IMG/VR virus record: IMGVR_UViG_649989946_000003
Reading direction: 5' to 3' (one strand)
Source of the DNA: a virus
Taxonomy: Duplodnaviria > Heunggongvirae > Uroviricota > Caudoviricetes
DNA: 35,240 nucleotides
The position numbers and the translations under genes were made by a program. How positions within the stretch are numbered: position 1 is the stretch's first letter; each line of letters opens with the position of its first letter. The notes beneath the pieces were generated by a model. It saw nothing but the letters and a program-made list of their open reading frames with translations, did no database searches and was not told the DNA's origin. This document shows, in pieces, positions 1-35,240 of this stretch.

Positions 1-1050
1 TTAATCGGGGAGCATATCATTAGCTTCGGTATGCTGTGTGGGCATTGTAGATAATGGATTGTAGTGTAGCGCTGTATTAAGGTGATCCGGTGCAAGATGA
101 GCGTAACGCATTGTCATTTTTATATCGTGATGTCCGAGGATTTTTTGCAAAGCAAGGATATTTCCACCCGACATCATGAAGTGCGCCGCAAACGTATGGC
201 GCAGAACGTGTGTCAGTTGACCGCGAGGGAGCACGATAGACGTTTTTTCCATCACGGATAAAAATTGAAAATAGCAGTCTGTGAAGAAATTGAACCCATC
301 AAGCGCCATGATCTCTTCGTAAAGCTCTTTACTGATAGGGATGCTTCTGTTTTTCTTCCCCTTCGTTCTTACAAAGGTAATTCGGTATTTGGTCACCTGT
401 GATCGGGTAAGGTTTATTGCTTCTCGCCAGCGTGCGCCTGTGCTTAAGCATATCTTGACTACCAGTGCCAGAATTGGGTCCTGACGTTTGCAATCAGCCA
501 GCAATTCAACAATCTGCTCATGGGTAAGCCATGCCATCTCTTTTTCTGCGATGGTGAATTTTCGCATGTTCTCCAGTGGGTTCGGATACGACCATTCGCC
601 CAGGCGGGATAGTTCGCTAAAAACACTACTTAGATAGCTTTGCTCCAGGTTAATAGTGACCGGGCTTGCTCCTTTCTTCCATTTCTCGCTGAAGTAGATC
701 TCTCCTGTCAGGCGTTTATCTCGATAGTGGGCAAACATTTTAGAGGTGAGATCGGTTGCAAGGGGATTGCCAAGAGCGTCAACCATCAACAGCAATTTGT
801 CATAAACATGCTGCCCAGCAGTCAGAGATTTACCATGTAGTTTGAACCATAGCTCAACCACGTCTTTCAATGTCCGACGATCCACTGATTCGCCCAGCCA
901 GGGCTTTGCTTCTATTTCCCCCATGGTGTATCGCTCGAAGGCCAGTGCTTCGCCTTTGGTGGCGAATTGTTTACGCACACGACGCCCATTACGTCCGGCG
1001 GGGTAACATTCGCAAAGCCATTTCCCTGTGGTGAGTTTTCGTACTGCCAT
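1..1050 (-). CDS. int: P2-family tyrosine integrase; C-terminal end runs off the window start (no stop in window)
   Basis: ORF 1..1206(-). Likely start is the ATG at 1050 (protein begins MAVRKLTTGKW...GRNGRRVRKQFATKGEALAFERY, matching my recollection of the P2 Int N-terminus), preceded by GGAGGG. C-terminal HxxR...Y region (VLRHTFAAH...MRYAHLAPDHL) is typical of tyrosine recombinases. Confidence 0.9.
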   Translation of the reverse strand: MAVRKLTTGKWLCECYPAGRNGRRVRKQFATKGEALAFERYTMGEIEAKPWLGESVDRRTLKDVVELWFKLHGKSLTAGQHVYDKLLLMVDALGNPLATDLTSKMFAHYRDKRLTGEIYFSEKWKKGASPVTINLEQSYLSSVFSELSRLGEWSYPNPLENMRKFTIAEKEMAWLTHEQIVELLADCKRQDPILALVVKICLSTGARWREAINLTRSQVTKYRITFVRTKGKKNRSIPISKELYEEIMALDGFNFFTDCYFQFLSVMEKTSIVLPRGQLTHVLRHTFAAHFMMSGGNILALQKILGHHDIKMTMRYAHLAPDHLNTALHYNPLSTMPTQHTEANDMLPD

Positions 1051-1238
1051 AAAAAATGCCCTCCAGTAGAGAGCATTTTCACTGTATGTATAACCAGTGT
1101 CAATGTATGAAATCCTACGACCATACATCTCACTGAAGCCATAATTAAGTTGGCTATTCTTTTTGCTATGTGAGCATGTAACTTTTGCGGTTAACCTGCG
1201 GCTCATTTTTATTTTAGGCGCAGATATAAAAGCAAAAG

Positions 1239-1430
1239 TTATCGTGAGTTTTTAGTACAGATTTTTTTGGATTTACTAATAGTTCCATCATTGCAAACGA
1301 ATTTGCCATCTGAGGTACAGTGAGAAACACCTCCCTTTTTCCCTGAACAGGGATAATTTCTAGCATAGGTAGTTAGTGGGTTTAATAACAAAGAACATGA
1401 CAAAACCACAAAAAATACCTTACCAAGCAT
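1239..1430 (-). CDS. small secreted cysteine-rich protein (63 aa), moron candidate between int and cI
   Basis: Strong RBS (GGGAGGAAACT) before the ATG at 1430. N-terminal hydrophobic signal-peptide-like segment ([23 protein letters not shown]), then a 40-aa Lys/Cys-rich mature part with 5 Cys. Locally AT-rich. Confidence 0.5.
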
Positions 1431-1445
1431 AGTTTCCTCCCGGTA

Positions 1446-2015
1446 CTATTTAACATACTTGACTGTTAAACTTATAATTTTACCAATTATTTCAATGTCT
1501 TCTATCTTGCATTCGAAGGCTCTGTTTCCACCCTCGACGAAGATTCTTCCACCGGGTAAACGAGTAATGTCACGGATCGTTATTTCGCCATCAATACTTA
1601 TTACCCATTTACCATCACGTATATCATCAAATTCCTTATCACAAATAAATTCAGAATTATTATCTGTGATTACAAAAAGATTCTTGAATGCCGACGGTAG
1701 AAATTCTCTATCGAAAATATAAAAACCGTCTTCACACAAAGCCCCATCAGATAATACATATTTAGCAACTTCCATAGTATTTGTATTACCTGAAGTTTGC
1801 TTTGAACCATGCCCGGTTGTGAGCCAATTAAGCGAAGTGCCTGTTTCAAGGGCGCACTGGATTACCCATTCTGCTGGGAATGAGTCACGCATGTAGCGTG
1901 TGGCGAGTGTACTTTTAGAGATTCCTAAATGATCGCACAACGCCTGTCGAGTCTTGAATCCATAAGCTTCTACCATGCGCTCTATAGCGCCTCGTCCGCC
2001 TTTCTCCAAATTCAT
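1446..2015 (-). CDS. cI: phage 186-type CI immunity repressor
   Basis: About 189 aa, far longer than P2 C (99 aa) and the size of 186 CI. Transcribed divergently from apl/cII. ATG at 2015 with a GGAG-type RBS; ORF-track start at 2021 is an in-frame GTG. Confidence 0.8.
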   Translation of the reverse strand: MNLEKGGRGAIERMVEAYGFKTRQALCDHLGISKSTLATRYMRDSFPAEWVIQCALETGTSLNWLTTGHGSKQTSGNTNTMEVAKYVLSDGALCEDGFYIFDREFLPSAFKNLFVITDNNSEFICDKEFDDIRDGKWVISIDGEITIRDITRLPGGRIFVEGGNRAFECKIEDIEIIGKIISLTVKYVK

Positions 2016-2039
2016 GGTCACTCCAAGTGAACTTTTGTC

Positions 2040-2068
2040 TTGACGATTTCACTGTGCGATCGTATGTT
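2040..2068 (+). promoter_or_regulatory. candidate rightward early lytic promoter (pR-like) in the cI/apl switch region
   Basis: TTGACG (2040-2045), 17-nt spacer, TATGTT (2063-2068), about 70 nt upstream of apl. Inverted GTGAAC / GTTCAC half-sites (about 2026-2031 and 2075-2080) flank it and could be operators. Confidence 0.4.
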
Positions 2069-2140
2069 TATGGTGTTCACAAAATACAAACGATCCGTAT
2101 TCGTCCTGATTAATCATCATTAAACGAGGAATGTTGCATC

Positions 2141-2362
2141 ATGAGACCTAACATTTCAATCACTCTTACCACGCCTCATGTGACTATTGAACGCTATAGC
2201 GAGCTGACAGGGCTGTCCATCGATACTATCAATGACATGTTGGCTGATGGACGCCTTATCCGTCACCGTTTGCGCAAAGATAAAAAACGCGAAAAAGTGA
2301 TGATCAACATAGCAGCCATGACCGTTGATGCGCTTTCAGAATGCAATCTAAACCTTAATTAG
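2141..2362 (+). CDS. apl: Apl/Cox-like excisionase and lysogeny-switch regulator
   Basis: 73-aa basic protein, first gene of the rightward early operon opposite cI, in the position of 186 apl / P2 cox. Confidence 0.6.
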   Translation: MRPNISITLTTPHVTIERYSELTGLSIDTINDMLADGRLIRHRLRKDKKREKVMINIAAMTVDALSECNLNLN

Positions 2363-2394
2363 TTCGATTCTGAAATACATCAGAGGCATTGACT

Positions 2395-2904
2395 ATGTTT
2401 GATTACCAAGTTTCCAAACATCCACATTTTGATGAAGCCTGTCGTGCATTCGCACTGCGCCACAACCTGGTGCAACTGGCAGAACGTGCAGGCATGAATG
2501 TGCAGATTCTGCGGAACAAGCTGAACCCAGCTCAACCTCATTTATTAACCGCACCAGAAATCTGGTTGCTTACCGATCTGACTGAAGATTCAACGCTAGT
2601 AGATGGTTTTCTGGCTCAGATTCACTGCCTGCCATGTGTACCGATTAATGAGGTGGCAAAAGAGAAACTGCCACATTACGTCATGAGTGCAACCGCAGAG
2701 ATCGGGCGTGTTGCTGCAGGTGCGGTATCTGGCGATGTAAAAACCAGTGCAGGCCGTCGTGATGCTATCAGCAGCATTAACTCTGTAACACGACTGATGG
2801 CGTTGGCTGCTGTTTCATTGCAGTCCCGTTTACAGGCTAACCCTGCGATGGCGAGTGCAGTTGATACCGTGACTGGCCTCGGTGCTTCATTTGGTTTGCT
2901 GTGA
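2395..2904 (+). CDS. cII: 186 CII-like lysogeny establishment regulator
   Basis: 169 aa starting [24 protein letters not shown]..., closely matching my recollection of phage 186 CII (MFDFQVSKHPHYDEACRAF...). RBS AGAGG 7 nt upstream of the ATG at 2395. Confidence 0.85.
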
Positions 2905-2911
2905 GGTGCTT

Positions 2912-3208
2912 ATGCTGACGAAAGAACCATCATTTGCATCTCTGCTGGTAAAACAAAGCCCGGCAATGCACTACGGTCACGGCTGGATCACGGGTGAGGA
3001 TGGAAAACGCTGGCATCCATGTCATTCACAAGATGAATTGCTGTCTGAATTGACCACGAGGAAACGGAGAAAGTCCAAATGTATGCGGCAGAAAGTGAAG
3101 TGGTTTATCAGTTTCGTTACAGAGGGGAGAGTTATTCAGTACCTGAAGATGATTTGCTCTGTTGCTATCCGTCATTGTCGGGCGATGGCAGTTACTTTTT
3201 CACGTTAA
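2912..3208 (+). CDS. hypothetical early protein (fil-position ORF); 3' part overlaps the next ORF and may be non-coding
   Basis: ATG at 2912 with GAGG RBS right after the cII stop. The first ~55 aa look protein-like; the C-terminal ~40 aa are Cys/Arg-rich and overlap 3079..3303 in another frame. Confidence 0.35.
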   Translation: MLTKEPSFASLLVKQSPAMHYGHGWITGEDGKRWHPCHSQDELLSELTTRKRRKSKCMRQKVKWFISFVTEGRVIQYLKMICSVAIRHCRAMAVTFSR

Positions 3209-3303
3209 AGGATGGGACGTTTTTACGGGGAGAGCAGGTTAAAGAGACGATACGAAAAAATGTATCTCCTCTTGAGCGTTACCGTAAGAACAAAGAACGA
3301 TAG
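3079..3303 (+). CDS. hypothetical early protein (74 aa)
   Basis: ATG at 3079 preceded by ACGGAGAAAG; translation is balanced and protein-like. Confidence 0.5.
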   Translation: MYAAESEVVYQFRYRGESYSVPEDDLLCCYPSLSGDGSYFFTLKDGTFLRGEQVKETIRKNVSPLERYRKNKER

Positions 3304-3325
3304 CTGCGTTTGGGGGATATGAAGT

Positions 3326-3667
3326 ATGGCAATTAATGGCGCTGCAGCAACTGTTCCATTAAGCCCCGGTGAACGCCTGAATGGACTTAATCATATCGCG
3401 GAGTTAAGGGCGAAAGTTTTTGGCCTTAATATTGAGTCAGAGCTTGAGCGGTTTATTAAAGATATGCGTGATCCTCGGGATATCAATAATGAACAAAATA
3501 AACGGGCACTGGCTGCCATATTCTTTATGGCAAAAATTCCAGCTGAACGTCATAGCATCAGCATTAATGAGCTGACCACTGACGAAAAGCGGGAGTTGAT
3601 TAAAGCAATGAATCATTTTCGTGCAGTGGTGAGCTTATTTCCCAGACGGCTAACCATGCCGAATTAA
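3326..3667 (+). CDS. hypothetical early protein (113 aa)
   Basis: ORF in the early rightward operon with RBS-like GGGGGAT upstream. Confidence 0.6.
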   Translation: MAINGAAATVPLSPGERLNGLNHIAELRAKVFGLNIESELERFIKDMRDPRDINNEQNKRALAAIFFMAKIPAERHSISINELTTDEKRELIKAMNHFRAVVSLFPRRLTMPN

Positions 3668-3734
3668 CCAAATAATGAAATTAATGGCGTAAACCCGCCG
3701 GGCATCCCTTTATCTAAATTCAGGAGAATTGATT

Positions 3735-3968
3735 ATGCGTAATATTGAAACCCGCACCACTCAAACCGGACCGGATGACGCAGGGCTTAATATTTTACTG
3801 ACAGAGGCTCGTCTGGAAGAACGCCGGGCAAGGGCTGAAGCAATGGCCGCTCGCCTTGATAGCCTGGCGTGTCATATCTCATCCCGCCAGCTAAACCACG
3901 TCGAAGCGGCAGAACTGCTGCGTGTGACTGCTGAAGCAATCCAGAACGAAGCGCAGGAGATCCACTAA
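3735..3968 (+). CDS. hypothetical early protein (77 aa)
   Basis: ATG at 3735 with AGGAGA 7 nt upstream (ORF-track start at 3729 is a TTG). Stop overlaps the next start. Confidence 0.6.
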   Translation: MRNIETRTTQTGPDDAGLNILLTEARLEERRARAEAMAARLDSLACHISSRQLNHVEAAELLRVTAEAIQNEAQEIH

Positions 3969-4195
3969 TGGCTGATGCAATGGATCTCGTACAGCAGCGC
4001 GTTGAAGAAGAACGCCAGCGCCATATCCGTGCTGCCCGTGCCAAAACGCCGGGCGTGTCCCGCGTGCTTTGTATTGAGTGTGAAGCACCAATTCCGCCAG
4101 CACGACGCCGCGCCATTCCGGGAGTGCAGCTTTGCATTACCTGTCAGGAAATCGCAGAGCTGAAAGGCAAACATTACAACGGAGGTGCTGTATGA
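3968..4195 (+). CDS. TraR/DksA-family C4 zinc-finger protein
   Basis: 75 aa with CxxC...CxxC (CIECEAPIP ... CITCQEIAE), the arrangement of phage/plasmid TraR-like proteins. Translationally coupled to neighbours (ATGA overlap at 4192). Confidence 0.7.
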   Translation: MADAMDLVQQRVEEERQRHIRAARAKTPGVSRVLCIECEAPIPPARRRAIPGVQLCITCQEIAELKGKHYNGGAV

Positions 4196-5049
4196 GCACC
4201 ATCCTGAAATGGGCGGGAAATAAAACCACCATAATGTCCGAACTGAAAAAACATCTTCCTGCTGGCCCGCGACTGGTTGAACCTTTCGCGGGTTCCTGTG
4301 CTGTGATGATGGAGACGGATTATCCCAGCTATCTGGTTGCGGATATTAATCCTGATTTAATCAACCTCTATAAAAAGGTTGCCGCTGATTGTGAATCGTT
4401 TATATCTCGCGCCAGAGTTTTATTTGAGATCGCAAACAGGGAGGTGGCTTATTACAACATAAGGCAGGAGTTTAATTACTCAACTGAAATTACTGATTTC
4501 ATGAAAGCGGTATATTTCCTGTATCTCAATCGTCACGGTTACCGTGGTTTATGTCGCTATAACAAGAGCGGGCATTTCAACATTCCCTACGGTAATTATA
4601 AAAATCCGTATTTCCCTGAAAAAGAAATTCGCGCATTTGCAGAAAAGGCCCAGCGAGCAACGTTTATCTGCGCCAGCTTTGATGAAACGCTGGCGATGTT
4701 GAAGGCGGGGGATGTGGTGTATTGCGATCCGCCGTATGACGGTACGTTTTCCGGCTATCACACTGACGGCTTCACTGAAGATGACCAGTATCACCTGGCA
4801 TCTGTTCTTGAACATCGGTCATCAGAAGGACATCCGGTCATTGTTTCTAACAGTGACACATCCCTGATCCGTTCGCTGTATCGCAATTTTACTCACCACT
4901 ACATCAAGGCAAAACGCAGCATCGGTGTGGCAGCTGGCGAGGGTAAATCAGCAACAGAAATCATTGCTGTTTCCGGGCCGCGCTGCTGGGTGGGATTTGA
5001 TTATTCGCGTGGCGTGGATAGTTCTGCCGTGTACGGAGTACGTGCATGA
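4192..5049 (+). CDS. dam: phage-encoded DNA adenine methyltransferase (Dam-like, N6-adenine)
   Basis: DPPY catalytic motif ([10 protein letters not shown]) and an N-terminal SAM-binding-like segment (EPFAGSCAV). Start taken as the ATG at 4192 ([11 protein letters not shown]); ORF-track start at 4132 is a 5' extension. Confidence 0.9.
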
Positions 5050-7460
5050 GTCATGCCGATATGAACAACTGCTGCGGCTTCAACGAAGCTGCCGCATCGT
5101 TCTCATGGAACAGCCCGAAAAAGGCCATTAACCCTTATCTGGACCCGGTGGAAGTTGCGCCGGTTTCTACGCTTTCAAACCTGATCACTCTGTACGCTGC
5201 CGATAACGAGCAGGAACAGCTGCGCCGTGAGGCGCTGAGTGATCAGGTCTGGGAGCGTTATTTCTTTAATGAATCCCGTGATCCTGTCCAGCGCGAAATG
5301 GAACAGGATAAGCTCATTAGTCGGGCAAAGCTGGCGCATGAGCAGCAGCGTTTTAATCCGGATATGGTCATTCTGGCGGACGTCAACGCCCAGCCTTCCC
5401 ATATCAGCAAGCCGCTAATGCAACGTATTGAATACTTCAGCAGCCTGGGCAGGCCAAAGGCTTATTCCCGCTATTTACGTGAGACGATTAAGCCATGTCT
5501 GGAACGACTGGAGCATGTACGCGACAGTCAGCTATCTGCATCTTTTCGCTTTATGGCAAGCCATGAAGGGCTGGACGGCCTGCTGATCCTGCCTGAAATG
5601 AGTCAGGATCAGGTGAAACGCCTGTCCACCCTGGTAGCTGCGCATATGAGTATGTGCCTTGATGCCGCTTGTGGCGATTTGTATGCCACCGATGACGTTA
5701 AGCCAGAAGAAATCCGCAATACATGGGAAAGGGTGGCAGCGGAAACCCTGCGTCTGGATGTCATCCCGCCTGCGTTTGAGCAACTCCGTCGGAAAAGAAA
5801 CCGCCGTAAACCCGTGCCCTATGAACTCATTCCGGGTTCGCTGGCGCGTATGTTGTGCGCCGACTGGTGGTATCGGAAATTATGGAAGATGCGTTGCGAA
5901 TGGCGGGAAGAGCAGTTGCGTGCTGTCAGCCTGGTCAGCAAAAAAGCATCTCCCTATGTCAGCTATGAAGCCGTGATGCATAAACGTGAGCAGCGCCGTA
6001 AGTCGCTGGAGTTTTTCCGTTCTCATGAACTGGTGAACGAAGACGGCGACACGCTGAACATGGAGGATGTGGTAAACGCCAGCAGCAGCAACCCGGCGCA
6101 TCGCCGCAATGAGATGATGGCCTGTGTTAAAGGCCTGGAGCTTATCGCGGAAATGCGTGGTGACTGCGCCGTTTTCTACACCATCACCTGTCCGTCACGT
6201 TTCCATTCCACGCTAAATAACGGCAGGCCAAACCCGACCTGGACCAACGCGACAGTAAGACAAAGCAGCGATTATCTGGTCGGCATGTTTGCTGCATTTC
6301 GTAAGGCTATGCACAAAGCCGGGTTGCGCTGGTATGGCGTGCGGGTGGCTGAGCCGCATCATGACGGCACAGTTCACTGGCACCTGTTGTGTTTCATGCG
6401 CAAAAAAGAGCGCCGCGCCATTACTGCATTGTTGCGTAAGTTTGCCATCCGTGAAGACCGCGAGGAGCTGGGCAATAACACGGGGCCACGCTTTAAGTCT
6501 GAGCTGATAAACCCGCGCAAAGGAACGCCGACAAGCTACATTGCGAAATATATCAGTAAGAATATTGACGGGCGTGGTCTGGCTGGCGAGATCAGTAAGG
6601 AAACGGGTAAATCCCTGCGTGATAACGCTGAATACGTTAATGCCTGGGCGTCTCTGCATCGTGTTCAGCAATTCCGCTTCTTTGGCATTCCGGGGCGTCA
6701 GGCTTACCGTGAACTGCGATTGCTGGCTGGTCAGGCGGCAAGGCAACAGGGTGACAAAAAAGCAGGTGCGCCGGTACTGGATAACCCGCGCCTTGATGCC
6801 ATCCTGGCTGCTGCTGATGCTGGTTGTTTTGCCACCTACATCATGAAGCAGGGCGGCGTACTGGTTCCCCGCAAATATCACCTCATCAGAACCGCTTATG
6901 AAATCAACGAAGAGCCAACCGCCTATGGCGATCACGGTATTCGTATTTATGGCATCTGGTCACCCATTGCAGAGGGCAAGATCTGCACTCATGCAGTGAA
7001 GTGGAAAATGGTTCGTAAGGCCGTTGACGTTCAGGAGGCGGCAGCCGACCAGGGCACTTGCGCCCCTTGGACTCGTGGCAATAACTGTCCCCTTGCTGAA
7101 AATTTGAACCAACAGGAGAAAGATAAATCAGCTGATGGGGACACCAGAACGGACATTACCCGCATGGATGACAAGGAGTTGCACGATTACCTGCACAGTA
7201 TGAGCAAAAAAGAGCGCCGGGAACTGGCAGCAAGGTTACGCCTGGTTAAACCGAAACGGCGTAAAGACTACAAACAGCGAATTACAGACCATCAGCGACT
7301 GCAGCTCGTCTATGAGCTGAAGTCCAGAGGATTTGATGGCAGCGAGAAAGAGGTCGATTTACTCCTTCGCGGCGGCAGTATTCCGTCAGGAGCAGGCTTG
7401 CGTATCTTCTATCGGAACCAGCGTTTGTGGGAAGATGATAAGTGGCGGAACCTGTATTAA
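5046..7460 (+). CDS. A: replication initiation endonuclease (P2 gpA / 186 A, rolling-circle initiator)
   Basis: 804 aa with an HUH-like motif ([10 protein letters not shown]) and a Tyr-containing motif (YIAKYISK). Start overlaps the dam stop (ATGA), RBS GGAG. Confidence 0.9.
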
Positions 7461-7508
7461 TTACGCGGATTAACAATTCGTGCTCTTAATAATACCAGGC
7501 ATATCAGG

Positions 7509-7538
7509 CTGATGAACGTAAAAAACGTTTTACATCAG
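7509..7538 (+). terminator. imperfect hairpin downstream of gene A (possible terminator)
   Basis: CTGATGAACGT ... ACGTTTTACATCAG inverted repeat followed by an AT-rich tract. Confidence 0.3.
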
Positions 7539-7551
7539 TAATATTATTATA

Positions 7552-7571
7552 TACTGTAAATATAAACAGTG
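7552..7571. promoter_or_regulatory. LexA (SOS) box
   Basis: tACTGTaaatataaACAGtg: CTGT (7554-7557), 8-nt AT-rich spacer, ACAG (7566-7569), a perfect match to the CTGT-N8-ACAG consensus. It sits about 40 nt upstream of the 7613 ORF and overlaps a -10-like TATACT. Confidence 0.65.
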
Positions 7572-7612
7572 GTTATGCATACAGTATTGCTTGTGGTGTC
7601 ATAGGAGGAAAA

Positions 7613-7801
7613 ATGCAGGACTATTTTTTGGAGTCTTTGAAGCTCCAGCGCATTGATTTTTTTCTTAAGCTTGTAGCGGCTAGTGAGTGTAGTGATGAAG
7701 AGAAGGGGCTGGCTCTGCAGTGGGTTTCAGAGCTGACTGATGAGTTGATGGCGAAAATTCGTGCCCATGAATATAACCGTGTAATGGATCTTCTCGGTTA
7801 G
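7613..7801 (+). CDS. small SOS-controlled protein (62 aa) in the position of the 186 tum antirepressor locus
   Basis: Strong RBS AGGAGG 4-5 nt before the ATG. Immediately downstream of the LexA box and of gene A, where 186 carries the LexA-repressed p95/tum unit. Sequence similarity to Tum could not be verified. Confidence 0.5.
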   Translation: MQDYFLESLKLQRIDFFLKLVAASECSDEEKGLALQWVSELTDELMAKIRAHEYNRVMDLLG

Positions 7802-7971
7802 CAGCAGGGGCGTTGCTGGCGTGAGAACTAGATTCTCGCGTCAGCAAGGTCAACTAAGGATTGAAACAGAAAGCCCTTGAAAACAGTAGCAAGTTGCCTA
7901 TTATCTACGCTGTATTTAATCGATGTCATTGGCTGTAATACCTTAAGTGATATTGAAAGGCGGTGTGGGGA

Positions 7972-9132
7972 ATGGATCTGGCTAAAGTTGAAGAACGCGT
8001 CCGAAGAGTCATAGGGACAATGGAGTCTGCCGAGCTTGATGAATATTTTTGGGGTAAGCGCTCGGGTTTGGGAGACTCATTACCTCCGTATTATCTCGTT
8101 TATTTTCTTTTGGTAGATTTACTGAAATTTAAAAATCGTGGGGTTGATGAGAAGATTTCTTTTTCTATCCCAGTCCGGATTGATGGGACTGTCGTAATTA
8201 TAGAACATCGTAAACTTGGTTTAGATATATTTATCAAGAGTGATGATGATATAGAGCAAGCTAAAACTGTTTTGAGACATATTTGCGCAGGGGTTAAAGC
8301 TGCTACGAATTTTTTTGACTCGCTTGCAGACAATGCAGCAAAGACTTCAAATCTAAATGTTAATAACAATGCTAATTCTCTTTATGATAGGTTTTGCTAT
8401 TTTTTAGAGCTATATAAACAGAAGCTTGATGAAGTTGCTGCTGGCCAAGAGTCTAAACTGGAAGTTGATAGTGAGTTTAAGTCTGATAATTTTTTCAGCC
8501 TGTTACAATCCACTTTTGAACAATCAAATAAGATAATTGAACTCCGAAGAGAGGCTATGTGGTTAGCAACGTCTGCAATTGAGTCATTTTTCAATTGGAC
8601 CGAGCATGTTTTCATTCTTATTGCAATCTTGAAGGGTGAGATAAAAAATGGGAATGATGTGGCTGATAAAGTTGGAAAAGAATGGGGGGAGAAATTCAAA
8701 TTAGCCATTGATATTAACTCTTCCAGTCTAAAATTGTTCTATGATCGTTTACTTATACTCAGAAAACAGGTGCGTAATTTTGTAGCCCATGGCGCCTTCG
8801 GTAAGGATGGGCAAGCATTGGAATTTCACTCAAGTGTAGGGGCTGTGCCACTATTGCTGCCTCATCGAGAAAATAAAGAACGTTTCAAGTTTGGAAATGG
8901 TGTGCATTTTTTGGCACCTGAAGCAATGCAATTAATTAACGATTTTCTTGAAAATTTGTGGCAGGGAAAACTGTCCCCAGCAAAAATTTATATTGAATCT
9001 GGATGTCCTTTAATACTATCTTACGTAACTAATGGAACCTATGCGGAGGCGATGAAATCAGAAAGGAATATGGACTTATTTGTTAATTACTTAACTCGTG
9101 AGATGGATAATGCCGCAAACATGGATTGGTAA
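7972..9132 (+). CDS. AT-rich cargo protein (386 aa) with an HEPN-like Rx4H motif; candidate abortive-infection/defence effector
   Basis: Long ORF of visibly lower GC than the phage core. ATG at 7972 (in-frame GTG at 7963). Motif R-N-F-V-A-H at 8773-8790 (LRKQVRNFVAHG) resembles the HEPN catalytic motif; no Walker A, so not Old-like. Confidence 0.6.
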   Translation: MDLAKVEERVRRVIGTMESAELDEYFWGKRSGLGDSLPPYYLVYFLLVDLLKFKNRGVDEKISFSIPVRIDGTVVIIEHRKLGLDIFIKSDDDIEQAKTVLRHICAGVKAATNFFDSLADNAAKTSNLNVNNNANSLYDRFCYFLELYKQKLDEVAAGQESKLEVDSEFKSDNFFSLLQSTFEQSNKIIELRREAMWLATSAIESFFNWTEHVFILIAILKGEIKNGNDVADKVGKEWGEKFKLAIDINSSSLKLFYDRLLILRKQVRNFVAHGAFGKDGQALEFHSSVGAVPLLLPHRENKERFKFGNGVHFLAPEAMQLINDFLENLWQGKLSPAKIYIESGCPLILSYVTNGTYAEAMKSERNMDLFVNYLTREMDNAANMDW

Positions 9133-9332
9133 ACTCTAGGTGTGGGTTACAAACACACAAAAAATCTTCCTGAGTTAGGTGTTATCCCAACCCAAGGCTG
9201 TGTCAGGAAAACTTCATATGGCGCATGAGATCGCATGATAGTATGACGATCGTTTTCGCTGATGCCAGCCAGAACTGGCGTGCTTTTGCTTATGTCATGC
9301 AGGTGCATGAAAACCACTATATAAAGTGGGCA

Positions 9333-9351
9333 GGCGTGGCGGGGATACGAT
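9333..9351. other. candidate cos site (cohesive-end sequence)
   Basis: GGCGTGGCGGGGATACGAT followed by TGCGCGC, resembling (from memory) the P2 cohesive end GGCGAGGCGGGGAAAGCAC + TGCGCGC. Lies in a GC-richer non-coding block between two AT-rich cargo genes, upstream of Q. Confidence 0.45.
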
Positions 9352-9432
9352 TGCGCGCAGAAGATTATTATTGGTACACTGTCGGTGACTCTCTACGCAG
9401 ATCTTACACATTAATTTCTAATGGGGCATGCT

Positions 9433-10233
9433 ATGATCTTTCTAAGTCATAATCACCGTGACAAAAGGTTTGTAAGTGTTATAGCGGAAAAACTAGCAGA
9501 TGTTTATGGGCGTGATAACGTATTCTACGATTCTTGGTCTATCCAACCCGGAGAGGGTATTATTGACAAGATGAATTTAGGAATGGAGAATGTATCGTTC
9601 TTTTTCTTTTTTGTCACAGAAAATAGTTTGGCAAGTAACATGGTAAAAATGGAATGGCAAAATGCTTTAATTAAGGCATCGTCCGGGAAGTGTAAATTTA
9701 TACCAATACGTTGCCAGAATATATCCTTGCCTGCTCTGCTTACTCAAACGCTATATATTGATCTTTATTCGTATGGGATCGATGTGGCAATAAGACAAAT
9801 TATAGATGTCATTAATCAACAAAATACGTATATTCCTAATCCTGAGAAGTATTCAAACCTCTCCTATGATATTAAGGATGGTGATGGGGGTAAGATAGTG
9901 AAATTATCAGCAATGGATTTTTTAGAACCAATTGCTGATTTTATGATGATTATGGATAATACAATTAAGCATGATGATGTTGTTGTTATGGTCAATGGAG
10001 AAAGCACATTCACTCAGGGGTTTATTGAAAATGCATCTTTAGAAAATGGTATGAAAGTAAGTGGTGCCACTGTTGGCCTAAATCGGGGGTTAACACCAAC
10101 GATGCCAATGTATGTTTCTCTTAGGTTAAAGGATGGTTCACCTTTGAATATATTTGCGGTGCTACATCGAGTAAGTACCGAGCGTTATGCTCCTATACCA
10201 CATAAAGCCGATGATGCCTTTAGAGTAAAATAA
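9433..10233 (+). CDS. TIR-domain protein (266 aa): N-terminal TIR domain plus about 130-aa C-terminal domain of unknown function
   Basis: N-terminal block IFLSHNHRDKRFVS...VFYDSWSIQPGEGI...FFFFFVTENSLASNMVKMEWQNALIKA matches TIR hallmarks, including the conserved Glu in the S..W..E region (codon 9652-9654). AT-rich. ATG at 9433 with a G-rich RBS. Confidence 0.75.
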   Translation: MIFLSHNHRDKRFVSVIAEKLADVYGRDNVFYDSWSIQPGEGIIDKMNLGMENVSFFFFFVTENSLASNMVKMEWQNALIKASSGKCKFIPIRCQNISLPALLTQTLYIDLYSYGIDVAIRQIIDVINQQNTYIPNPEKYSNLSYDIKDGDGGKIVKLSAMDFLEPIADFMMIMDNTIKHDDVVVMVNGESTFTQGFIENASLENGMKVSGATVGLNRGLTPTMPMYVSLRLKDGSPLNIFAVLHRVSTERYAPIPHKADDAFRVK

Positions 10234-10242
10234 AAAGCAATA

Positions 10243-10268
10243 TGGTGGCTATATAATTAAGGCCACCA
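10243..10268. terminator. hairpin between convergent TIR gene and Q (bidirectional terminator candidate)
   Basis: TGGTGGC (10243-10249) / GCCACCA (10262-10268), 7-bp stem with AT-rich loop and T/A-rich flanks. Confidence 0.4.
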
Positions 10269-10277
10269 ATTTATATC

Positions 10278-11306
10278 TCATAAACAATAGGATGAAAATG
10301 CAATAACTTTCTCACCCAGCCAATGGTTTAACTCCTCCATGCGTTTCTGTAATGGCAAAAGTTCATTGCGCACAAACACATTTGCGGCCTTCTCCACATC
10401 CCCAAACCCTCCAACATTATTAGGCATAATCCCCATCATTTGCGGCGGCACGCGGTGCGCAGCCATCATGTCATCGCGGCTCACGTTCTTGATATTCAAA
10501 AACTCATCCTTCGCCGCCACCTCTGACAACGGGATAATCTGAAGCCCGTCCTTTTTGCCGTTAGGCGAGTACATAAACAGGTTGCGGAAGTTACCCGGAC
10601 CTTTGGCACTTTTCATTGCATTGCGGAGGTTGTTCACGTCCTCCTGGTTCTGCGCAGCATCGGTCATGTACATGATGAAGCCTGCATGACTACCGTTAAT
10701 GTAATACTTGCGGCGGAACAGCGTGGCGGACTCATTGAGCAGGGCGGACGGAATGGCAGAAAGATAGCCGGGCAGGCCGTAGATCTCCTGGTTAATGTCC
10801 GGTTCCATCAGATGAAAAATGCTGCCTTTCGTGAACTGATACGGCTGGGTTGTCATACCGTATTGCACAAACCAGTAGGTATCCAGGTCTAACCCGCGTC
10901 GGGTGTATTTTGCCAGAGCAGGCTCAAGGGCGATAACTTCACCGAAGCGGTTCGTGCGTTTCTCCAGGTAGGCGTTACCAAATACCAGATAGTCCTGCAC
11001 AAAACGTGAAAAAGCCTGCTGGCTGAGCAGCGGGTGAGGGATGTAGGTACTGGTCAGAATGTTGCATTTCACCGCAATTGGTGAACTGTGATGCACGGCG
11101 GCGCGGAAGGTGCGCGCCAGTCCGTCAAAGCTTACTGGCGGCTCATACCAGCGATCTGTCTGTACGCATTCCACATAGTCCAGCAGTTCTCGGCGGTCCA
11201 GAACAGGAACGGGATCGCCGAAGCTGAATGCTTCGGCTGTAGTTTGACTTTTAAGCTGGATCTGTTTCGTCGCCGCAGCGCGGTTCTTCTTACTCTTTCC
11301 CATCAA
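10278..11306 (-). CDS. Q: capsid portal protein
   Basis: 342 aa, position and size of P2 gpQ, translationally coupled downstream of the terminase gene. Confidence 0.9.
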   Translation of the reverse strand: MMGKSKKNRAAATKQIQLKSQTTAEAFSFGDPVPVLDRRELLDYVECVQTDRWYEPPVSFDGLARTFRAAVHHSSPIAVKCNILTSTYIPHPLLSQQAFSRFVQDYLVFGNAYLEKRTNRFGEVIALEPALAKYTRRGLDLDTYWFVQYGMTTQPYQFTKGSIFHLMEPDINQEIYGLPGYLSAIPSALLNESATLFRRKYYINGSHAGFIMYMTDAAQNQEDVNNLRNAMKSAKGPGNFRNLFMYSPNGKKDGLQIIPLSEVAAKDEFLNIKNVSRDDMMAAHRVPPQMMGIMPNNVGGFGDVEKAANVFVRNELLPLQKRMEELNHWLGEKVIAFSSYCL

Positions 11307-13069
11307 AAAATCTCCACAATATTGCTGGTATTGGCGGACTCGCCTTGCAGCGGTTCGTTAAACAGTGCGTGCATCGTTGCCCAGGCCAGATCCGCATGGC
11401 TGGCTTCTTCGCTGCGGCTGGCTTCATAGGTCGGGCGGTTGCCACTGGCGGTGGTGGAGCGACGGATTGCCATAAAGGACTGCGCTATGTCGGTGTGTCC
11501 GGCGTCAAACTCCAGACGGCGGTGGCTGATAATGTCGTAGGCCTTGAGTACCAGGGCGTTTTTAACGTTGGGGTTGTAGACAAACTCCCGGACGGCAGGA
11601 AAGAATGCTTTCACGTTCTCGTAAACCCCGTGGCCGACGCCAGTTGAGTCGATGCCGATGTATGTCACGTTGTACTGTTCGGTCAGTTTTTTGATGGCGT
11701 CAGCCTGGGCGCGGAAGTCCATCCCGCGCCACTGGTGACGCTCAAGAATGCGGAACTTACCGCCCGGCACGGCTGGCGGTGCCACCACCACGCACCCGGC
11801 GCTGTCGCCGTTCTGCGTACCTTTTGCCGGGTCATAACCGATCCACACCTCGCGCCAGCCAAACGGGCGCAGCGCCAGTGCATGAAAGTCGGTCCAGACT
11901 TCCCAGCTGTCCACCATGCACGCCTGCAGCTCGCTGAGCGGGAACACGGACGCGAGATCGTCCACAAACTCGCACATCAGCAGGTTCTGGTATTCGTCCG
12001 GGCTGTACTCCATGCGCAACTGGTCAAGGTCGAACAGGTTACAGCCGCCGCGCACCGCATCTTCCACGGTGACTATCTGGCGGTACTGCCCGTCTGCGCA
12101 CAGCAGGCCGGGGGCCAGATTGCGGTGGGACAGGTCGATGTCCACCTTATCGGCTTTGTTGCGCCCTCGGTTGAACAGCGCACCGGACCAGAACGGATAA
12201 GCACTGTGTGTCAGGCTGGATGGCGTGGAAAAATAGGTTTGTCGCCATTTTTTGTGAATAGCCATACCGGAAGCCACTTTGCGCAGCTCCTGGAATTTCG
12301 GTATCCAGAAATATTCATCCAGATACAGGTTGCCGTGGTAACTCTGGGCCGTGCGGGCATTGGTGCCGAGGAAGTAAAGCGTGGCCCCGTTAGGAAGCAC
12401 CATCGGATCGCCTTTCAGCTCCACCTCCACTTCTTTGGCGAAGTCGATGATGTACTGCTTAAAGACGTGGGCCTGTGCCTTACTGGCGGAAAGGAAAATC
12501 TGGTTACGCCCGGTAAGCAGGGCGTCAATCAGGGCTTCACGGGCAAAGTAAAAGGTCGCGCCGATCTGGCGTGACTTCAGCAGATTGCGGATGCGGTTGG
12601 TTTTTCCGGCTTCCCACCAGTGGCGCTGGTAGTTGAACATGGAGGAATGGAAGATTTCTTCCAGCTTCTCAATCTGCTCATCGGTGAAAACATTCTTTTC
12701 CGGCTGACGGCGTGGGCCTTTGTTGCGGTTGGCGACGTTTGGGTTTAAGTCGGCTTCGTTGCCGCCATTGTTAAACTTGCCGATCCGCGCGTGGCGCTCC
12801 GACTGGCGCGCCAGCAGGTCAATCTCTTTGAAATCTTTCCCTTCTTTGTGCTCCTTCATGATGAGCTGGCAGTAGCGTGCGGCGGTGGTGAGCTGCATCT
12901 GATCCAGCGGCCCATAGTCACCCCACTTGTCGCGTTTTTTCCAGCTGTGAACGGTTGCAACTTTCTCGCCCAGCATTTCAGCTATGCGGGCTACGCGGTA
13001 TCCCTGAAAGTACAGCAGCATGGCCTGCCGACGGGGATCGAGATCTGCGGGTGTCAGTGTGGTGTTCAT
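11303..13069 (-). CDS. P: terminase large (ATPase) subunit
   Basis: 588 aa, size and position of P2 gpP, divergent from the O operon. Confidence 0.9.
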   Translation of the reverse strand: MNTTLTPADLDPRRQAMLLYFQGYRVARIAEMLGEKVATVHSWKKRDKWGDYGPLDQMQLTTAARYCQLIMKEHKEGKDFKEIDLLARQSERHARIGKFNNGGNEADLNPNVANRNKGPRRQPEKNVFTDEQIEKLEEIFHSSMFNYQRHWWEAGKTNRIRNLLKSRQIGATFYFAREALIDALLTGRNQIFLSASKAQAHVFKQYIIDFAKEVEVELKGDPMVLPNGATLYFLGTNARTAQSYHGNLYLDEYFWIPKFQELRKVASGMAIHKKWRQTYFSTPSSLTHSAYPFWSGALFNRGRNKADKVDIDLSHRNLAPGLLCADGQYRQIVTVEDAVRGGCNLFDLDQLRMEYSPDEYQNLLMCEFVDDLASVFPLSELQACMVDSWEVWTDFHALALRPFGWREVWIGYDPAKGTQNGDSAGCVVVAPPAVPGGKFRILERHQWRGMDFRAQADAIKKLTEQYNVTYIGIDSTGVGHGVYENVKAFFPAVREFVYNPNVKNALVLKAYDIISHRRLEFDAGHTDIAQSFMAIRRSTTASGNRPTYEASRSEEASHADLAWATMHALFNEPLQGESANTSNIVEIF

Positions 13070-13115
13070 GGCACAAACCTACAGCCTTGAATGAAGGCTT
13101 TCCCCGCCTGTGGTT

Positions 13116-13133
13116 TGTGTGGTTGTCGGTACA
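13116..13133. promoter_or_regulatory. Ogr/Delta-type late activator site (TGT-N12-ACA) in the divergent P/O late promoter region
   Basis: TGT (13116-13118) + 12 nt + ACA (13131-13133), about 80 nt upstream of O. Confidence 0.5.
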
Positions 13134-13211
13134 AATACCGCGCATTGTTTCACTGCCCCCATCACCGCAACCATAAGGCTCCAGTAAGTTTTTTCTAACG
13201 GAGCACGGCTC

Positions 13212-14045
13212 ATGACAGTGAAAGCAAAGCGTTTTCGCATCGGGGTGGAAGGTGCCACCACCGACGGACGCGAAATCCAGCGTGAATGGCTGGAACAGAT
13301 GGCAGCCAGCTACAACCCGGCGGTGTACACCGCGCTGATTAACCTTGAGCACATCAAGTCTTATCTGCCGGACAGCACCTTTAACCGCTACGGCAAGGTG
13401 ACGGCGCTGTTTGCTGAAGAAATCACGGAAGGTCCGCTGGCGGGCAAGATGGCGCTGTATGCCGACGTTGAGCCAACGGAATCCCTGGTGGAACTGGTGA
13501 AAAAAGGCCAGAAATTATTCACCTCTATGGAAGTCAGCCCGAAGTTCGCTGATACGGGCAAAGCCTACCTGGTCGGGCTGGCTGCCACTGATGATCCTGC
13601 CAGTCTGGGTACGGAAATGCTGACATTCAGCGCCAGTGCAGCCCATAACCCGCTGGCAAACCGCAAGCAGAATCCTGCCAATCTCTTTACCGCCGCAGAG
13701 GAAACGGTGATCGAACTGGAAGAAATCCAGGAGGACAAGCCGTCCCTGTTTGCCCGCGTCACGGCGCTGTTCACCAAAAAAGAGCAGTCCGACGATGCCC
13801 GGTTCTCTGATGTGCATAAGGCCGTGGAGCTGGTCGCCACTGAGCAGCAAAACCTGAGCGCACGCACCGAAAAATCCCTGTCTGAGCAGGAAGAACGCCT
13901 GTCTGAGCTGGAGACAGCCCTGCAGTCACAGCTGACCGCCTTTAACGAACTGGTGGACAAGCTGAGCCATGAAGACAGCCGCCAGGACTACCGCCAGCGT
14001 GCAACGGGCGGTAACGCCCCCGCTGACACTCTGACCAATTGCTGA
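13212..14045 (+). CDS. O: capsid scaffolding protein
   Basis: 277 aa beginning ...KRFRIGVEGATTDGREI..., similar to my recollection of the P2 gpO N-terminus; RBS ACGGAG. Confidence 0.9.
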   Translation: MTVKAKRFRIGVEGATTDGREIQREWLEQMAASYNPAVYTALINLEHIKSYLPDSTFNRYGKVTALFAEEITEGPLAGKMALYADVEPTESLVELVKKGQKLFTSMEVSPKFADTGKAYLVGLAATDDPASLGTEMLTFSASAAHNPLANRKQNPANLFTAAEETVIELEEIQEDKPSLFARVTALFTKKEQSDDARFSDVHKAVELVATEQQNLSARTEKSLSEQEERLSELETALQSQLTAFNELVDKLSHEDSRQDYRQRATGGNAPADTLTNC

Positions 14046-14061
14046 TGGAGCACAAAACCTG

Positions 14062-15120
14062 ATGAAGAAGAATACCCGTTTTGCTTTTAACGCTTACCTG
14101 CAGCAGCTGGCGCGTCTGAACGGTGTGGCAGTTGAAGAACTGTCCAGCAAGTTCACCGTGGAGCCGTCTGTACAGCAGACGCTGGAAGACCAGATCCAGC
14201 AGTCCGCCGCTTTCCTGACGCTGATTAACGTCACGCCAGTGACTGAGCAGTCCGGTCAGCTGCTGGGGCTGGGTGTTGGCAGCACCATTGCCGGAACCAC
14301 TGACACCACCGCGAAAGAGCGTGAACCTGTCGATCCGACGCTGATGGTCGATGTGGAATACAAATGCGAACAGACCAACTTTGACACAGTGCTGACCTAC
14401 GCGAAGCTGGACCTGTGGGCGAAGTTTCAGGATTTCCAGGTGCGTATCCGTAACGCCATCGTGAAACGTCAGGCACTGGACCGCATCATGATCGGCTTTA
14501 ACGGCGTGAAGCGTGCGAAAACCTCCAACCGCAGCGAAAACCCGCTGCTGCAGGATGTGAACAAAGGCTGGCTGCAGAAAATCCGTGAGGATGCACCGGA
14601 TCACGTCATGGGCAGCACCACCACGGGCGGGGAAACCACTCCGGGCGCGGTGAAAGTCGGGAAAGGTGGCGAATATGCCAACCTGGACGCCGTAGTGATG
14701 GATGCCGTCAATGAGCTTATCGATGTGGTCTACCAGGACGATGACGATCTGGTGGTGATTTGCGGTCGTGAACTGCTGTCTGACAAGTATTTCCCGCTGG
14801 TCAACAAAGAGCAGGAAAACAGTGAAAAACTGGCTGCCGATATGATCATCAGTCAGAAACGCATGGGTGGCCTGCAGGCCGTACGTGCGCCGTTCTTCCC
14901 GCCGAATGCGCTGCTGATCACCCGTCTGGATAACCTGTCCATCTACTGGCAGGAAGACACCCGCCGCCGTTCGGTTATCGACAACCCGAAACGTGACCGG
15001 ATTGAAAATTTTGAATCCGTTAACGAAGCCTACGTGGTTGAGGACTACCGCTGCGCCGCACTGGTGGAAAACATCCAGATTGGCGACTTCAGCGCCGCCG
15101 CAGCAGAAGCTGGAGCGTAA
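14062..15120 (+). CDS. N: major capsid protein
   Basis: 352 aa, clearly collinear with my recollection of P2 gpN (TRFAFNAYL...KFTVEPSVQQTL...GDFS). Confidence 0.95.
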   Translation: MKKNTRFAFNAYLQQLARLNGVAVEELSSKFTVEPSVQQTLEDQIQQSAAFLTLINVTPVTEQSGQLLGLGVGSTIAGTTDTTAKEREPVDPTLMVDVEYKCEQTNFDTVLTYAKLDLWAKFQDFQVRIRNAIVKRQALDRIMIGFNGVKRAKTSNRSENPLLQDVNKGWLQKIREDAPDHVMGSTTTGGETTPGAVKVGKGGEYANLDAVVMDAVNELIDVVYQDDDDLVVICGRELLSDKYFPLVNKEQENSEKLAADMIISQKRMGGLQAVRAPFFPPNALLITRLDNLSIYWQEDTRRRSVIDNPKRDRIENFESVNEAYVVEDYRCAALVENIQIGDFSAAAAEAGA

Positions 15121-15123
15121 ACC

Positions 15124-15774
15124 ATGAGCCTGAGTCCCGCACGGCAGCATCGCCTGCGCGTTCAGGCTGAACAGGCCGCCCGCGAGGGCGGCAGCGTTCG
15201 CCACGCGTCGGGCTATGACCTGATGCTGCTGCAACTGGCGGAAGACCGCCGCCGTCTCAAGGGCGTTCAGTCCACGGTCAAAAAAGCGGAAATCAAGGTG
15301 GAGCTGCTGCCGAAGTACGCTGCCTGGGCGGAGGGTGTCCTGGCTGCCGGAGGCGCTCAACAGGATGACGTGCTGATGTACGTGATGCTGTGGCGCATTG
15401 ATGCCGGAGATTATGCCGGGGCGCTGGAGATCGGGCGTCATGCCCTGCGTCATGGCTGGGTGATGCCGCTGGGTAACCGCAACGTGCAGACCGTGCTGGC
15501 AGAGGAAATGGCAGACGCCGCGCAGAGCGCAATGCTTGCCGCCATCGGCTTTGATGCCGATCTGTTGCTGCAGACACTGGAGCTGACAGACGGTCTGGAT
15601 ATGCCGGACCAGTCACGGGCGCGTCTGCATAAAGCGATTGGCGCTGTCCTGAGTGAAAGCAATCCGGCTTCCGCCCTTAATCATCTCAACCATGCGTTAC
15701 AGCTCGATCCCCGCTGTGGCGTGAAAAAAGACAAACAGCAGCTGGAGCGCAGACTGCGCAATGACAGCCGCTGA
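15124..15774 (+). CDS. M: terminase small (endonuclease) subunit
   Basis: 216 aa directly after N, P2 gpM position. Confidence 0.85.
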   Translation: MSLSPARQHRLRVQAEQAAREGGSVRHASGYDLMLLQLAEDRRRLKGVQSTVKKAEIKVELLPKYAAWAEGVLAAGGAQQDDVLMYVMLWRIDAGDYAGALEIGRHALRHGWVMPLGNRNVQTVLAEEMADAAQSAMLAAIGFDADLLLQTLELTDGLDMPDQSRARLHKAIGAVLSESNPASALNHLNHALQLDPRCGVKKDKQQLERRLRNDSR

Positions 15775-15869
15775 CAGAACGTGCCCCCGCGCACGGGCGG
15801 CACGGGGTGGCGAAAGGCATAGCCACATCAAAACCCCGTCCACCGCCCTCTATTTCAGGAGGAAGCAGC

Positions 15870-16334
15870 ATGAAGTTTGTTGCGCCAGAACAGGCACCGG
15901 AACAGGCGGAAATCATCAGAAATACGCCGTTCTGGCCTGATGTGGACCTGTCGGAGTTTCGCAGCGTGATGCGCACTGACGGCACGGTGACGCAGCCGCG
16001 TTTAAAGCAGGTTGCGCTGTCGGCAATTTCGGAGGTCAACGCAGAGCTGTATGAGTTTCGCAGACGCCAGCAGATGCTGGGATATGTCTCGCTGGCAGAG
16101 GTTCCTGCAGAACAGCTGGACGGGAAAAGTGAGCGCATTCAGCACTATTTCAACGCGGTTTACTGCTGGGCACGCGCCATGCTCAACGAACGTTACCAGG
16201 ACTATGACGCCACGGCATCCGGTGTGAAGCGGGGCGAGGAACTGGCGGAAGCCAGCGGTGATTTATGGCGTGACGCCCGCTGGGCCATCAGCCGGGTGCA
16301 GGACGCGCCGCACTGCACAGTGGAGCTTATCTGA
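15870..16334 (+). CDS. L: head completion/stabilisation protein
   Basis: ATG at 15870 preceded by AGGAGG; ORF-track 5' extension from 15807 lacks an RBS. P2 gpL position. Confidence 0.8.
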   Translation: MKFVAPEQAPEQAEIIRNTPFWPDVDLSEFRSVMRTDGTVTQPRLKQVALSAISEVNAELYEFRRRQQMLGYVSLAEVPAEQLDGKSERIQHYFNAVYCWARAMLNERYQDYDATASGVKRGEELAEASGDLWRDARWAISRVQDAPHCTVELI

Positions 16335-16537
16335 TGAAAGTGCGTGCGCATCAGTATGACACGGTGGACGCGCTTTGCTGGCGTCATTACGGGCGCACGC
16401 AGGGTGTCACGGAGCAGGTACTGAAGGCAAATCCGGGGCTTGCCGAATACGGCCCCTTTTTACCTCACGGGCTGCAGGTGGAGCTGCCGGACATTCCGAC
16501 CACCACCACCGTGCAGACCGTCCAGCTATGGGACTGA
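16334..16537 (+). CDS. X: tail protein X
   Basis: 67 aa, same length and position as P2 gpX. Confidence 0.8.
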   Translation: MKVRAHQYDTVDALCWRHYGRTQGVTEQVLKANPGLAEYGPFLPHGLQVELPDIPTTTTVQTVQLWD

Positions 16538-16540
16538 ATT

Positions 16541-16756
16541 ATGACGCTTGAGCGAATCAGCGCCTTTATCACGTATTGCATCGCCGTCGTGCTGGCCTGG
16601 CTGGGCGATTTGTCCATCAAGGATGCCTCAACGCTGGGCGGCCTGATGATCGGTGTGCTGATGCTGGCTATCAACTGGTACTACAAACACAAAGCCTACC
16701 AGCTTCTGCGCGACGGGCAGATCACGCGGGAGGACTATGAATCCATCAATCGTTAA
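16541..16756 (+). CDS. holin
   Basis: 71 aa with two hydrophobic transmembrane segments and a charged C-terminus, immediately upstream of the endolysin. Confidence 0.7.
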   Translation: MTLERISAFITYCIAVVLAWLGDLSIKDASTLGGLMIGVLMLAINWYYKHKAYQLLRDGQITREDYESINR

Positions 16757-17249
16757 ACGCTGCCTTGTCGGGACCGTGCTGGCTATTGCTGCCACGCTGC
16801 CGGGTTTTCAGCAGCTTCACACCTCCGTGGAGGGGCTGAAACTGATTGCCGATTACGAAGGCTGTCGTCTGCAGCCGTATCAGTGCAGCGCGGGTGTCTG
16901 GACCGACGGCATTGGTAATACGTCGGGCGTCATTCCCGGCAAAACCATTACGGAGCGACAGGCAGCGGAAGGGCTGATCTCCAACGTGCTGCGTGTGGAG
17001 CGGGCGCTGGAAAGGTGTGTGAAGCAACAGCCGCCGCAGAAGGTGTATGACGCGGTGGTGTCGTTTGCCTTCAACGTGGGAACGGGCAATGCCTGCAGTT
17101 CCACGCTGGTGAAATTACTCAATCAGCGGCGCTGGGCGGATGCGTGCCGACAGTTGCCGCGCTGGGTTTATGTAAAAGGTGTGTTTAATCAGGGGCTGGA
17201 TAACCGCCGTGCGCGGGAGATGGCCTGGTGTTTACAGGGAGCAAACTGA
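16737..17249 (+). CDS. endolysin (lysozyme-like, probable signal-anchor-release type)
   Basis: N-terminal hydrophobic SAR-like segment (CLVGTVLAIAATLPGF), then a lysozyme-like region (LIADYEGCRLQPYQCSAGVWTDGIGNT). RBS GGGAGGA. Confidence 0.85.
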   Translation: MNPSIVKRCLVGTVLAIAATLPGFQQLHTSVEGLKLIADYEGCRLQPYQCSAGVWTDGIGNTSGVIPGKTITERQAAEGLISNVLRVERALERCVKQQPPQKVYDAVVSFAFNVGTGNACSSTLVKLLNQRRWADACRQLPRWVYVKGVFNQGLDNRRAREMAWCLQGAN

Positions 17250-17250
17250 A

Positions 17251-17628
17251 ATGAAAAAGAAATTAATCAGCGGACTGTTTCTGATGTTATGGATGGCGCT
17301 GTTAATCGCAGCAATGGTGTATCCGCAGGGGATTTTTCCGGTACTGGCAGCATCTGGTGTCTGGGTAGCCTGTCTGCTGACATGGGTGGTAATTCCGGTA
17401 GCACTGGCTGCGTTAATTAAGAATGGCTCGCTCTGGCAGGAGTTGAGGGCATCTTTGCTGAAGACAATTACCCGAAAAGAAAACGTATTTATCAGCTGGG
17501 TGATGCGATTGCTGATTGTCGTAAGTCTCGCCTGGACGGGGTGGGCTATTACCCTGGTCTTTTATCTGCTGACCGTTATTGCCTTCTGGATCACCCGTAA
17601 TCAGATGGCGCAACAGGTAGCAGCATGA
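17251..17628 (+). CDS. lysA: LysA-like membrane lysis accessory protein
   Basis: 125 aa, multiple transmembrane segments; ATG at 17251 with AGGGAG upstream (ORF-track start at 17179 is an extension). Confidence 0.65.
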   Translation: MKKKLISGLFLMLWMALLIAAMVYPQGIFPVLAASGVWVACLLTWVVIPVALAALIKNGSLWQELRASLLKTITRKENVFISWVMRLLIVVSLAWTGWAITLVFYLLTVIAFWITRNQMAQQVAA

Positions 17629-18053
17629 ACCGGTTGCTGCTGGTTGTGCTGGCGTTATTACTGGCGGCGCTGGGCTGGCAGACGTGGCGGCTGGCTGATG
17701 CCAGCCAGACCATCAGCACGCAGGCAGACGAGCTGCAGCGCCAAAGCCAGGCACTGGCAAAGAGCAACAGCCAGCTTATCAGCCTGTCCATTCTGACTGA
17801 AACCAATAACCGGGAGCAGGCGCGGCTCTATGCCGACGCAGAACAGACCAGCGCACTGCTGAGACAACGACAACGCCGGATGGAGGAACTGAAACGTGAG
17901 AACGAGGATTTACGCCGCTGGGCTGATACTCCTTTGCCTGCTGACATTATCCGGCTGCGGGAACGTCCGGCACTCACCGGAGGTGCAGCTTACCGTCAGT
18001 GGTTGTCCGCGAGTGACGCCGTGTCGGCTGGATCAGGCAACGCCGCGCACTAA
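17625..18053 (+). CDS. lysB: LysB (Rz-like i-spanin)
   Basis: N-terminal transmembrane segment, then a coiled-coil-like Gln/Arg-rich periplasmic region; overlaps the lysA stop. Confidence 0.75.
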   Translation: MNRLLLVVLALLLAALGWQTWRLADASQTISTQADELQRQSQALAKSNSQLISLSILTETNNREQARLYADAEQTSALLRQRQRRMEELKRENEDLRRWADTPLPADIIRLRERPALTGGAAYRQWLSASDAVSAGSGNAAH

Positions 18054-18186
18054 TGGTGATCTGAACGCGTTGCTGGATGAAACGGAGGCCGCCTGGGCGG
18101 TCTGTGCAGACAAAGTGGACATGATTATTGCGTGTCAGGAGCGAAACAGTGAACAAACCACAATCCCTGCGCCACGCCCTCAATAA
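17896..18186 (+). CDS. lysC: LysC (Rz1-like o-spanin lipoprotein), embedded in and extending beyond lysB in another frame
   Basis: Lipobox LLTLSGC after a hydrophobic signal; GTG start with GGAGG RBS; 96 aa. Confidence 0.6.
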   Translation: MRTRIYAAGLILLCLLTLSGCGNVRHSPEVQLTVSGCPRVTPCRLDQATPRTNGDLNALLDETEAAWAVCADKVDMIIACQERNSEQTTIPAPRPQ

Positions 18187-18580
18187 AGCGGTGCCTTATG
18201 TCCGCAATAACCCGGACAAACTGCATCTGTTTGTGGATAACGGTTCGCTGGTTGCCACGGGGGCCAGCTCTATGTCGTGGGAGTACCGTTACACCCTGAA
18301 CGCGGTGATTGAGGATTTCAGCGGCGACCAGAATCTGCTGATGGCCCCGGTTTTGCTGTGGCTGAGGGATAACCAGCCCGATGCCATCAATAACCCGGCG
18401 TTACGGAAAAAACTATTCACCTTTGAGGTGGATATTCTGCGCAACGATGTCTGTGATATCAGCCTGAACCTGCAACTGACGGAGCGTGTGCTGGTCAGCA
18501 CTGACGGTAGTGTGTCGAGCGTTGAAGCTATAGCGGAACCTGATGAACCTGAAGAAATGTGGACGGTGAAACGTGGCTGA
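18149..18580 (+). CDS. R: tail completion protein R
   Basis: GTG at 18149 with AGGAG 7 nt upstream; P2 gpR position and size. Confidence 0.8.
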   Translation: MNKPQSLRHALNKAVPYVRNNPDKLHLFVDNGSLVATGASSMSWEYRYTLNAVIEDFSGDQNLLMAPVLLWLRDNQPDAINNPALRKKLFTFEVDILRNDVCDISLNLQLTERVLVSTDGSVSSVEAIAEPDEPEEMWTVKRG

Positions 18581-19019
18581 ACTGCAGAAAGTGGACGACT
18601 GGCTGAGTGCCTTGCTGGCGAATCTGGAACCAGCCGCCAGAAGCCGCATGATGCGCCAGCTGGCGCAGGAACTGCGCCGGACACAGCAGCAGAACATCAG
18701 GATGCAACTCAATCCTGATGGCAGCAGCTATGAACCGAGGCGAGTAACAGCACGCAGTAAAAAAGGCCGTATCAAACGGCAGATGTTTACAAAACTTCGC
18801 ACCACAAAATACCTGAAAACCGCCGCCAGCGAGGATTCTGCCAGCGTGCAGTTTGAAGGTAAGGTGCAGCGCATTGCCCGCGTTCACCATTATGGCCTGC
18901 GTGATCGCGTCAGCCGCAAAGGACCGGAGGTCCGTTACGCAGAGCGTCGCCTTCTGGGCGTAAATGATGATGTTGAGGCAATGACCCGCGACATGATTCT
19001 GCAATGGTTGGCGGGGTGA
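18573..19019 (+). CDS. S: tail completion protein S
   Basis: 148 aa, overlaps the R stop; P2 gpS position and size. Confidence 0.8.
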   Translation: MAELQKVDDWLSALLANLEPAARSRMMRQLAQELRRTQQQNIRMQLNPDGSSYEPRRVTARSKKGRIKRQMFTKLRTTKYLKTAASEDSASVQFEGKVQRIARVHHYGLRDRVSRKGPEVRYAERRLLGVNDDVEAMTRDMILQWLAG

Positions 19020-19023
19020 TTTT

Positions 19024-19041
19024 TGTACCAGCACTGATACA
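19024..19041. promoter_or_regulatory. Ogr/Delta-type late activator site (TGT-N12-ACA) for the V-W-J-I-H-G operon
   Basis: TGT (19024-19026) + 12 nt + ACA (19039-19041), about 50 nt upstream of V. Confidence 0.5.
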
Positions 19042-19087
19042 AGTTGCAGCACTGCCGCCTTTCTTCCCCTGATGGCAACCTTTCCCT

Positions 19088-19666
19088 ATGAACGCACAAT
19101 TAACCGAAATCATGCGCCTTATCACCAACCTGATCCGCACAGGTGTAGTCACCGAAGTGGACCGGGAAAACTGGCTTTGCCGGGTGAAAACAGGCGAGCT
19201 TGAAACCAACTGGATTAGCTGGCTGACGCTGCGTGCCGGGAATGCCCGGACATGGTGGCGACCATCGGAAGGTGAGCAGGTGGTGCTGCTGAGTCTGGGC
19301 GGTAATCTGGAAACAGCTTTTGCGCTGCCCGCCATCTATTCGAATCAGTTCGCACCACCGTCGACGTCGGCGGACGCCTGCGTGACAGAACATCCTGACG
19401 GTGGCTGGTTTGAATACGAACCCGCCACCGGGCGCTGGTATGTCAGGGGCATCAAATCCATGGTCATTGAGGCTGTCGACAACATCACCATGAAAACCAG
19501 TGAGTTTGTACTGGAGGCTGACCGCACGCGCATTAACAGCGAAGTGGTGATCAATGGTGGCGTTACCCAGGGCGGCGGAGCGATGAATTCTAACGGGATT
19601 GTGGTTGATGCGCATCAGCATACTGGCGTCCTGAAAGGCGGCGACACAACCGGAGGTCCGGTATGA
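19088..19666 (+). CDS. V: baseplate assembly/spike protein V
   Basis: 192 aa, first gene of the baseplate operon; P2 gpV position. Confidence 0.9.
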   Translation: MNAQLTEIMRLITNLIRTGVVTEVDRENWLCRVKTGELETNWISWLTLRAGNARTWWRPSEGEQVVLLSLGGNLETAFALPAIYSNQFAPPSTSADACVTEHPDGGWFEYEPATGRWYVRGIKSMVIEAVDNITMKTSEFVLEADRTRINSEVVINGGVTQGGGAMNSNGIVVDAHQHTGVLKGGDTTGGPV

Positions 19667-20022
19667 CGCTTTATAGCGGGATGAACAATACCAGCGGCAA
19701 AGCCATTACTGATATTGACCATCTGCGCCAGTCGGTTCGGGACATTCTGCTGACACCGCAGGGTAGCCGTATTGCCCGTCGGGAATATGGTTCCCTGCTG
19801 TCGGCACTGATAGACCAGCCACAAAATCCGGCATTACGCCTGCAGGTCATGTCGGCAGTGTATGTGGCGCTGAGTCGCTGGGAGCCACGGCTGACGCTGG
19901 ATTCCATCACCATTAACAGCAATTTTGACGGTTCAATGGTGGTGGAGCTGACCGGGCGGCGTAATAACGGTGTGCCTGTTTCCCTTTCCGTATCAACAGG
20001 AGCAGAGAATGGCAGTGATTGA
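19663..20022 (+). CDS. W: baseplate protein W (gp25-like)
   Basis: 119 aa, RBS GGAGG, overlaps the V stop. Confidence 0.9.
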   Translation: MTLYSGMNNTSGKAITDIDHLRQSVRDILLTPQGSRIARREYGSLLSALIDQPQNPALRLQVMSAVYVALSRWEPRLTLDSITINSNFDGSMVVELTGRRNNGVPVSLSVSTGAENGSD

Positions 20023-20917
20023 CCTTTCGCAGTTGCCTGCGCCGCAGATTGTGGATGTGCCGGACTTTGAGACGCTGCTTGCCGAACGCAAGGCCGAATT
20101 TGTGGCGCTTCATCCGAAAGATGAGCAGGAAGCAGTGATCCGCACGCTGGAACTGGAATCTGAACCCGTTACCAAATTGTTGCAGGAGAATGCTTACCGT
20201 GAGTTGCTTCTGCGCCAGCGCATTAACGAAGCCGCGCATGCTGTGATGGTGGCTTACGCGATGGGCGGCGATCTTGACCAGCTCGCTGCCAACTACAACG
20301 TGAAACGCCTGACGGTGACGCCTGCTGATAATGACGCTGTGCCACCCGTTGCGGCTGTGATGGAAAGCGATGAAGCGTTACGCCTGCGTGTGCCTGCGGC
20401 TTTTGAAGGGCTTTCGGTTGCGGGGCCAACCGCAGCTTATGAATTTCATGCCCGAAGCGCCGACGGTCGGGTGGCTGATGCCAGTGCAACCAGCCCGGCA
20501 CCTGCAGAGGTGGTACTGACTGTCCTTAGCCGCGAAGGCGACGGAACAGCAGAAAAAGACCTGCTGGATGTGGTGGAGAACGCCCTGAACAGTGAGAACG
20601 TCCGCCCGGTGGCTGACCGTCTGACGGTTCGCAGCGCAGAAATCATACCGTACCGCGTGGAAGCCACCATTTTTCTCTATCCGGGGCCGGAAGCAGAGCC
20701 GGTAATGGCAGCGGCAAAAGCCAGCCTGCAGAAGTACATCGCCAGTCAGACGCGGCTTGGTCGGGATATTCGCCGTAGCGCCATCTTTGCCGCCCTGCAT
20801 GTTGAGGGTGTGCAGCGTGTGGAGCTGGCTTCGCCGCTGGCGGATGTGGTTTTGAACAAAACGCAGGCGGCATCATGTACGGAGTGGAGCGTGACCAACG
20901 GGGGAACGGATGAATAG
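20009..20917 (+). CDS. J: baseplate assembly protein J
   Basis: 302 aa from the ATG at 20009 (AGGAG 7 nt upstream), the same length as P2 gpJ. Confidence 0.9.
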   Translation: MAVIDLSQLPAPQIVDVPDFETLLAERKAEFVALHPKDEQEAVIRTLELESEPVTKLLQENAYRELLLRQRINEAAHAVMVAYAMGGDLDQLAANYNVKRLTVTPADNDAVPPVAAVMESDEALRLRVPAAFEGLSVAGPTAAYEFHARSADGRVADASATSPAPAEVVLTVLSREGDGTAEKDLLDVVENALNSENVRPVADRLTVRSAEIIPYRVEATIFLYPGPEAEPVMAAAKASLQKYIASQTRLGRDIRRSAIFAALHVEGVQRVELASPLADVVLNKTQAASCTEWSVTNGGTDE

Positions 20918-21515
20918 TCTGCTGCCATCGGGGTCAACTTCACTGGAGCGCCGACTGGCGCAGACCTGTAGCGGGATTTCTGATCTGCAGGTGCCGCTGC
21001 GTGACTTGTGGAATCCGGCTACCTGCCCGGTCAGCTTCCTGCCTTATCTCGCCTGGGCGTTCTCTGTGGATCGCTGGGACGAAGGCTGGACAGAAAGCGT
21101 CAAGCGCCAGGTGGTGAAGGATGCTTTTTATATTCATCAGCATAAAGGGACCACCAGTGCCGTGCGGCGGGTGGTGGAGCCGTTCGGCTTTCTAATCCGC
21201 ATTATTGAGTGGTGGCAGACCGGAGAGGCACCGGGCACGTTTCGTCTGGATATCGGCGTGCAGGACCAGGGCATCACTGAAGATACCTATCTGGAACTTG
21301 AGCGGCTGATAAGCGATGCCAAACCATGTAGCCGTCACATGATCGGCATGTCCATCAATCTGCAGACCAGCGGTCCGCATTGGGTGGGGGCCGCCAGCTA
21401 TCTTGGCGAAGAAATCACGATCTATCCGTATATCAACGAAACAATTATTTCTGGCGGCACCGCGCATGAAGGCGGGGCGGTCCATGTTATTGACACAATG
21501 AGAGTGAATCCATGA
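20910..21515 (+). CDS. I: baseplate/tail protein I
   Basis: 201 aa, overlaps the J stop; P2 gpI position. Confidence 0.9.
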   Translation: MNSLLPSGSTSLERRLAQTCSGISDLQVPLRDLWNPATCPVSFLPYLAWAFSVDRWDEGWTESVKRQVVKDAFYIHQHKGTTSAVRRVVEPFGFLIRIIEWWQTGEAPGTFRLDIGVQDQGITEDTYLELERLISDAKPCSRHMIGMSINLQTSGPHWVGAASYLGEEITIYPYINETIISGGTAHEGGAVHVIDTMRVNP

Positions 21516-23053
21516 GCACAAAATTTTATACCCTGCTGACGGATATTGGCGCGGCGAAACTTGCCAGCGCCGCCGCGCTCGGTGTGCCGCTAAAAATTAC
21601 CCATATGGCGGTCGGCGATGGCGGCGGAGTATTGCCAACGCCAGACTCAAAGCAGACTGCACTGGTAAATGAGAAACGCCGGGCTGCGCTGAATATGCTC
21701 TATATCGACCCGCAGAACAGCAGCCAGATTATTGCCGAACAGGTGATCCCTGAAAACGAGGGCGGTTGGTGGATACGTGAAGTGGGCTTGTTTGATGAGT
21801 CCGGGGCATTGATTGCCGTGGGCAACTGCCCGGAAAGCTATAAGCCGCAACTGGCTGAAGGTAGCGGGCGCACTCAGACCGTGCGCATGGTGCTGATTAC
21901 CAGCAGCACGGACAATATCACCCTGAAAATCGACCCTGCCGTAGTGCTGGCAACCCGCAAGTATGTGGATGACAAGGCACTGGAGCTGAAGGTGTACGCG
22001 GATGATCAGATGGCAAAACATCTTGCCGCACCGGACCCGCATTCACAGTATGCACCCAAAGAAAGTCCGACGTTTACCGGGACACCCAAAGCGCCAACGC
22101 CAGCCGCAGGGAATAACACCACGCAGATTGCGACCACCGCGTTTGTTCAGGCGGCTCTGACGGCTCTTATTAATGGTGCGCCAGCCACGTTGGACACACT
22201 GAAAGAAATAGCCGCAGCCATTAACAATGATCCGAAATTCAGTACCACCATTAACAATGCGCTGGCACTGAAAGCGCCGCTGTCGAGTCCGGCACTCACC
22301 GGAACGCCAACCGCACCTACTGCGGCACAGTCGGTCAACAATACACAGATTGCCACCACGGCATTTGTGAAATCGGCGATTGCGGCAATGGTGGGTTCTG
22401 CACCTGCGGCACTGGATACACTGAACGAACTGGCGGCAGCGCTGGGGAATGACCCGAACTTTGCCACGACAATGCTTAATGCGCTGGCAGGTAAACAACC
22501 GCTGGACAATACGCTGACTAATTTGAGTGGAAAGGATGTAGCTGGTCTTCTCACATACCTTGGTTTGGGAGAAGGTTCGGCATTACCTGTTGGTGTACCT
22601 GTTCCATGGCCTTCAGCCATTCCGCCGACAGGCTGGCTGAAATGCAACGGTGCAGCTTTTTCTGCTGAAGAATACCCGGAACTGGCAAAGGCTTATCCGA
22701 CAAATAAATTGCCTGATTTACGTGGTGAGTTTATTCGTGGCTGGGATGACGGGCGTGGAGCTGACAGTGGTCGGGGATTATTAAGCTTTCAAAAAGCCAC
22801 TCTGGTTGAAAGTTTTGGTCTGGTCAGGTCACCAACCACTGGCTCTTATCGTCTGGTTACCAGACCGACAGAAACTGTTTCTGATAATACGTCTAACTAT
22901 ATGACGACTGATTATGATTCCCGTGAAGGTTTATATTCCTCTGCAACAGCATACCCCTCTATCGAATTGCCACCAACTGGAGCAGGCGCAGGGGCTGGTT
23001 TTAGGGTTCGACCAAGGAATATTGCATTTAACTATATTGTGAGGGCTGCATAA
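21512..23053 (+). CDS. H: tail fibre protein H (constant N-terminal part fused to the currently expressed variable C-terminal part)
   Basis: 513 aa; N-terminal virion-attachment region, tandem fibre repeats, C-terminal receptor-binding part. A hix-like crossover site lies inside the gene at 22549-22574. Confidence 0.9.
   Translation: MSTKFYTLLTDIGAAKLASAAALGVPLKITHMAVGDGGGVLPTPDSKQTALVNEKRRAALNMLYIDPQNSSQIIAEQVIPENEGGWWIREVGLFDESGALIAVGNCPESYKPQLAEGSGRTQTVRMVLITSSTDNITLKIDPAVVLATRKYVDDKALELKVYADDQMAKHLAAPDPHSQYAPKESPTFTGTPKAPTPAAGNNTTQIATTAFVQAALTALINGAPATLDTLKEIAAAINNDPKFSTTINNALALKAPLSSPALTGTPTAPTAAQSVNNTQIATTAFVKSAIAAMVGSAPAALDTLNELAAALGNDPNFATTMLNALAGKQPLDNTLTNLSGKDVAGLLTYLGLGEGSALPVGVPVPWPSAIPPTGWLKCNGAAFSAEEYPELAKAYPTNKLPDLRGEFIRGWDDGRGADSGRGLLSFQKATLVESFGLVRSPTTGSYRLVTRPTETVSDNTSNYMTTDYDSREGLYSSATAYPSIELPPTGAGAGAGFRVRPRNIAFNYIVRAA
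22117..22500 (+). repeat. tandem ~50-aa coding repeat inside tail fibre H
   Basis: Two copies of ...TQIATTAFV..A...GAPA.LDTL.E.AAA..NDP.F.TT..NALA.K.P... Confidence 0.5.
22549..22574 (+). repeat. left inversion crossover site (hix-like)
   Basis: TCTCACATACCTTGGTTTGGGAGAAG, inside H. Confidence 0.6.
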
Positions 23054-23655
23054 TGGATAACGCCATATTAAATAGCGAGATTATCGCCACCAAAGCAGGG
23101 AATATTACCGTCTATAACTATGATGGTGAAACTCGAGAATATATTTCCACTTCAAATGAATATCTTGCTGTTGGCGTCGGTATCCCTGCATATTCCTGTT
23201 TAGATGCCCCTGGCACACATAAGGCGGGTTATGCTATCTGCCGTTCGATGGATTTAAACTCATGGGAATATGTGCCAGACCATCGCGGTGAAATCGTCTA
23301 TAACACCGAAACGGGAGACGCAAAAGAAATCACAACTCCGGGTGATTACCCCGAAGAAACAACCACTATCGCCCCGTTAACGCCATACGATAAATGGGAT
23401 GGTGAAAAATGGGTGACAGATACTGAGGCACAATACGGTGCCGCAGTAGACGCGGCAGAAGCACAGCGCCAGTCACTGATTGATGCAGCAATGGCTTCCA
23501 TCAGTCTGATTCAACTGAAATTGCAGGCCGGACATAAACTGACGCAGGCAGAAACAACCAGACTTAACGCTGTGCTGGATTACATTGACGCGGTGACGGC
23601 AACAGATACCAGCACCGCGCCGGATGTCATCTGGCCTGAACTGCCGGAGGCGTAG
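23053..23655 (+). CDS. G: tail fibre assembly chaperone G
   Basis: 200 aa; start overlaps the H stop (TAATG). Confidence 0.85.
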   Translation: MDNAILNSEIIATKAGNITVYNYDGETREYISTSNEYLAVGVGIPAYSCLDAPGTHKAGYAICRSMDLNSWEYVPDHRGEIVYNTETGDAKEITTPGDYPEETTTIAPLTPYDKWDGEKWVTDTEAQYGAAVDAAEAQRQSLIDAAMASISLIQLKLQAGHKLTQAETTRLNAVLDYIDAVTATDTSTAPDVIWPELPEA

Positions 23656-24070
23656 GCCATTCAATATCTGGCGCACCGGAAGTATCGATCAGCTCCAGTG
23701 CGTCCAGATAATCCAGCCACAAATTATATTGCGCCAGTTCATCACCTTTCAGACGACCAATAGCGGCTTTGCCGGGCCATTGCTTACTGTTCATGTATTC
23801 GTTGGCCTGGTTAATTAGTAGCTGTCTTTCTGATTCAGTAATTTCAATAAGTTCTTCATGCGTGGGTGGAGGAATATCTGCCCACGCGGGCTGCCCATCA
23901 CCTCCGGCAATACGGATTTTTCCTTGTGGCGGTTCAGCCATAAATTCACTGATAATATTTTGATTCACCTCTTTAGCATCTGATAAATCCCATCCCTCTG
24001 ATTTATATTTATCAATCATATCCACAGGGAAAAAAGCATTATGCCTTGCGCTATAAACATATTCGTTCAT
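23627..24070 (-). CDS. alternative tail fibre assembly chaperone (G')
   Basis: 147 aa from the ATG at 24070, convergent with and overlapping G; conserved C-terminal Tfa-like motif (YNLWLDYLDALELIDTSGAPDIEWP, compare G: LNAVLDYIDAVTATDTSTAPDVIWP). Confidence 0.8.
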   Translation of the reverse strand: MNEYVYSARHNAFFPVDMIDKYKSEGWDLSDAKEVNQNIISEFMAEPPQGKIRIAGGDGQPAWADIPPPTHEELIEITESERQLLINQANEYMNSKQWPGKAAIGRLKGDELAQYNLWLDYLDALELIDTSGAPDIEWPTPPAVQAR

Positions 24071-24090
24071 ATAAATCACCCTTAATAAAA

Positions 24091-24464
24091 TTACTCACCA
24101 ACAGCCCACCAACTGTAATTCATCGATACTGTGGAACTGGTTGATGCAGTTCTGTAAGCGGAATTAAAACCGGTTAATGTTGGACCTTCTGCGGTCATCA
24201 CGAATCCCCGTCCAGCACCTAAAGGTGCACCACCATCACCAGAATGAGTAAGCATGGCGCAGTCCACTTTTTTAGGAAAAGGGATGCTGAATGTAATTCT
24301 CATTGTTTGCGTCGATAATGTCGGCGTAACCGCACCTCGACCATATTGCAGGATTTTACCGTTGGGTAATTTCATCCATCCATCACCACTGGCAAAAGAA
24401 GCCATATCCGGTATCTGATTTTCCCCTGTTCCCACATCCCGTTTTGCCGCTTCTCCCAAACCAA
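24091..24464 (-). CDS. alternative tail fibre C-terminal segment (promoterless; expressed only after inversion)
   Basis: Minus-strand ORF ending at 24091, entering at the right crossover site where the shared GLGE junction codons lie. Confidence 0.65.
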
Positions 24465-24475
24465 CGTTTAAGAAA
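24450..24475 (-). repeat. right inversion crossover site (hix-like, inverted relative to the left site)
   Basis: Reverse complement reads TTTCTTAAACGTTGGTTTGGGAGAAG. Confidence 0.6.
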
Positions 24476-24531
24476 ATGCAGCGATTACGGCTAACTGGCA
24501 TCATCCCCTATTTTTATTCAGGGAGATGATC

Positions 24532-25097
24532 ATGCTTATTGGCTATGTACGCGTGTCAACAAATGACCAGAACACCGATTTGCAACGTAATGCGCTGAAC
24601 TGCGCGGGATGTGAGCGGATTTTTGAGGACAAAATCAGTGGCACTAAGTCCGACAGACCGGGGCTTAAAAAACTGCTCAGGACACTATTGGCAGGAGACA
24701 CGCTGGTTGTCTGGAAGCTGGACAGGTTGGGGCGCAGTATGCGGCATCTTGTTACGCTGATAGAAGAGTTGCGCCAGCGTGGTGTGAATTTCCGAAGCCT
24801 GACTGACAGTATTGATACCAGTACCCCAATGGGCCGTTTCTTTTTCATGTCATGGGTGCCCTGGCTGAAATGGAACGCGAACTGATAGTTGAACGTACCC
24901 GGGCAGGGCTGGCTGCAGCTCGTGCTAAAGGCAGAGTAGGTGGACGCCGTCCTAAGTTGACCACTGAACAGTGGGCACAGATTGGACGTTTACTCGAGGC
25001 CGGAGAATCAAGACAGCGTATTGCACTGATTTTTGATGTAGGCGTTTCTACCATTTATCGAAAATTTCCGGCAAATAAGAGCAATAAATCTCCCTGA
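24532..25097 (+). pseudogene. pin: Pin/Hin/Gin-family serine DNA invertase, split by a 1-nt frameshift in a T5 run (about 24841-24845)
   Basis: N-terminal part MLIGYVRVSTNDQNTDLQRNAL... stops after ...SIDTSTPMGRFFF; the continuation MGALAEMERELIVERTRAGLAAARAKGR... is in the next frame (ORFs 24526..24885 and 24852..25097). One extra T would restore the GRFFFHVMGALAEME junction recalled from e14 Pin. Confidence 0.8.
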
Positions 25098-25145
25098 ATC
25101 AGCTTTATTTTGATTATCCCTGAAAGCAGACAAATACCGTCATTT

Positions 25146-25163
25146 TGTGTGAATAACGGTACA
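25146..25163. promoter_or_regulatory. Ogr/Delta-type late activator site (TGT-N12-ACA) for the FI-FII-E-T-U-D operon
   Basis: TGT (25146-25148) + 12 nt + ACA (25161-25163), about 80 nt upstream of FI. Confidence 0.5.
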
Positions 25164-25239
25164 ACTGCGCTTAGCTGTTTGTCAGGCACAATCACTTCAA
25201 CATAGGGCGAAGCCTAATCCAATCAGGAGGTTCGCCACT

Positions 25240-26411
25240 ATGGCTCAGGATTACCACCACGGGGTGCGCGTTGTTGAAGTCAACGAAGGCACCCGATCCA
25301 TTACCACGGTGAGCACCGCCATCGTGGGTATGGTCTGCACGGGCGATGATGCCGATGCAAAAATGTTTCCTCTTAATAAACCCGTGCTGATCACTGATGT
25401 GCTGACTGCCAGCGGTAAAGCGGGTGAGTCCGGCACGCTGGCCCGTTCGCTGGATGCCATCGCTGACCAGGCAAAACCCGTGACCGTTGTTGTGCGTGTG
25501 CCGCAGGGTGAAACGGAAGAAGAAACCACGACCAATATCATCGGCGCAGTGACTGCTGAAGGTAAAAAACAGGCATGAAAGCTCTGTTATCTGCTCAGTC
25601 ACAGCTCGGCGTTAAACCGCGCATTCTGGGTGTACCAGGTCACGACACCAAGGCGGTAGCTACTGAGTTGCTGAGTGTGGCGCAAAGCCTGCGTGGGTTT
25701 GCTTACCTGTCAGCGTATGGCTGCAAGACTGTGCAGGAGGCAATCACTTACCGTGAAAACTTCAGCCAGCGCGAAGGGATGCTGATCTGGCCCGACTTTA
25801 CTGGCTGGGACACGGTGCTGAATGCCGAAGCAACGGCATATGCCACCGCCCGTGCGCTTGGTCTGCGTGCCAAAATTGATGAGCAGACCGGGTGGCACAA
25901 AAGCCTGTCCAACGTGGGCGTGAACGGTGTCACCGGAATTTCTGCTGATGTGTTCTGGGATCTGCAGGACCCGGCAACCGATGCGGGACTGCTTAACCAG
26001 AACGACGTCACCACGCTTGTGCGCAAGGATGGTTTCCGCTTCTGGGGTTCCCGCTGTCTGAGCGATGATCCGCTTTTTGCCTTCGAAAACTACACCCGCA
26101 CAGCGCAGGTACTGATGGACACAATGGCAGAAGCACATATGTGGGCGGTGGACAAACCGCTGAACCCGTCGCTGGCCCGCGACATTATCGAAGGTATCCG
26201 CGCCAAAATGCGCAACCTGGTCAGTCAGGGCTATCTCATTGGTGGTGATTGCTGGCTGGATGAGTCGGTGAACGACAAAGACACGCTGAAAGCCGGAAAA
26301 CTCACCATCGACTATGACTACACGCCAGTGCCGCCACTTGAAAATCTGATGCTGCGCCAGCGCATCACCGATCAGTACCTGGTGAATTTCGCCAGCCAGG
26401 TCAGCGCGTAA
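25240..26411 (+). pseudogene. FI: tail sheath protein FI, split by a 1-nt frameshift in an A6 run (25564-25569); may be a sequencing error
   Basis: ORF 25240..25578 matches my recollection of the P2 sheath N-terminus and ORF 25575..26411 the remainder (...[21 protein letters not shown]...). A seventh A would give in-frame ...[15 protein letters not shown]... Confidence 0.8.
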
Positions 26412-26420
26412 GGGGACAAC

Positions 26421-26936
26421 ATGGCTTTACCACGCAAATTAAAACATCTGAACTTGTTTAACGACGGGAACAACTGGCAGGGGATCGTTGAGTCGCTGAC
26501 GCTGCCGAAATTCACCCGCAAATATGAGAAGTATCGCGGCGGCGGTATGCCGGGGGCGGTGGATGTGGATTTGGGACTGGATGACAGTGCACTGGATACA
26601 GAATTTTCCATTGGTGGTACTGAGCTGCTGCTGTTTAAGCAGATGGGCAAAGCCACGGTGGATGGTATCCAGTTGCGCTTTACCGGCTCTATCCAGCGTG
26701 ATGATACCGGAGAAGTGCAGGCCGTGGAGCTTGTGGTGCGTGGGCGTCACAAAGAAGTGGATTCCGGCGAGTGGAAGACGGGCGAAAGCAACACCACCAA
26801 AGTGACCAGTACCAACAGCTACGCGAAGCTGACCATCAATGGTGAGGTGCTCTATGAAGTGGACCTTATCAACATGGTGGAAATTGTGGACGGTGTGGAC
26901 CTGATGGAAGCGCACCGCAACGCCCTCGGCCTCTGA
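26421..26936 (+). CDS. FII: tail tube protein FII
   Basis: 171 aa immediately after the sheath gene, RBS AGGGGA. Confidence 0.9.
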   Translation: MALPRKLKHLNLFNDGNNWQGIVESLTLPKFTRKYEKYRGGGMPGAVDVDLGLDDSALDTEFSIGGTELLLFKQMGKATVDGIQLRFTGSIQRDDTGEVQAVELVVRGRHKEVDSGEWKTGESNTTKVTSTNSYAKLTINGEVLYEVDLINMVEIVDGVDLMEAHRNALGL

Positions 26937-26947
26937 TGTATCTGAAC

Positions 26948-26965
26948 GGCGCGGAATGCCGCGCC
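26948..26965 (+). terminator. GC hairpin between FII and E (attenuator/terminator candidate)
   Basis: GGCGCGG aatg CCGCGCC, 7-bp GC stem with tetraloop; no obvious U-tract. Confidence 0.35.
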
Positions 26966-26990
26966 AGAACCTAATTTACAGGACAACAAA

Positions 26991-27293
26991 ATGAGCGATA
27001 AACAGACTGAAAAGACCATTCAACTGGATACCCCCATCATGCGCGGTAAAACAGAAATTACCGAAATTGTGCTGCGTAAACCGCAGTCCGGTGCGCTGCG
27101 CGGTACACGCCTGCAGGCCATTATGGATATGGATGTAAACGCGATGATGACCGTGATCCCCCGCATCTCCAGTCCGGCACTGACTGCGCAGGAAATTGCA
27201 GAGATGGACCCGGCAGATCTCACTGCCATGTCGGTTGAGGTTGTCACTTTTTTGTTGAAGAAGTCGGTGCTTGCCGGTTTACCGACAGCCTGA
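26991..27293 (+). CDS. E: tail assembly chaperone E
   Basis: 100 aa; slippery run T6G at 27248-27254 near the 3' end. Confidence 0.85.
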   Translation: MSDKQTEKTIQLDTPIMRGKTEITEIVLRKPQSGALRGTRLQAIMDMDVNAMMTVIPRISSPALTAQEIAEMDPADLTAMSVEVVTFLLKKSVLAGLPTA

Positions 27294-27427
27294 CGGTTGA
27301 CGATCTGGTGGCTGATATCGCCACCATCTTTCACTGGCCGCCATCCGTTACTGACGTTATGCCGCTGACCGAAGTGCTGGAATGGCGGTATAAAGCGATT
27401 CAGAGAAGCGGGGCCAACGATGAGTGA
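26991..27427 (+). CDS. E+E' tail chaperone made by programmed -1 translational frameshift at T6G
   Basis: After a -1 shift at the T TTT TTG heptamer the -1 frame stays open to the TGA at 27425-27427, overlapping the start of T. Conserved E/E' arrangement in P2-like phages. Confidence 0.6.
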
Positions 27428-30400
27428 TAATAACCTGCGCCTGCAGGTCATTCTTAATGCGGTTGACAAACTCACCCGCCCATTCCGTGCTGCACAGGCC
27501 AGTTCGAAAGAGCTGGCTGGCGCAATCAGAAACTCCCGTGACGCATTAAAGCAACTCAATCAGGCGGGTAACAGCCTGGAAAAATTTCGCAAGCTGCAGG
27601 CCGATAACAAAAAGTTAGGCGACAGGCTGAACTATGCCAGACAGAAGGCAAATTTGCTTAGTTCTGAGCTGGAAGCGATGGAACAACCATCACAACGGCA
27701 CCTTGTGGCTTTAGGTCGGCAAACGCTGGCAGTCCAACGCCTGGAAGAACAACAAAAATATTTGCAGAAGCAAACGGCGCTTGTGCGTGCAGAACTGTAC
27801 CGGGCGGGAATTTCTGCGAAAGATGATGCGGGAGCAACTGCCCGTTTAGCCCGTGAAACATCACGTTATAACCAGGAACTGTCGAAACAGGAGGCGCGGC
27901 TGAAGCGACTGGGGGAAGCTCAGCGCAGGATGAATGCAGCGCGTGCCAGTTATGCCCGTTCGCTGGAGGTGCGCGATCGCATCGCAGGAACCGGAGCCAC
28001 CACCACGGCGGCAGGGCTGGCAATGGGGACGCCAGTGATGGCGGCAGTAAAAAGCTATACCAGCATGGAAGATGCCATGAAAGGTGTGGCAAAGCAGGTC
28101 AATGGTCTGCGTGACGATAATGGCAACCGCACTGCACGTTTTTATGAAATGCAGGATGCCATCAAAGCTGCCAGCGAACAGTTGCCGATGGAAAACGGTG
28201 CGGTGGACTTCGCTGCACTGGTTGAAGGTGGTGCGCGTATGAACGTTGCAAACCCTGACGACAGCTGGGAGGACCAGAAACGTGACCTGCTGGCCTTCGC
28301 CAGTACGGCGGCAAAGGCGGCAACAGCCTTTGAGCTGCCAGCGGATGAACTGTCAGAAAGTCTGGGGAAAATCGCCCAGCTCTACAAAATCCCTACCCGC
28401 AATATTGAACAGCTCGGTGATGCGCTGAACTATCTGGATGATAACGCCATGTCGAAAGGGGCAGACATCATTGATGTCATGCAACGCCTGGGCGGTGTGG
28501 CTGATCGTCTGGATTATCGTAAAGCGGCGGCGCTGGGTTCCACCTTCCTGACACTGGGCGCTGCGCCAGAGGTTGCAGCCAGTGCAGCAAACGCGATGGT
28601 GCGTGAATTGTCCATTGCCACCATGCAGAGCAAGAGTTTCTTTGAAGGGATGAATCTGCTGAAACTCAATCCTGAAGTGATTGAAAAGCAGATGACGAAG
28701 GATGCGATGGGAACCATCCAGCGCGTGCTGGAGAAGGTGAACGCGCTGCCGCAGGATAAGCGCCTGTCTGCCATGACCATGTTGTTTGGTAAAGAGTTTG
28801 GCGATGACGCGGCGAAACTGGCAAACAACCTGCCGGAACTGCAGCGCCAGCTAAAACTGACAGCGGGCAATGATGCGCTCGGTTCCATGCAGAAAGAATC
28901 CGACATCAACAAAGACTCACTTTCTGCTCAGTGGTTGCTGGTCAAAACCGGAGCGCAGAACACCTTCAGCAGCCTGGGCGAAACGCTGCGCCAGCCGCTG
29001 ATGGATATTCTGTTCACGGTGAAAAGCGTCACGGGGGCGTTGCGTCGCTGGGTGGAAGCTAACCCGGAACTGACGGGCACACTGATGAAAGCGGCGGCTG
29101 TTGTGGCTGCGGTTACCGTGGGCCTCGGCACCTTAGCGGTGGTGTTAGCTGCAGTGCTGGGGCCGCTGGCAGTGATCCGTCTGGGGTTCTCTGTGCTGGG
29201 TATCAAAACGTTACCTTCCGTTACGGCAGCAGTAACTCGAACCAGCAGCGCGTTGTCCTGGCTGGCTGGCGCACCACTGGCACTGCTGCGACGCGGGCTT
29301 GCTTCATCGGGCCACGCTGCGGGTTTACTTACTGCGCCGTTGTCGTCTTTGCGCCGCACGGCATCACTGACGGGAAATGTCCTGAAAACTGTAGCAGGTG
29401 CGCCGGTTGCACTTTTGCGGTCTGGATTATCCGGTTTACGTGCTGTTGCTGTGATGTTTATGAATCCTCTGGCGGTACTGCGTGGTGGACTGGCCGCCGC
29501 AGGCACGGTGCTGCGAGTACTGGCATCTGGTCCACTGGCGATGCTGCGCGTTGCCCTGTATGCCGTATCTGGTCTGTTAGGTGCTCTGCTCAGTCCGATA
29601 GGTCTTGTGGTTACTGCACTGGCGGGCGTGGCGCTGGTTGTCTGGAAATACTGGCAACCCATCACCGCATTTCTTGGTGGCGTGGTGGAAGGATTCAAAG
29701 CGGCGGCAGGTCCCGTCAGTGCAGCATTCGAACCGCTTAAGCCCGTGTTCCAGTGGATTGGCGACAAAGTACAGGCGCTGTGGGGCTGGTTTACTGATCT
29801 GCTGACGCCCGTTAAGTCAACCTCTGCCGAACTGCAGAGTGCAGCGGCAATGGGGCGGCGATTCGGGGAGGCACTGGCGGAAGGGCTGAATATGGTCATG
29901 CATCCGCTGGACTCCCTGAAATCCGGCGTTTCCTGGTTGCTGGAGAAACTCGGCGTTGTCAGTAAAGAGGCCGCAAAGGCGAAACTACCGGAAAGTGTGA
30001 CGCGTCAGCAACCTGCGACGGTGAATACAAACGGTAAAGTGATGATGCCATCGGGTGGTTTTCCGTCATGGGGATATGGCATTGCGGGGATGTATGACAG
30101 CGGCGGCTATATCCCGCGCGGGCAGTTTGGCATCGTCGGTGAAAACGGGCCGGAAATTGTTAACGGCCCGGCAAATGTGACCAGCCGGAGAAATACAGCT
30201 GCACTGGCTGCCGTTGTTGCCGGAATGATGGGCGTTGCTGCCGCGCCTGCAGAGCTTCCACCGTTGCATCCTTTGGCACTTCCCGCGAAAGGCGGCGAAG
30301 CGATGGTGAGTCGTGCAGCCACTGTGCCGCCCGTTTACAGGATTGAGGCACCGACGCAGATCATCATTCAGATGCAGCCAGGACAAAGTGCGCAGGATAT

Positions 30401-30497
30401 TGCGCGGGAGGTGGCACGCCAGCTTGATGAACGTGAACGCAGGCTGAAGGCAAAAGCCAGGAGTAACTACAGCGATCAGGGGGGATACGACGCATGA
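27420..30497 (+). CDS. T: tail tape measure protein
   Basis: 1025 aa, Ala/Leu-rich, coiled-coil-like N-terminus, internal degenerate repeats, directly downstream of E/E'. Confidence 0.9.
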   Translation: MSDNNLRLQVILNAVDKLTRPFRAAQASSKELAGAIRNSRDALKQLNQAGNSLEKFRKLQADNKKLGDRLNYARQKANLLSSELEAMEQPSQRHLVALGRQTLAVQRLEEQQKYLQKQTALVRAELYRAGISAKDDAGATARLARETSRYNQELSKQEARLKRLGEAQRRMNAARASYARSLEVRDRIAGTGATTTAAGLAMGTPVMAAVKSYTSMEDAMKGVAKQVNGLRDDNGNRTARFYEMQDAIKAASEQLPMENGAVDFAALVEGGARMNVANPDDSWEDQKRDLLAFASTAAKAATAFELPADELSESLGKIAQLYKIPTRNIEQLGDALNYLDDNAMSKGADIIDVMQRLGGVADRLDYRKAAALGSTFLTLGAAPEVAASAANAMVRELSIATMQSKSFFEGMNLLKLNPEVIEKQMTKDAMGTIQRVLEKVNALPQDKRLSAMTMLFGKEFGDDAAKLANNLPELQRQLKLTAGNDALGSMQKESDINKDSLSAQWLLVKTGAQNTFSSLGETLRQPLMDILFTVKSVTGALRRWVEANPELTGTLMKAAAVVAAVTVGLGTLAVVLAAVLGPLAVIRLGFSVLGIKTLPSVTAAVTRTSSALSWLAGAPLALLRRGLASSGHAAGLLTAPLSSLRRTASLTGNVLKTVAGAPVALLRSGLSGLRAVAVMFMNPLAVLRGGLAAAGTVLRVLASGPLAMLRVALYAVSGLLGALLSPIGLVVTALAGVALVVWKYWQPITAFLGGVVEGFKAAAGPVSAAFEPLKPVFQWIGDKVQALWGWFTDLLTPVKSTSAELQSAAAMGRRFGEALAEGLNMVMHPLDSLKSGVSWLLEKLGVVSKEAAKAKLPESVTRQQPATVNTNGKVMMPSGGFPSWGYGIAGMYDSGGYIPRGQFGIVGENGPEIVNGPANVTSRRNTAALAAVVAGMMGVAAAPAELPPLHPLALPAKGGEAMVSRAATVPPVYRIEAPTQIIIQMQPGQSAQDIAREVARQLDERERRLKAKARSNYSDQGGYDA
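29260..29570 (+). repeat. degenerate tandem coding repeats within the tape measure gene
   Basis: About five copies of a roughly 21-aa unit with core (A/G)PLAxLRxGL. Confidence 0.45.
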
Positions 30498-30979
30498 TGA
30501 TGGTGCTGGGATTGTACGTGTTTATGCTGCGCACCGTTCCGTATCAGGAACTGCAGTATCAACGCAGTTGGCGACATGCGGCAAACAGCCGGGTAAACCG
30601 TCGTCCGTCCACGCAGTTTCTGGGACCGGACAACGACATGCTGACGCTTTCTGGTGTTCTTATGCCGGAGATAACGGGCGGCAGGCTGTCGTTGCTGGCT
30701 CTGGAGCAGATGGCAGAACAGGGAAAAGCATGGCCCCTGATTGAAGGCAGCGGCACGATTTACGGCATGTATGTGATTGAGGGACTGAATCTGACTAAAA
30801 CGGAGTTTTTCCGCGACGGTATGCCGCGGCGGATTGAGTTCACCCTGTCGCTCAAACGGGTGGATGAATCCCTGTCCGATATGTTCGGTGATCTCAGTAC
30901 GCAACTGAATAATCTGCAGGACACGGCAACATCTGCCTTAAGTGATATCAGTAAAACGGTGGGAGGGCTGCTGTCGTGA
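30494..30979 (+). CDS. U: tail protein U
   Basis: 161 aa overlapping the T stop; P2 gpU size and position. Confidence 0.85.
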   Translation: MMMVLGLYVFMLRTVPYQELQYQRSWRHAANSRVNRRPSTQFLGPDNDMLTLSGVLMPEITGGRLSLLALEQMAEQGKAWPLIEGSGTIYGMYVIEGLNLTKTEFFRDGMPRRIEFTLSLKRVDESLSDMFGDLSTQLNNLQDTATSALSDISKTVGGLLS

Positions 30980-32076
30980 ATTTCAGCTCTGAACTGCTTA
31001 ACAAAGGCAACAAAACTCCCGCATTCAGCATCAGTATTGAGGGCAGGGATATCACCACTGTGCTGGATAACCGCCTGATGAGGCTGACGCTGACGGATAA
31101 CCGGGGCTTTGAAGCGGACCAGCTTGATCTGGAGCTGGACGACGCCGATGGAAAAATAGCGCTGCCGCGCCGTGGTGCGGTCATTACGCTGGCGCTGGGC
31201 TGGAAGGGGCAGCCGCTTTTCCCGAAAGGGGCATTCACGGTGGACGAGATTGAACACACTGGCGCACCGGACCGCCTGACTATCCGGGCGCGAAGTGCTG
31301 ATTTTCGTGAAACGCTGAATACCCGCCGTGAAAAGTCGTGGCACAAGACCACTGTCGGGGAAGTGGTCAAGGAAATAGCCGCGCGTCACAAGCTGAAGAT
31401 GGCACTGGGTAATGACCTGTCGGATAAGCCCGTGGAACATATAGACCAGACTAATGAGAGTGACGGCAGTTTTCTGATGCGGCTGGCGCGCCAGTACGGT
31501 GCTATCGCGTCAGTGAAAAATGGCAATCTGTTATTCATCCGACAGGGACAGGGTAAAAGTGCCAGCGGTAAACCACTGCCGGTGATCACTATCACACGTA
31601 AGGACGGCGACAGTCACCGCTTTACCCTGGCAGATCGCGGAGCTTACACGGGCGTAATTGCCAGCTGGTTGCATACTCGCGAACCCTCGAAGAAAGAAAG
31701 CACCACGGTGAAGCGTAAGCGCAGGACTAAGAAGCAGAAGAAAGAGCCGGAAGCGAAGCAGGGCGATTACCTGGTGGGTACGGATGAAAACGTGCTGGTA
31801 CTTAATCGCACTTATGCCAACCGGAGCAACGCCGAACGAGCGGCGAAAATGCAGTGGGAACGCCTGCAACGCGGCGTTGCGTCATTCTCGCTACAACTGG
31901 CGGAAGGTCGGGCAGATCTCTACACGGAAATGCCAGTGAAAGTCAGTGGCTTTAAACAGCCGATAGATGATGCGGAATGGACCATTACGACTCTGACGCA
32001 TACCGTCAGCCCGGATAACGGTTTTACGACCAGTCTGGAGCTTGAAGTGAGGATTGATGATTTCGAAATGGAATGA
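30976..32076 (+). CDS. D: tail protein D (late control gene D)
   Basis: 366 aa, GTG start with GGGAGGG RBS, overlaps the U stop; P2 gpD position. Confidence 0.9.
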   Translation: MNFSSELLNKGNKTPAFSISIEGRDITTVLDNRLMRLTLTDNRGFEADQLDLELDDADGKIALPRRGAVITLALGWKGQPLFPKGAFTVDEIEHTGAPDRLTIRARSADFRETLNTRREKSWHKTTVGEVVKEIAARHKLKMALGNDLSDKPVEHIDQTNESDGSFLMRLARQYGAIASVKNGNLLFIRQGQGKSASGKPLPVITITRKDGDSHRFTLADRGAYTGVIASWLHTREPSKKESTTVKRKRRTKKQKKEPEAKQGDYLVGTDENVLVLNRTYANRSNAERAAKMQWERLQRGVASFSLQLAEGRADLYTEMPVKVSGFKQPIDDAEWTITTLTHTVSPDNGFTTSLELEVRIDDFEME

Positions 32077-32166
32077 TTCTTCGCAATGGAGAACTTTTAA
32101 GTTTGCAAAATGGAATAATGCGGTATCATTATTGTGAATTTAGCAAAAATGGGGAGAACTCGAAAA

Positions 32167-32385
32167 ATGATGATTTGCCCACTGTGTGGAAGTGCCGCCC
32201 ATACTCGCAGCAGTTTTCAGGTATCTTCATTGACCAAAGAGCGTTACAACCAGTGCCAGAATATTAACTGCAGCCATACTTTTGTTACCCATGAAACTTT
32301 TGTTCGTTCGATTGCAACGCCAAAAGAGTCAAATCCGGTTCAGCCGCATCCAATGAAATCAGGACAGGTGGCGCTCTCTCTTTGA
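32167..32385 (+). CDS. ogr: Ogr/Delta-family zinc-finger late transcription activator
   Basis: CPLCGSAAHTR...KERYNQCQNINCSHTF closely matches my recollection of P2 Ogr (CPLCQHAAHAR...KERYHQCQNVNCSATF). Last phage gene before the host junction. ATG at 32167 or 32170. Confidence 0.85.
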   Translation: MMICPLCGSAAHTRSSFQVSSLTKERYNQCQNINCSHTFVTHETFVRSIATPKESNPVQPHPMKSGQVALSL

Positions 32386-32464
32386 CGCTGCCGCCATTTT
32401 GTCGCCATCGTTAAAAAACAGTGCTTCTAACCTCATGATTTTAAATAGAATAAATTTTAGGCAA

Positions 32465-32508
32465 CAAAAAACCCATCAACCTTGAACCGAAATGGCGGGG
32501 TTGATGGG
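32465..32508 (-). terminator. rho-independent terminator candidate for ybjL, at or near the prophage/host junction
   Basis: 10-bp stem CCCATCAACC / GGTTGATGGG (32472-32481 / 32499-32508) with a structured loop, followed on the minus strand by a U6 tract. Confidence 0.45.
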
Positions 32509-32620
32509 CTCCACAAAATGGGGACATCAAAGAAAAGCAGTGGCACTAATTAAGACTGATGCCCTGCGGAAAAGTTCTGCGGTTGTGCAAAAAAATTTCA
32601 TTTTCAGGGCAACTTCAGTT

Positions 32621-34306
32621 TTATCCTAATCCTGGCCATACCATGACGATGATTGTCCCTGCCAGCGTCAGCAGGACGTTGGCGATTGCATAGGTGCCCG
32701 CATAGCCCAGCGCCGGGATGTTACTGCGAGCTGTATCACTGATGATCTCCATTGCCGGCGCGCAGGTACGTGCGCCCATCATTGCGCCGAACAACAGCGC
32801 GCGGTTCATTCGCAATACATAAGCACCGAACAAGAAACAGATAACCACGGGCACCAGACTGACAATCAATCCGGCAATCAACATCTGACCGCCAATCGCG
32901 CCCAAGCCGTTATTAATACCGCTACCGGCGCTCAGACCAACGCCTGCCATAAACACCATCAAGCCGAACTCTTTCACCATGCTTAATGCACCCTGCGGAA
33001 TGTAACCGAAGGTCGGGTGGTTAGCACGCATAAAGCCCAGCATAATTCCGGCGAATAACAACCCGGCAGCGTTCCCCATGCCGAAACTGAATGTGCTGAA
33101 CTGGAAGGTGATCATCCCGATCATCAGCCCAATAACAAAGAAGGCGCAAAATGCCAGCAGGTCAGTGACCTGGCTGTGAATCGAGATAAAGCCGATGCGA
33201 TCGGCGATGGTTTTTACGCGACGGGCATCACCGCTGACTTGTAAAACGTCACCTTTGTTAAGCACGACGTTGTCATCTATCGGCATCTCAATCTGGCTAC
33301 GAATGACGCGGTTAAGGAAGCAACCGTGATCGGTCAACTTCAGTTGTGCGAGACGTTTACCTACAGCGTTATGGTTTTTAACGACCACTTCTTCAGTGAC
33401 GATACGCATGTCGAGAAGGTCACGATCGAAAACTTCTTTACCGTTACGGAAGCTGGGATCGAGTCGGGCATGGGCGTCGGGATAGCCTACCAACGCTATT
33501 TCATCGCCCATTTGTAGCACGGCATCACCGTCTGGATTTGCCAGAATCCCGTTACGTCGAATACGTTCAATGTAGCAGCCGGTTTGTCGATAAATACCCA
33601 GTTCACGCAGATTTTTGCCGTCGGTCCAGGCCACCAGCTCCGGGCCGACGCGATAGGCGCGGATCACCGGTAAATAAACCTTACGGTTGGCATCAGTGTC
33701 CAGGCCACGTTCGCGGGCGATTTGCTGGGCGCTGGTCTGTAAGTCCTGATGCTGCAATTTCGGCAAGTAACGCGCACCAACAATCAAACTCACCAGACCG
33801 ATTAAATAGGTTAAGGCATACCCGAGGCTCAGATTATCCAGTGCCAGTGAGAGCTGCCTGCTTTCCATGCCGGAATGACGCAGTGTATCGCCAGCACCGA
33901 CCAGAACCGGTGTCGACGTCATAGAGCCTGCTAACATACCGGCCGTCAGGCCAATATCCCAGCCAAACAGCTTACCTAACCCTAAGGCGATCACCAGCGC
34001 ACTGCCAACCATCACCAGTGCTAACATTAGGTAATTTTTCCCATCGCGAAAAAAAATGGAAAAAAAGTTCGGTCCGGCTTCAACCCCAACACAGAAAATA
34101 AACAGCATAAAGCCAAGATTAAGCGCATCGGTGTTAATGCTGAAATGTTGTTGGCCTAATAACAGCGATACGACTAAAACGCCAATGGAATTACCCAGTT
34201 GGATCGAACCAAGTCGTAACTTTCCGAGACATAGCCCAAGCGCGAGGACCACAAATAATAACAGAATGTAATTCCCATTTAACAATTCGGCGACGTTTAT
34301 ATTCAC
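32621..34306 (-). CDS. ybjL: host putative transporter YbjL (AAE-family permease with internal TrkA-C-like domains)
   Basis: 561-aa membrane protein recognised as E. coli YbjL ([30 protein letters not shown]...). Confidence 0.9.
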
Positions 34307-34575
34307 GGAGGCTAACTTCTTGTTTACTAGTAAGCTGTTGAAAGAAATGGTAATTTACGATAATGTTTTTTACCAGAATTCAGGGCGCAGATTCATTCAG
34401 CGCACCTAAACGATAGTAAAGTAACAATATATTTTACTAGTGTAATCACATTAGGTATCAACGGCTATATGAATTGCGTTGGCCTATATTAGCATGGAAT
34501 GCGAAGCGGCTTTATCTTACTGAACGCCACACTGGCGAAAAATGTGTTCGATAGACGCAGTGTCAGGAGGAACGA

Positions 34576-34953
34576 GTGAAACATAAACAACGTTGGGCGG
34601 GGGCAATCTGCTGTTTTGTCCTCTTCATTGTGGTGTGCCTTTTTCTGGCGACGCACATGAAAGGCGCTTTTCGGGCTGCCGGGCATCCTGAAATCGGCTT
34701 GCTATTTTTCATTCTTCCTGGAGCAGTCGCCAGCTTCTTTTCACAGCGTAGAGAAGTCCTGAAACCTCTTTTTGGCGCAATGCTGGCGGCACCCTGTTCG
34801 ATGCTCATTATGCGGCTGTTTTTTTCACCGACGCGCTCATTCTGGCAAGAGCTGGCATGGTTATTAAGTGCGGTGTTCTGGTGTGCGCTGGGGGCACTGT
34901 GTTTCTTATTTATCAGTAGTTTGTTTAAACCACAGCACAGAAAAAATCAGTAA
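34576..34953 (+). CDS. ybjM: host inner-membrane protein YbjM
   Basis: 125-aa hydrophobic protein between ybjL and grxA, as in E. coli K-12. Confidence 0.8.
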   Translation: MKHKQRWAGAICCFVLFIVVCLFLATHMKGAFRAAGHPEIGLLFFILPGAVASFFSQRREVLKPLFGAMLAAPCSMLIMRLFFSPTRSFWQELAWLLSAVFWCALGALCFLFISSLFKPQHRKNQ

Positions 34954-34973
34954 AGCCCTCAACGCGAGGGCTT
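34953..34973. terminator. bidirectional terminator hairpin between convergent ybjM and grxA
   Basis: AAGCCCTC aacgc GAGGGCTT, 8-bp stem; A-run upstream gives a U-tract for the minus-strand transcript. Confidence 0.5.
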
Positions 34974-34982
34974 GTCAGACGA

Positions 34983-35240
34983 TCAGGCGTCCAGATTTTC
35001 TTTCACCCATGCAGCAAAATCGGTATAGCCGCCGATATGTTGCTGATCGACAAAAATCTGCGGCACGGTTTCTACGGGTTTACCTGCCTTTTGTTGTAGA
35101 TCTTCTTTAGTGATCCCTTCCGCACGAATATCTACATAGTGATACTGAAAATCATCGTGTTCATTGCTCAATTTCTCAGCCAGATCTTTTGCACGCACAC
35201 AGTAAGGGCAACCCGGACGACCAAAAATAACGGTTTGCAT
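34983..35240 (-). CDS. grxA: glutaredoxin 1
   Basis: 85 aa with the CPYC active site (MQTVIFGRPGCPYCVRAKDLAEKL...), complete; start codon is the last 3 nt of the window. Confidence 0.9.
   Translation of the reverse strand: MQTVIFGRPGCPYCVRAKDLAEKLSNEHDDFQYHYVDIRAEGITKEDLQQKAGKPVETVPQIFVDQQHIGGYTDFAAWVKENLDA

Follow-up and report, generated by a model that had tools for sequence, protein, structure and literature searches.

A YdcA-family mini-protein encoded between the cI and int genes of a 186-like prophage: a candidate envelope-acting factor of the lysogen

The window, by which we mean the whole stretch of DNA analysed here (35,240 nucleotides, IMG/VR virus record IMGVR_UViG_649989946_000003, Caudoviricetes), comprises a 186-like prophage together with host rybB, ybjL-like and ybjM genes. 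In its lysogeny module, a small open reading frame resides on the minus strand between the genes for the CI repressor and the integrase. The following features were assigned to this region:

1..1050, minus strand: gene for a P2/186-type integrase (int; Pfam Int_N and Phage_integrase), start MAVRKL at 1050
1051..1079, minus strand: terminator-like hairpin (12 bp; A-tract, stem, U6) that ends at the int ATG and sequesters the int Shine-Dalgarno sequence GGAGGG
1140..1246, minus strand: window-specific spacer of 107 bp that replaces the 1.3-kb KAP NTPase gene of relatives (blastn breakpoints versus prophages L011, L015 and L010)
1430..1239, minus strand: YdcA-family gene, prophage subtype NF007463, 63 codons plus stop, ATG start (from the list of open reading frames)
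1362..1430, minus strand: predicted Sec (signal peptidase I) signal peptide, residues 1-23, cleavage TYA/RN
1242..1361, minus strand: mature basic domain of 40 aa with four invariant Cys, C-x9-C-x7-C-x11-C (alignments A1 and A2)
1435..1441, minus strand: Shine-Dalgarno sequence GGGAGGA of ydcA, within the 15-nt gap between the cI stop codon (TAG, 1448..1446) and the ydcA start
1446..2021, minus strand: gene for a 186-type CI repressor (Pfam Phage_CI_repr, 2.8e-33; Phage_CI_C, 2.7e-27)
2141-2362, plus strand: Cox/Apl-like gene
2389-2904, plus strand: cII (Phage_CP76)

Elsewhere in the window, two cargo genes (7963-10233, plus strand) occupy the gpA-gpQ defence hotspot of P2-like phages. One encodes a 270-aa protein with a TIR domain (TIR_2, 1.3e-22) and weak PADLOC matches to TIR-NLR and ThsB, and the 389-aa product of the other yielded no match in Pfam or PADLOC. 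The two genes probably form a defence system. At 23627-24885, a serine recombinase/invertase gene (Resolvase, 2.9e-38; 24526-24885, plus strand) adjoins an oppositely oriented C-terminal tail-fibre fragment (Gp53-like_C) and a tail-fibre assembly gene (Caudo_TAP), an arrangement that looks like a Gin/Cin-type invertible host-range segment. The gene for the sRNA RybB (32463-32541, minus strand; Rfam, 105 bits) is followed by the host ybjL-like (Asp-Al_Ex/TrkA_C) and ybjM genes (32621-34953), which indicates that the right end of the prophage abuts the 3' end of rybB. In relatives of the prophage, rcdA is found beyond int. No tRNA genes were found within the window, and no Rfam RNA family was found in the ydcA region.

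The start codon of the small open reading frame is preceded by its Shine-Dalgarno sequence at a distance of 5 nt, confirming the 63-aa frame with a strong ribosome-binding site that had been proposed for positions 1239-1430 in an earlier, sequence-only reading of the window. That reading had also placed the gene in an AT-rich insert. The stretch is indeed low in GC (0.35), but it is not confined to the frame: it begins in the spacer in front of int (0.37) and continues through the C-terminal half of the cI gene (0.35). At the cI/ydcA junction, a sigma-70-like sequence matching 11 of 12 positions (TTAACA-17-TATAAT; 1450-1478, plus strand) is directed antisense into cI and may have arisen by chance in AT-rich DNA.

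The deduced protein begins with MLGK, followed by a 12-residue hydrophobic core (mean Kyte-Doolittle value 2.86) and NPLTTYA/RN, as read from the sequence. Residues 4-15 form a helix in the AlphaFold model. Cleavage is predicted to occur behind a Thr at -3 and an Ala at -1, and the latter is conserved to at least 90% among the 50 homologues in alignment A1. The mature part consists of 40 residues (4.3 kDa, pI 9.7, net charge +7), among them seven Lys, two Arg and four Cys, and has the motif [25 protein letters not shown]. Its cysteines are C28, C38, C46 and C58, while a fifth, C12, lies within the signal peptide and is not conserved. By its signal layout and alignments, the prophage protein combines a predicted N-terminal Sec signal peptide with a strongly basic mature domain of 40 residues carrying four invariant cysteines. 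The expectation of a small, secreted protein rich in cysteine and lysine was supported by the sequence, and so was the length of the mature part; the five cysteines once counted in it have to be reduced to four. C12 is also the residue at which the protein would be processed if it were an outer-membrane lipoprotein exclusion factor of the Cor, Llp or TrbK type. The sequence VVLSC around it is loosely lipobox-like, and one homologue is named 'Lipoprotein' by UniRef. However, only 11 residues precede C12, fewer than the 15 or more of a lipoprotein signal, the hydrophobic stretch continues behind it, and most homologues with the same mature domain lack it. The conserved Ala at -1, just ahead of the mature core, agrees with cleavage by signal peptidase I. 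The lipoprotein reading, which we consider extremely unlikely, was rejected for the early position of Cys12 and its lack of conservation.

The protein is readily placed in the YdcA family, which is covered by Pfam PF27300, by the NCBIfam PRK10040 models NF007462, NF007463 and NF007464, and by phrog_6000. It matches NF007463 (PRK10040.1-2) with 115.8 bits against a curated cutoff of 93 and is covered from residue 5 to 63, whereas the chromosomal-type model NF007462 yields 68.5 bits, below its cutoff of 118. The match to phrog_6000 has an E-value of 1.9e-34. Near-identical homologues carry PF27300, and many of them are named 'YdcA family protein' by RefSeq. The lack of a significant match for the window protein in our local copy of Pfam is explained by the absence of PF27300 from that copy. 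NCBIfam lpg1681 was matched weakly (E 0.11). An exhaustive profile search recovered 460 clusters (50% identity) at E <=0.001. Across both alignments (A1, 50 sequences; A2, 84 cores), the residues C, S, G, GG, C, C, G, S and C are invariant, and exactly four cysteines are present in 167 of 168 extracted cores. The cysteine spacing of the family, C-x9-C-x(6-7)-C-x11-C, and its motifs PCSGxKGG and F[VI]CxDGxxSxSK are all found in the window protein. Note that the mean net charge of the cores is +3.4, compared with +7 for the window protein. Of 5426 complete E. coli genomes, 5416 carry the chromosomal ydcA gene (b1419, flanked by rydC and hokB). Its product, labelled 'periplasmic protein' by RefSeq, shares 57% identity with the prophage protein, which has a separate NCBIfam equivalog. 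With these model and motif matches, we regard it as settled that the window encodes a prophage-type YdcA-family mini-protein of predicted periplasmic location. The statement that no function could be assigned from the sequence had overlooked both the named family and its core chromosomal paralogue. The YdcA family is already known and is uncharacterised.

The exact protein was found on at least 1000 contigs, and 592 of the 5426 complete E. coli genomes, that of BL21(DE3) included, contain the cI-YdcA-int segment (window 1000-2100) at >=80% coverage. With a share of ~11% of the complete E. coli genomes, prophage ydcA is among the commonest accessory genes of 186-like prophages. Conservation in related prophages, on which the sequence-only reading had made its proposal depend, is also seen in prophage L011, in Klebsiella and in HP2-like phages. 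Prophage L011, whose cI-ORF region is 72% identical to the window at the DNA level, served as the reference for analysing selection. Over the 33 core codons, 20 of the 22 nucleotide differences are synonymous and two are non-synonymous (pS 0.94, pN 0.026), and the same excess of synonymous change in the core applies to the Klebsiella copy. Among homologues, the signal peptide is free to diverge and the mature core is nearly invariant, just as expected for a secreted protein. In phages of Moraxella, Acinetobacter and Haemophilus, the core is ~75% identical. Codon comparison thus confirms the open reading frame at 1430..1239 as a real gene under strong purifying selection, and together with the number of contigs and genomes that carry it, the constraint on the frame places it beyond chance.

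Insight into the nature of the gene is provided by its location. The integrase gene of the window is 91-95% identical at the DNA level to those of prophages L011, L010, L007 and L006. Phage 186 has nothing in the slot between cI and int, and the two genes share one base. The order cI-then-YdcA recurs in L010, L011-L016, HP2 and 16 HP2-like contigs, and in E. coli Q5, other E. coli and Klebsiella prophages, the arrangement is cI, YdcA, KAP NTPase and int. The KAP NTPase gene starts 11 nt after YdcA (L011, 4198-5529; L015; L010, 1142-2473). Its product scores 570 bits against PDC-S20, a defence candidate in PADLOC, and matches PifA and QatA less strongly. In EPEC E2348/69 (L009), cI is followed by genes for a CI-like protein and a KAP NTPase. 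Here, homology to window positions 1405-2400 ends 25 nt inside the ydcA frame, pointing to a cargo-exchange junction within the 5' end of ydcA. The same slot contains a gene for a 558-aa ATPase in phage vB_EcoM-813R9, identified as PD-Lambda-1 (PADLOC, 400 bits), one for a 349-aa protein in Klebsiella phage 4LV2017, and orf2 (BRCT domain) plus glo in Vibrio phage K139, glo being annotated in the record as 'periplasmic protein; involved in phage exclusion'. In a Yersinia-type viral contig (L143), the order is cI, K139 orf2 homologue (E 3e-42), YdcA and int, with YdcA at the glo position. The stretch from integrase to primase has been described as a minor defence hotspot in P2-like phages (PMC13586616). 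In line with the earlier reading, YdcA is accessory cargo of the lysogeny module: the slot holds nothing in 186, and its contents vary among relatives.

In Haemophilus phages HP2 and S2, the final base of the cI stop codon is also the first base of a 60-codon YdcA gene that the annotation of both reference phages lacks, and in the 16 HP2-like contigs, ydcA and cI overlap by 1 or 4 nt. The leftward lysogenic promoter pL, which drives this operon, is annotated in the records of 186, HP2 and K139. Judging by homology to these pL operons, we infer that ydcA is co-transcribed with the repressor gene and that its product would be made together with CI in lysogens. A consensus scan gave no intrinsic terminator on the minus strand after the ORF, and hairpins were found by folding: a stable one (~1179-1241, mRNA strand) lies just 3' of the ydcA stop codon, and the fold of 1051-1245 has a z-score of -5.9. 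The block with the terminator-like hairpin immediately before int (1051-1079) is common to other prophages of the same int type. Judging from its predicted fold, this hairpin may limit read-through into int; it could act as a terminator or as a translational attenuator that holds Int low in lysogens.

The searchable literature on ydcA is sparse and gives no function, and many matches refer to unrelated genes of the same name in Bacillus, in the gonococcal genetic island and on plasmids. Deletion of ydcA in E. coli W leads to sensitivity to 300 mM 3-hydroxypropionate (PMC7642389), and the same article cites induction of the gene at pH 5 via YdcI. The prophage gene could accordingly be viewed as a host-fitness moron, i.e., a gene that supplies the lysogen with additional, constitutively made amounts of a periplasmic stress protein of the core genome and so improves its tolerance of envelope stress, acid or organic acids without acting on phages. 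The near-universal presence of chromosomal ydcA in E. coli, the annotation of its product as periplasmic, the 57% identity of the prophage copy, the two reported effects just mentioned and the occurrence of the gene on plasmids and chromosomes of many Proteobacteria are all in line with such a role. However, the prophage type constitutes a distinct, more basic subfamily, as evident from its scores against NF007463 and NF007462, its neighbours in the slot are defence genes, and the 3-hydroxypropionate phenotype stems from a single study without a mechanism. On balance, we hold a host-fitness function to be rather unlikely, though a serious alternative.

Profile and structure comparisons pointed to a probable remote relative. 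The best PDB match of the family profile is Dis2 (Lpg0823; 7MUC and 7MUD, chain AN) with an E-value of 2.8e-4. When the profile is restricted to the mature part, Dis2 still ranks first (E 6.8e-3), just above LDL-receptor repeats. The latter were rejected as relatives along with plant proteinase inhibitors (E 0.23-7), both being compositional matches of cysteine-rich sequences. Alignment of the YdcA core with Dis2 homologues (P0214, P0215) by hhalign gave probabilities of 87% for lobe 1 and 74% for lobe 2. One Dis2 homologue carries a precomputed PF27300 match, and among 18,950 NCBIfam models, those for YdcA are the only ones matched by Dis2 homologues. The AlphaFold model of the mature domain (pLDDT about 80-90) contains a beta-hairpin, and its top two Foldseek matches are the Dis2 entries 7mud_AN and 7muc_AN (probability 0.87-0.91, TM 0.59-0.64, 38% identity), with all others at probabilities <=0.15. 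Note that the Foldseek E-values are weak (0.2-0.7), as explained by the shortness of the domain, and weight was given to rank, probability and the sequence profiles. The similarity between YdcA and Dis2 is probably due to remote homology, and both lobes of Dis2 appear to be YdcA-like domains.

Dis2 resides next to the outer membrane in the Legionella Dot/Icm core complex, where it contacts DotK, DotC and DotD; it has two similar lobes and five disulfides, is not needed for assembly of the type IV secretion system and is without a known function (PMC8486379, PMC12716638). It has been described as specific for Legionellales and without structural relatives, and YdcA is not mentioned in either of the two articles (PMC8486379, PMC12716638). 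The match would thus provide the first solved structural relative for the YdcA family and the first relatives of Dis2 outside Legionellales. From the similarity to the Dis2 lobes, two disulfides and a position near the outer membrane can be predicted for YdcA. Genes for type IV secretion were not found in the window.

A small, cationic, disulfide-rich and secreted protein might also act as a toxin-like or antimicrobial peptide of the bacteriocin or defensin-like kind that is released by the lysogen. This idea was part of the sequence-only reading, and the very weak compositional matches to plant proteinase inhibitors may be quoted in its favour. It did not hold up well: neither an immunity gene nor a dedicated exporter or lysis gene is adjacent, a Sec signal delivers to the periplasm only, the host possesses a core paralogue, and the PDB matches concerned are not significant. 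Moreover, no model of PADLOC-DB 2.0 was matched by YdcA at E-values up to 10. A toxin-like peptide is therefore very unlikely.

Members of the family also occur in quite different surroundings. A first scan of viral contigs returned near-identical E. coli prophages only, and diversity was obtained with the HP2 protein. The unverified record of Pseudomonas 'phage Y12' was set aside as it appears to include host flank. In Moraxella Mcat phages and Acinetobacter Vieuvirus phages, ydcA lies in the tail module; in Mu-like contigs, it is found between rdgC and gemA, and further copies reside on Acinetobacter plasmids and the Moraxella bovoculi chromosome. The 3916-bp, MOBQ mobilisable A. pittii plasmid pApiMCR53a (L182) has five genes, one of them a 58-codon ydcA homologue (728-904) directly after a traD-like gene, and it is probably from this neighbour that the UniRef name 'conjugal transfer protein' derives. 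Across the lineages, no conserved partner gene was found. The neighbours in HP2, Acinetobacter and E. coli are unrelated, which argues against a universal two-gene system. In Moraxella phage Mcat15 (L002, 4126-4764) and on the M. bovoculi chromosome (L017, 4186-4884), YdcA is followed by a protein of 212-232 aa that is anchored in the membrane by its N-terminus; the two versions are homologous (37% identity, E 3e-35). This pair of YdcA and a membrane-anchored protein is a lineage-specific two-gene module.

Fusions to other domains shed additional light on the YdcA module. It is found N-terminal to SNase, Endonuclease_NS (three proteins) and PLD-like nuclease domains (P0097, P0135, P0178, P0172), nuclease fusions accounting for 5 of 51 long family members. 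The SNase fusion P0097 (L021, 4001-4669) is encoded in the cargo region of a P2-like phage contig. Viral contig L118 encodes a secreted SNase by a gene of its own, 24 nt upstream of YdcA, and the gene after YdcA in HP2 encodes a secreted OB-fold (tRNA_anti-like) protein. Other fusions involve VasL, DUF4124 and PBCV_basic_adap, and two or three tandem copies of the module occur as well. Collectively, the fusions point to a role of the module in targeting, anchoring or polyanion binding, without deciding among them. In the last case, YdcA would be a periplasmic module that binds polyanions or DNA, or the ligand to which secreted nucleases are directed, and as a stand-alone protein sequesters or marks incoming DNA or serves as the partner of a nuclease. 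Such a function would be well compatible with N-terminal fusion to three unrelated families of secreted nucleases, with the SNase and OB-fold neighbours and with the basic character of the cores, which is even more pronounced in the window protein. However, targeting or anchoring would account for the fusions equally well, the VasL, DUF4124 and PBCV_basic_adap fusions and Dis2 have no link to DNA, nuclease fusions are confined to the few long members given above, and no nuclease gene adjoins ydcA in the window. Binding of polyanions or DNA as the main role is distinctly improbable, though likewise a serious alternative.

Our best guess, which we put forward tentatively and at somewhat less than even chances, is that YdcA acts in the envelope of lysogens and hinders DNA entry of superinfecting phages. 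This exclusion reading draws on the position of the gene, on its neighbours and on a remote structural analogy. In the proposed sequence of events, ydcA would first be transcribed with cI from the lysogenic promoter, as suggested by homology with the pL operons of 186, HP2 and K139, so that YdcA would be produced continuously in lysogens. The hairpin before int may make cI-ydcA the main transcript. The protein would then be exported, cleaved after Ala23 and oxidised to two disulfides, as suggested by homology to the Dis2 lobes, in which all cysteines are disulfide-bonded. Mature YdcA may subsequently attach to an envelope partner or take up a place on the periplasmic side of the outer membrane, as does Dis2 in the Dot/Icm core complex, and the same role may fall to the YdcA module where it forms the N-terminal part of secreted nucleases. 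In the last and weakest step, YdcA would alter the envelope of the lysogen for the benefit of the prophage, hindered DNA entry of superinfecting phages being the likeliest effect. It would then be a functional analogue, though not a homologue, of K139 Glo, possibly acting by mimicry of, or competition with, the core YdcA of the host.

The periplasmic exclusion factor suggested in the sequence-only reading is thus plausible by position, in view of Glo, PD-Lambda-1 and PDC-S20 in the same slot, and it is the position that suggests this role. Several observations speak against exclusion. YdcA matches no PADLOC model and is not similar in sequence to Glo. The presence of chromosomal ydcA in nearly every E. 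coli fits a physiological role at least as well as defence. Moraxella, Acinetobacter and Mu-like phages have ydcA in other modules and not beside the repressor. Finally, Dis2 itself is dispensable for assembly of its secretion system. A further-reaching version of the exclusion reading would regard the YdcA module as a small adaptor of wide occurrence on the periplasmic side of the outer membrane, with one Dis2 lobe as a member, and the cI-coupled copies as a new class of superinfection-exclusion factors. In the P2-family phages of Escherichia, Klebsiella, Yersinia and Haemophilus, these would be made along with the repressor and would block trans-envelope DNA entry by occupying a conserved envelope partner or by competing for such a partner with host YdcA. 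We consider this generalization doubtful and improbable as a whole. The coupling to cI across P2-family phages, the replacement of glo by ydcA and the link to Dis2 were not found in the searchable literature. Three leads now make the family experimentally approachable, namely the proven or candidate anti-phage genes in the slot, the Dis2 fold and the recurrent nuclease fusions. If phage exclusion proved true, YdcA would stand out as an exclusion factor of very small size that is easy to test; if not, the case would still be that of a prophage copying a core periplasmic protein of its host.

Comparison with known systems puts these considerations into perspective. The closest counterpart is YdcA of E. 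coli K-12, with which the prophage protein shares a predicted signal peptide and a core of ~33 residues, PCSGx[13 protein letters not shown].xSxSKK.C, with four invariant cysteines; the prophage protein differs in being more basic, in its divergent signal peptide and in the location of its gene in a lysogenic operon beside cI. Each lobe of Dis2 aligns with the YdcA core (CxxKxGG[IV]xxC...G[KR]hVCN[DN]GxxS), and both proteins are small and, as predicted for YdcA, secreted and disulfide-stabilised, whereas Dis2 comprises two lobes with 10 cysteines and is not strongly basic, and the window protein is a single lobe with four cysteines in its mature part. K139 Glo, whose exclusion activity was reportedly described by Nesper et al. 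in 1999 and also appears in the annotation of the K139 record, occupies the same slot in a P2-family lysogenic operon and has a Sec signal peptide, as is predicted for YdcA. It is, however, a protein of 137 aa without sequence similarity to YdcA (BLASTP E 0.16). PD-Lambda-1 and the KAP NTPase PDC-S20 sit in the same cI-int slot in close relatives, but these are large cytoplasmic or membrane NTPases, whereas YdcA is a 4-kDa protein of predicted periplasmic location for which PADLOC holds no model.

What the first reader, a model, noticed from the sequence alone, without database searches (positions are those of the whole stretch)
7552..7801. Perfect LexA box controlling a small ORF at the 186 tum position
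tACTGTaaatataaACAGtg is a consensus SOS box overlapping a -10-like element, followed by a 62-aa ORF with a strong RBS. The immunity repressor here is long and 186-like, and 186 is induced through a LexA-repressed antirepressor (Tum) encoded in exactly this position downstream of gene A. This prophage is therefore probably SOS-inducible through an antirepressor, and transcription from this promoter could read into the downstream cargo genes.
Basis: partly seen in the sequence, partly recalled or inferred. Interest (0 to 1): 0.55.

Follow-up and report, generated by a model that had tools for sequence, protein, structure and literature searches.

The report
SOS-controlled Tum antirepressor of a prophage
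This is the DNA-damage switch of a Fels-2/186-type prophage in E. coli: a small antirepressor gene kept silent by LexA. The same gene has already been shown by deletion to be needed for induction of a near-identical prophage, so the finding is correct but ordinary.

Summary
TACTGTAAATATAAACAGTG (7552-7571) is the only LexA-type site in the 35-kb window (0 of 100 shuffles match as well). It overlaps the -10 of a promoter built like 186 p95 and precedes a 62-aa ORF (7613-7801) with an AGGAGG ribosome site.

The interpretation also holds. The window is a Fels-2-like prophage, about 97% identical to DuoHS of E. coli HS. Its CI repressor is 100% identical to DuoHS CI, the LexA operator (box 1 and the box-2 half-sites) and -35 are unchanged, and the ORF is 57/62 identical to the DuoHS gene. 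Published deletion of that gene abolishes mitomycin C lysis, and lexA(Ind-) does the same. Profile comparison links the family to residues 3-46 of 186 Tum (E 7e-8), not to DinI.

Two refinements:
- The operator is double. A second box (7567-7586) overlaps the first by one core base, as in the ColE1 and pesticin promoters, and keeps its register in 25 of 29 relatives with the long leader.
- The DinI-like gene that follows tum in Fels-2 is absent here. It is also absent in 18 of 38 species-level loci, so this is not unusual.

Read-through into the downstream TIR cargo is untested. A strong hairpin without a U tract lies between tum and the cargo.

Verdict: already known; low interest.

The parts
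7529..7534 (+). -35 hexamer TTTACA of the tum promoter (equivalent of 186 p95)
   Evidence: It lies 17 bp upstream of TACTGT. It is strongly conserved (TTTACA, or TTTCAC/TTTCAA in the short-leader class) in 39 aligned orthologous promoters, while the spacer is not conserved. The layout matches the annotated 186 p95 promoter. It is inferred, not mapped.
7550..7557 (+). -10 region TATACTGT (TACTGT at 17-bp spacing, or TATACT at 15 bp)
   Evidence: This is read from the sequence. The columns are near-invariant across relatives. 186 p95 is annotated with TACTGT as its -10.
7552..7571 (+). LexA box 1, TACTGTAAATATAAACAGTG
   Evidence: It is the only site in the window within 3 mismatches of the consensus, and 0 of 100 shuffles match as well. 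A CTGT-N8-[AC]CAG site lies within 100 bp upstream of tum in 34 of 38 species-level loci, against 0.12 per kb in the rest of those loci.
7567..7586 (+). LexA box 2, CAGTGGTTATGCATACAGTA (core GTGG-N8-ACAG at 7569-7584), sharing G7569 with box 1
   Evidence: ACAG is in the same register in 25 of 29 long-leader relatives, while the N8 spacer varies. The architecture is the same as the ColE1 cea operator (CTGTATATAAAACCAGTGGTTATATGTACAG) and the pPCP1 pesticin operator. The combined pattern occurs in 0 of 100 shuffles. As a stand-alone site it is weak, with 6 mismatches, all in the left half and the spacer.
7603..7608 (+). Shine-Dalgarno sequence AGGAGG
   Evidence: This is read from the sequence. 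AGGAGG/GGAGGG is conserved before the ATG in nearly all relatives.
7613..7801 (+). tum (TumA-type antirepressor), 62 aa plus stop
   Evidence: It is 92% identical to DuoHS ECHS_RS04495 and Fels-2 STM2728; all differences lie at residues 51, 57 and 60-62. It matches phrog_698 at 4e-36, and its family profile matches 186 Tum residues 3-46 at E 6.9e-8. Median dN/dS is 0.13. The AF2 model is a two-helix hairpin with pLDDT 89.6. Deleting the DuoHS orthologue blocks induction (PMC12055606).
7813..7847 (+). 15-bp hairpin after tum, with no U tract; possibly a non-canonical terminator or a 3'-end stabiliser
   Evidence: dG is -26.5 kcal/mol with z -6.3. It is conserved, with compensatory changes, in four other loci that lack the DinI-like gene. 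The terminator scan does not call it, and there is no Rfam match. Its function is unknown.
1446..2015 (-). cI immunity repressor (189 aa), the presumed target of Tum
   Evidence: It has Pfam Phage_CI_repr (2.8e-33) and Phage_CI_C (2.7e-27). It is 189/189 identical to DuoHS CI, 33% identical to 186 CI, and matches PDB 2FJR.
5046..7460 (+). Gene A (replication endonuclease), the upstream neighbour that fixes the 'tum position'
   Evidence: It matches Pfam Phage_GPA at 6e-126. The gene order is the same in 186, Fels-2, PSP3 and DuoHS.
7972..10233 (+). Downstream cargo: a 386-aa protein of unknown family (7972-9132) and a TIR-domain protein (9421-10233). These may or may not be read from the tum promoter.
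   Evidence: The second protein matches Pfam TIR_2 at 1.3e-22, and the first has no significant family hit. Homology to DuoHS/Fels-2 stops at 7789 and resumes at 10363. A sigma-70-like site, TTGAAA-16-TATTAT, lies at 7877-7904.

Best explanation
The locus is the SOS induction module of a Fels-2/186-type (Peduoviridae) prophage integrated next to ybjL in E. coli.

In the lysogen, LexA dimers occupy a double, overlapping operator (boxes at 7552-7571 and 7567-7586) that covers the -10 and the start site of the tum promoter. The 62-aa gene is therefore silent. After DNA damage, RecA-stimulated LexA cleavage frees the promoter and Tum is made. Tum is a two-helix protein equivalent to the N-terminal half of 186 Tum and to PSP3 TumA. 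It binds the CI immunity repressor and stops CI binding its operators, which switches on the lytic promoter.

The colicin-type double box probably makes repression tight and induction late.

Shown here: the sequence features, their conservation, the homology, and the identity of CI and of the LexA operator with DuoHS.
Shown in the literature for the orthologue: tum and cleavable LexA are both required for induction.
Inferred: LexA occupancy of both boxes, the Tum-CI contact in this phage, and the kinetics.
For: Site statistics.

Phylogenetic footprint: 34 of 38 loci from different species keep a LexA box upstream of tum, against 0.12 per kb background. Information content peaks at the -35, at box 1 and at the box 2 half-sites, with variable spacers.

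Operator architecture: it matches the ColE1 and pesticin operators. Colicin double boxes bind two LexA dimers and give no basal expression (PMC2994835, PMC4482635).

Gene identity: 92% identical to Fels-2 STM2728 and DuoHS ECHS_RS04495; PHROG cross-hits; hhalign to 186 Tum residues 3-46 with probability 94.6% and E 6.9e-8.

Context: CI is identical to DuoHS CI, and the window is collinear with DuoHS at about 97%.

Experiment on the orthologue: an in-frame deletion of exactly this ORF, and separately lexA(Ind-), abolish mitomycin C lysis (PMC12055606).

Literature: Fels-2 and PSP3 carry tum split in two, with the upstream half as the antirepressor (PMC3121763). The PSP3 tumA annotation reads 'UV induction of prophage'. 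All survivors of lexA-null selection in Salmonella had lost Fels-2 (PMC12626290).
Against: - No LexA binding, transcript or Tum-CI interaction data exist for this exact sequence.
- Direct BLASTP against 186 Tum finds nothing, so the homology rests on profiles. PSP3 TumA matches only weakly.
- The last 12 residues differ from the tested DuoHS protein at 5 positions.
- Box 2 alone is a poor LexA site, and its conservation could partly reflect shared ancestry.
- The tail-sheath gene has a frameshift. Even if the switch works, infective phage may not be produced.
- The lexA(Ind-) phenotype in DuoHS shows SOS dependence, not direct LexA binding at this promoter.
Confidence: 0.9

Rival explanations
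1. The small gene is LexA-regulated but is not the antirepressor. It would have some other SOS-linked role, such as modulating RecA like DinI or acting as a small toxin or regulator, and induction would depend on another factor.
For: There is no Pfam or NCBIfam family, and PHROG lists it as 'unknown function'. The predicted fold is a generic helical hairpin with no informative structural match. Direct BLASTP to 186 Tum is negative.
Against: Clean in-frame deletion of the orthologue, leaving the DinI-like gene intact, abolishes induction in a prophage with an identical CI. Profile homology is to the non-DinI half of Tum. There is no DinI similarity: the DinI-like part of phrog_189 is matched by the Fels-2 neighbour gene, not by this ORF.
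Confidence: 0.05
2. The module is an inactive relic. The prophage is defective, or recombination at the 3' end of tum that replaced the tail and removed the DinI-like gene has impaired the switch, so DNA damage no longer gives productive induction.
For: The tail-sheath gene has a 1-nt deletion in an A run (A6 at 25564-25569, against A7 in DuoHS), which truncates it after about 112 codons. The C-terminal 12 residues of Tum differ at 5 positions, and homology to DuoHS ends at 7789.
Against: The promoter elements, both LexA boxes, the RBS and residues 1-50 of Tum are identical to DuoHS. The variable tail lies outside the conserved core and outside the region homologous to 186 Tum. Tails ending in DL.G recur in other intact loci without a DinI-like gene, and that arrangement is found in 18 of 38 species. 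The rest of the prophage is collinear at about 97%. The frameshift lies in a homopolymer and may be a sequencing error. If real, it would block virion assembly, not derepression or lysis.
Confidence: 0.15
3. The main role of the LexA-controlled promoter here is SOS-dependent expression of the downstream defence-like cargo (the 386-aa protein and the TIR protein), with tum as a leader gene.
For: No canonical terminator lies between tum and the cargo. In 186, the p95 transcript continues past a partial terminator into orf97. The DinI-like gene and its terminator have been replaced, so the cargo starts 171 bp after tum.
Against: A very stable, conserved hairpin follows tum. A sigma-70-like site at 7877-7904 could drive the cargo independently. 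The tum promoter and gene are conserved regardless of which cargo follows. Read-through would not replace the antirepressor role.
Confidence: 0.2

Closest known systems
tum (ECHS_RS04495) of prophage DuoHS in E. coli HS, and STM2728 of Salmonella phage Fels-2
   Same: The gene has the same position after gene A. The -35, -10 and box 1 are identical and the box 2 half-sites are conserved. Residues 1-50 are identical (57/62 overall). CI is 100% identical to DuoHS CI. The integration site next to ybjL is the same.
   Different: The last 12 residues differ at 5 positions. The DinI-like gene that follows 10 bp downstream in DuoHS and Fels-2 is absent, replaced by a hairpin and different cargo. Fels-2 CI is only 41% identical.
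Tum of coliphage 186 (p95 SOS operon)
   Same: It is a LexA-repressed promoter with the box over a TACTGT -10. It sits immediately after gene A and acts on a 186-type CI. The N-terminal 46 residues are homologous.
   Different: 186 Tum is 146 aa with a fused DinI-like C-terminal half and internal starts. 186 has a single LexA box. Sequence identity is only about 20% and is detectable only with profiles.
TumA/TumB of phage PSP3
   Same: The tum function is split, with a roughly 60-aa upstream gene annotated for UV induction, behind a LexA box.
   Different: PSP3 TumA matches the family profile only weakly (E 0.004, probability 8%). PSP3 keeps TumB (DinI-like).
Double overlapping SOS boxes of colicin and pesticin promoters (ColE1 cea, pPCP1 pst)
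   Same: The arrangement is the same: CTGT-N8-[AC]CAG, whose final G is the first base of GTGG-N8-ACAG. The box-2 sequence is near-identical; Fels-2 matches ColE1 over 22 nt.
   Different: Here it controls a phage antirepressor rather than a bacteriocin. Occupancy by two LexA dimers has been shown for colicins (PMC4482635) but not for this operator.
LexA-controlled antirepressors of Gifsy prophages (GfoA, GftA) and N15 AntC
   Same: The logic is the same: LexA represses a small antirepressor that inactivates a non-cleavable repressor (PMC3121763).
   Different: The protein families and repressor families are unrelated, and in Gifsy the dinI homologue comes first in the operon.

Membership tests
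Tum/TumA antirepressor family of 186/Fels-2-type phages | Sequence homology to the N-terminal (non-DinI) part of 186 Tum | tested here: met
   The family profile matches 186 Tum residues 3-46 with hhalign probability 94.6% and E 6.9e-8. 186 Tum residues 7-44 hit phrog_698, the ORF's own family, at 2.4e-5, and both proteins hit phrog_8554 and phrog_1993. Pairwise BLASTP is negative.
Tum/TumA antirepressor family of 186/Fels-2-type phages | Encoded directly downstream of replication gene A, outside the early lytic operon | tested here: met
   Gene A is at 5046-7460 and tum at 7613-7801. The order is the same in 186, PSP3, Fels-2 and DuoHS.
Tum/TumA antirepressor family of 186/Fels-2-type phages | Promoter carrying a LexA operator | tested here: met
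   This is met at the sequence level only: for statistics, and conservation in 34 of 38 species loci. LexA binding itself was not tested.
Tum/TumA antirepressor family of 186/Fels-2-type phages | Cognate 186-type CI repressor (Phage_CI_repr plus Phage_CI_C) lacking a LexA-like cleavage mechanism | tested here: met
   The domain architecture and the 2FJR match are shown. The Peptidase_S24 hit is below threshold (E 0.008, 16 bits against a cutoff of 23). Non-cleavability itself was not tested.
Tum/TumA antirepressor family of 186/Fels-2-type phages | Required for SOS induction; binds CI and blocks its DNA binding | not testable with these tools
   The requirement is shown for the 92%-identical DuoHS orthologue, whose CI is identical (PMC12055606). 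CI binding is shown only for 186 Tum (Shearwin 1998, as cited in PMC3121763).
DinI family | Homology to DinI or to the C-terminal half of 186 Tum | tested here: not met
   The ORF has no phrog_189 or DinI hit, whereas the Fels-2 neighbour STM2726.1 hits phrog_189 at 1.5e-29. tblastn with the Fels-2 DinI-like protein finds nothing within 2.7 kb downstream of tum in the window.
Colicin-type double SOS operator | Two LexA boxes overlapping by one core base, with the proximal box having a degenerate left half (GTGG) | tested here: met
   The pattern CTGT-N8-MCAGTGK-N9-CAG is present in the window, in 22 relatives' loci, in ColE1 and in pPCP1.
Colicin-type double SOS operator | Simultaneous occupancy by two LexA dimers | not testable with these tools
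   This needs a footprint or EMSA. It has been shown for colicin E8 (PMC4482635).

The most novel reading that the evidence does not exclude
Tum of the Fels-2 group may be a broad-specificity antirepressor that recognises the conserved N-terminal DNA-binding domain of CI.

Tum stays at least 86% identical across phages whose CI C-terminal domains are only 33-36% identical, while their N-terminal domains are 63-77% identical. An identical Tum is paired in E. coli S43 with a 292-aa CI that has a duplicated N-terminal domain.

If so, one SOS-induced Tum could cross-induce heteroimmune P2-like prophages in the same cell. The colicin-type double LexA operator would set a high damage threshold for that collective decision.
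Probability: 0.3. Interest if true: 0.5.

Novelty: already known. Interest (0 to 1): 0.25.

Why it matters
Mostly it matters for annotation. This 62-aa gene is the switch that decides whether a very common class of E. coli, Klebsiella and Salmonella prophages is induced by DNA damage, including by antibiotics. A search with window 7400-10300 (the end of gene A, tum and the cargo) found a match in 1,133 of 5,426 complete E. coli genomes, nearly all at 90-95% identity and covering only the gene A/tum end of the query.

Yet RefSeq calls the gene 'hypothetical protein', UniRef calls it 'Levan regulatory protein', and it has no Pfam or NCBIfam model. Recognising it allows SOS-inducibility of P2-like prophages to be predicted from sequence.

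The double, colicin-like operator and the frequent absence of the DinI-like partner are small refinements. They may explain tight repression and differences in induction kinetics between relatives.

Tried and rejected
- Pairwise BLASTP of the ORF against 186 Tum found no alignment. Homology was recovered only with profiles.
- Pfam, NCBIfam and PADLOC scans of the ORF found nothing.
- The generic promoter/terminator scan does not call the tum promoter or any terminator after tum. The promoter was assigned by layout homology with 186 p95 and by conservation instead.
- The AF2 model searched by Foldseek against the PDB gave only generic helical hairpins, with none at E <= 0.001. A profile search of PDB sequences gave nothing.
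- An Rfam scan of 7400-8100 found nothing.
- The search for related loci with the very diverse alignment A4 failed and was repeated with a closer set.
- Two papers that would have settled what is already described were not held: Bunny et al. 2002 (PMC151935) and Gillor et al. 2008 (PMC2729051). I therefore could not check whether the double box in Fels-2 has been noted before.
- I considered that the ORF might be a DinI-type protein and rejected this.
- I considered that the absence of the DinI-like gene marks an unusual variant and rejected this, because 18 of 38 species loci also lack it.
- The heterology index of the boxes was not computed, because I do not hold the published matrix.

Full report
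**What is in the sequence.** The stretch 7520-7801 reads TTTACA (7529-7534), a 17-bp spacer, then TACTGTAAATATAAACAGTG (7552-7571), then GGTTATGCATACAGTATTG, then AGGAGG (7603-7608), 4 nt, and an ATG (7613) opening a 62-codon ORF that ends at 7801. CTGT-N8-ACAG occurs once in the 35,240-base window. That loose pattern alone is not surprising, at 0.52 expected. The 20-mer is the only site within three mismatches of TACTGTATATATATACAGTA, and none of 100 dinucleotide-preserving shuffles has such a site.

**Where the window comes from.** The window is collinear at about 97% identity with prophage DuoHS of E. coli HS. It differs only in the cargo after tum (7790-10362), the tail-fibre region and one short segment, and it ends in ybjL/ybjM, the same chromosomal site. 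DuoHS belongs to the Fels-2 group of Peduoviridae. The gene order is int, cI (1446-2015, minus strand), apl/cox-like, cII, and so on to gene A (5046-7460), then the small ORF, cargo, and portal Q on the minus strand. The repressor has the 186-type architecture (Pfam Phage_CI_repr plus Phage_CI_C). It is 33% identical to 186 CI and matches the 186 CI crystal structure sequence 2FJR at 2.6e-31.

**What the small ORF is.** It is 57/62 identical to Fels-2 STM2728 and to DuoHS ECHS_RS04495, with all differences at residues 51, 57 and 60-62. It is under purifying selection, with median dN/dS 0.13 over 33 orthologues. Pfam and NCBIfam have no model, and PHROGs puts it in phrog_698, 'unknown function'.

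BLASTP against 186 Tum finds nothing, but profiles do. 186 Tum residues 7-44 hit phrog_698 at 2.4e-5 in register, and both proteins hit phrog_8554 and phrog_1993. A 28-sequence profile of the ORF family aligns with Tum residues 3-46 at hhalign probability 94.6% and E 6.9e-8. The shared motif is C-x3-(E/D)-(K/R)-x-(L/I)-A-(L/I)-x-(W/L)-(I/V/L)-x-E-(L/I).

The ORF is therefore the counterpart of the N-terminal half of 186 Tum, not of its DinI-like C-terminal half. It corresponds to PSP3 tumA, which is annotated 'similar to 5' end 186 tum; UV induction of prophage', although PSP3 TumA itself matches the profile only weakly. AlphaFold2 predicts a two-helix hairpin (helices 2-23 and 28-61, pLDDT 89.6). 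Structure and PDB sequence searches gave nothing informative.

**Experimental evidence from the literature.** Lemire et al. state that Fels-2 and PSP3 have tum split in two by a stop codon, and that in PSP3 the upstream gene carries the antirepressor activity (PMC3121763). All survivors of a lexA-null selection in Salmonella had lost Fels-2 (Bunny et al. 2002, as summarised in PMC12626290).

The most direct evidence is from the Phollow paper (PMC12055606), which made an in-frame 'tum' deletion in DuoHS. The primers NHR24 and NHR28 fuse the ATG that follows ATAGGAGGAAAG to the TGA that precedes GGTGACTTTTATGCGCATTG. That deletes exactly the 62-aa ORF ECHS_RS04495 and leaves the DinI-like gene intact. 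Both the tum deletion and lexA(Ind-) abolish mitomycin C-induced lysis and virion foci.

The window's CI is 189/189 identical to DuoHS CI. The -35, the -10 and box 1 are identical to DuoHS, box 2 differs only in its spacer, and a few other substitutions lie elsewhere in the intergenic region. The transfer of function is therefore about as safe as homology allows. The remaining caveat is the different C-terminal tail. That tail lies outside the conserved core and outside the region shared with 186 Tum.

**The operator is double.** An inverted-repeat scan showed that ATACTGT...ACAGTAT spans 7551-7587. I anchored 39 orthologous promoters (36 of the 38 species loci, plus the window, Fels-2 and DuoHS) on box 1. 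Of these, 29 have a long leader of 52-67 nt from CTGT to the ATG. In 25 of those 29, a second ACAG lies exactly 12 nt after a GTGG/GTGT that begins with the last G of box 1, while the intervening eight bases vary. Information content peaks at the -35, at TATACTGT, at AAACAGTG and at ATACAGT, and is low in the spacers and further downstream. A Pantoea/Erwinia group has a single box 38-41 nt before the ATG.

The two-box arrangement is that of colicin-type promoters:
- ColE1 cea reads CTGTATATAAAACCAGTGGTTATATGTACAGTATT.
- The pesticin promoter of pPCP1 reads CTGTACATAAAAACAGTGGTTTTATGTACAGTATT.
- Fels-2 box 2 with its flank is identical to ColE1 over 22 nt.

The combined pattern occurs once in the window and in no shuffle. 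Colicin double boxes bind two LexA dimers and give undetectable basal expression (PMC2994835, PMC4482635). I infer the same here: tight repression and late release. That suits a decision that kills the cell. LexA binding to either box was not tested.

**Independent support for LexA control.** Across 38 loci from different species, 34 have CTGT-N8-[AC]CAG within 100 bp upstream of tum, against 0.12 per kb on both strands elsewhere in the same loci. The four exceptions are a truncated contig, two boxes with single-base changes, and a locus whose tum is itself a pseudogene.

**What differs from Fels-2 and DuoHS.** Homology ends at 7789, inside the last codons of tum. The DinI-like gene, which starts 9-13 bp after tum in Fels-2, DuoHS and 20 of the 38 species loci, is absent here. 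It is also absent in the other 18 loci. Several of those share the C-terminal ending D/E-L-x-G. The DinI-less arrangement is therefore a common alternative, not a novelty.

In its place is a 15-bp hairpin (7813-7847; dG -26.5 kcal/mol, z -6.3). The hairpin recurs with compensatory changes in four other DinI-less loci. It has no U tract, no Rfam match and no terminator call. After it comes a sigma-70-like site at 7877-7904, a 386-aa protein with no family, and a TIR-domain protein.

In 186, the SOS transcript does continue past a partial terminator into orf97, so read-through is a fair hypothesis. Nothing here decides it.

**A side observation on mechanism.** Tum remains at least 86% identical in phages whose CI C-terminal domains are 33-36% identical to this one, but whose N-terminal domains are 63-77% identical. 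As Tum diverges (ESSI-2, 186, PSP3), N-terminal identity falls to 43-47% while C-terminal identity stays at 30-42%. An identical Tum sits in E. coli S43 with a 292-aa CI that carries two N-terminal domains. This suggests that Tum contacts the DNA-binding domain and may act across immunity types. The sample is eight non-independent phages, so this is only a lead.

**Caveat on 'inducible prophage'.** The tail-sheath gene has A6 at 25564-25569 where DuoHS has A7, which truncates it. It may be a homopolymer sequencing error. If real, induction would still derepress the phage and lyse the cell, but would not yield infective particles.

**Verdict.** The system is a known one, and a near-identical copy has been tested genetically. 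What this work adds is the second LexA box, the demonstration that the ORF is the TumA half with no DinI part, the finding that loss of the DinI-like gene is commonplace, and the annotation gap.

Noticed in passing
window 25240-26411 (A run at 25564-25569): The tail-sheath gene (FI) is split by a 1-nt deletion in a homopolymer (A6 here, A7 in E. coli HS DuoHS), giving a stop after about 112 codons. This is either a defective prophage or a sequencing error.
   Followed up: partly
window 7813-7847: A very stable 15-bp hairpin (dG -26.5 kcal/mol, z -6.3) lies just after tum, with no U tract. It is conserved with compensatory base changes in Lelliottia, Pseudescherichia, Klebsiella and an Enterobacteriaceae isolate (L009, L011, L027, L045), and is often followed by GGTTGAACAACGAG. 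There is no Rfam match and its function is unknown.
   Followed up: partly
window 7972-10233: The cargo sits in the P2 'old/tin' position: a 386-aa protein with no hit in Pfam (only a sub-threshold Csx1 HEPN match, E 0.05), NCBIfam, PHROGs or PADLOC, plus a 270-aa TIR_2 protein. The pair is modular. The same first gene has a different partner in E. coli 1283, and the same TIR gene is paired with a DUF4145 protein in other strains. It is possibly an undescribed TIR defence system.
   Followed up: partly
L005 2968-3846 (E. coli S43) compared with window 1446-2015: An identical Tum protein is paired with a 292-aa CI that has two tandem N-terminal HTH domains and is only 46% identical to the window's CI. 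PSP3 CI (286 aa) has the same duplicated layout. The S43 prophage is itself degraded: its late genes are deleted.
   Followed up: partly
L046 (K. pneumoniae p1878-9k, NZ_CP072999.1) 1501-1546: A 9.1-kb 'plasmid' record consists of phage gene A and the tum promoter, 100% identical up to the end of LexA box 1. A group II intron reverse transcriptase follows about 360 bp further on. This may be an intron insertion near the operator or a misassembled phage fragment.
   Followed up: no
window 7900-7929, minus strand: A sigma-70-like site (ATGACA-18-GATAAT) points back towards tum. It is probably chance: 2 sites were found in the region against 1.8 expected.
   Followed up: no
P0038 and related database entries: UniRef and some phage records name this protein 'Levan regulatory protein' or 'levan regulatory domain protein'. 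This appears to be a propagated misannotation. RefSeq says 'hypothetical protein'.
   Followed up: no

Follow-up and report, generated by a model that had tools for sequence, protein, structure and literature searches.

PrrC is a latent HEPN-type nuclease guarded by a restriction–modification system, and the Csm6/Csx1 CARF–HEPN effectors are HEPN RNases that are activated by nucleotides. HepS, a single-HEPN protein of the Gifsy-1 prophage, is a trigger-activated anticodon nuclease that acts in abortive infection; its motif residues are R100, N101 and H105, and HepS and its homologues are shorter than 250 amino acids and have no domain other than HEPN (PMC13043305). RnlA has two TBP-like domains and requires the antitoxin RnlB (PMC3710099). 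Single-protein HEPN nucleases are a recurring means by which prophages exclude rival phages, and the trigger and target are known for few of them (HepS, ApeA and RnlA).

Here we describe a 386-amino-acid protein that is most likely an HEPN RNase of a familiar system type, as predicted from its fold and motif, and that belongs to an unnamed family. Like HepS, it is prophage-borne, has an R-N-x3-H motif and is the product of a single gene without a partner that occupies an accessory-gene position in a temperate phage; it differs in adding a 125-residue α+β N-terminal domain, a 40-residue conserved loop and an ANMDW C terminus, and in having no detectable sequence similarity to any PDB chain. With RnlA and LsoA (RNase LS) it shares a TBP-like α+β N-terminal domain followed by a C-terminal HEPN domain, as well as an anti-phage role on a mobile element, which for the 386-residue protein is predicted. 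However, the fold resemblance is weak, its scores do not suffice to call the N-terminal domains homologous, and the family has neither an accompanying antitoxin gene nor an RnlA Pfam match. The sole recurrent sequence-profile similarity of the family is to Csx1/Csm6 (Csx1_HEPN, below the Pfam cutoff), and Csx1 also carries an insert straight after its Rx4H motif (PMC3710099), but the protein has no CARF domain and no cas families are among the commonest neighbour families of its homologues. AbiD/AbiF (Abi_2), AbiJ, AbiU2, AbiV and HEPN_Apea (ApeA) proteins are likewise single-gene products that combine an N-terminal accessory domain with a C-terminal HEPN domain, and the lactococcal-type Abi and ApeA proteins, like it, are found in defence islands and carried by mobile elements; however, no Pfam or PADLOC model of these proteins matches, and its N-terminal domain is unrelated to the AbiJ-NTD and ApeA-NTD types (PMC3710099). 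Several family members lie at the 3′ end of type I/ISP restriction–modification operons, which recalls PrrC and RloC, anticodon nucleases embedded in type I restriction–modification loci; the protein has no ABC-ATPase domain, and the window (the whole 35,240-nucleotide stretch of DNA that was analysed) and most genomes have no adjoining restriction–modification system. It is also unlike HepT/MntA (HEPN–MNT; an HEPN protein of about 130 amino acids plus a nucleotidyltransferase antitoxin) in its length of 386 amino acids, its extra domains and its lack of a recurring neighbour family, and unlike Thoeris-like systems in that the HEPN gene and a nearby TIR gene are not inherited as one operon.

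A mobile cassette in the P2 hotspot

The gene, labelled ‘hypothetical protein’ by NCBI, lies in the variable insert between gpA (5046–7460) and the portal gene (10278–11306), in the P2 gpA–gpQ defence hotspot defined previously (PMC9122126), and its product is catalogued in Table S5A of that study (Rousset; PMC9122126). Alternative inserts occupy the same hotspot in two other loci: in blastn comparisons, L002 matches window positions 7001–9359, and L003 matches 7001–7789 and picks up again at 9223 (Table 1). The GC content is 37.5% for the gene and 38.6% for the island at 7790–10277, compared with 52.6% for the remaining window. The original prediction had placed the GC content far below that of the phage core, as is borne out, and had argued for horizontal acquisition, which is supported by the position of the gene as cargo in a low-GC island of a P2-like prophage. 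Its distribution is patchy (10 of 5,426 complete Escherichia coli genomes).

The start codon listed in Table 1 is favoured over an alternative GTG at 7963, which would extend the protein by 3 amino acids, because the N termini of homologues read MDL. Sigma-70-like sites are no more frequent in the region than in shuffled sequence, which leaves the promoter a candidate only.

DefensePredictor lists the exact protein as a predicted defence gene (mean log-odds of 10.6) and gives an HHblits match to csm6/csx1 (probability 56), whereas the PADLOC v2, NCBIfam and PHROGs models of described proteins do not match it. An accession search of the literature and of paper supplements returned the catalogue entry and this machine-learning prediction, and no experimental report. 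The supplementary tables that accompany the DefensePredictor paper, including the sequences of validated systems, contain none of the family's signature peptides as far as their searchable text extends.

Table 1 Features of the HEPN locus and its surroundings in the window
Feature	Coordinates	Strand	Basis or remarks
Mobile cassette with the HEPN gene, low-GC insert in the P2 gpA–gpQ hotspot	7790..9222	+	blastn against other P2-like prophages; GC content
Candidate sigma-70-like promoter, TTGAAA-16-TATTAT (10/12)	7877..7904	+	68 nt 5′ of the ATG
HEPN-family CDS (WP_032248694.1, 386 aa)	7972..9132	+	ATG at 7972, stop at 9130–9132
N-terminal α+β domain, aa 1–125, TBP/KA1-like	7972..8346	+	Helix, helix, three-stranded meander, two helices
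HEPN domain, aa ~134–345	8371..9006	+	Predicted model
Predicted catalytic motif R268-N269-F-V-A-H273	8773..8790	+	C-terminal end of HEPN helix 3; conservation; fits the rule in PMC3710099
Family-specific loop after the catalytic His, aa 274–311, GAFGKxGQAxxFHSxxGAVPLLLP	8791..8904	+	Conservation; candidate gating/substrate loop
Near-invariant C-terminal pentapeptide ANMDW	9115..9129	+	N383, M384 and D385 at least 91% conserved
137-bp junction common to both alternative arrangements	9223..9359	+	blastn
TIR_2-domain gene, 266 aa	9433..10233	+	Pfam TIR_2, 1.3e-22; separate cassette

An HEPN fold with a conserved, canonically placed motif

The original prediction drew on an R-x4-H motif about 270 residues into the protein. 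We confirm it as LRKQVRNFVAHG (residues 263–274, encoded at 8758–8793), in which R268 is encoded at 8773–8775 and H273 at 8788–8790. Found in one sequence, an Rx4H motif is weak evidence for an HEPN protein: composition-preserving shuffles produce Rx4H in 29% of cases and R[NDH]x3H in 4.6%. The motif is non-random because it is conserved across homologues. Among 78 homologues, with identities down to 20%, H273 and G274 never vary, and conservation reaches 99% at both R268 and N269; all four rank within the top 7 of 386 positions by conservation, and R[polar]xxxH is kept in 66 of 68 full-length representatives at 50% identity. The caution that a short motif may occur by chance therefore holds for the single sequence, but not in the face of 99–100% conservation across the 78 homologues. 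As described as the ‘only recognisable motif’, it is indeed the sole Rx4–6H in the 386 residues, but further near-invariant blocks run along the family: two in the N-terminal domain (LPPYYLVYFLL and EHRKFGLG), then WTEH (E211 and H212), W238/K241, HGAFGKxGxAxxFHSxxGAVP, immediately past the catalytic histidine, and the C-terminal pentapeptide.

The HEPN rule describes an Rx4–6H motif that closes helix 3 and has a polar residue (N, D or H) after the arginine (PMC3710099); R268-N269-x3-H273 has this form and closes the predicted helix 251–274. Conservation of the catalytic R, N and H has been tied to active RNases, and HEPN proteins carry, on helix 2, a second acidic residue that is conserved and close to the active site (PMC3710099). 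A candidate for this residue is E211 on helix 174–220, which is 99% conserved and falls outside any Ex3[KR] motif. We infer from these features that the protein is an RNase.

The AF2 model (pLDDT of 83.3) is a four-helix bundle in which the motif closes the third helix. Its helices are H1 (134–167), H2 (174–220, with E211/H212), H3 (251–274, ending in RNxxxH) and H4 (315–329 plus 332–343), with an insert between H2 and H3 (221–250, with W238/K241); a bundle from residue ~134 agrees with the HEPN helix topology described previously (PMC3710099). On this predicted structure, the proposed HEPN catalytic signature gains the support of an HEPN fold with a canonical, conserved R-N-x3-H. The suggestion that the N-terminal ~250 residues form a sensing domain does not hold, as the bundle already begins at residue ~134 and only residues 1–125 form a separate domain.

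This N-terminal domain shows the same degree of conservation as the nuclease domain (mean column identity of 48%), with near-invariant G57, E60, K61, K81 and G83. It matched KA1/TBP-like folds, with no match to CARF, SLOG, SAVED or Macro domains. Its conservation speaks for a ligand or substrate that is itself conserved, and against a fast-evolving sensor of phage proteins. Such conservation is unusual for a phage-protein sensor and in that respect counts against a defence role. The loop that follows the catalytic histidine is the best-conserved stretch of the sequence (no variation at G274 or P293, and conservation of at least 91% at K278, H286 and G290), yet has the lowest model confidence, with pLDDT values of less than 50 at 275–297 and 299–311. 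It may be a gating or substrate loop; with approximately 40 residues beside the predicted active site at pLDDT values of less than 50, the modelled geometry of that site is tentative, a point against the RNase reading.

Of the checks named with the original prediction, structure prediction yielded an HEPN-like bundle, whereas Pfam and PDB sequence searches returned nothing at threshold. No HEPN-clan Pfam model scored above its gathering threshold, the best, Csx1_HEPN, reaching 14.5 bits where the cutoff is 23. Csx1_HEPN was also the most recurrent model across 78 members (8 of 78, at residues 219–279, with E values of 0.016–1, all sub-threshold), followed by HEPN_Swt1 in 1 member, and no RnlA or HepT match was found at E values of up to 1. 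PDB sequence searches with the single protein and with the 78-member profile gave only noise, and a Foldseek search of the whole model against the PDB gave coiled-coil artefacts and nothing at E ≤ 0.001; structural matches include HepT-type and RnlA/LsoA-type HEPN toxins. The lack of a Pfam HEPN match at threshold and the null whole-chain Foldseek result count against a nuclease. Together with the frequency of Rx4H in shuffled sequences, they would fit a chance motif in a protein that is not an HEPN nuclease and that resembles helical bundles only generically. We regard this as highly improbable, as the motif residues are among the best conserved in the family and occupy the canonical structural position. 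The protein represents a new family within the fold-level HEPN superfamily, one that does not reach Pfam thresholds.

Single-gene inheritance and a possible mode of action

The family comprises about 980 representatives at 50% identity from many phyla, nearly all of them full length (360–440 amino acids). We clustered neighbours from −3 to +3 in 88 loci and scanned 73 upstream and 69 downstream neighbours with Pfam; no conserved partner gene, among open reading frames (ORFs) of any size, was found in 80 genomes of many phyla. Downstream genes that encode proteins of 557 (E. coli), 440 and 514 amino acids (Klebsiella-type) were considered as a recurrent partner and rejected, as they are mutually unrelated. 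Homologues occur directly after type I or type ISP restriction–modification, RES, Fic, HipA, Abi_2 and AAA_13 genes; one lies 12 nt 3′ of hsdR in Klebsiella (L004), one overlaps hsdS by 4 nt (L057) and another follows YgjP. Abi_2 and HEPN_Apea genes adjoin some members, and integrases or transposases adjoin others. The Abi-type role originally proposed fits these neighbours, the position in the gpA–gpQ hotspot and the independent machine-learning prediction.

Toxins of toxin–antitoxin systems (HipA, RES, Fic, PemK and BrnT) often adjoin homologues, and HEPN toxins are among the structural matches, as would be expected if the protein were a toxin held in check by an unrecognized protein or RNA antitoxin, in an addiction module that served to stabilize the prophage rather than to defend against phages. 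However, these neighbours are themselves toxins and not antitoxins, no neighbouring ORF is conserved across the 80 loci and none of the 78 members matches RnlA or HepT models. The cassette contains no second credible ORF, and the island has no Rfam match, tandem repeat or meaningful inverted repeat that would indicate an RNA antitoxin or regulatory RNA. On balance, we consider an addiction module unlikely. A 62-amino-acid ORF at 7613–7801 was rejected as an antitoxin; it belongs to the P2 backbone (phrog_698) and is also present beside other cargo.

Some homologues adjoin ordinary metabolic genes, such as queuosine genes (L008). A tblastn search of 50,697 deposited phage genomes returned no family match, and plasmids carry just 5 distant copies. 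The absence from deposited phage genomes and the metabolic neighbours count against a defence role. These neighbours, and the strong conservation along the full length of the protein, N-terminal domain included, could instead suit an HEPN-fold protein that acts in housekeeping or regulatory RNA processing or in nucleic-acid binding and is a passive passenger of the prophage; the HEPN proteins MtlR and sacsin are not nucleases (PMC3710099). This, too, appears improbable given the patchy occurrence in E. coli, the atypical GC content, the hotspot, island and mobile-element settings, the conserved catalytic R, N and H and the high DefensePredictor score.

Because members of this HEPN-fold family occur in mobile defence islands without a partner, the most likely reading is a suicide nuclease that acts against phages as a single gene. 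The gene probably encodes a self-contained prophage HEPN RNase of an unnamed family and, as a one-gene module in the gpA–gpQ hotspot, serves in abortive infection or phage exclusion. With HepS as a model (a constitutively made latent oligomer that is opened by a phage protein), the lysogen would produce the protein in a latent state. Other HEPN enzymes suggest by analogy that this would be a dimer or a higher oligomer, with two R-N-x3-H motifs combining into a single composite RNase site that needs no metal. The infecting phage would supply a cue that lifts this latency, and the enzyme would then cut RNA of the host, the phage or both (mRNA, rRNA or the anticodon loops of tRNAs), halting translation before the phage cycle is completed. 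The TBP/KA1-like domain would be a likely ligand- or RNA-binding module and the invariant, poorly modelled loop just past the catalytic histidine a likely gate. Oligomerization, trigger, target and abortive outcome are thus all features that we infer.

The conserved N-terminal domain and invariant loop offer handles on how an HEPN RNase without an antitoxin is silenced, and defining this family of approximately 980 clusters would close an annotation gap in surveys of defence islands and the P2 hotspot. The gain would be incremental rather than conceptual, unless the link to the adjacent TIR gene is real.

The adjacent TIR gene

The TIR gene, which the original prediction did not mention, starts 300 bp 3′ of the HEPN gene on the same strand, and the two are adjacent in the window, as they are in 3 complete E. 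coli genomes. They could form a two-gene Thoeris-like system in which an NAD-derived signal made by the TIR protein on infection is bound by the N-terminal domain and activates the HEPN RNase; CARF–HEPN effectors show that HEPN RNases can be activated by nucleotides. However, the cassettes recombine independently. The HEPN cassette has a different downstream gene in at least 7 E. coli genomes, the TIR gene occurs without the HEPN gene in 6, and Table S5A contains a further TIR-less arrangement (Rousset; PMC9122126). Recombination breakpoints fall between the genes: the 137-bp junction stands 3′ of the HEPN gene in L002 and 5′ of the TIR gene in L003, and this junction contains a terminator-like hairpin (9262–9281) followed by a T-rich tail, which thus lies between the two genes. 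Across 80 diverse genomes, the HEPN-family gene had no TIR-family ORF closer than 6 kb, no HEPN-family ORF was found in 11 TIR loci, and TIR homologues often stand alone. With no known signal-binding domain matched in the N-terminal domain, a Thoeris-like pair seems unlikely; the TIR gene is a separately mobile cassette and not an obligate partner of the HEPN gene.

A looser cooperation, quite unlikely in our estimation, would be a new type of TIR-signalling defence in this prophage lineage: a TIR-made nucleotide would activate the HEPN RNase through the TBP/KA1-like domain, as a sensor of a kind not known before, with HEPN-type effectors (the 386-residue family or DUF4145) swapped beside the same TIR gene. 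It draws on the recurrence of the TIR family beside three different HEPN-type neighbours. Elsewhere, the same TIR gene adjoins an HEPN-type DUF4145 protein, DUF4145 being an HEPN family (PMC3710099), and a Burkholderia homologue of the TIR protein has a neighbour with a weak DUF4145 match (E = 0.004).

Gene, island and prophage setting

The window is a P2-like prophage, and its 386-aa HEPN protein is the same as RefSeq WP_032248694.1, named only ‘hypothetical protein’, which bears out the ORF originally called. The GC content was said to lie far below that of the phage core, and the island between gpA and the portal gene indeed has 38.6% GC compared with 52.6% in the remaining window. This gpA–gpQ locus is an established hotspot for anti-phage systems in P2-like phages (PMC9122126; PMC13586616). 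A 62-aa ORF (phrog_698, E = 4e-36; WP_001154428) is kept at its gpA-proximal edge regardless of cargo, and is P2 backbone outside the HEPN cassette. Lower-GC stretches (39–47%) outside the hotspot may be further accessory cargo. In Escherichia coli S43, an identical island carrying both the HEPN gene and the neighbouring TIR gene survives inside a decaying prophage; decay sets in right after the portal gene, and the terminase is gone, with pseudogene fragments fused to a tail gene in its place.

Features of the window and of other fetched loci (designated L)
Feature	Location	Coordinates	Strand	Remark
gpA, replication endonuclease	window	5046-7460	+	
62-aa ORF	window	7613-7801	+	
Low-GC island	window	7790-10277		
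HEPN cassette	window	7790-9222		
HEPN gene	window	7972-9132	+	ATG to stop
LRKQVRNFVAHG	window	8758-8793		contains R268 and H273
Shared 137-bp segment	window	9223-9359		
Terminator-like hairpin	window	9262-9281		inside shared segment
TIR_2 gene	window	9433-10233	+	Pfam 1.3e-22
Portal gene	window	10278-11306	-	
Terminase gene	window	11303-13069	-	
Lower-GC stretches	window	1000-2500, 22500-24500, 31500-35000		
Decayed S43 prophage	L001	6805-7488		
WP_032248695 gene	L002	5955-7628	+	
TIR-family locus	L003	3676-4416	-	
TIR-family locus	L093	5114-5692	-	
R-M-attached members	L004-L007	1-7185		Klebsiella
Queuosine-related genes	L008	7197-12325		Plastoroseomonas
Queuosine-related gene	L009	9005-10381		Thalassospira

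Fold, motif and conservation

An AlphaFold2 model built with 25 homologues as input (mean pLDDT 83.3, pTM 0.71) places helices at residues 134–167, 174–220 and 251–274, short ones within 221–250 and another at 315–329. This layout matches the canonical HEPN plan of two α-hairpins, with an insert separating helices 2 and 3 and a polar N/D/H following the Arg (Anantharaman et al., PMC3710099). The plan also has an acidic residue conserved on helix 2, for which E211 in helix 174–220 is the candidate. Structural matches include HI0074 (9.3), two HepT-type toxins (8.8 and 8.7), TTHA0636, YutE, AF0298, sacsin HEPN, Cas13b, LsoA, Las1, Csx1 and Csm6. The sole recurrent Pfam signal is Csx1_HEPN across the motif region, sub-threshold in 8 of 78 members (best E = 0.016); an independent HHblits match to csm6/csx1 profiles (probability 56) appears in the supplementary entry for this protein of DefensePredictor, a machine-learning predictor of defence genes. 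PADLOC, NCBIfam, PHROGs and PDB sequences returned nothing for the protein or its family, and a whole-chain Foldseek search of the model against PDB gave no match at E ≤ 0.001. Fold, motif position and conservation therefore carry the HEPN assignment, rather than a sequence match to a known family.

The R-x4-H motif proposed about 270 residues in was found as R268 and H273, within the protein’s sole Rx4–6H. By itself it is weak evidence, because 29% of shuffles of the sequence contain Rx4H and 4.6% contain the stricter R[NDH]x3H. A chance motif is nonetheless very improbable: it sits in the canonical place in the predicted fold and is under strong selection. Homologues form 1,245 clusters at 90% identity (E ≤ 1e-3), and an exhaustive profile search gave 979 representatives at 50% identity, nearly all 360–440 aa long, aligned end to end, and with neither a Pfam domain nor an informative name. 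Among 78 aligned sequences, with identities down to 20%, only G83, H273, G274 and P293 are invariant, and R268, N269 and E211 are 99% conserved. R[polar]xxxH is retained in 66 of 68 full-length representatives, the exceptions being one Arg-to-Ser change and one frameshifted sequence. The rare variants P0125 (633 aa), P0135 (500 aa) and P0143 include one N-terminal extension of ~230 aa, one C-terminal extension of ~70 aa and one replacement of the catalytic Arg by Ser (KQISNYIAHG).

The HEPN identity thus stood, and the domain boundaries did not: a 250-aa N-terminal sensor is too large, because the HEPN domain begins near residue 134. Residues 1–125 are an independent α+β domain (pLDDT 95.4 when modelled separately) with near-invariant G57, E60, K61, K81 and G83 and a mean column identity of 48%. 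Its matches are KA1 domains, including the U6-binding one of METTL16, TBP, the TBP-like N-domain of RNase HIII, Med18/20 and RnlA, with none to CARF, SLOG, SAVED or Macro; we read it as a generic TBP/KA1-like fold. Because several matched domains bind nucleic acids and conservation is high, an RNA- or ligand-binding role seems likelier than a fast-evolving sensor of phage proteins. The 40 residues directly after H273 (GAFGKxGQAxxFHSxxGAVPLLLP) are the most conserved sequence of the family, yet have pLDDT below 50. Like a near-invariant ANMDW at the C-terminal end, this stretch is a family-specific element.

Neighbouring genes and cassette shuffling

A TIR_2 gene lies 300 bp downstream of the HEPN gene, and HEPN-type genes adjoin the TIR family more than once: DUF4145, a HEPN family (PMC3710099), in E. 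coli and a weak DUF4145-like neighbour in Burkholderia. The HEPN protein could accordingly be a TIR-dependent effector of a Thoeris-like pair, but we consider this unlikely, as most of the evidence speaks against an obligate link. Ten of 5,426 complete E. coli genomes carry the HEPN cassette, three with the TIR gene; in at least 7 of the 10 an unrelated 557-aa gene takes its place. Conversely, six of the nine genomes (among the same 5,426) that carry the TIR gene do so without the HEPN gene, having a divergently transcribed DUF4145 gene and DinI instead. By blastn, breakpoints fall at 7789/7790 and at 9222/9223 or 9359/9360, and Table S5A of Rousset et al. holds another TIR-less arrangement of WP_032248694. 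The TIR-family HMM found no match within 6 kb of any of 80 diverse HEPN-family genes, nor did the HEPN-family HMM in 11 TIR loci. TIR homologues also stand alone in a lambdoid nin region and beside transposases, and the N-terminal domain has none of the four folds searched for. The 137-bp segment is common to both alternative arrangements, lying 3′ of the HEPN gene in one (L002) and 5′ of the TIR gene in the other (L003), and looks like a recombination joint for cassette shuffling.

The 266-aa TIR_2 protein has an uncharacterized C-terminal domain of ~140 aa. Its family has 945 matches at E ≤ 1e-5, the best 120 of which are 237–298 aa long, mostly ~260. In E. coli its gene adjoins either the HEPN gene or the DUF4145 (HEPN-family) gene; the protein may act as a single-gene TIR defence or have HEPN partners that can be swapped. 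The 557-aa replacement, WP_032248695, has no match in Pfam or NCBIfam and is another uncharacterized hotspot cargo gene.

The 80 HEPN-family loci, one genome per species, include Alpha-, Beta- and Gammaproteobacteria, Desulfobacterota, Nitrospirota, Acidobacteriota, Chloroflexota, Cyanobacteria, Bacteroidota, Chlorobi, Actinobacteriota and one CPR genome. When three genes per side were clustered, only near-identical genomes had a family in common. The gene is inherited singly, and a toxin with an unseen antitoxin is an improbable explanation, the HepT-type structural matches notwithstanding. Immediate neighbours vary, with many conflict and mobility genes among them: type I restriction–modification (R-M) genes (a Klebsiella hsdR ending 12 nt upstream, an hsdS overlapping by 4 nt in L057, and YgjP in L071), a type ISP R-M enzyme, toxins (RES three times, Fic, HipA, PemK and BrnT), Abi_2, HEPN_Apea, AAA_13, UvrD, reverse transcriptases, integrases, resolvases and transposases. 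Other defence or toxin operons therefore often have the gene attached at their 3′ end, an arrangement that recalls PrrC inside EcoprrI, but the gene has no obligate partner. Members at the 3′ ends of type I or type ISP R-M operons (L004–L007, L019, L055, L057 and L071) suggest possible functional coupling of the PrrC–EcoprrI type in those genomes. The family is absent among 50,697 deposited phage genomes and rare on plasmids.

Queuosine-related genes adjoin two homologues: Plastoroseomonas has a complete queC/queF/queG/tgt/queA cluster there, Thalassospira a QueC-like 458-aa gene. Though perhaps coincidental, such tRNA-modification neighbours are notable, given a possible tRNA nuclease.

Proposed mechanism and precedent

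DefensePredictor Table S10 gives the exact protein the label ‘Predicted novel defense gene’ (mean log-odds 10.6, range 9.9–11.8). Signature peptides of the family are absent from the text-format supplementary tables of that study, including the one of validated-system sequences, some tables being searchable in part only. We found no experimental test of the protein, and its accession is absent from the searchable literature. A HEPN protein serving outside defence has a low probability, given this prediction and the mobile, defence-island context. The HEPN family to which the protein belongs is new and widespread, is of a functionally familiar kind and had already been marked as probable defence by computation.

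We favour, as the probable reading, a self-contained HEPN RNase that would be kept latent, be activated by a phage cue and then cut RNA, aborting infection. Catalysis would take place in a composite active site formed by oligomerization. The N-terminal domain may bind RNA or ligand, and the post-H273 stretch and ANMDW are candidates for a gate that silences a nuclease without an antitoxin. HepS, likewise a single HEPN protein from a prophage, offers the best functional precedent. It forms a latent tetramer, which a phage tail-tip protein opens, and it cuts tRNA in the anticodon loop (PMC13043305). At under 250 aa, HepS has none of the extra domains that the 386-aa HEPN protein carries.

Follow-up and report, generated by a model that had tools for sequence, protein, structure and literature searches.

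A TIR and beta-sandwich protein encoded between cos and the portal gene of a P2-like E. coli prophage, a candidate single-protein anti-phage system

Organization of the prophage region

The analysed sequence, a stretch of 35,240 nucleotides referred to below as the window, corresponds to a P2/186-like prophage of E. coli, as established from gene content and profile searches. Its left part contains an integrase gene (1-1206, minus strand), a gene for a 186-type CI repressor (1446-2021, minus strand), a Dam-type methylase gene (4132-5049) and the replication gene A, coding for gpA (5046-7460; Phage_GPA, E=6e-126). Gene A is followed by a conserved 62-aa ORF (7613-7801, plus strand; phrog_698, E=4e-36, function unknown) and by a low-GC cargo gene of 386/389 aa, located left of cos (7972-9132, plus strand). 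Right of cos are found the gene described here (9433-10233, plus strand), the portal gene Q (10278-11303, minus strand), recognized by Pfam Phage_portal (E=7.6e-18) and named 'phage portal protein' in RefSeq, the terminase gene P (11303-13069, minus strand) and, to the right of P, the capsid and tail genes. A host permease gene lies at 32621-34306. The region 7461-10277 was compared with three complete E. coli chromosomes, to which it is 99.8-99.9% identical.

The cos core, a 19-nt cohesive-end sequence, was located at 9333-9351 by local alignment to the joined P2 ends: the sequence GGCGTGGCGGGGATACGAT aligns to P2 cosL, GGCGAGGCGGGGAAAGCAC. The same 19-mer, either identical or with the last T changed to G, is present in seven related E. 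coli prophage loci (L001-L004 and L015-L017). Since cos is at 9333-9351 and the stop codon of Q at 10278, the gene falls between cos and Q; this placement, already proposed in the initial annotation, is now anchored to the P2 alignment.

The reading frame is open from 9421 to 10233 on the plus strand, with in-frame ATG codons at 9421 and 9433. The second one is taken as the true start, because homologues from many phyla all begin with MIF(L/I)SHN and the RefSeq gene is 801 nt long, and both facts back the complete 266-aa gene (9433-10233) originally called. The product is RefSeq WP_000576799.1, and the exact protein is found in public databases under generic TIR names only. The gene had also been described as AT-rich, in agreement with a GC content of 0.33-0.43 over positions 9201-10400; in the neighbouring structural genes, it is 0.53-0.61. 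A search for sigma-70 promoters between cos and the start codon gave no convincing site. At the other end, RNA folding of 10234-10290 returned a 10-bp interrupted stem (-13.8 kcal/mol); the hairpin, at 10243-10268, separates the convergent TIR and Q genes, and occupies the place corresponding to that of terminator tQ in the P2 annotation. It is likely to act as a terminator shared by the two genes. The E. coli copies of the cassette differ at 9 variable positions only, so that nothing can be said on selection.

Cargo exchange around cos

The gene is located between replication gene A and portal gene Q, that is, inside the P2 hotspot. In the analysis of Rousset 2022, this cos-proximal gpA-gpQ hotspot comprised 1,650 gene arrangements in 18,150 loci, TIR-containing systems included (PMC9122126), and it was confirmed by Vassallo 2022 (PMC9519451) and by a 2026 NAR study (PMC13586616). 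The site, which had been regarded as an unusual point for a moron insertion, is therefore an ordinary one: the whole gpA-gpQ region is a published defence hotspot of P2, and the cos-to-Q slot itself is filled by other cargo in other P2-like prophages of E. coli. Among the prophages inspected by hand, from which all the examples of cargo right of cos are taken, the slot contains a gene for a 557-aa hypothetical protein in L001 (4393-6198), one for an 89-aa hypothetical protein in L015 (4130-4738), and a pair of genes for an AAA-ATPase and an HNH endonuclease in L016 (3310 onward).

The distance between cos and Q is 926 nt in the window and 167 nt in P2, for which a value of about 100 bp had previously been assumed. 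In P2 all the cargo genes (orf91, tin and old) are found left of cos and none between cos and Q. The old/tin locus of P2 and the cargo of the window occupy the same inter-genic region, and both consist of low-GC, exchangeable genes; the window, like several other E. coli prophages, makes use of a second cargo slot, right of cos.

The edges of the exchanged segment were deduced from comparisons with prophages carrying other cargo. Homology to these stops at 9358-9359, 7-8 nt past cos, and restarts at 10303-10362, 25-85 nt inside the 3' end of Q. The breaks at both edges define an exchanged unit of about 9360-10302, which includes the terminator hairpin between Q and the TIR gene; as homology restarts within Q, the last 8-28 codons of this gene, together with the terminator, have been swapped along with the cargo. 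For the biology of P2, this means that the cargo on each side of cos is replaced independently of that on the other, and that the replacement runs on into the 3' end of Q.

The initial annotation considered a stand-alone TIR protein next to cos as a configuration not described before. [quoted passage not shown] WP_000576799.1 itself is not listed in the accessible portions of the supplements to Rousset 2022 (PMC9122126).

The TIR domain

The protein is made of two domains, joined by a flexible linker. Residues 1-127 (9433-9813) form the TIR domain: Pfam TIR_2 (PF13676) matches residues 6-117 (E=1.3e-22) with a score of 81 bits, the cut-off being 28, and the AlphaFold model of the domain (pLDDT 90) has the flavodoxin-like fold of TIR domains. 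The possibility that the N-terminus is not a TIR fold, contemplated when the gene was first annotated as coding for a TIR-domain protein, was examined in this way, and the fold is that of a TIR. No deoxyribosyltransferase profile matched up to E=1.

Three of the sequence motifs on which that annotation was based, FLSHNHRDK (residues 3-11), VFYDSW (30-35) and KMEWQ (72-76), are present; the fourth, 'SxW..E', is literally missing, because the residue four positions before the glutamate is Met and not Trp. The stretch coding for residues 68-75 (9634-9657) reads S-N-M-V-K-M-E-W, and the family motif is S-x-M-V-x-x-E-W. The glutamate, Glu74 (codon 9652-9654), is invariant in 51 diverse homologues, and is aligned with the Glu of the WVKKE motif in the TIR-NLR structure 9m0n and of the WCWDE motif in Cat1 (9mud). 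On the basis of this alignment, it is the presumed catalytic residue of a TIR NADase site. Four residues upstream, the family features Met, at least 90% conserved, in place of the Trp found in the aligned sequences of TIR-NLR and Cat1; in the family, a Trp follows the Glu. This Trp-to-Met change may be accompanied by a chemistry, or a reaction product, differing from those of the known NADases. A BB-loop-like motif, SIQPG(D/E)G, is invariant across phyla.

The closest TIR profiles are PADLOC TIR-NLR (E=5e-8) and NCBIfam retron-TIR (E=8e-10), and the closest PDB sequences are 9m0n (E=5e-6) and Cat1 (E=9e-5). The nearest TIR sequences are thus those of TIR-NLR and retron-TIR, in which the TIR forms a fusion with the other parts of the system, rather than those of ThsB. 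The ThsB profiles of PADLOC gave weaker matches than TIR-NLR (E=7e-4 to 0.04), and NCBIfam ThcB4 reached 10.9 bits, against a cut-off of 220.

The linker and the C-terminal beta-sandwich

The linker corresponds to residues 128-142 (9814-9858). Its pLDDT is about 57, falling below 50 at residues 134-136, and it ends with a conserved F/Y-S-N-L motif, in which N142 is invariant. The following residues, 143-256 (9859-10200), form a nine-strand beta-sandwich, modelled as an isolated domain with a pLDDT of 93.7 and a pTM of 0.86.

The C-terminal half had been reported as devoid of recognizable motifs, and no match to any described family was found: the domain is covered by no Pfam, NCBIfam, PADLOC or PHROG family, nothing significant was retrieved with the beta-sandwich among predicted viral structures, and no solved structure matches both domains. 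A profile of the domain, run against 1.84 billion representative proteins, identified 225 proteins. Truncated or chimeric gene calls apart, the domain is found in all of them at about residues 137-257 of proteins of 255-290 aa. Because its place is the same in all full-length matches, it is private to the TIR plus beta-sandwich architecture. Shuffling of the domain onto other effectors was considered and is not seen, the shorter matches being truncated or chimeric gene calls.

The two domains diverge at different rates, with a mean pairwise identity of 62% for the TIR domain and of 32% for the beta-sandwich. A conserved enzyme domain followed by a fast-diverging second domain is the pattern expected of an effector plus a specificity domain. 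A role as sensor or in oligomerisation, suggested earlier for this half of the protein, was judged the most reasonable reading, and the beta-sandwich is referred to as a putative sensor. It is never found on other effector types, and is therefore not demonstrably a modular sensor; it could be only an oligomerisation, regulatory or auto-inhibitory domain.

Distribution of the family

Sequence searches with the whole protein retrieved 945 clusters (90% identity) at E<=0.001. The best 120 of these 945 clusters almost all show 96-99% query coverage and 41-51% identity, over proteins of 255-281 aa. In a separate scan, limited to one genome per species, 120 relatives were found, and 80 loci were kept for analysis. 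They come from at least 10 phyla, and include Bacteroidota, Alpha-, Beta- and Gammaproteobacteria, Desulfovibrionales, Clostridia, Bacilli and Lactobacillales, as well as Spirochaetes, Dehalococcoidales, Ignavibacteria, Gracilibacteria and Margulisbacteria. Literature searches by accession, by architecture and by named TIR systems returned no paper on a TIR plus beta-sandwich family.

The genes reside in known defence or moron slots and in other mobile contexts. Homologues in lambdoid prophages are located in the nin region, and a Burkholderia homologue lies beside the integrase of an integrative element. Two 8-kb Bacillus plasmids carry a homologue of about 40% identity (L098, 6903-7706; L099, 3326-4129), in both cases adjoining a gene for a 190-aa tyrosine recombinase; no effector-like gene is present on either plasmid. 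A search of 50,697 deposited phage genomes detected no homologue. Both plasmids are non-mobilizable, with few cargo genes, and contain a DUF3967 gene.

This distribution bears on what the protein may do. One explanation is that of a Tcp-type virulence factor, interfering with the Toll-like receptor signalling of animals, as do TcpC in uropathogenic E. coli and BtpA/TcpB in Brucella. The protein is indeed a bacterial TIR protein of E. coli strains isolated from humans and animals, and shows weak sequence similarity to TcpB (4lqc, E=0.02) and PdTIR. However, members of the family are found in free-living or environmental organisms, such as Dehalococcoidales, marine Flavobacteriia, Gracilibacteria and Ignavibacteria, and neither a signal peptide nor a secretion context was seen. 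In addition, the TIR domain of TcpC is at the C-terminus. A virulence function is thus regarded as extremely improbable.

A second explanation is that the gene is a counter-defence function or an inter-phage weapon, which would protect P2 during its induction by removing or altering an immune messenger of the host or a signal derived from NAD, or would hit the P4 satellite. Temperate phages do carry the gene at cargo loci, and competition between P2 and P4, or between P2 phages, can involve hotspot cargo (PMC9122126). Against this, most of the 80 loci have no recognizable phage genes among the immediate neighbours, some of which are housekeeping genes, some homologues reside on small plasmids, and none was detected in sequenced phage genomes. 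We also know of no anti-defence protein that is a TIR-domain protein. Taken together, these observations make such a role very unlikely.

The gene might also be inactive or non-defensive cargo, coding for a nucleotide or nucleoside enzyme, a regulator of the prophage cycle or an addiction-like toxin, and conferring no measurable protection. The strong TIR_2 match, with no deoxyribosyltransferase profile up to E=1, and the invariance across phyla of both the Glu at the catalytic position and SIQPG(D/E)G speak against it, as does the horizontal spread into prophages, plasmids and integrative elements, which is the pattern of conflict genes. We consider inactive or non-defensive cargo unlikely, yet worth keeping in mind.

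Search for a partner gene

The association of the TIR gene with its neighbours was evaluated within E. coli and throughout the family. The 926-nt stretch 9352-10277 is present in 9 of 5,426 complete E. coli genomes, with an identity of at least 99.6% and in every case in the cos-to-Q slot. In these nine genomes the cargo left of cos varies: it is the 389-aa gene in three, a DUF4145 gene in four, an ASCH gene with a restriction-endonuclease fragment in one, and a gene for a 111-aa hypothetical protein in one. Co-occurrence with the 7972-9132 gene, suggested as a check when the locus was first annotated, gave three genomes with both genes, six with the TIR gene alone and seven with the 389-aa gene alone. 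A partnership between the two was consequently rejected, as each is found without the other and they lie on opposite sides of cos.

In the family at large, 856 flanking ORFs from the 80 loci, spanning at least 10 phyla, were clustered, and no neighbour family was present in more than 5 loci. Similarly, when 108 immediate neighbours were scanned, no Pfam or PADLOC family was present in more than 2 of them. The upstream genes of the Prolixibacter homologue share no relationship with those of the Burkholderia one. No CRISPR genes were found in the window or among the family neighbours, and no ThsA-type effector (SIR2-SLOG, Macro/TM or caspase-like) in the window. Neither the clustering of ORFs (80 loci) nor the Pfam/PADLOC scans (108 neighbours) thus revealed a conserved partner anywhere in the family, and the TIR gene is a stand-alone single gene.

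These data are relevant to a further explanation, that of an orphan Thoeris-like generator, in which the TIR, upon sensing a phage, would make a messenger of the cyclic ADP-ribose type, and the response would come from an effector whose gene lies at another place in the host genome. No ThsA-like or other gene is conserved beside the TIR gene in the 80 loci, and no ThsA-like gene is present in the prophage of the window or on the 8-kb plasmids. Moreover, a messenger gene moving alone between phyla and between mobile elements would rarely meet a matching effector. An orphan generator of this kind is accordingly held to be quite improbable.

In L018, L022 and others of the loci L018-L097, housekeeping genes and scattered genes related to defence or mobile elements are both found among the immediate neighbours of the homologues. 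The latter code for type II/III methylases, Vsr, Abi_2, a SMODS cyclase, a YobI ATPase, ArdA, TraQ and a second TIR_2 protein.

A possible one-protein abortive infection system

The explanation we favour, and regard as fairly probable, is that the gene, a cargo of the prophage, codes for an anti-phage sensor-effector complete in a single polypeptide, in which the beta-sandwich would sense infection and the TIR domain would deplete NAD+. In the lysogen the protein would be made at low level and kept inactive. Upon infection by another phage, the beta-sandwich would bind a phage cue, most likely a structural or otherwise abundant phage protein, and binding would lead the TIR domains to assemble into an active oligomer or filament. 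The site centred on Glu74 would then cleave NAD+, and the loss of NAD+ would cause growth arrest or cell death before the cycle of the invader is completed, as in abortive infection.

Several observations count in favour of this single-protein sensor-effector: the confident TIR fold, the invariant Glu74, the matches to TIR profiles of the fused type, the stand-alone gene, the hotspot, nin and integrative contexts, the conservation pattern of the two domains, and the precedent of SpbK and of TIR-V/VI/IX. Others count against it, namely the Met at the position four residues before the Glu, the beta-sandwich being private to the family, the lack of a convincing sigma-70 promoter and that of homologues in deposited phages. 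In addition, no more than 12 of the 32 TIR clusters tested in the E. coli survey defended against any of 111 phages (PMC11350192), so that a TIR domain located in a hotspot is no proof of defence.

SpbK (YddK), encoded by ICEBs1 of Bacillus subtilis, is a 267-aa TIR NADase activated when it binds a phage portal protein (PMC11984713); the structure of its filament is available (9phb). [quoted passage not shown] The order of the domains is different. SpbK begins with the sensor and ends with the TIR (residues 116-267; PMC11984713), whereas here the TIR spans residues 1-127 and the second domain residues 143-256. TIR-V and TIR-IX have superposable C-termini and differing N-termini (PMC11350192), which implies a C-terminal TIR, the opposite of what is found in the window protein. 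The non-TIR part also differs from that of SpbK, being a 115-residue beta-sandwich without detected relatives, and a phmmer search of PDB chains, among which SpbK is deposited, gave no SpbK match up to E=1. The protein can be likened to SpbK and to TIR-V/IX of E. coli, though its two domains come in the opposite order.

The N-terminal TIR of Rst_TIR-NLR (TIR-STAND-TPR, 9m0n) is the closest sequence relative of the TIR domain of the window. It belongs to a single-gene defence of P4-like satellites of P2, located in their hotspot next to cos (PMC9122126). Rst_TIR-NLR is, however, an 824-aa protein, with a STAND NTPase and a TPR sensor, and oligomerises in an NTP-driven manner, while the window protein has 266 aa and a small beta-sandwich, and matches only positions 4-93 of the 824 of the PADLOC TIR-NLR profile. 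Cat1 is closer in size (about 260 aa) and layout, its TIR being N-terminal and followed by a ligand sensor at the C-terminus; it forms filaments and degrades NAD+. Its C-terminal domain is a CARF, binding the cyclic tetra-adenylate of type III CRISPR systems, in contrast to the all-beta sandwich of the window protein, and Cat1 (9mud) superposes on the latter over 120 residues of the TIR part only. Thoeris ThsB is, like the window protein, a small bacterial TIR protein, and responds to phage infection. ThsB is always paired with an adjacent ThsA-type effector, but none is found beside the window gene or is conserved in the family.

The 2024 survey grouped into 64 clusters the TIR proteins found in the E. 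coli genomes that NCBI contained at the time, 2,289 in number (PMC11350192). Given this breadth, one of the 64 clusters may contain the TIR plus beta-sandwich protein; by a very rough estimate, judging from the numbers given there, the chance that it is already one of the named active systems is small. The protein plausibly represents a variant, with a wide distribution, of the single-protein TIR defences already known. A stronger version of the sensor-effector explanation is that it is the founding member of a widespread and still unnamed group of one-protein immune receptors, in which the beta-sandwich would be a new module for direct phage sensing and the Met four residues before the Glu would give a different reaction or product. 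This version is a possibility that we hold with considerable doubt.

If active, the protein would be among the smallest complete immune receptors, with one enzyme and one recognition domain in 266 residues, spread horizontally on prophages, plasmids and integrative elements in at least 10 phyla. Its architecture, an N-terminal TIR followed by a beta-sandwich, would join the few single-protein TIR defences with known triggers, and would offer a compact system in which to study how target binding switches on a TIR domain. The practical value is modest: the gene is a good candidate for a plaque screen, and no conceptual surprise is expected from it.

Other features of the prophage

The cargo gene left of cos (7972-9132) has no PADLOC, NCBIfam, PHROG or PDB match. 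Its only family match is a weak one to Csx1_HEPN (E=0.05, residues 222-282), over the sequence R-N-F-V-A-H, which is of the HEPN-like Rx4H type. The gene is an independent cassette and, judging from this similarity, may be a candidate HEPN-type defence gene.

The 62-aa ORF at 7613-7801 is kept in all the related prophages inspected. In many of them it is followed by a DinI-like gene, which is absent from the window.

The genome with the closest match, that of E. coli S43 (L004), contains a truncated terminase gene beside Q (6344-7027), which is wrongly labelled an 'oxidoreductase' pseudogene and is directly linked to a fragment of gpE and to the tape-measure gene. This junction indicates that, unlike the window, this copy of the prophage has lost the capsid genes and most of the tail genes.

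Finally, the tail-fibre region of the window (23053-24885) resembles an invertible host-range segment. It contains two oppositely oriented tail-fibre assembly genes (23053-23655, plus strand; 23627-24079, minus strand), a reversed C-terminal fragment of the tail fibre (24091-24504, minus strand) and a gene for a serine resolvase/invertase (24526-24885, plus strand).

Follow-up and report, generated by a model that had tools for sequence, protein, structure and literature searches.

Does a tail-fibre switch whose invertase gene is interrupted by a frameshift have a locked host range, or does the frameshift tell us more about the assembly than about the phage? The question is raised by a stretch of 35,240 nt from E. 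coli 1827-70 (the window, by which we mean the whole of the analysed DNA), in which an original prediction had recognized an invertible tail-fibre segment and a broken invertase in a P2-like prophage and had proposed that, unless the break is a sequencing error, the host range is locked in the current orientation. The prophage is indeed P2-like (Peduoviridae), as is evident from homology and from a gene order that follows P2, namely int, C, A, Q-P, O-N-M-L, the lysis genes, V-W-J-I-H-G, FI-FII-E-T-U-D, and ogr. Its insertion adjoins ybjL, and the window is collinear with annotated P2-like prophages located at ybjL at 96-97% identity; the fibre region is 89.5% identical to a Peduovirus record. 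A literature search on the strain, assembly, and run accessions returned no match.

The segment is bracketed by two inverted, imperfectly palindromic 26-bp sites with matching central dinucleotides. The top-ranking inverted repeat pair in the interval 21500-25200 consists of 27-nt arms at 22548-22574 and 24450-24476 that are 81% complementary, and it is the same pair that had been predicted at 22549-22574 and 24450-24475 (21 of 26 bases identical). In the canonical 26-bp register the sites extend over 22548-22573 and 24451-24476. The left site (hixL/gixL-type) reads TTCTCACATACC TT GGTTTGGGAGAA, with the central TT at 22560-22561, and lies inside the reading frame of the tail-fibre gene H; the right site (hixR/gixR-type) reads TTCTCCCAAACC AA CGTTTAAGAAAA, its central AA at 24463-24464 being the complement of the left-site TT, so that the two centres complement each other, a requirement for inversion. 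Both share their core with the cixL and cixR sites annotated in P1 (ACC TT GGTTTAAGAGAA), the part common to the window and P1 sites being ACC-TT-GGTTTnnGAGAA, and in P1 the cix crossover is annotated within the central TT. A scan of the 35 kb with the Din-site consensus, allowing up to three mismatches, returned only these two places, compared to 0.00 expected from 100 shuffles. The same scan thus yielded no third crossover site or shufflon, and no extra half-sites were found in 22000-25200. A multiple-inversion system of the type of p15B Min or the three-site E2348/69 locus was considered and rejected, as it needs at least three sites and two were found.

Between the sites lie approximately 1.9 kb that hold two sets, one per strand, of an alternative fibre C-terminus and an assembly chaperone, an arrangement that had been predicted and that the open reading frames and Pfam domains bear out. 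Gene H (21512-23053, + strand; Pfam Phage_tail_fib at residues 1-150, and Collar) consists of a constant N-terminal part common to both fibre forms (21512-22573, residues 1-354, ending ...LTYLGLGE) and the current variable C-terminus (22574-23053, + strand, residues 355-513), which carries a Collar tip (Pfam Collar 361-408). It is followed by the chaperone of the current tip (23053-23655, + strand, 200 aa, Pfam Caudo_TAP 3.7e-31), annotated in relatives as tail fiber assembly protein or tfaE. On the other strand are a 147-aa alternative chaperone (23627-24070, - strand, Caudo_TAP 4e-30), already called as a gene in the source contig, and a silent, promoterless alternative fibre C-terminus with a Gp53-like_C tip (24091-24450, - strand, Pfam Gp53-like_C 3.1e-13), whose open reading frame runs from 24504 to 24091 with an incidental ATG at 24504. 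None of the five proteins is covered by a specific NCBIfam model. A scan for promoters and terminators across the region gave no more matches than shuffled sequence and was left out of the argument.

Evidence that the segment inverts comes from relatives. Two prophages (L030 and L031) occupy the same ybjL site as the same prophage, with phage flanks 99.9% identical to the window; in both, the interval 22560-24467 is turned round, its 1908 nt differing by 2 mismatches, and the breakpoints fall within the sites. The left site is where alignments to flipped relatives break, and in relatives with other segment contents the homology picks up again at 24450-24463. When the segment is flipped in silico, the silent tip joins H residues 1-354 in frame to give a 473-aa protein, H', which shares its first 354 residues with the current fibre, is followed by the 147-aa chaperone, and has no mismatch to a known protein (P0091) present on 56 contigs; the exact 513-aa H of the current orientation is present on 112 contigs. 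Conversely, the sequence of the current tip is found as a silent 176-aa copy adjoining the invertase in L030, L031, and phage pro483, the last of which is collinear with the flipped window and not with the native one. The segment is therefore seen both ways round among relatives and in the databases. Because near-identical prophages hold either orientation, the switch demonstrably works in this prophage lineage. For related loci, namely the P2-like prophages of EPEC E2348/69, inversion has been demonstrated by sequencing and PCR (PMC4272514).

One could still suppose that the repeats are coincidental and that the segment does not invert, a view for which the 81% complementarity of the arms is the one point that can be cited. 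It carries a negligible probability, since chance predicts no consensus matches at all, the window sites agree with those annotated as cix in P1, and near-identical prophages are found either way round, their breakpoints lying inside the sites; the flipped L030 and L031, together with the identity of H' to P0091, refute it. The locus is almost certainly a host-range switch of the Din family (Hin/Gin/Cin/Pin), of the Mu G-segment type, in a P2-like prophage.

The invertase gene (24532-25097, + strand) lies just outside the segment, 56 nt from the right site, in agreement with the earlier assignment of a Pin/Hin-family enzyme. As written it is split into frames of 117 aa (24532-24885) and 81 aa (24852-25097). 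Restoring one T gives 188 aa with the Resolvase (1.1e-52) and HTH_7 (1.4e-15) domains in Pfam, 100% identical to WP_001535207.1, which aligns to Mu Gin structures (3UJ3, 1.6e-92; 4M6F, 4.1e-91) with YVRVSTNDQ in register. The repaired protein has the features of a small serine recombinase (Resolvase domain, Ser9/10, C-terminal HTH), retaining Ser9, the basic residues K46/K47/R50, and the Fis-contact residues Q150/R153/L154 (QIGRL), in a numbering that is Hin minus 1. The corresponding Hin residues (Q151, R154, L155, and the basic residues 47, 48, and 51) are invertase-specific and contact Fis or the enhancer (PMC3798978). A presumptive Fis-dependent recombinational enhancer can be placed at 24550-24621 (+ strand) by position and homology only: the interval corresponds by homology to nt 19-90 of P1 cin, a stretch to which AF234172 gives the annotation 'enhancer of Cin-mediated C-segment inversion'. 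Of its 72 bases 56 are identical, a match no closer than that of the remainder of the gene. Among seven invertase genes, synonymous-codon identity is weakly raised in the enhancer region, at 0.52 compared to 0.41 outside it.

By analogy with the family, invertase dimers would bind both 26-bp sites, and Fis, bound to an enhancer within the first ~100 nt of the invertase gene, would bring them together into an invertasome. Both sites would presumably be cut at the central TT/AA, as the P1 annotation and the site sequences suggest, and rotation followed by religation would leave the ~1.9 kb flipped. Since the left site is within H, such a flip exchanges the fibre C-terminus along with its chaperone: the last 159 residues (Collar tip, with the 200-aa chaperone) are swapped for 119 different ones (Gp53-like tip, with the 147-aa chaperone), and the first 354 residues and the promoter keep their position. 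The 147-aa chaperone is predicted to be expressed only after inversion.

The system is of a known kind; Din-type invertible fibre cassettes are textbook knowledge from Mu, P1, e14, and P2-like prophages. The closest parallel in layout is the G segment of Mu and D108, with the order S, gixL, Sv, U / U', S'v, gixR, 55 nt, gin (56 nt in the window), a site inside the fibre gene, and an invertase transcribed away from the segment. The repaired invertase aligns with Mu Gin over residues 1-184 (1.6e-92); its identity to D108 Gin is 74.6%. In contrast to Mu and D108, the phage in the window is P2-like (Peduoviridae) rather than transposable and Mu-like, its segment is ~1.9 kb rather than ~3 kb, and its tips are Collar and Gp53-like_C on a constant part of the P2 H type. 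The P1 C segment resembles the window in its 26-bp sites with the shared core and central TT crossover, in the protein identity of Cin to the repaired invertase (78.6%), and in the homologue of the cin enhancer at the same position within the gene; it differs in its size (4.2 kb) and in having cin on the other side, with the 3' end of the gene overlapping cixL. Salmonella Hin/hix and e14 Pin share with the window the recombinase subclass, the 26-bp sites, the Fis and enhancer dependence (presumptive in the window), and the conserved Fis-contact and helix-B basic residues, whereas Hin flips a promoter rather than a coding C-terminus and its gene lies inside its own segment. Prototype P2 is not known to have an invertase. 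The invertible loci of other P2-like phages and prophages (E2348/69, pro483, 'phage P2' of O157:H43 T22, and the UMNK88 prophage) belong to the same phage and invertase families and occupy the same position between H and FI. The segment of pro483 is the same one, 92% identical and in the opposite orientation, whereas E2348/69 has one locus with three sites and four variants compared to two sites in the window (PMC4272514).

The invertase gene of the window carries a lesion. Every related locus aligned there has TTTCTTTTTTCAT where the window has TTTCTTTTTCAT, which confirms the predicted 1-nt deletion in the sequence as given: a run of six T in relatives is a run of five at 24841-24845 (+ strand), downstream of the codon for Phe105 and ahead of the part that encodes helix E and the DNA-binding domain. 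An intact recombinase frame is therefore absent from the window, and a product read as written would lack both of these elements. The protein with the T restored is an exact match to one found on 541 contigs, and the truncated form of the window is confined to this assembly and the reads behind it.

Two further lesions of the same kind are present. Outside the switch, 720 nt downstream, an A6 run at 25564-25569 (+ strand; A7 in relatives) splits the tail-sheath gene FI (25240-26411) into frames of 112 and 278 aa, and the repaired 390-aa sheath protein is an exact match to one on 675 contigs. The original prediction had missed this sheath lesion. The third is an intergenic A6 run at 7520-7525 (+ strand), which is A7 in eight of the eight relatives compared. 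Over ~31 kb, comparison with relatives shows no 1-nt indels other than these three deletions, all in A/T runs of 6-7, and at each site the relatives that cover it have the full-length run. With one of the lesions in the essential sheath gene and another in an intergenic run, the break in the invertase points to miscalling. A second, independent assembly (Logan) of the same run, SRR040453, which we take to be 454 pyrosequencing, contains a contig with 11,038 nt identical to the window that ends exactly at 25569, where the sheath A run closes, and whose start, if collinear, falls inside the T6 run 9607-9612. Contig ends at homopolymers indicate that the reads are noisy at homopolymers. Where the 1827-70 contig could be followed to the left, over 5 kb, it shows only polymorphic T-run differences, in a stretch too short to give a genome-wide error rate. 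We consider it probable that the invertase, sheath, and intergenic lesions are all homopolymer-length miscalls in a 2010 draft assembly; combined with the switch itself, the whole reading is likewise probable, as its strength is that of the weaker part.

Several observations run against miscalling. T5 at 24841-24845 is the majority call in the reads and not a consensus slip of one assembler, because the Logan assembly reproduces it without a break there. Wholesale shortening of long homopolymers can be rejected, as 49 other runs of 6-8 bases remain in the window, error-free by appearance (42 of six, six of seven, and one of eight). These clean runs, together with an 8.5-kb stretch that is 100% identical to the sister prophages L032 and L033, mean that any error rate is modest.

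The frameshifts could instead be real, the 1827-70 prophage being in very recent decay by slipped-strand deletions that have cost it the invertase and the sheath; the segment would then be held in its Collar-tip orientation unless a second Din-family invertase, encoded elsewhere in the genome, acts in trans. The commonest real spontaneous indel is a one-base deletion in A/T runs. The unbroken T5 in the independent assembly and the unremarkable state of most long homopolymers in the window fit such decay, as does the visible decay of sister prophages (L032, L033, L037, and L038) via large deletions, and by our own estimate a divergence of ~0.1% over ~50 runs of at least 6 bases would produce 0.25-1.25 indels, so that three is high but not absurd. 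Against this, each of the three lesions is found in a single 2010 draft and in none of the relatives compared at that site, and they come without a nonsense mutation, an IS element, or a larger indel. Past its frameshift the invertase gene still matches the intact allele at 100% over 69 codons, and the end of the Logan contig at the sheath A run is unexpected for a clean real deletion. Real decay is accordingly a minority possibility.

It could also be proposed that the T6 run, perhaps along with the sheath A7 run, is a recurrent slippage hot spot acting as a second-tier on/off switch that freezes the fibre switch. This is highly improbable, and equally so its corollary of a heritable, reversible off-switch of which the 1827-70 allele is one natural 'off' state. 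The idea draws on the recurrence of the same two truncations, in invertase and sheath, across many allelic backgrounds: the identical frameshift (…FFF then MSW…) is found in a 46-member cluster with at least a dozen invertase alleles, and the truncated N-terminal sheath fragment on 69 contigs with unrelated fibre modules. The same recurrence speaks for miscalling, as the carriers are enriched for assemblies prone to homopolymer errors, including contemporary drafts (DEC1D, S. flexneri K-227, and S. boydii 4444-74), Mb-scale contigs (one from an NCTC isolate), two complete genomes riddled with split genes (L007 and L013), and very short Logan contigs. The intact clusters have 2365 and 5230 members compared to 46 and 163 for the truncated ones, and a run of six is short for a contingency locus.

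The claim that the host range is locked is accordingly not supported, and a biological lock of the switch is probably not what the window records. The lesion on which the claim was built is one of three private homopolymer deletions, another of which breaks the sheath; a single restored T yields a protein known from 541 contigs, the truncated form being unique to this assembly and its reads; and the Logan contig end at the sheath A run points to reads that are noisy at homopolymers. Either all the lesions are miscalls or the prophage is without a tail, and in the latter case host range is moot: were they real, the prophage would be defective, with no sheath and no infectious particle, and a frozen state would have no effect on host range. 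Moreover, Din invertases complement each other in trans, so that a genuine lesion would still leave the segment locked only in a host that has no other member of the family. The biological weight of the case is small and its practical value lies in caution: where a 'locked' phase-variable switch is inferred from a pseudogene call, the neighbouring genes and sister genomes should be checked. This same prophage is present, in either orientation, in hundreds of sequenced E. coli.

The window carries an entire P2-like prophage, after which come the host genes ybjL, ybjM and grxA. Exact matches to its proteins assign the window to E. coli 1827-70 (assembly GCA_000165655.2, contig ADUK01000019.1). 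Its P2-like affiliation, proposed in the original prediction, is borne out by comparison with many E. coli genomes: the P2-like prophages annotated in them beside ybjL, at this same site, are collinear with the window at 96-97% identity. The prophage carries a Din-family inversion system (the Hin/Gin/Cin/Pin serine DNA invertases) with the layout of the Mu G segment. In phages D108 and Mu the order S, gixL, Sv, U / U', S'v, gixR, 55 nt, gin is exactly that of the window, where the corresponding distance is 56 nt.

A repeat search of the region returned the predicted hix-like pair as the top inverted repeat, namely 22548-22574 and 24450-24476 (27 nt, 81% complementary). A scan for the Din-site consensus with at most 3 mismatches matched only two places in 35 kb, which are these two sites, and none in 100 shuffles. 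In the 26-bp canonical register, the left site (22548-22573) reads TTCTCACATACC-TT-GGTTTGGGAGAA and the right site (24451-24476) reads TTCTCCCAAACC-AA-CGTTTAAGAAAA; the central dinucleotides are mutually complementary, which is the requirement for inversion. In P1 (AF234172), the annotated cixL and cixR have the sequence ...AAACC-TT-GGTTTAAGAGAA, and the annotation places their crossover in the central TT. Since a search of the window for a third recombination site found none, the arrangement is a two-state switch, and a shufflon is ruled out.

The left site lies inside the tail-fibre gene H (21512-23053, plus strand), whose 513-aa product has a Phage_tail_fib N-terminus and a Collar domain in its C-terminal tip. 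It is followed on the same strand by a 200-aa assembly chaperone (Caudo_TAP, 23053-23655), while the minus strand encodes a 147-aa alternative chaperone (Caudo_TAP, 24070-23627) and a silent, promoterless fibre tip with a Gp53-like_C domain (24450-24091). The expected alternative fibre termini and chaperones on opposite strands are therefore present, as is the invertase gene just outside the segment: it starts at 24532 on the plus strand, 56 nt past the right site, and is transcribed away from the segment.

A search for exact copies of the window's tape-measure protein brought up the same prophage in other strains, integrated at the identical chromosomal position. Two of these copies, L030 and L031, agree with the window at 99.9% identity over the phage parts of the flanks and have 22560-24467 reversed (2 mismatches in 1908 nt). 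In silico inversion of the window at the central dinucleotides produces a 473-aa fibre, H', whose residues 1-354 are those of the current H and which matches the L031 protein with zero mismatches. Of the two forms, the 473-aa fibre of L031 occurs on 56 contigs and the 513-aa H of the window on 112. Phage pro483 is collinear across both junctions with the flipped but not the native window. These comparisons show that the segment inverts in this prophage lineage. Inversion in P2-like prophages was demonstrated experimentally in EPEC E2348/69 (PMC4272514). The combination of this layout with a P2-like prophage is already documented, the prophage of the window occurs in hundreds of public genomes, and its system shows no departure from the known mechanism.

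In six more distant P2-like prophages (L008, L009, L011, L012, L015 and L016), similarity to the window is lost and regained precisely at the recombination sites (22572-22576 and 24450-24463), with unrelated cassettes between them. This shows that whole tail-fibre cassettes are exchanged there, and the recombination sites evidently double as module boundaries.

The invertase gene is split as written. The predicted 1-nt deletion in a T run stands, the window having TTTCTTTTTCAT where every related locus aligned across the site has TTTCTTTTTTCAT. Restoring one T gives a 188-aa invertase with Resolvase and HTH_7 domains that matches Mu Gin crystal structures (1.6e-92), is 78.6% identical to P1 Cin and is 100% identical to WP_001535207.1 from another E. 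coli strain. Ser9 is retained, and so are two groups of residues described in PMC3798978 as specific to Fis-dependent invertases: K46/K47/R50, which are basic and lie in helix B, and Q150/R153/L154, which contact Fis. The counterpart of the annotated P1 enhancer lies at 24550-24621 (56 of 72 bases identical), where synonymous conservation among seven invertase genes is slightly higher than elsewhere (0.52 vs 0.41); this stretch is a putative enhancer. A genuine shift of frame after Phe105 would cost the protein its oligomerisation helix and its DNA-binding domain and leave it dead.

The lesion has company. A change from A7 to A6 at 25564-25569 likewise breaks up the tail-sheath gene FI (25240-26411), 720 nt downstream, leaving ORFs of 112 and 278 aa. 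Relative to two relatives (~31 kb, ~97% identity), the only 1-nt indels in the window are three deletions, all in A/T runs of 6-7: 7520-7525 (intergenic), 24841-24845 and 25564-25569. The invertase and sheath runs are full-length in L030 and L031, and the intergenic run in six other same-lineage prophages. Exact copies of the repaired invertase and sheath occur on 541 and 675 contigs, respectively, and the truncated invertase is confined to this assembly and the Logan assembly made from the same read run, SRR040453. An 11,038-nt part of the Logan contig matches 14532-25569 of the window base for base, and the contig terminates with the final A of the sheath run; provided that it is collinear over its whole length, it would begin within the T6 run 9607-9612. 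Reads that are noisy in run length are expected to give contigs broken at homopolymers at either end. The truncations are also seen elsewhere, on a large number of unrelated alleles; notable among the carriers are other contemporary drafts and complete genomes that contain many split genes. We consider it likely that the homopolymer lesions are sequencing miscalls.

Recent, genuine decay of the prophage seems to us unlikely, with several points in its favour: the T5 run is reproduced in the independent Logan assembly, whose contig is unbroken at that site; 49 other long homopolymer runs of the window appear normal; sister loci match 8.5 kb of the window without a difference; and real 1-nt deletions also favour homopolymers. 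Large internal deletions in sister prophages indicate that real decay occurs in this lineage. The counterpart of 16698-25976 is absent from L032/L033 and the portal to baseplate J from L037/L038, both pairs from other strains; one such deletion takes out the tail genes and the entire invertible segment. It is very improbable that the T6 run of the invertase is instead a true recurrent slippage hot spot serving as a second-tier switch.

The claim that host range is locked follows in neither case. If the lesions are artefactual, as we favour, the switch has no defect; real lesions would mean a broken sheath as well, and no infectious particles would be made. Moreover, members of the Din family are known to complement each other in trans.

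Several further observations concern these runs and their surroundings. Among relatives, the cluster of P0001-P0015 has 46 members, ~117-aa truncated invertases all with the same frameshift after FFF. It spans at least 12 allelic backgrounds from sources including DEC1D, S. flexneri K-227 and an NCTC isolate; the cause is either repeated miscalling of homopolymers or a real hot spot. The 112-aa sheath fragment of the window recurs unchanged on 69 contigs whose tail-fibre modules are unrelated, marking the sheath A run as a recurrent trouble spot in assemblies. The intergenic A6 run downstream of gene A, A7 in 8 of 8 compared relatives, is located within the loop of a possible terminator, a GAACGT...ACGTTT palindrome. 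The invertase ORF is flanked, from ribosome-binding region to stop codon, by a 12-nt inverted repeat without mismatches, ATTCAGGGAGAT / ATCTCCCTGAAT (24516-24527 / 25088-25099). By our estimate ~0.4 such pairs are expected by chance in 3.7 kb; the repeat is imperfectly conserved in UMNK88 and so is probably fortuitous. Finally, a module at 7963-10233, between replication gene A and the portal gene, encodes a 389-aa ORF without a PADLOC match and a 270-aa TIR-domain protein (Pfam TIR_2; weak PADLOC matches to TIR-NLR, 5e-8, and ThsB, 7e-4), and is possibly anti-phage defence cargo in the known P2 variable region.

Follow-up and report, generated by a model that had tools for sequence, protein, structure and literature searches.

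A one-base deficit in an A-run splits the tail sheath gene of an Escherichia coli 1827-70 prophage: most probably a homopolymer miscall of the draft genome

In the P2/186-like prophage of Escherichia coli 1827-70, the tail sheath gene is assembled as two open reading frames (ORFs) because a homopolymer is one A short, and this missing A is very probably a sequencing or assembly artefact of the draft genome consensus. The A-run would have been undercalled in the draft consensus of the strain, contig ADUK01000019.1, and the real prophage probably carries seven A's (A7) in the sheath gene and six T's (T6) in the DNA invertase gene, where a second run is also one base short. The prophage would then be an ordinary, intact P2/186-like element, in which a single gene encodes the 390-aa sheath and the invertase is functional. 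Most probably, the organism itself thus has no such frameshift, and we judge the interruption of the sheath frame to be a fault of the assembly, not of the gene.

The window, i.e., the whole stretch of DNA analysed here (35,240 nt), holds a complete P2/186-like prophage situated between rcdA and ybjL. The element includes integrase, CI, CII, Fil, replication endonuclease, cargo, portal, terminase, capsid and lysis genes, then the baseplate genes, an invertible fibre segment, the invertase, FI, FII, E/E', the tape measure, U, D and ogr; ybjL, ybjM and grxA, which come after it, belong to the chromosome. Except for the sheath and the invertase, there is no broken gene in the window. Over positions 15240-35240 (20,001 nt), the window matches contig ADUK01000019.1 (assembly GCA_000165655.2, E. 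coli 1827-70) with 100% identity; this assembly is a whole-genome-shotgun draft whose proteins EFQ01888, EFQ01890 and EFQ01891 name the strain, the record of EFQ01890.1 being entitled “major tail sheath domain protein [E. coli 1827-70]”. The coordinates of the split genes, of the runs concerned and of the neighbouring tail tube gene are collected in Table 1.

Table 1. Position in the window of the split sheath and invertase genes, the contracted A-runs and the tail tube gene.
Feature	Position	Strand	Description
Intergenic A6	7520..7525	+	A7 in nearest relatives; loop of palindrome AACGT-A6-ACGTT, downstream of replication gene
Invertase, N-terminal fragment	24532..24885	+	117 aa as called; frameshift at T5, 24841-24845
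Invertase, C-terminal fragment	24852..25097	+	81 aa; HTH_7
Sheath ORF1	25240..25578	+	112 aa: native residues 1-110, then Q-A-stop; Pfam Gp18_domIII_N; EFQ01890.1
A6 run, site of the 1-nt deficit	25564..25569	+	A7 in relatives
Sheath ORF2	25575..26411	+	278 aa: native Met113 to native stop; Pfam Phage_sheath_1, Phage_sheath_1C; EFQ01891.1
Tail tube gene, FII homologue	26421..26936	+	Intact, directly 3' of sheath; Pfam Phage_tube

The initial annotation had described the sheath gene as split by a 1-nt frameshift in an A6 run, with two ORFs that are together collinear with a full-length P2-type sheath and one added A restoring the frame, and this description holds. The run is read as GGT AAAAAA CAGGCATGA, and the zero-frame reading across the break is GCT GAA GGT AAA AAA CAG GCA TGA AAG. 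ORF2 is shifted by -1 with respect to the frame of ORF1, the two overlap by ATGA, and jointly they are without native residues T111 and G112 only. With one A added, a 390-aa sheath is obtained that is identical to the intact sheaths of the sister prophages L023 and L001 and contains the Pfam domains Gp18_domIII_N, Phage_sheath_1 and Phage_sheath_1C; its residues 5-383 align end to end with residues 3-381 of the R-type pyocin sheath PA0622 (E = 2e-69). These three domains are the ones found in P2 gpFI and PA0622 (PDB 3J9Q), and the gene order sheath-tube-E-E'-tape measure-U-D-ogr of the prophage is that of P2. Domain content, full-length collinearity and the P2 tail operon context (FI-FII-E-E'-T-U-D) are therefore those of a P2-type sheath; unlike gpFI and PA0622, the gene as assembled here is in two pieces, its single frame being split at the A6.

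The relatives aligned at this site all carry A7 within a single gene of 1173 nt, encoding 390 aa. By megablast of positions 25200-26420, the region was found in 1,015 of 5,426 complete E. coli genomes and, among the matches listed, each exceeds the query in length by one base and carries the annotation “phage tail sheath protein” for one undivided gene. Isolated Peduoviridae also possess an unsplit sheath gene, the closest being that of Escherichia phage Cartapus (Elveevirus), with 97.1% DNA identity across the gene.

This conservation bears directly on the idea that the split is tolerated or decoded, through a -1 ribosomal or transcriptional slip or as a two-chain sheath of the kind known from type VI secretion, an idea that we regard as hardly credible. 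It is true that a -1 slip of the second Lys-tRNA on AAA AAA would yield the native G-K-K-T-G-M exactly, that an extra A inserted by RNA polymerase would likewise restore the native sequence, and that the ATGA stop/start overlap could permit re-initiation at native Met113. However, the relatives are in frame with A7 and the two-frame arrangement is not conserved; the zero frame reads GGU AAA AAA CAG, with a U before the run in place of the canonical X XXY YYZ heptamer, and neither mark of a programmed frameshift is thus present. Furthermore, the break is located just upstream of the conserved TG(M/L)xALL motif, where the Phage_sheath_1 domain begins. Slippage on six A's is expected at about a percent or less, far below what would be required for a protein that each virion contains in hundreds of copies; the A6, if real, would be a leaky null. 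Both the programmed-frameshift and the split-sheath readings were consequently rejected, given that the arrangement is unconserved in relatives. A site in the same operon, likewise of homopolymer type, is the programmed -1 site of P2 E/E', which is conserved in all relatives and has a canonical heptamer, whereas the relatives read through the sheath A-run in frame and this run is not a programmed site. In the window, the E/E' site is intact: a T_TTT_TTG heptamer is found at 27248-27254, near the end of gene E (26991-27293), and the GpE-family E' frame lies downstream (27308-27427).

A second homopolymer frameshift had been noted in a T-run of the invertase gene, and it too is present: the window has T5 where the relatives have T6, and one restored T gives a 188-aa invertase with Resolvase and HTH_7 domains, identical to the protein of L023. 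The identity of both proteins to intact ones, once a single base is restored in each gene, favours a miscall of both runs. The gene adjoins a 1.9-kb fibre segment (22575-24449) flanked by 27-nt inverted repeats (22548-22574 and 24450-24476), in which alternative fibre and chaperone genes are arranged on opposite strands. With the window as reference, L016, L023, L037 and L038 carry this segment inverted, and L018 and L019 uninverted; the occurrence of both orientations among near-identical prophages indicates that the invertase has been active very recently in the lineage, which is another point in favour of an artefact. The combination of a Resolvase domain, a C-terminal HTH and an adjoining inverted-repeat-flanked segment is that of serine DNA invertases of the Gin/Hin family. 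The restored protein shares the two domains, the flanked fibre segment and the two orientations with Gin/Cin/Pin/Hin-type invertases, in contrast to which the gene as assembled here is split at the T-run.

Sister copies of the prophage were reached by look-ups of the window proteins gpD, integrase, cargo protein and tape measure. Over window positions 24450-32400, L037 (DABBCT010000008.1) and L041 (JAMEQK010000026.1) show 0 substitutions and differ from the window in two homopolymer gaps only; the same two gaps, again with 0 substitutions, are the only differences of L023 (CP126294.1) over 24450-27406. All three carry T6 and A7, with both genes intact. L019 (CP099281.1) has 4 substitutions in addition to the same two gaps over 20978-32400, and L024 differs over 1-16698 by 2 substitutions and the A-run at 7520. 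Set against its nearest relatives, the window thus shows single-base deletions (3) and substitutions in about equal number; each of the 3 deletions is the loss of one base in an A/T run of 6-7, and no other isolated indel is found in the window. Little weight attaches to the intergenic A-run at 7520, A6 being a natural allele there: it occurs in 33 RefSeq genomes, and the loop length of the palindrome concerned (7510-7535) is naturally polymorphic. The fact that otherwise identical prophage copies differ only at the sheath and invertase homopolymers argues for an artefact.

The same comparison weighs against a real and very recent slippage in 1827-70, in which one A and one T would have been lost, perhaps owing to a mismatch-repair defect. 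This reading is unlikely: it is possible, especially in a mismatch-repair mutator, yet much less likely than an artefact. It would make the prophage freshly tail-defective, with its fibre orientation locked and its other genes and TIR cargo intact, and it can draw on the fact that mutability in the sheath and invertase genes is highest at runs of 6-7, homopolymer runs being natural hot spots of genuine slippage. On the other hand, two rare events, independent of each other and 724 bp apart, would be required, against a background of 0 substitutions in 8 kb relative to three copies. A pseudogene would be expected to have its lesion in common with near-identical copies or to be accompanied by other lesions; here the copies are intact, and only the invertase is also broken.

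The frequency of the contracted alleles was assessed with probes of 48 and 49 nt, for which only the contracted allele supplies the 28-nt exact word that megablast requires; 60-nt probes could not tell A6 from A7 plus one SNP by identity band. As the short probes miss contracted alleles on divergent haplotypes, the denominators that follow refer to the matching haplotype only. The A6 sheath allele occurs in 1 RefSeq complete E. coli genome (JNEC-KY174, where the sheath gene is annotated “frameshifted”) of about 300-700 with the matching haplotype, and the T5 invertase allele likewise in 1 of about 620. An exact-pattern scan did not find the A6 allele in a collection of species-representative genomes, to which the source does not belong as a representative genome. 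This near-absence of the alleles from high-quality complete genomes favours the artefact; under real slippage, the presence of each allele in about one of several hundred finished genomes would have to be accommodated.

In a much larger, unfiltered collection, the exact 112-aa product was found in 69 contigs (111 blocks), spread over six or more local haplotypes and two sites of integration (ybjL; ssrA/smpB). Many of the carriers are drafts of the 2010-11 accession series or long-read assemblies rich in single-base errors; in assemblies of the latter type, isolated single-base indels, mostly in homopolymer runs, amount to 23 (L005) and 16 (L011) per 20 kb. The core gene ybjL is broken at its A8 run in L006 (18810) and L005 (18807), and in L016 it is lost through single-base deletions at and beside the adjacent A8 and A7 runs (about window 34049-34066); these breaks look like clear assembly errors in the records concerned. 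The recurrence of the 112-aa product in early drafts and error-rich long-read assemblies is a further point in favour of an artefact in 1827-70. In L008 (a GGA variant), the sheath run shows an apparent A8 contracted to A7.

Not every occurrence is of this kind. A6 is the sole lesion in the otherwise clean assemblies L007, L010, L013, L014 and L015, and these, together with the RefSeq genome JNEC-KY174, suggest that some natural A6 alleles probably exist; this counts against the artefact and for real slippage in 1827-70 as well. A bolder proposal is that the A7 is a recurrent mutational weak point and that the A6 and T5 of 1827-70 are real, representing a first step of domestication taken independently in several lineages. 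We hold this to be improbable.

Independent information is provided by the Logan de Bruijn assembly of SRR040453, which is, together with the source contig, one of the only two places where the truncated invertase fragment was found. The low run number suggests that SRR040453 is the original read set of strain 1827-70. Logan contig SRR040453_264 matches window 14532-25569 with 100% identity, and its end falls precisely on 25569, i.e., on the sixth A. A de Bruijn contig terminates where the next base is ambiguous, and the stop at the sixth A suggests conflicting reads at this point; we infer that the reads continue both as AAAAAA-A and as AAAAAA-C, in a mixed pile-up. That an assembly made independently from what appears to be the read set stops at the A-run argues for a miscall and against real slippage. 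The invertase run is a different matter, since the Logan contig passes it as T5, unbroken, and the reads of SRR040453 appear consistent there, mostly with T5; this is the main point for a real change at the invertase run, and is also what a real slippage would predict. From coordinates alone, and under the assumption that the window and the unseen part of the Logan contig are collinear, the opposite end of this contig can be placed at about position 9609, within the T6 run (9607-9612) of the TIR gene; in that case, both ends of the contig would lie at homopolymers.

A contig that stops at the run is also compatible with two real alleles, that is, with a truly mixed culture of A6 and A7 cells, in which the run would act as a low-grade on/off switch of the tail and the assembler would have taken A6. 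The recurrence of the lesion across haplotypes could be read in the same way. Nevertheless, with 7 bases the tract is short by the standards of contingency loci, and the A-run is simply two preferred Lys codons followed by ACA; A7 is essentially invariant in hundreds of finished genomes, and homopolymer read noise gives the same contig break. A phase-variable tract would be expected to vary in length among close relatives, whereas there is one contracted allele in several hundred finished genomes. A mixed culture is accordingly very improbable.

Regarding the source of a miscall, the accession series suggests a date of around 2010 for the ADUK01 assembly, and an early platform of the pyrosequencing type was probably used for the reads; the genomes of the ADUK01 project were presumably pyrosequenced. 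Of the approximately 45 genes in the window, 2 are affected, in each case at an A/T run of 6-7. Homopolymer errors of 454 assemblies have been described in 2-3% of genes, with an A/T bias and a frequency rising with run length (PMC3277595). The two frameshifts resemble the errors of 454 and early long-read data in several respects: the change is the same, a single base in A/T runs of 6-7, artificial frameshifts arise in a few percent of the genes, and the alleles are likewise absent from the finished genomes of the element while recurring in error-prone assemblies. They differ from them in that the platform is here deduced, and in that other long runs of the window are correct: seven other A/T runs of 7-8 are uncontracted, four of them in the chromosomal flank, and this counts against the artefact.

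Thus, of the two possibilities raised at the outset, sequencing error or early decay of the prophage, error is strongly favoured, and decay by frameshift is disfavoured, as near-identical copies are intact. Decay itself is not foreign to this family, and the decay of prophages at the same locus in relatives has to be placed on the side of real slippage. It proceeds by large deletions, though, and not by point frameshifts, which again speaks against slippage as the origin of the A6 and T5. An identical deletion of 9,277 bp, corresponding to window 16699-25975 (from the holin gene to the middle of the sheath gene), is found at the same chromosomal site in three different assemblies (L020, L024/L040 and L039); two further and different internal deletions occur in L023, and L001 is missing most of the head and tail genes. 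The family thus decays by large deletions, with the cargo kept in sister prophages. The suggestion that the window represents a domesticated defence island with a null sheath finds no support for this copy, since near-identical copies are intact and the alleles are nearly absent from finished genomes.

The distinction has practical consequences. If the frameshifts are artefacts, the “split genes” of 1827-70 and their pseudogene-like annotation should not be given a biological meaning, and surveys of prophages or defence islands should count the prophage as intact. If they are real, they would constitute a modest case of early prophage inactivation at a slippery run, involving no new mechanism, which could nonetheless help thinking on the fixation of cargo-carrying prophages; were A6 and T5 both real, the prophage would have been caught at the first step of domestication, tail-dead and fibre-locked, with its TIR-containing cargo intact.

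The cargo itself consists of two genes (7972-9129 and 9433-10230) located at the P2 hot spot between the replication and portal genes. The product of 386 aa has no Pfam or PADLOC match and is present in 436 blocks of the collection, and the product of 266 aa contains a TIR_2 domain and gives weak PADLOC matches (TIR-NLR, PDC-S66, ThsB). The pair is retained in the deleted sister prophages.
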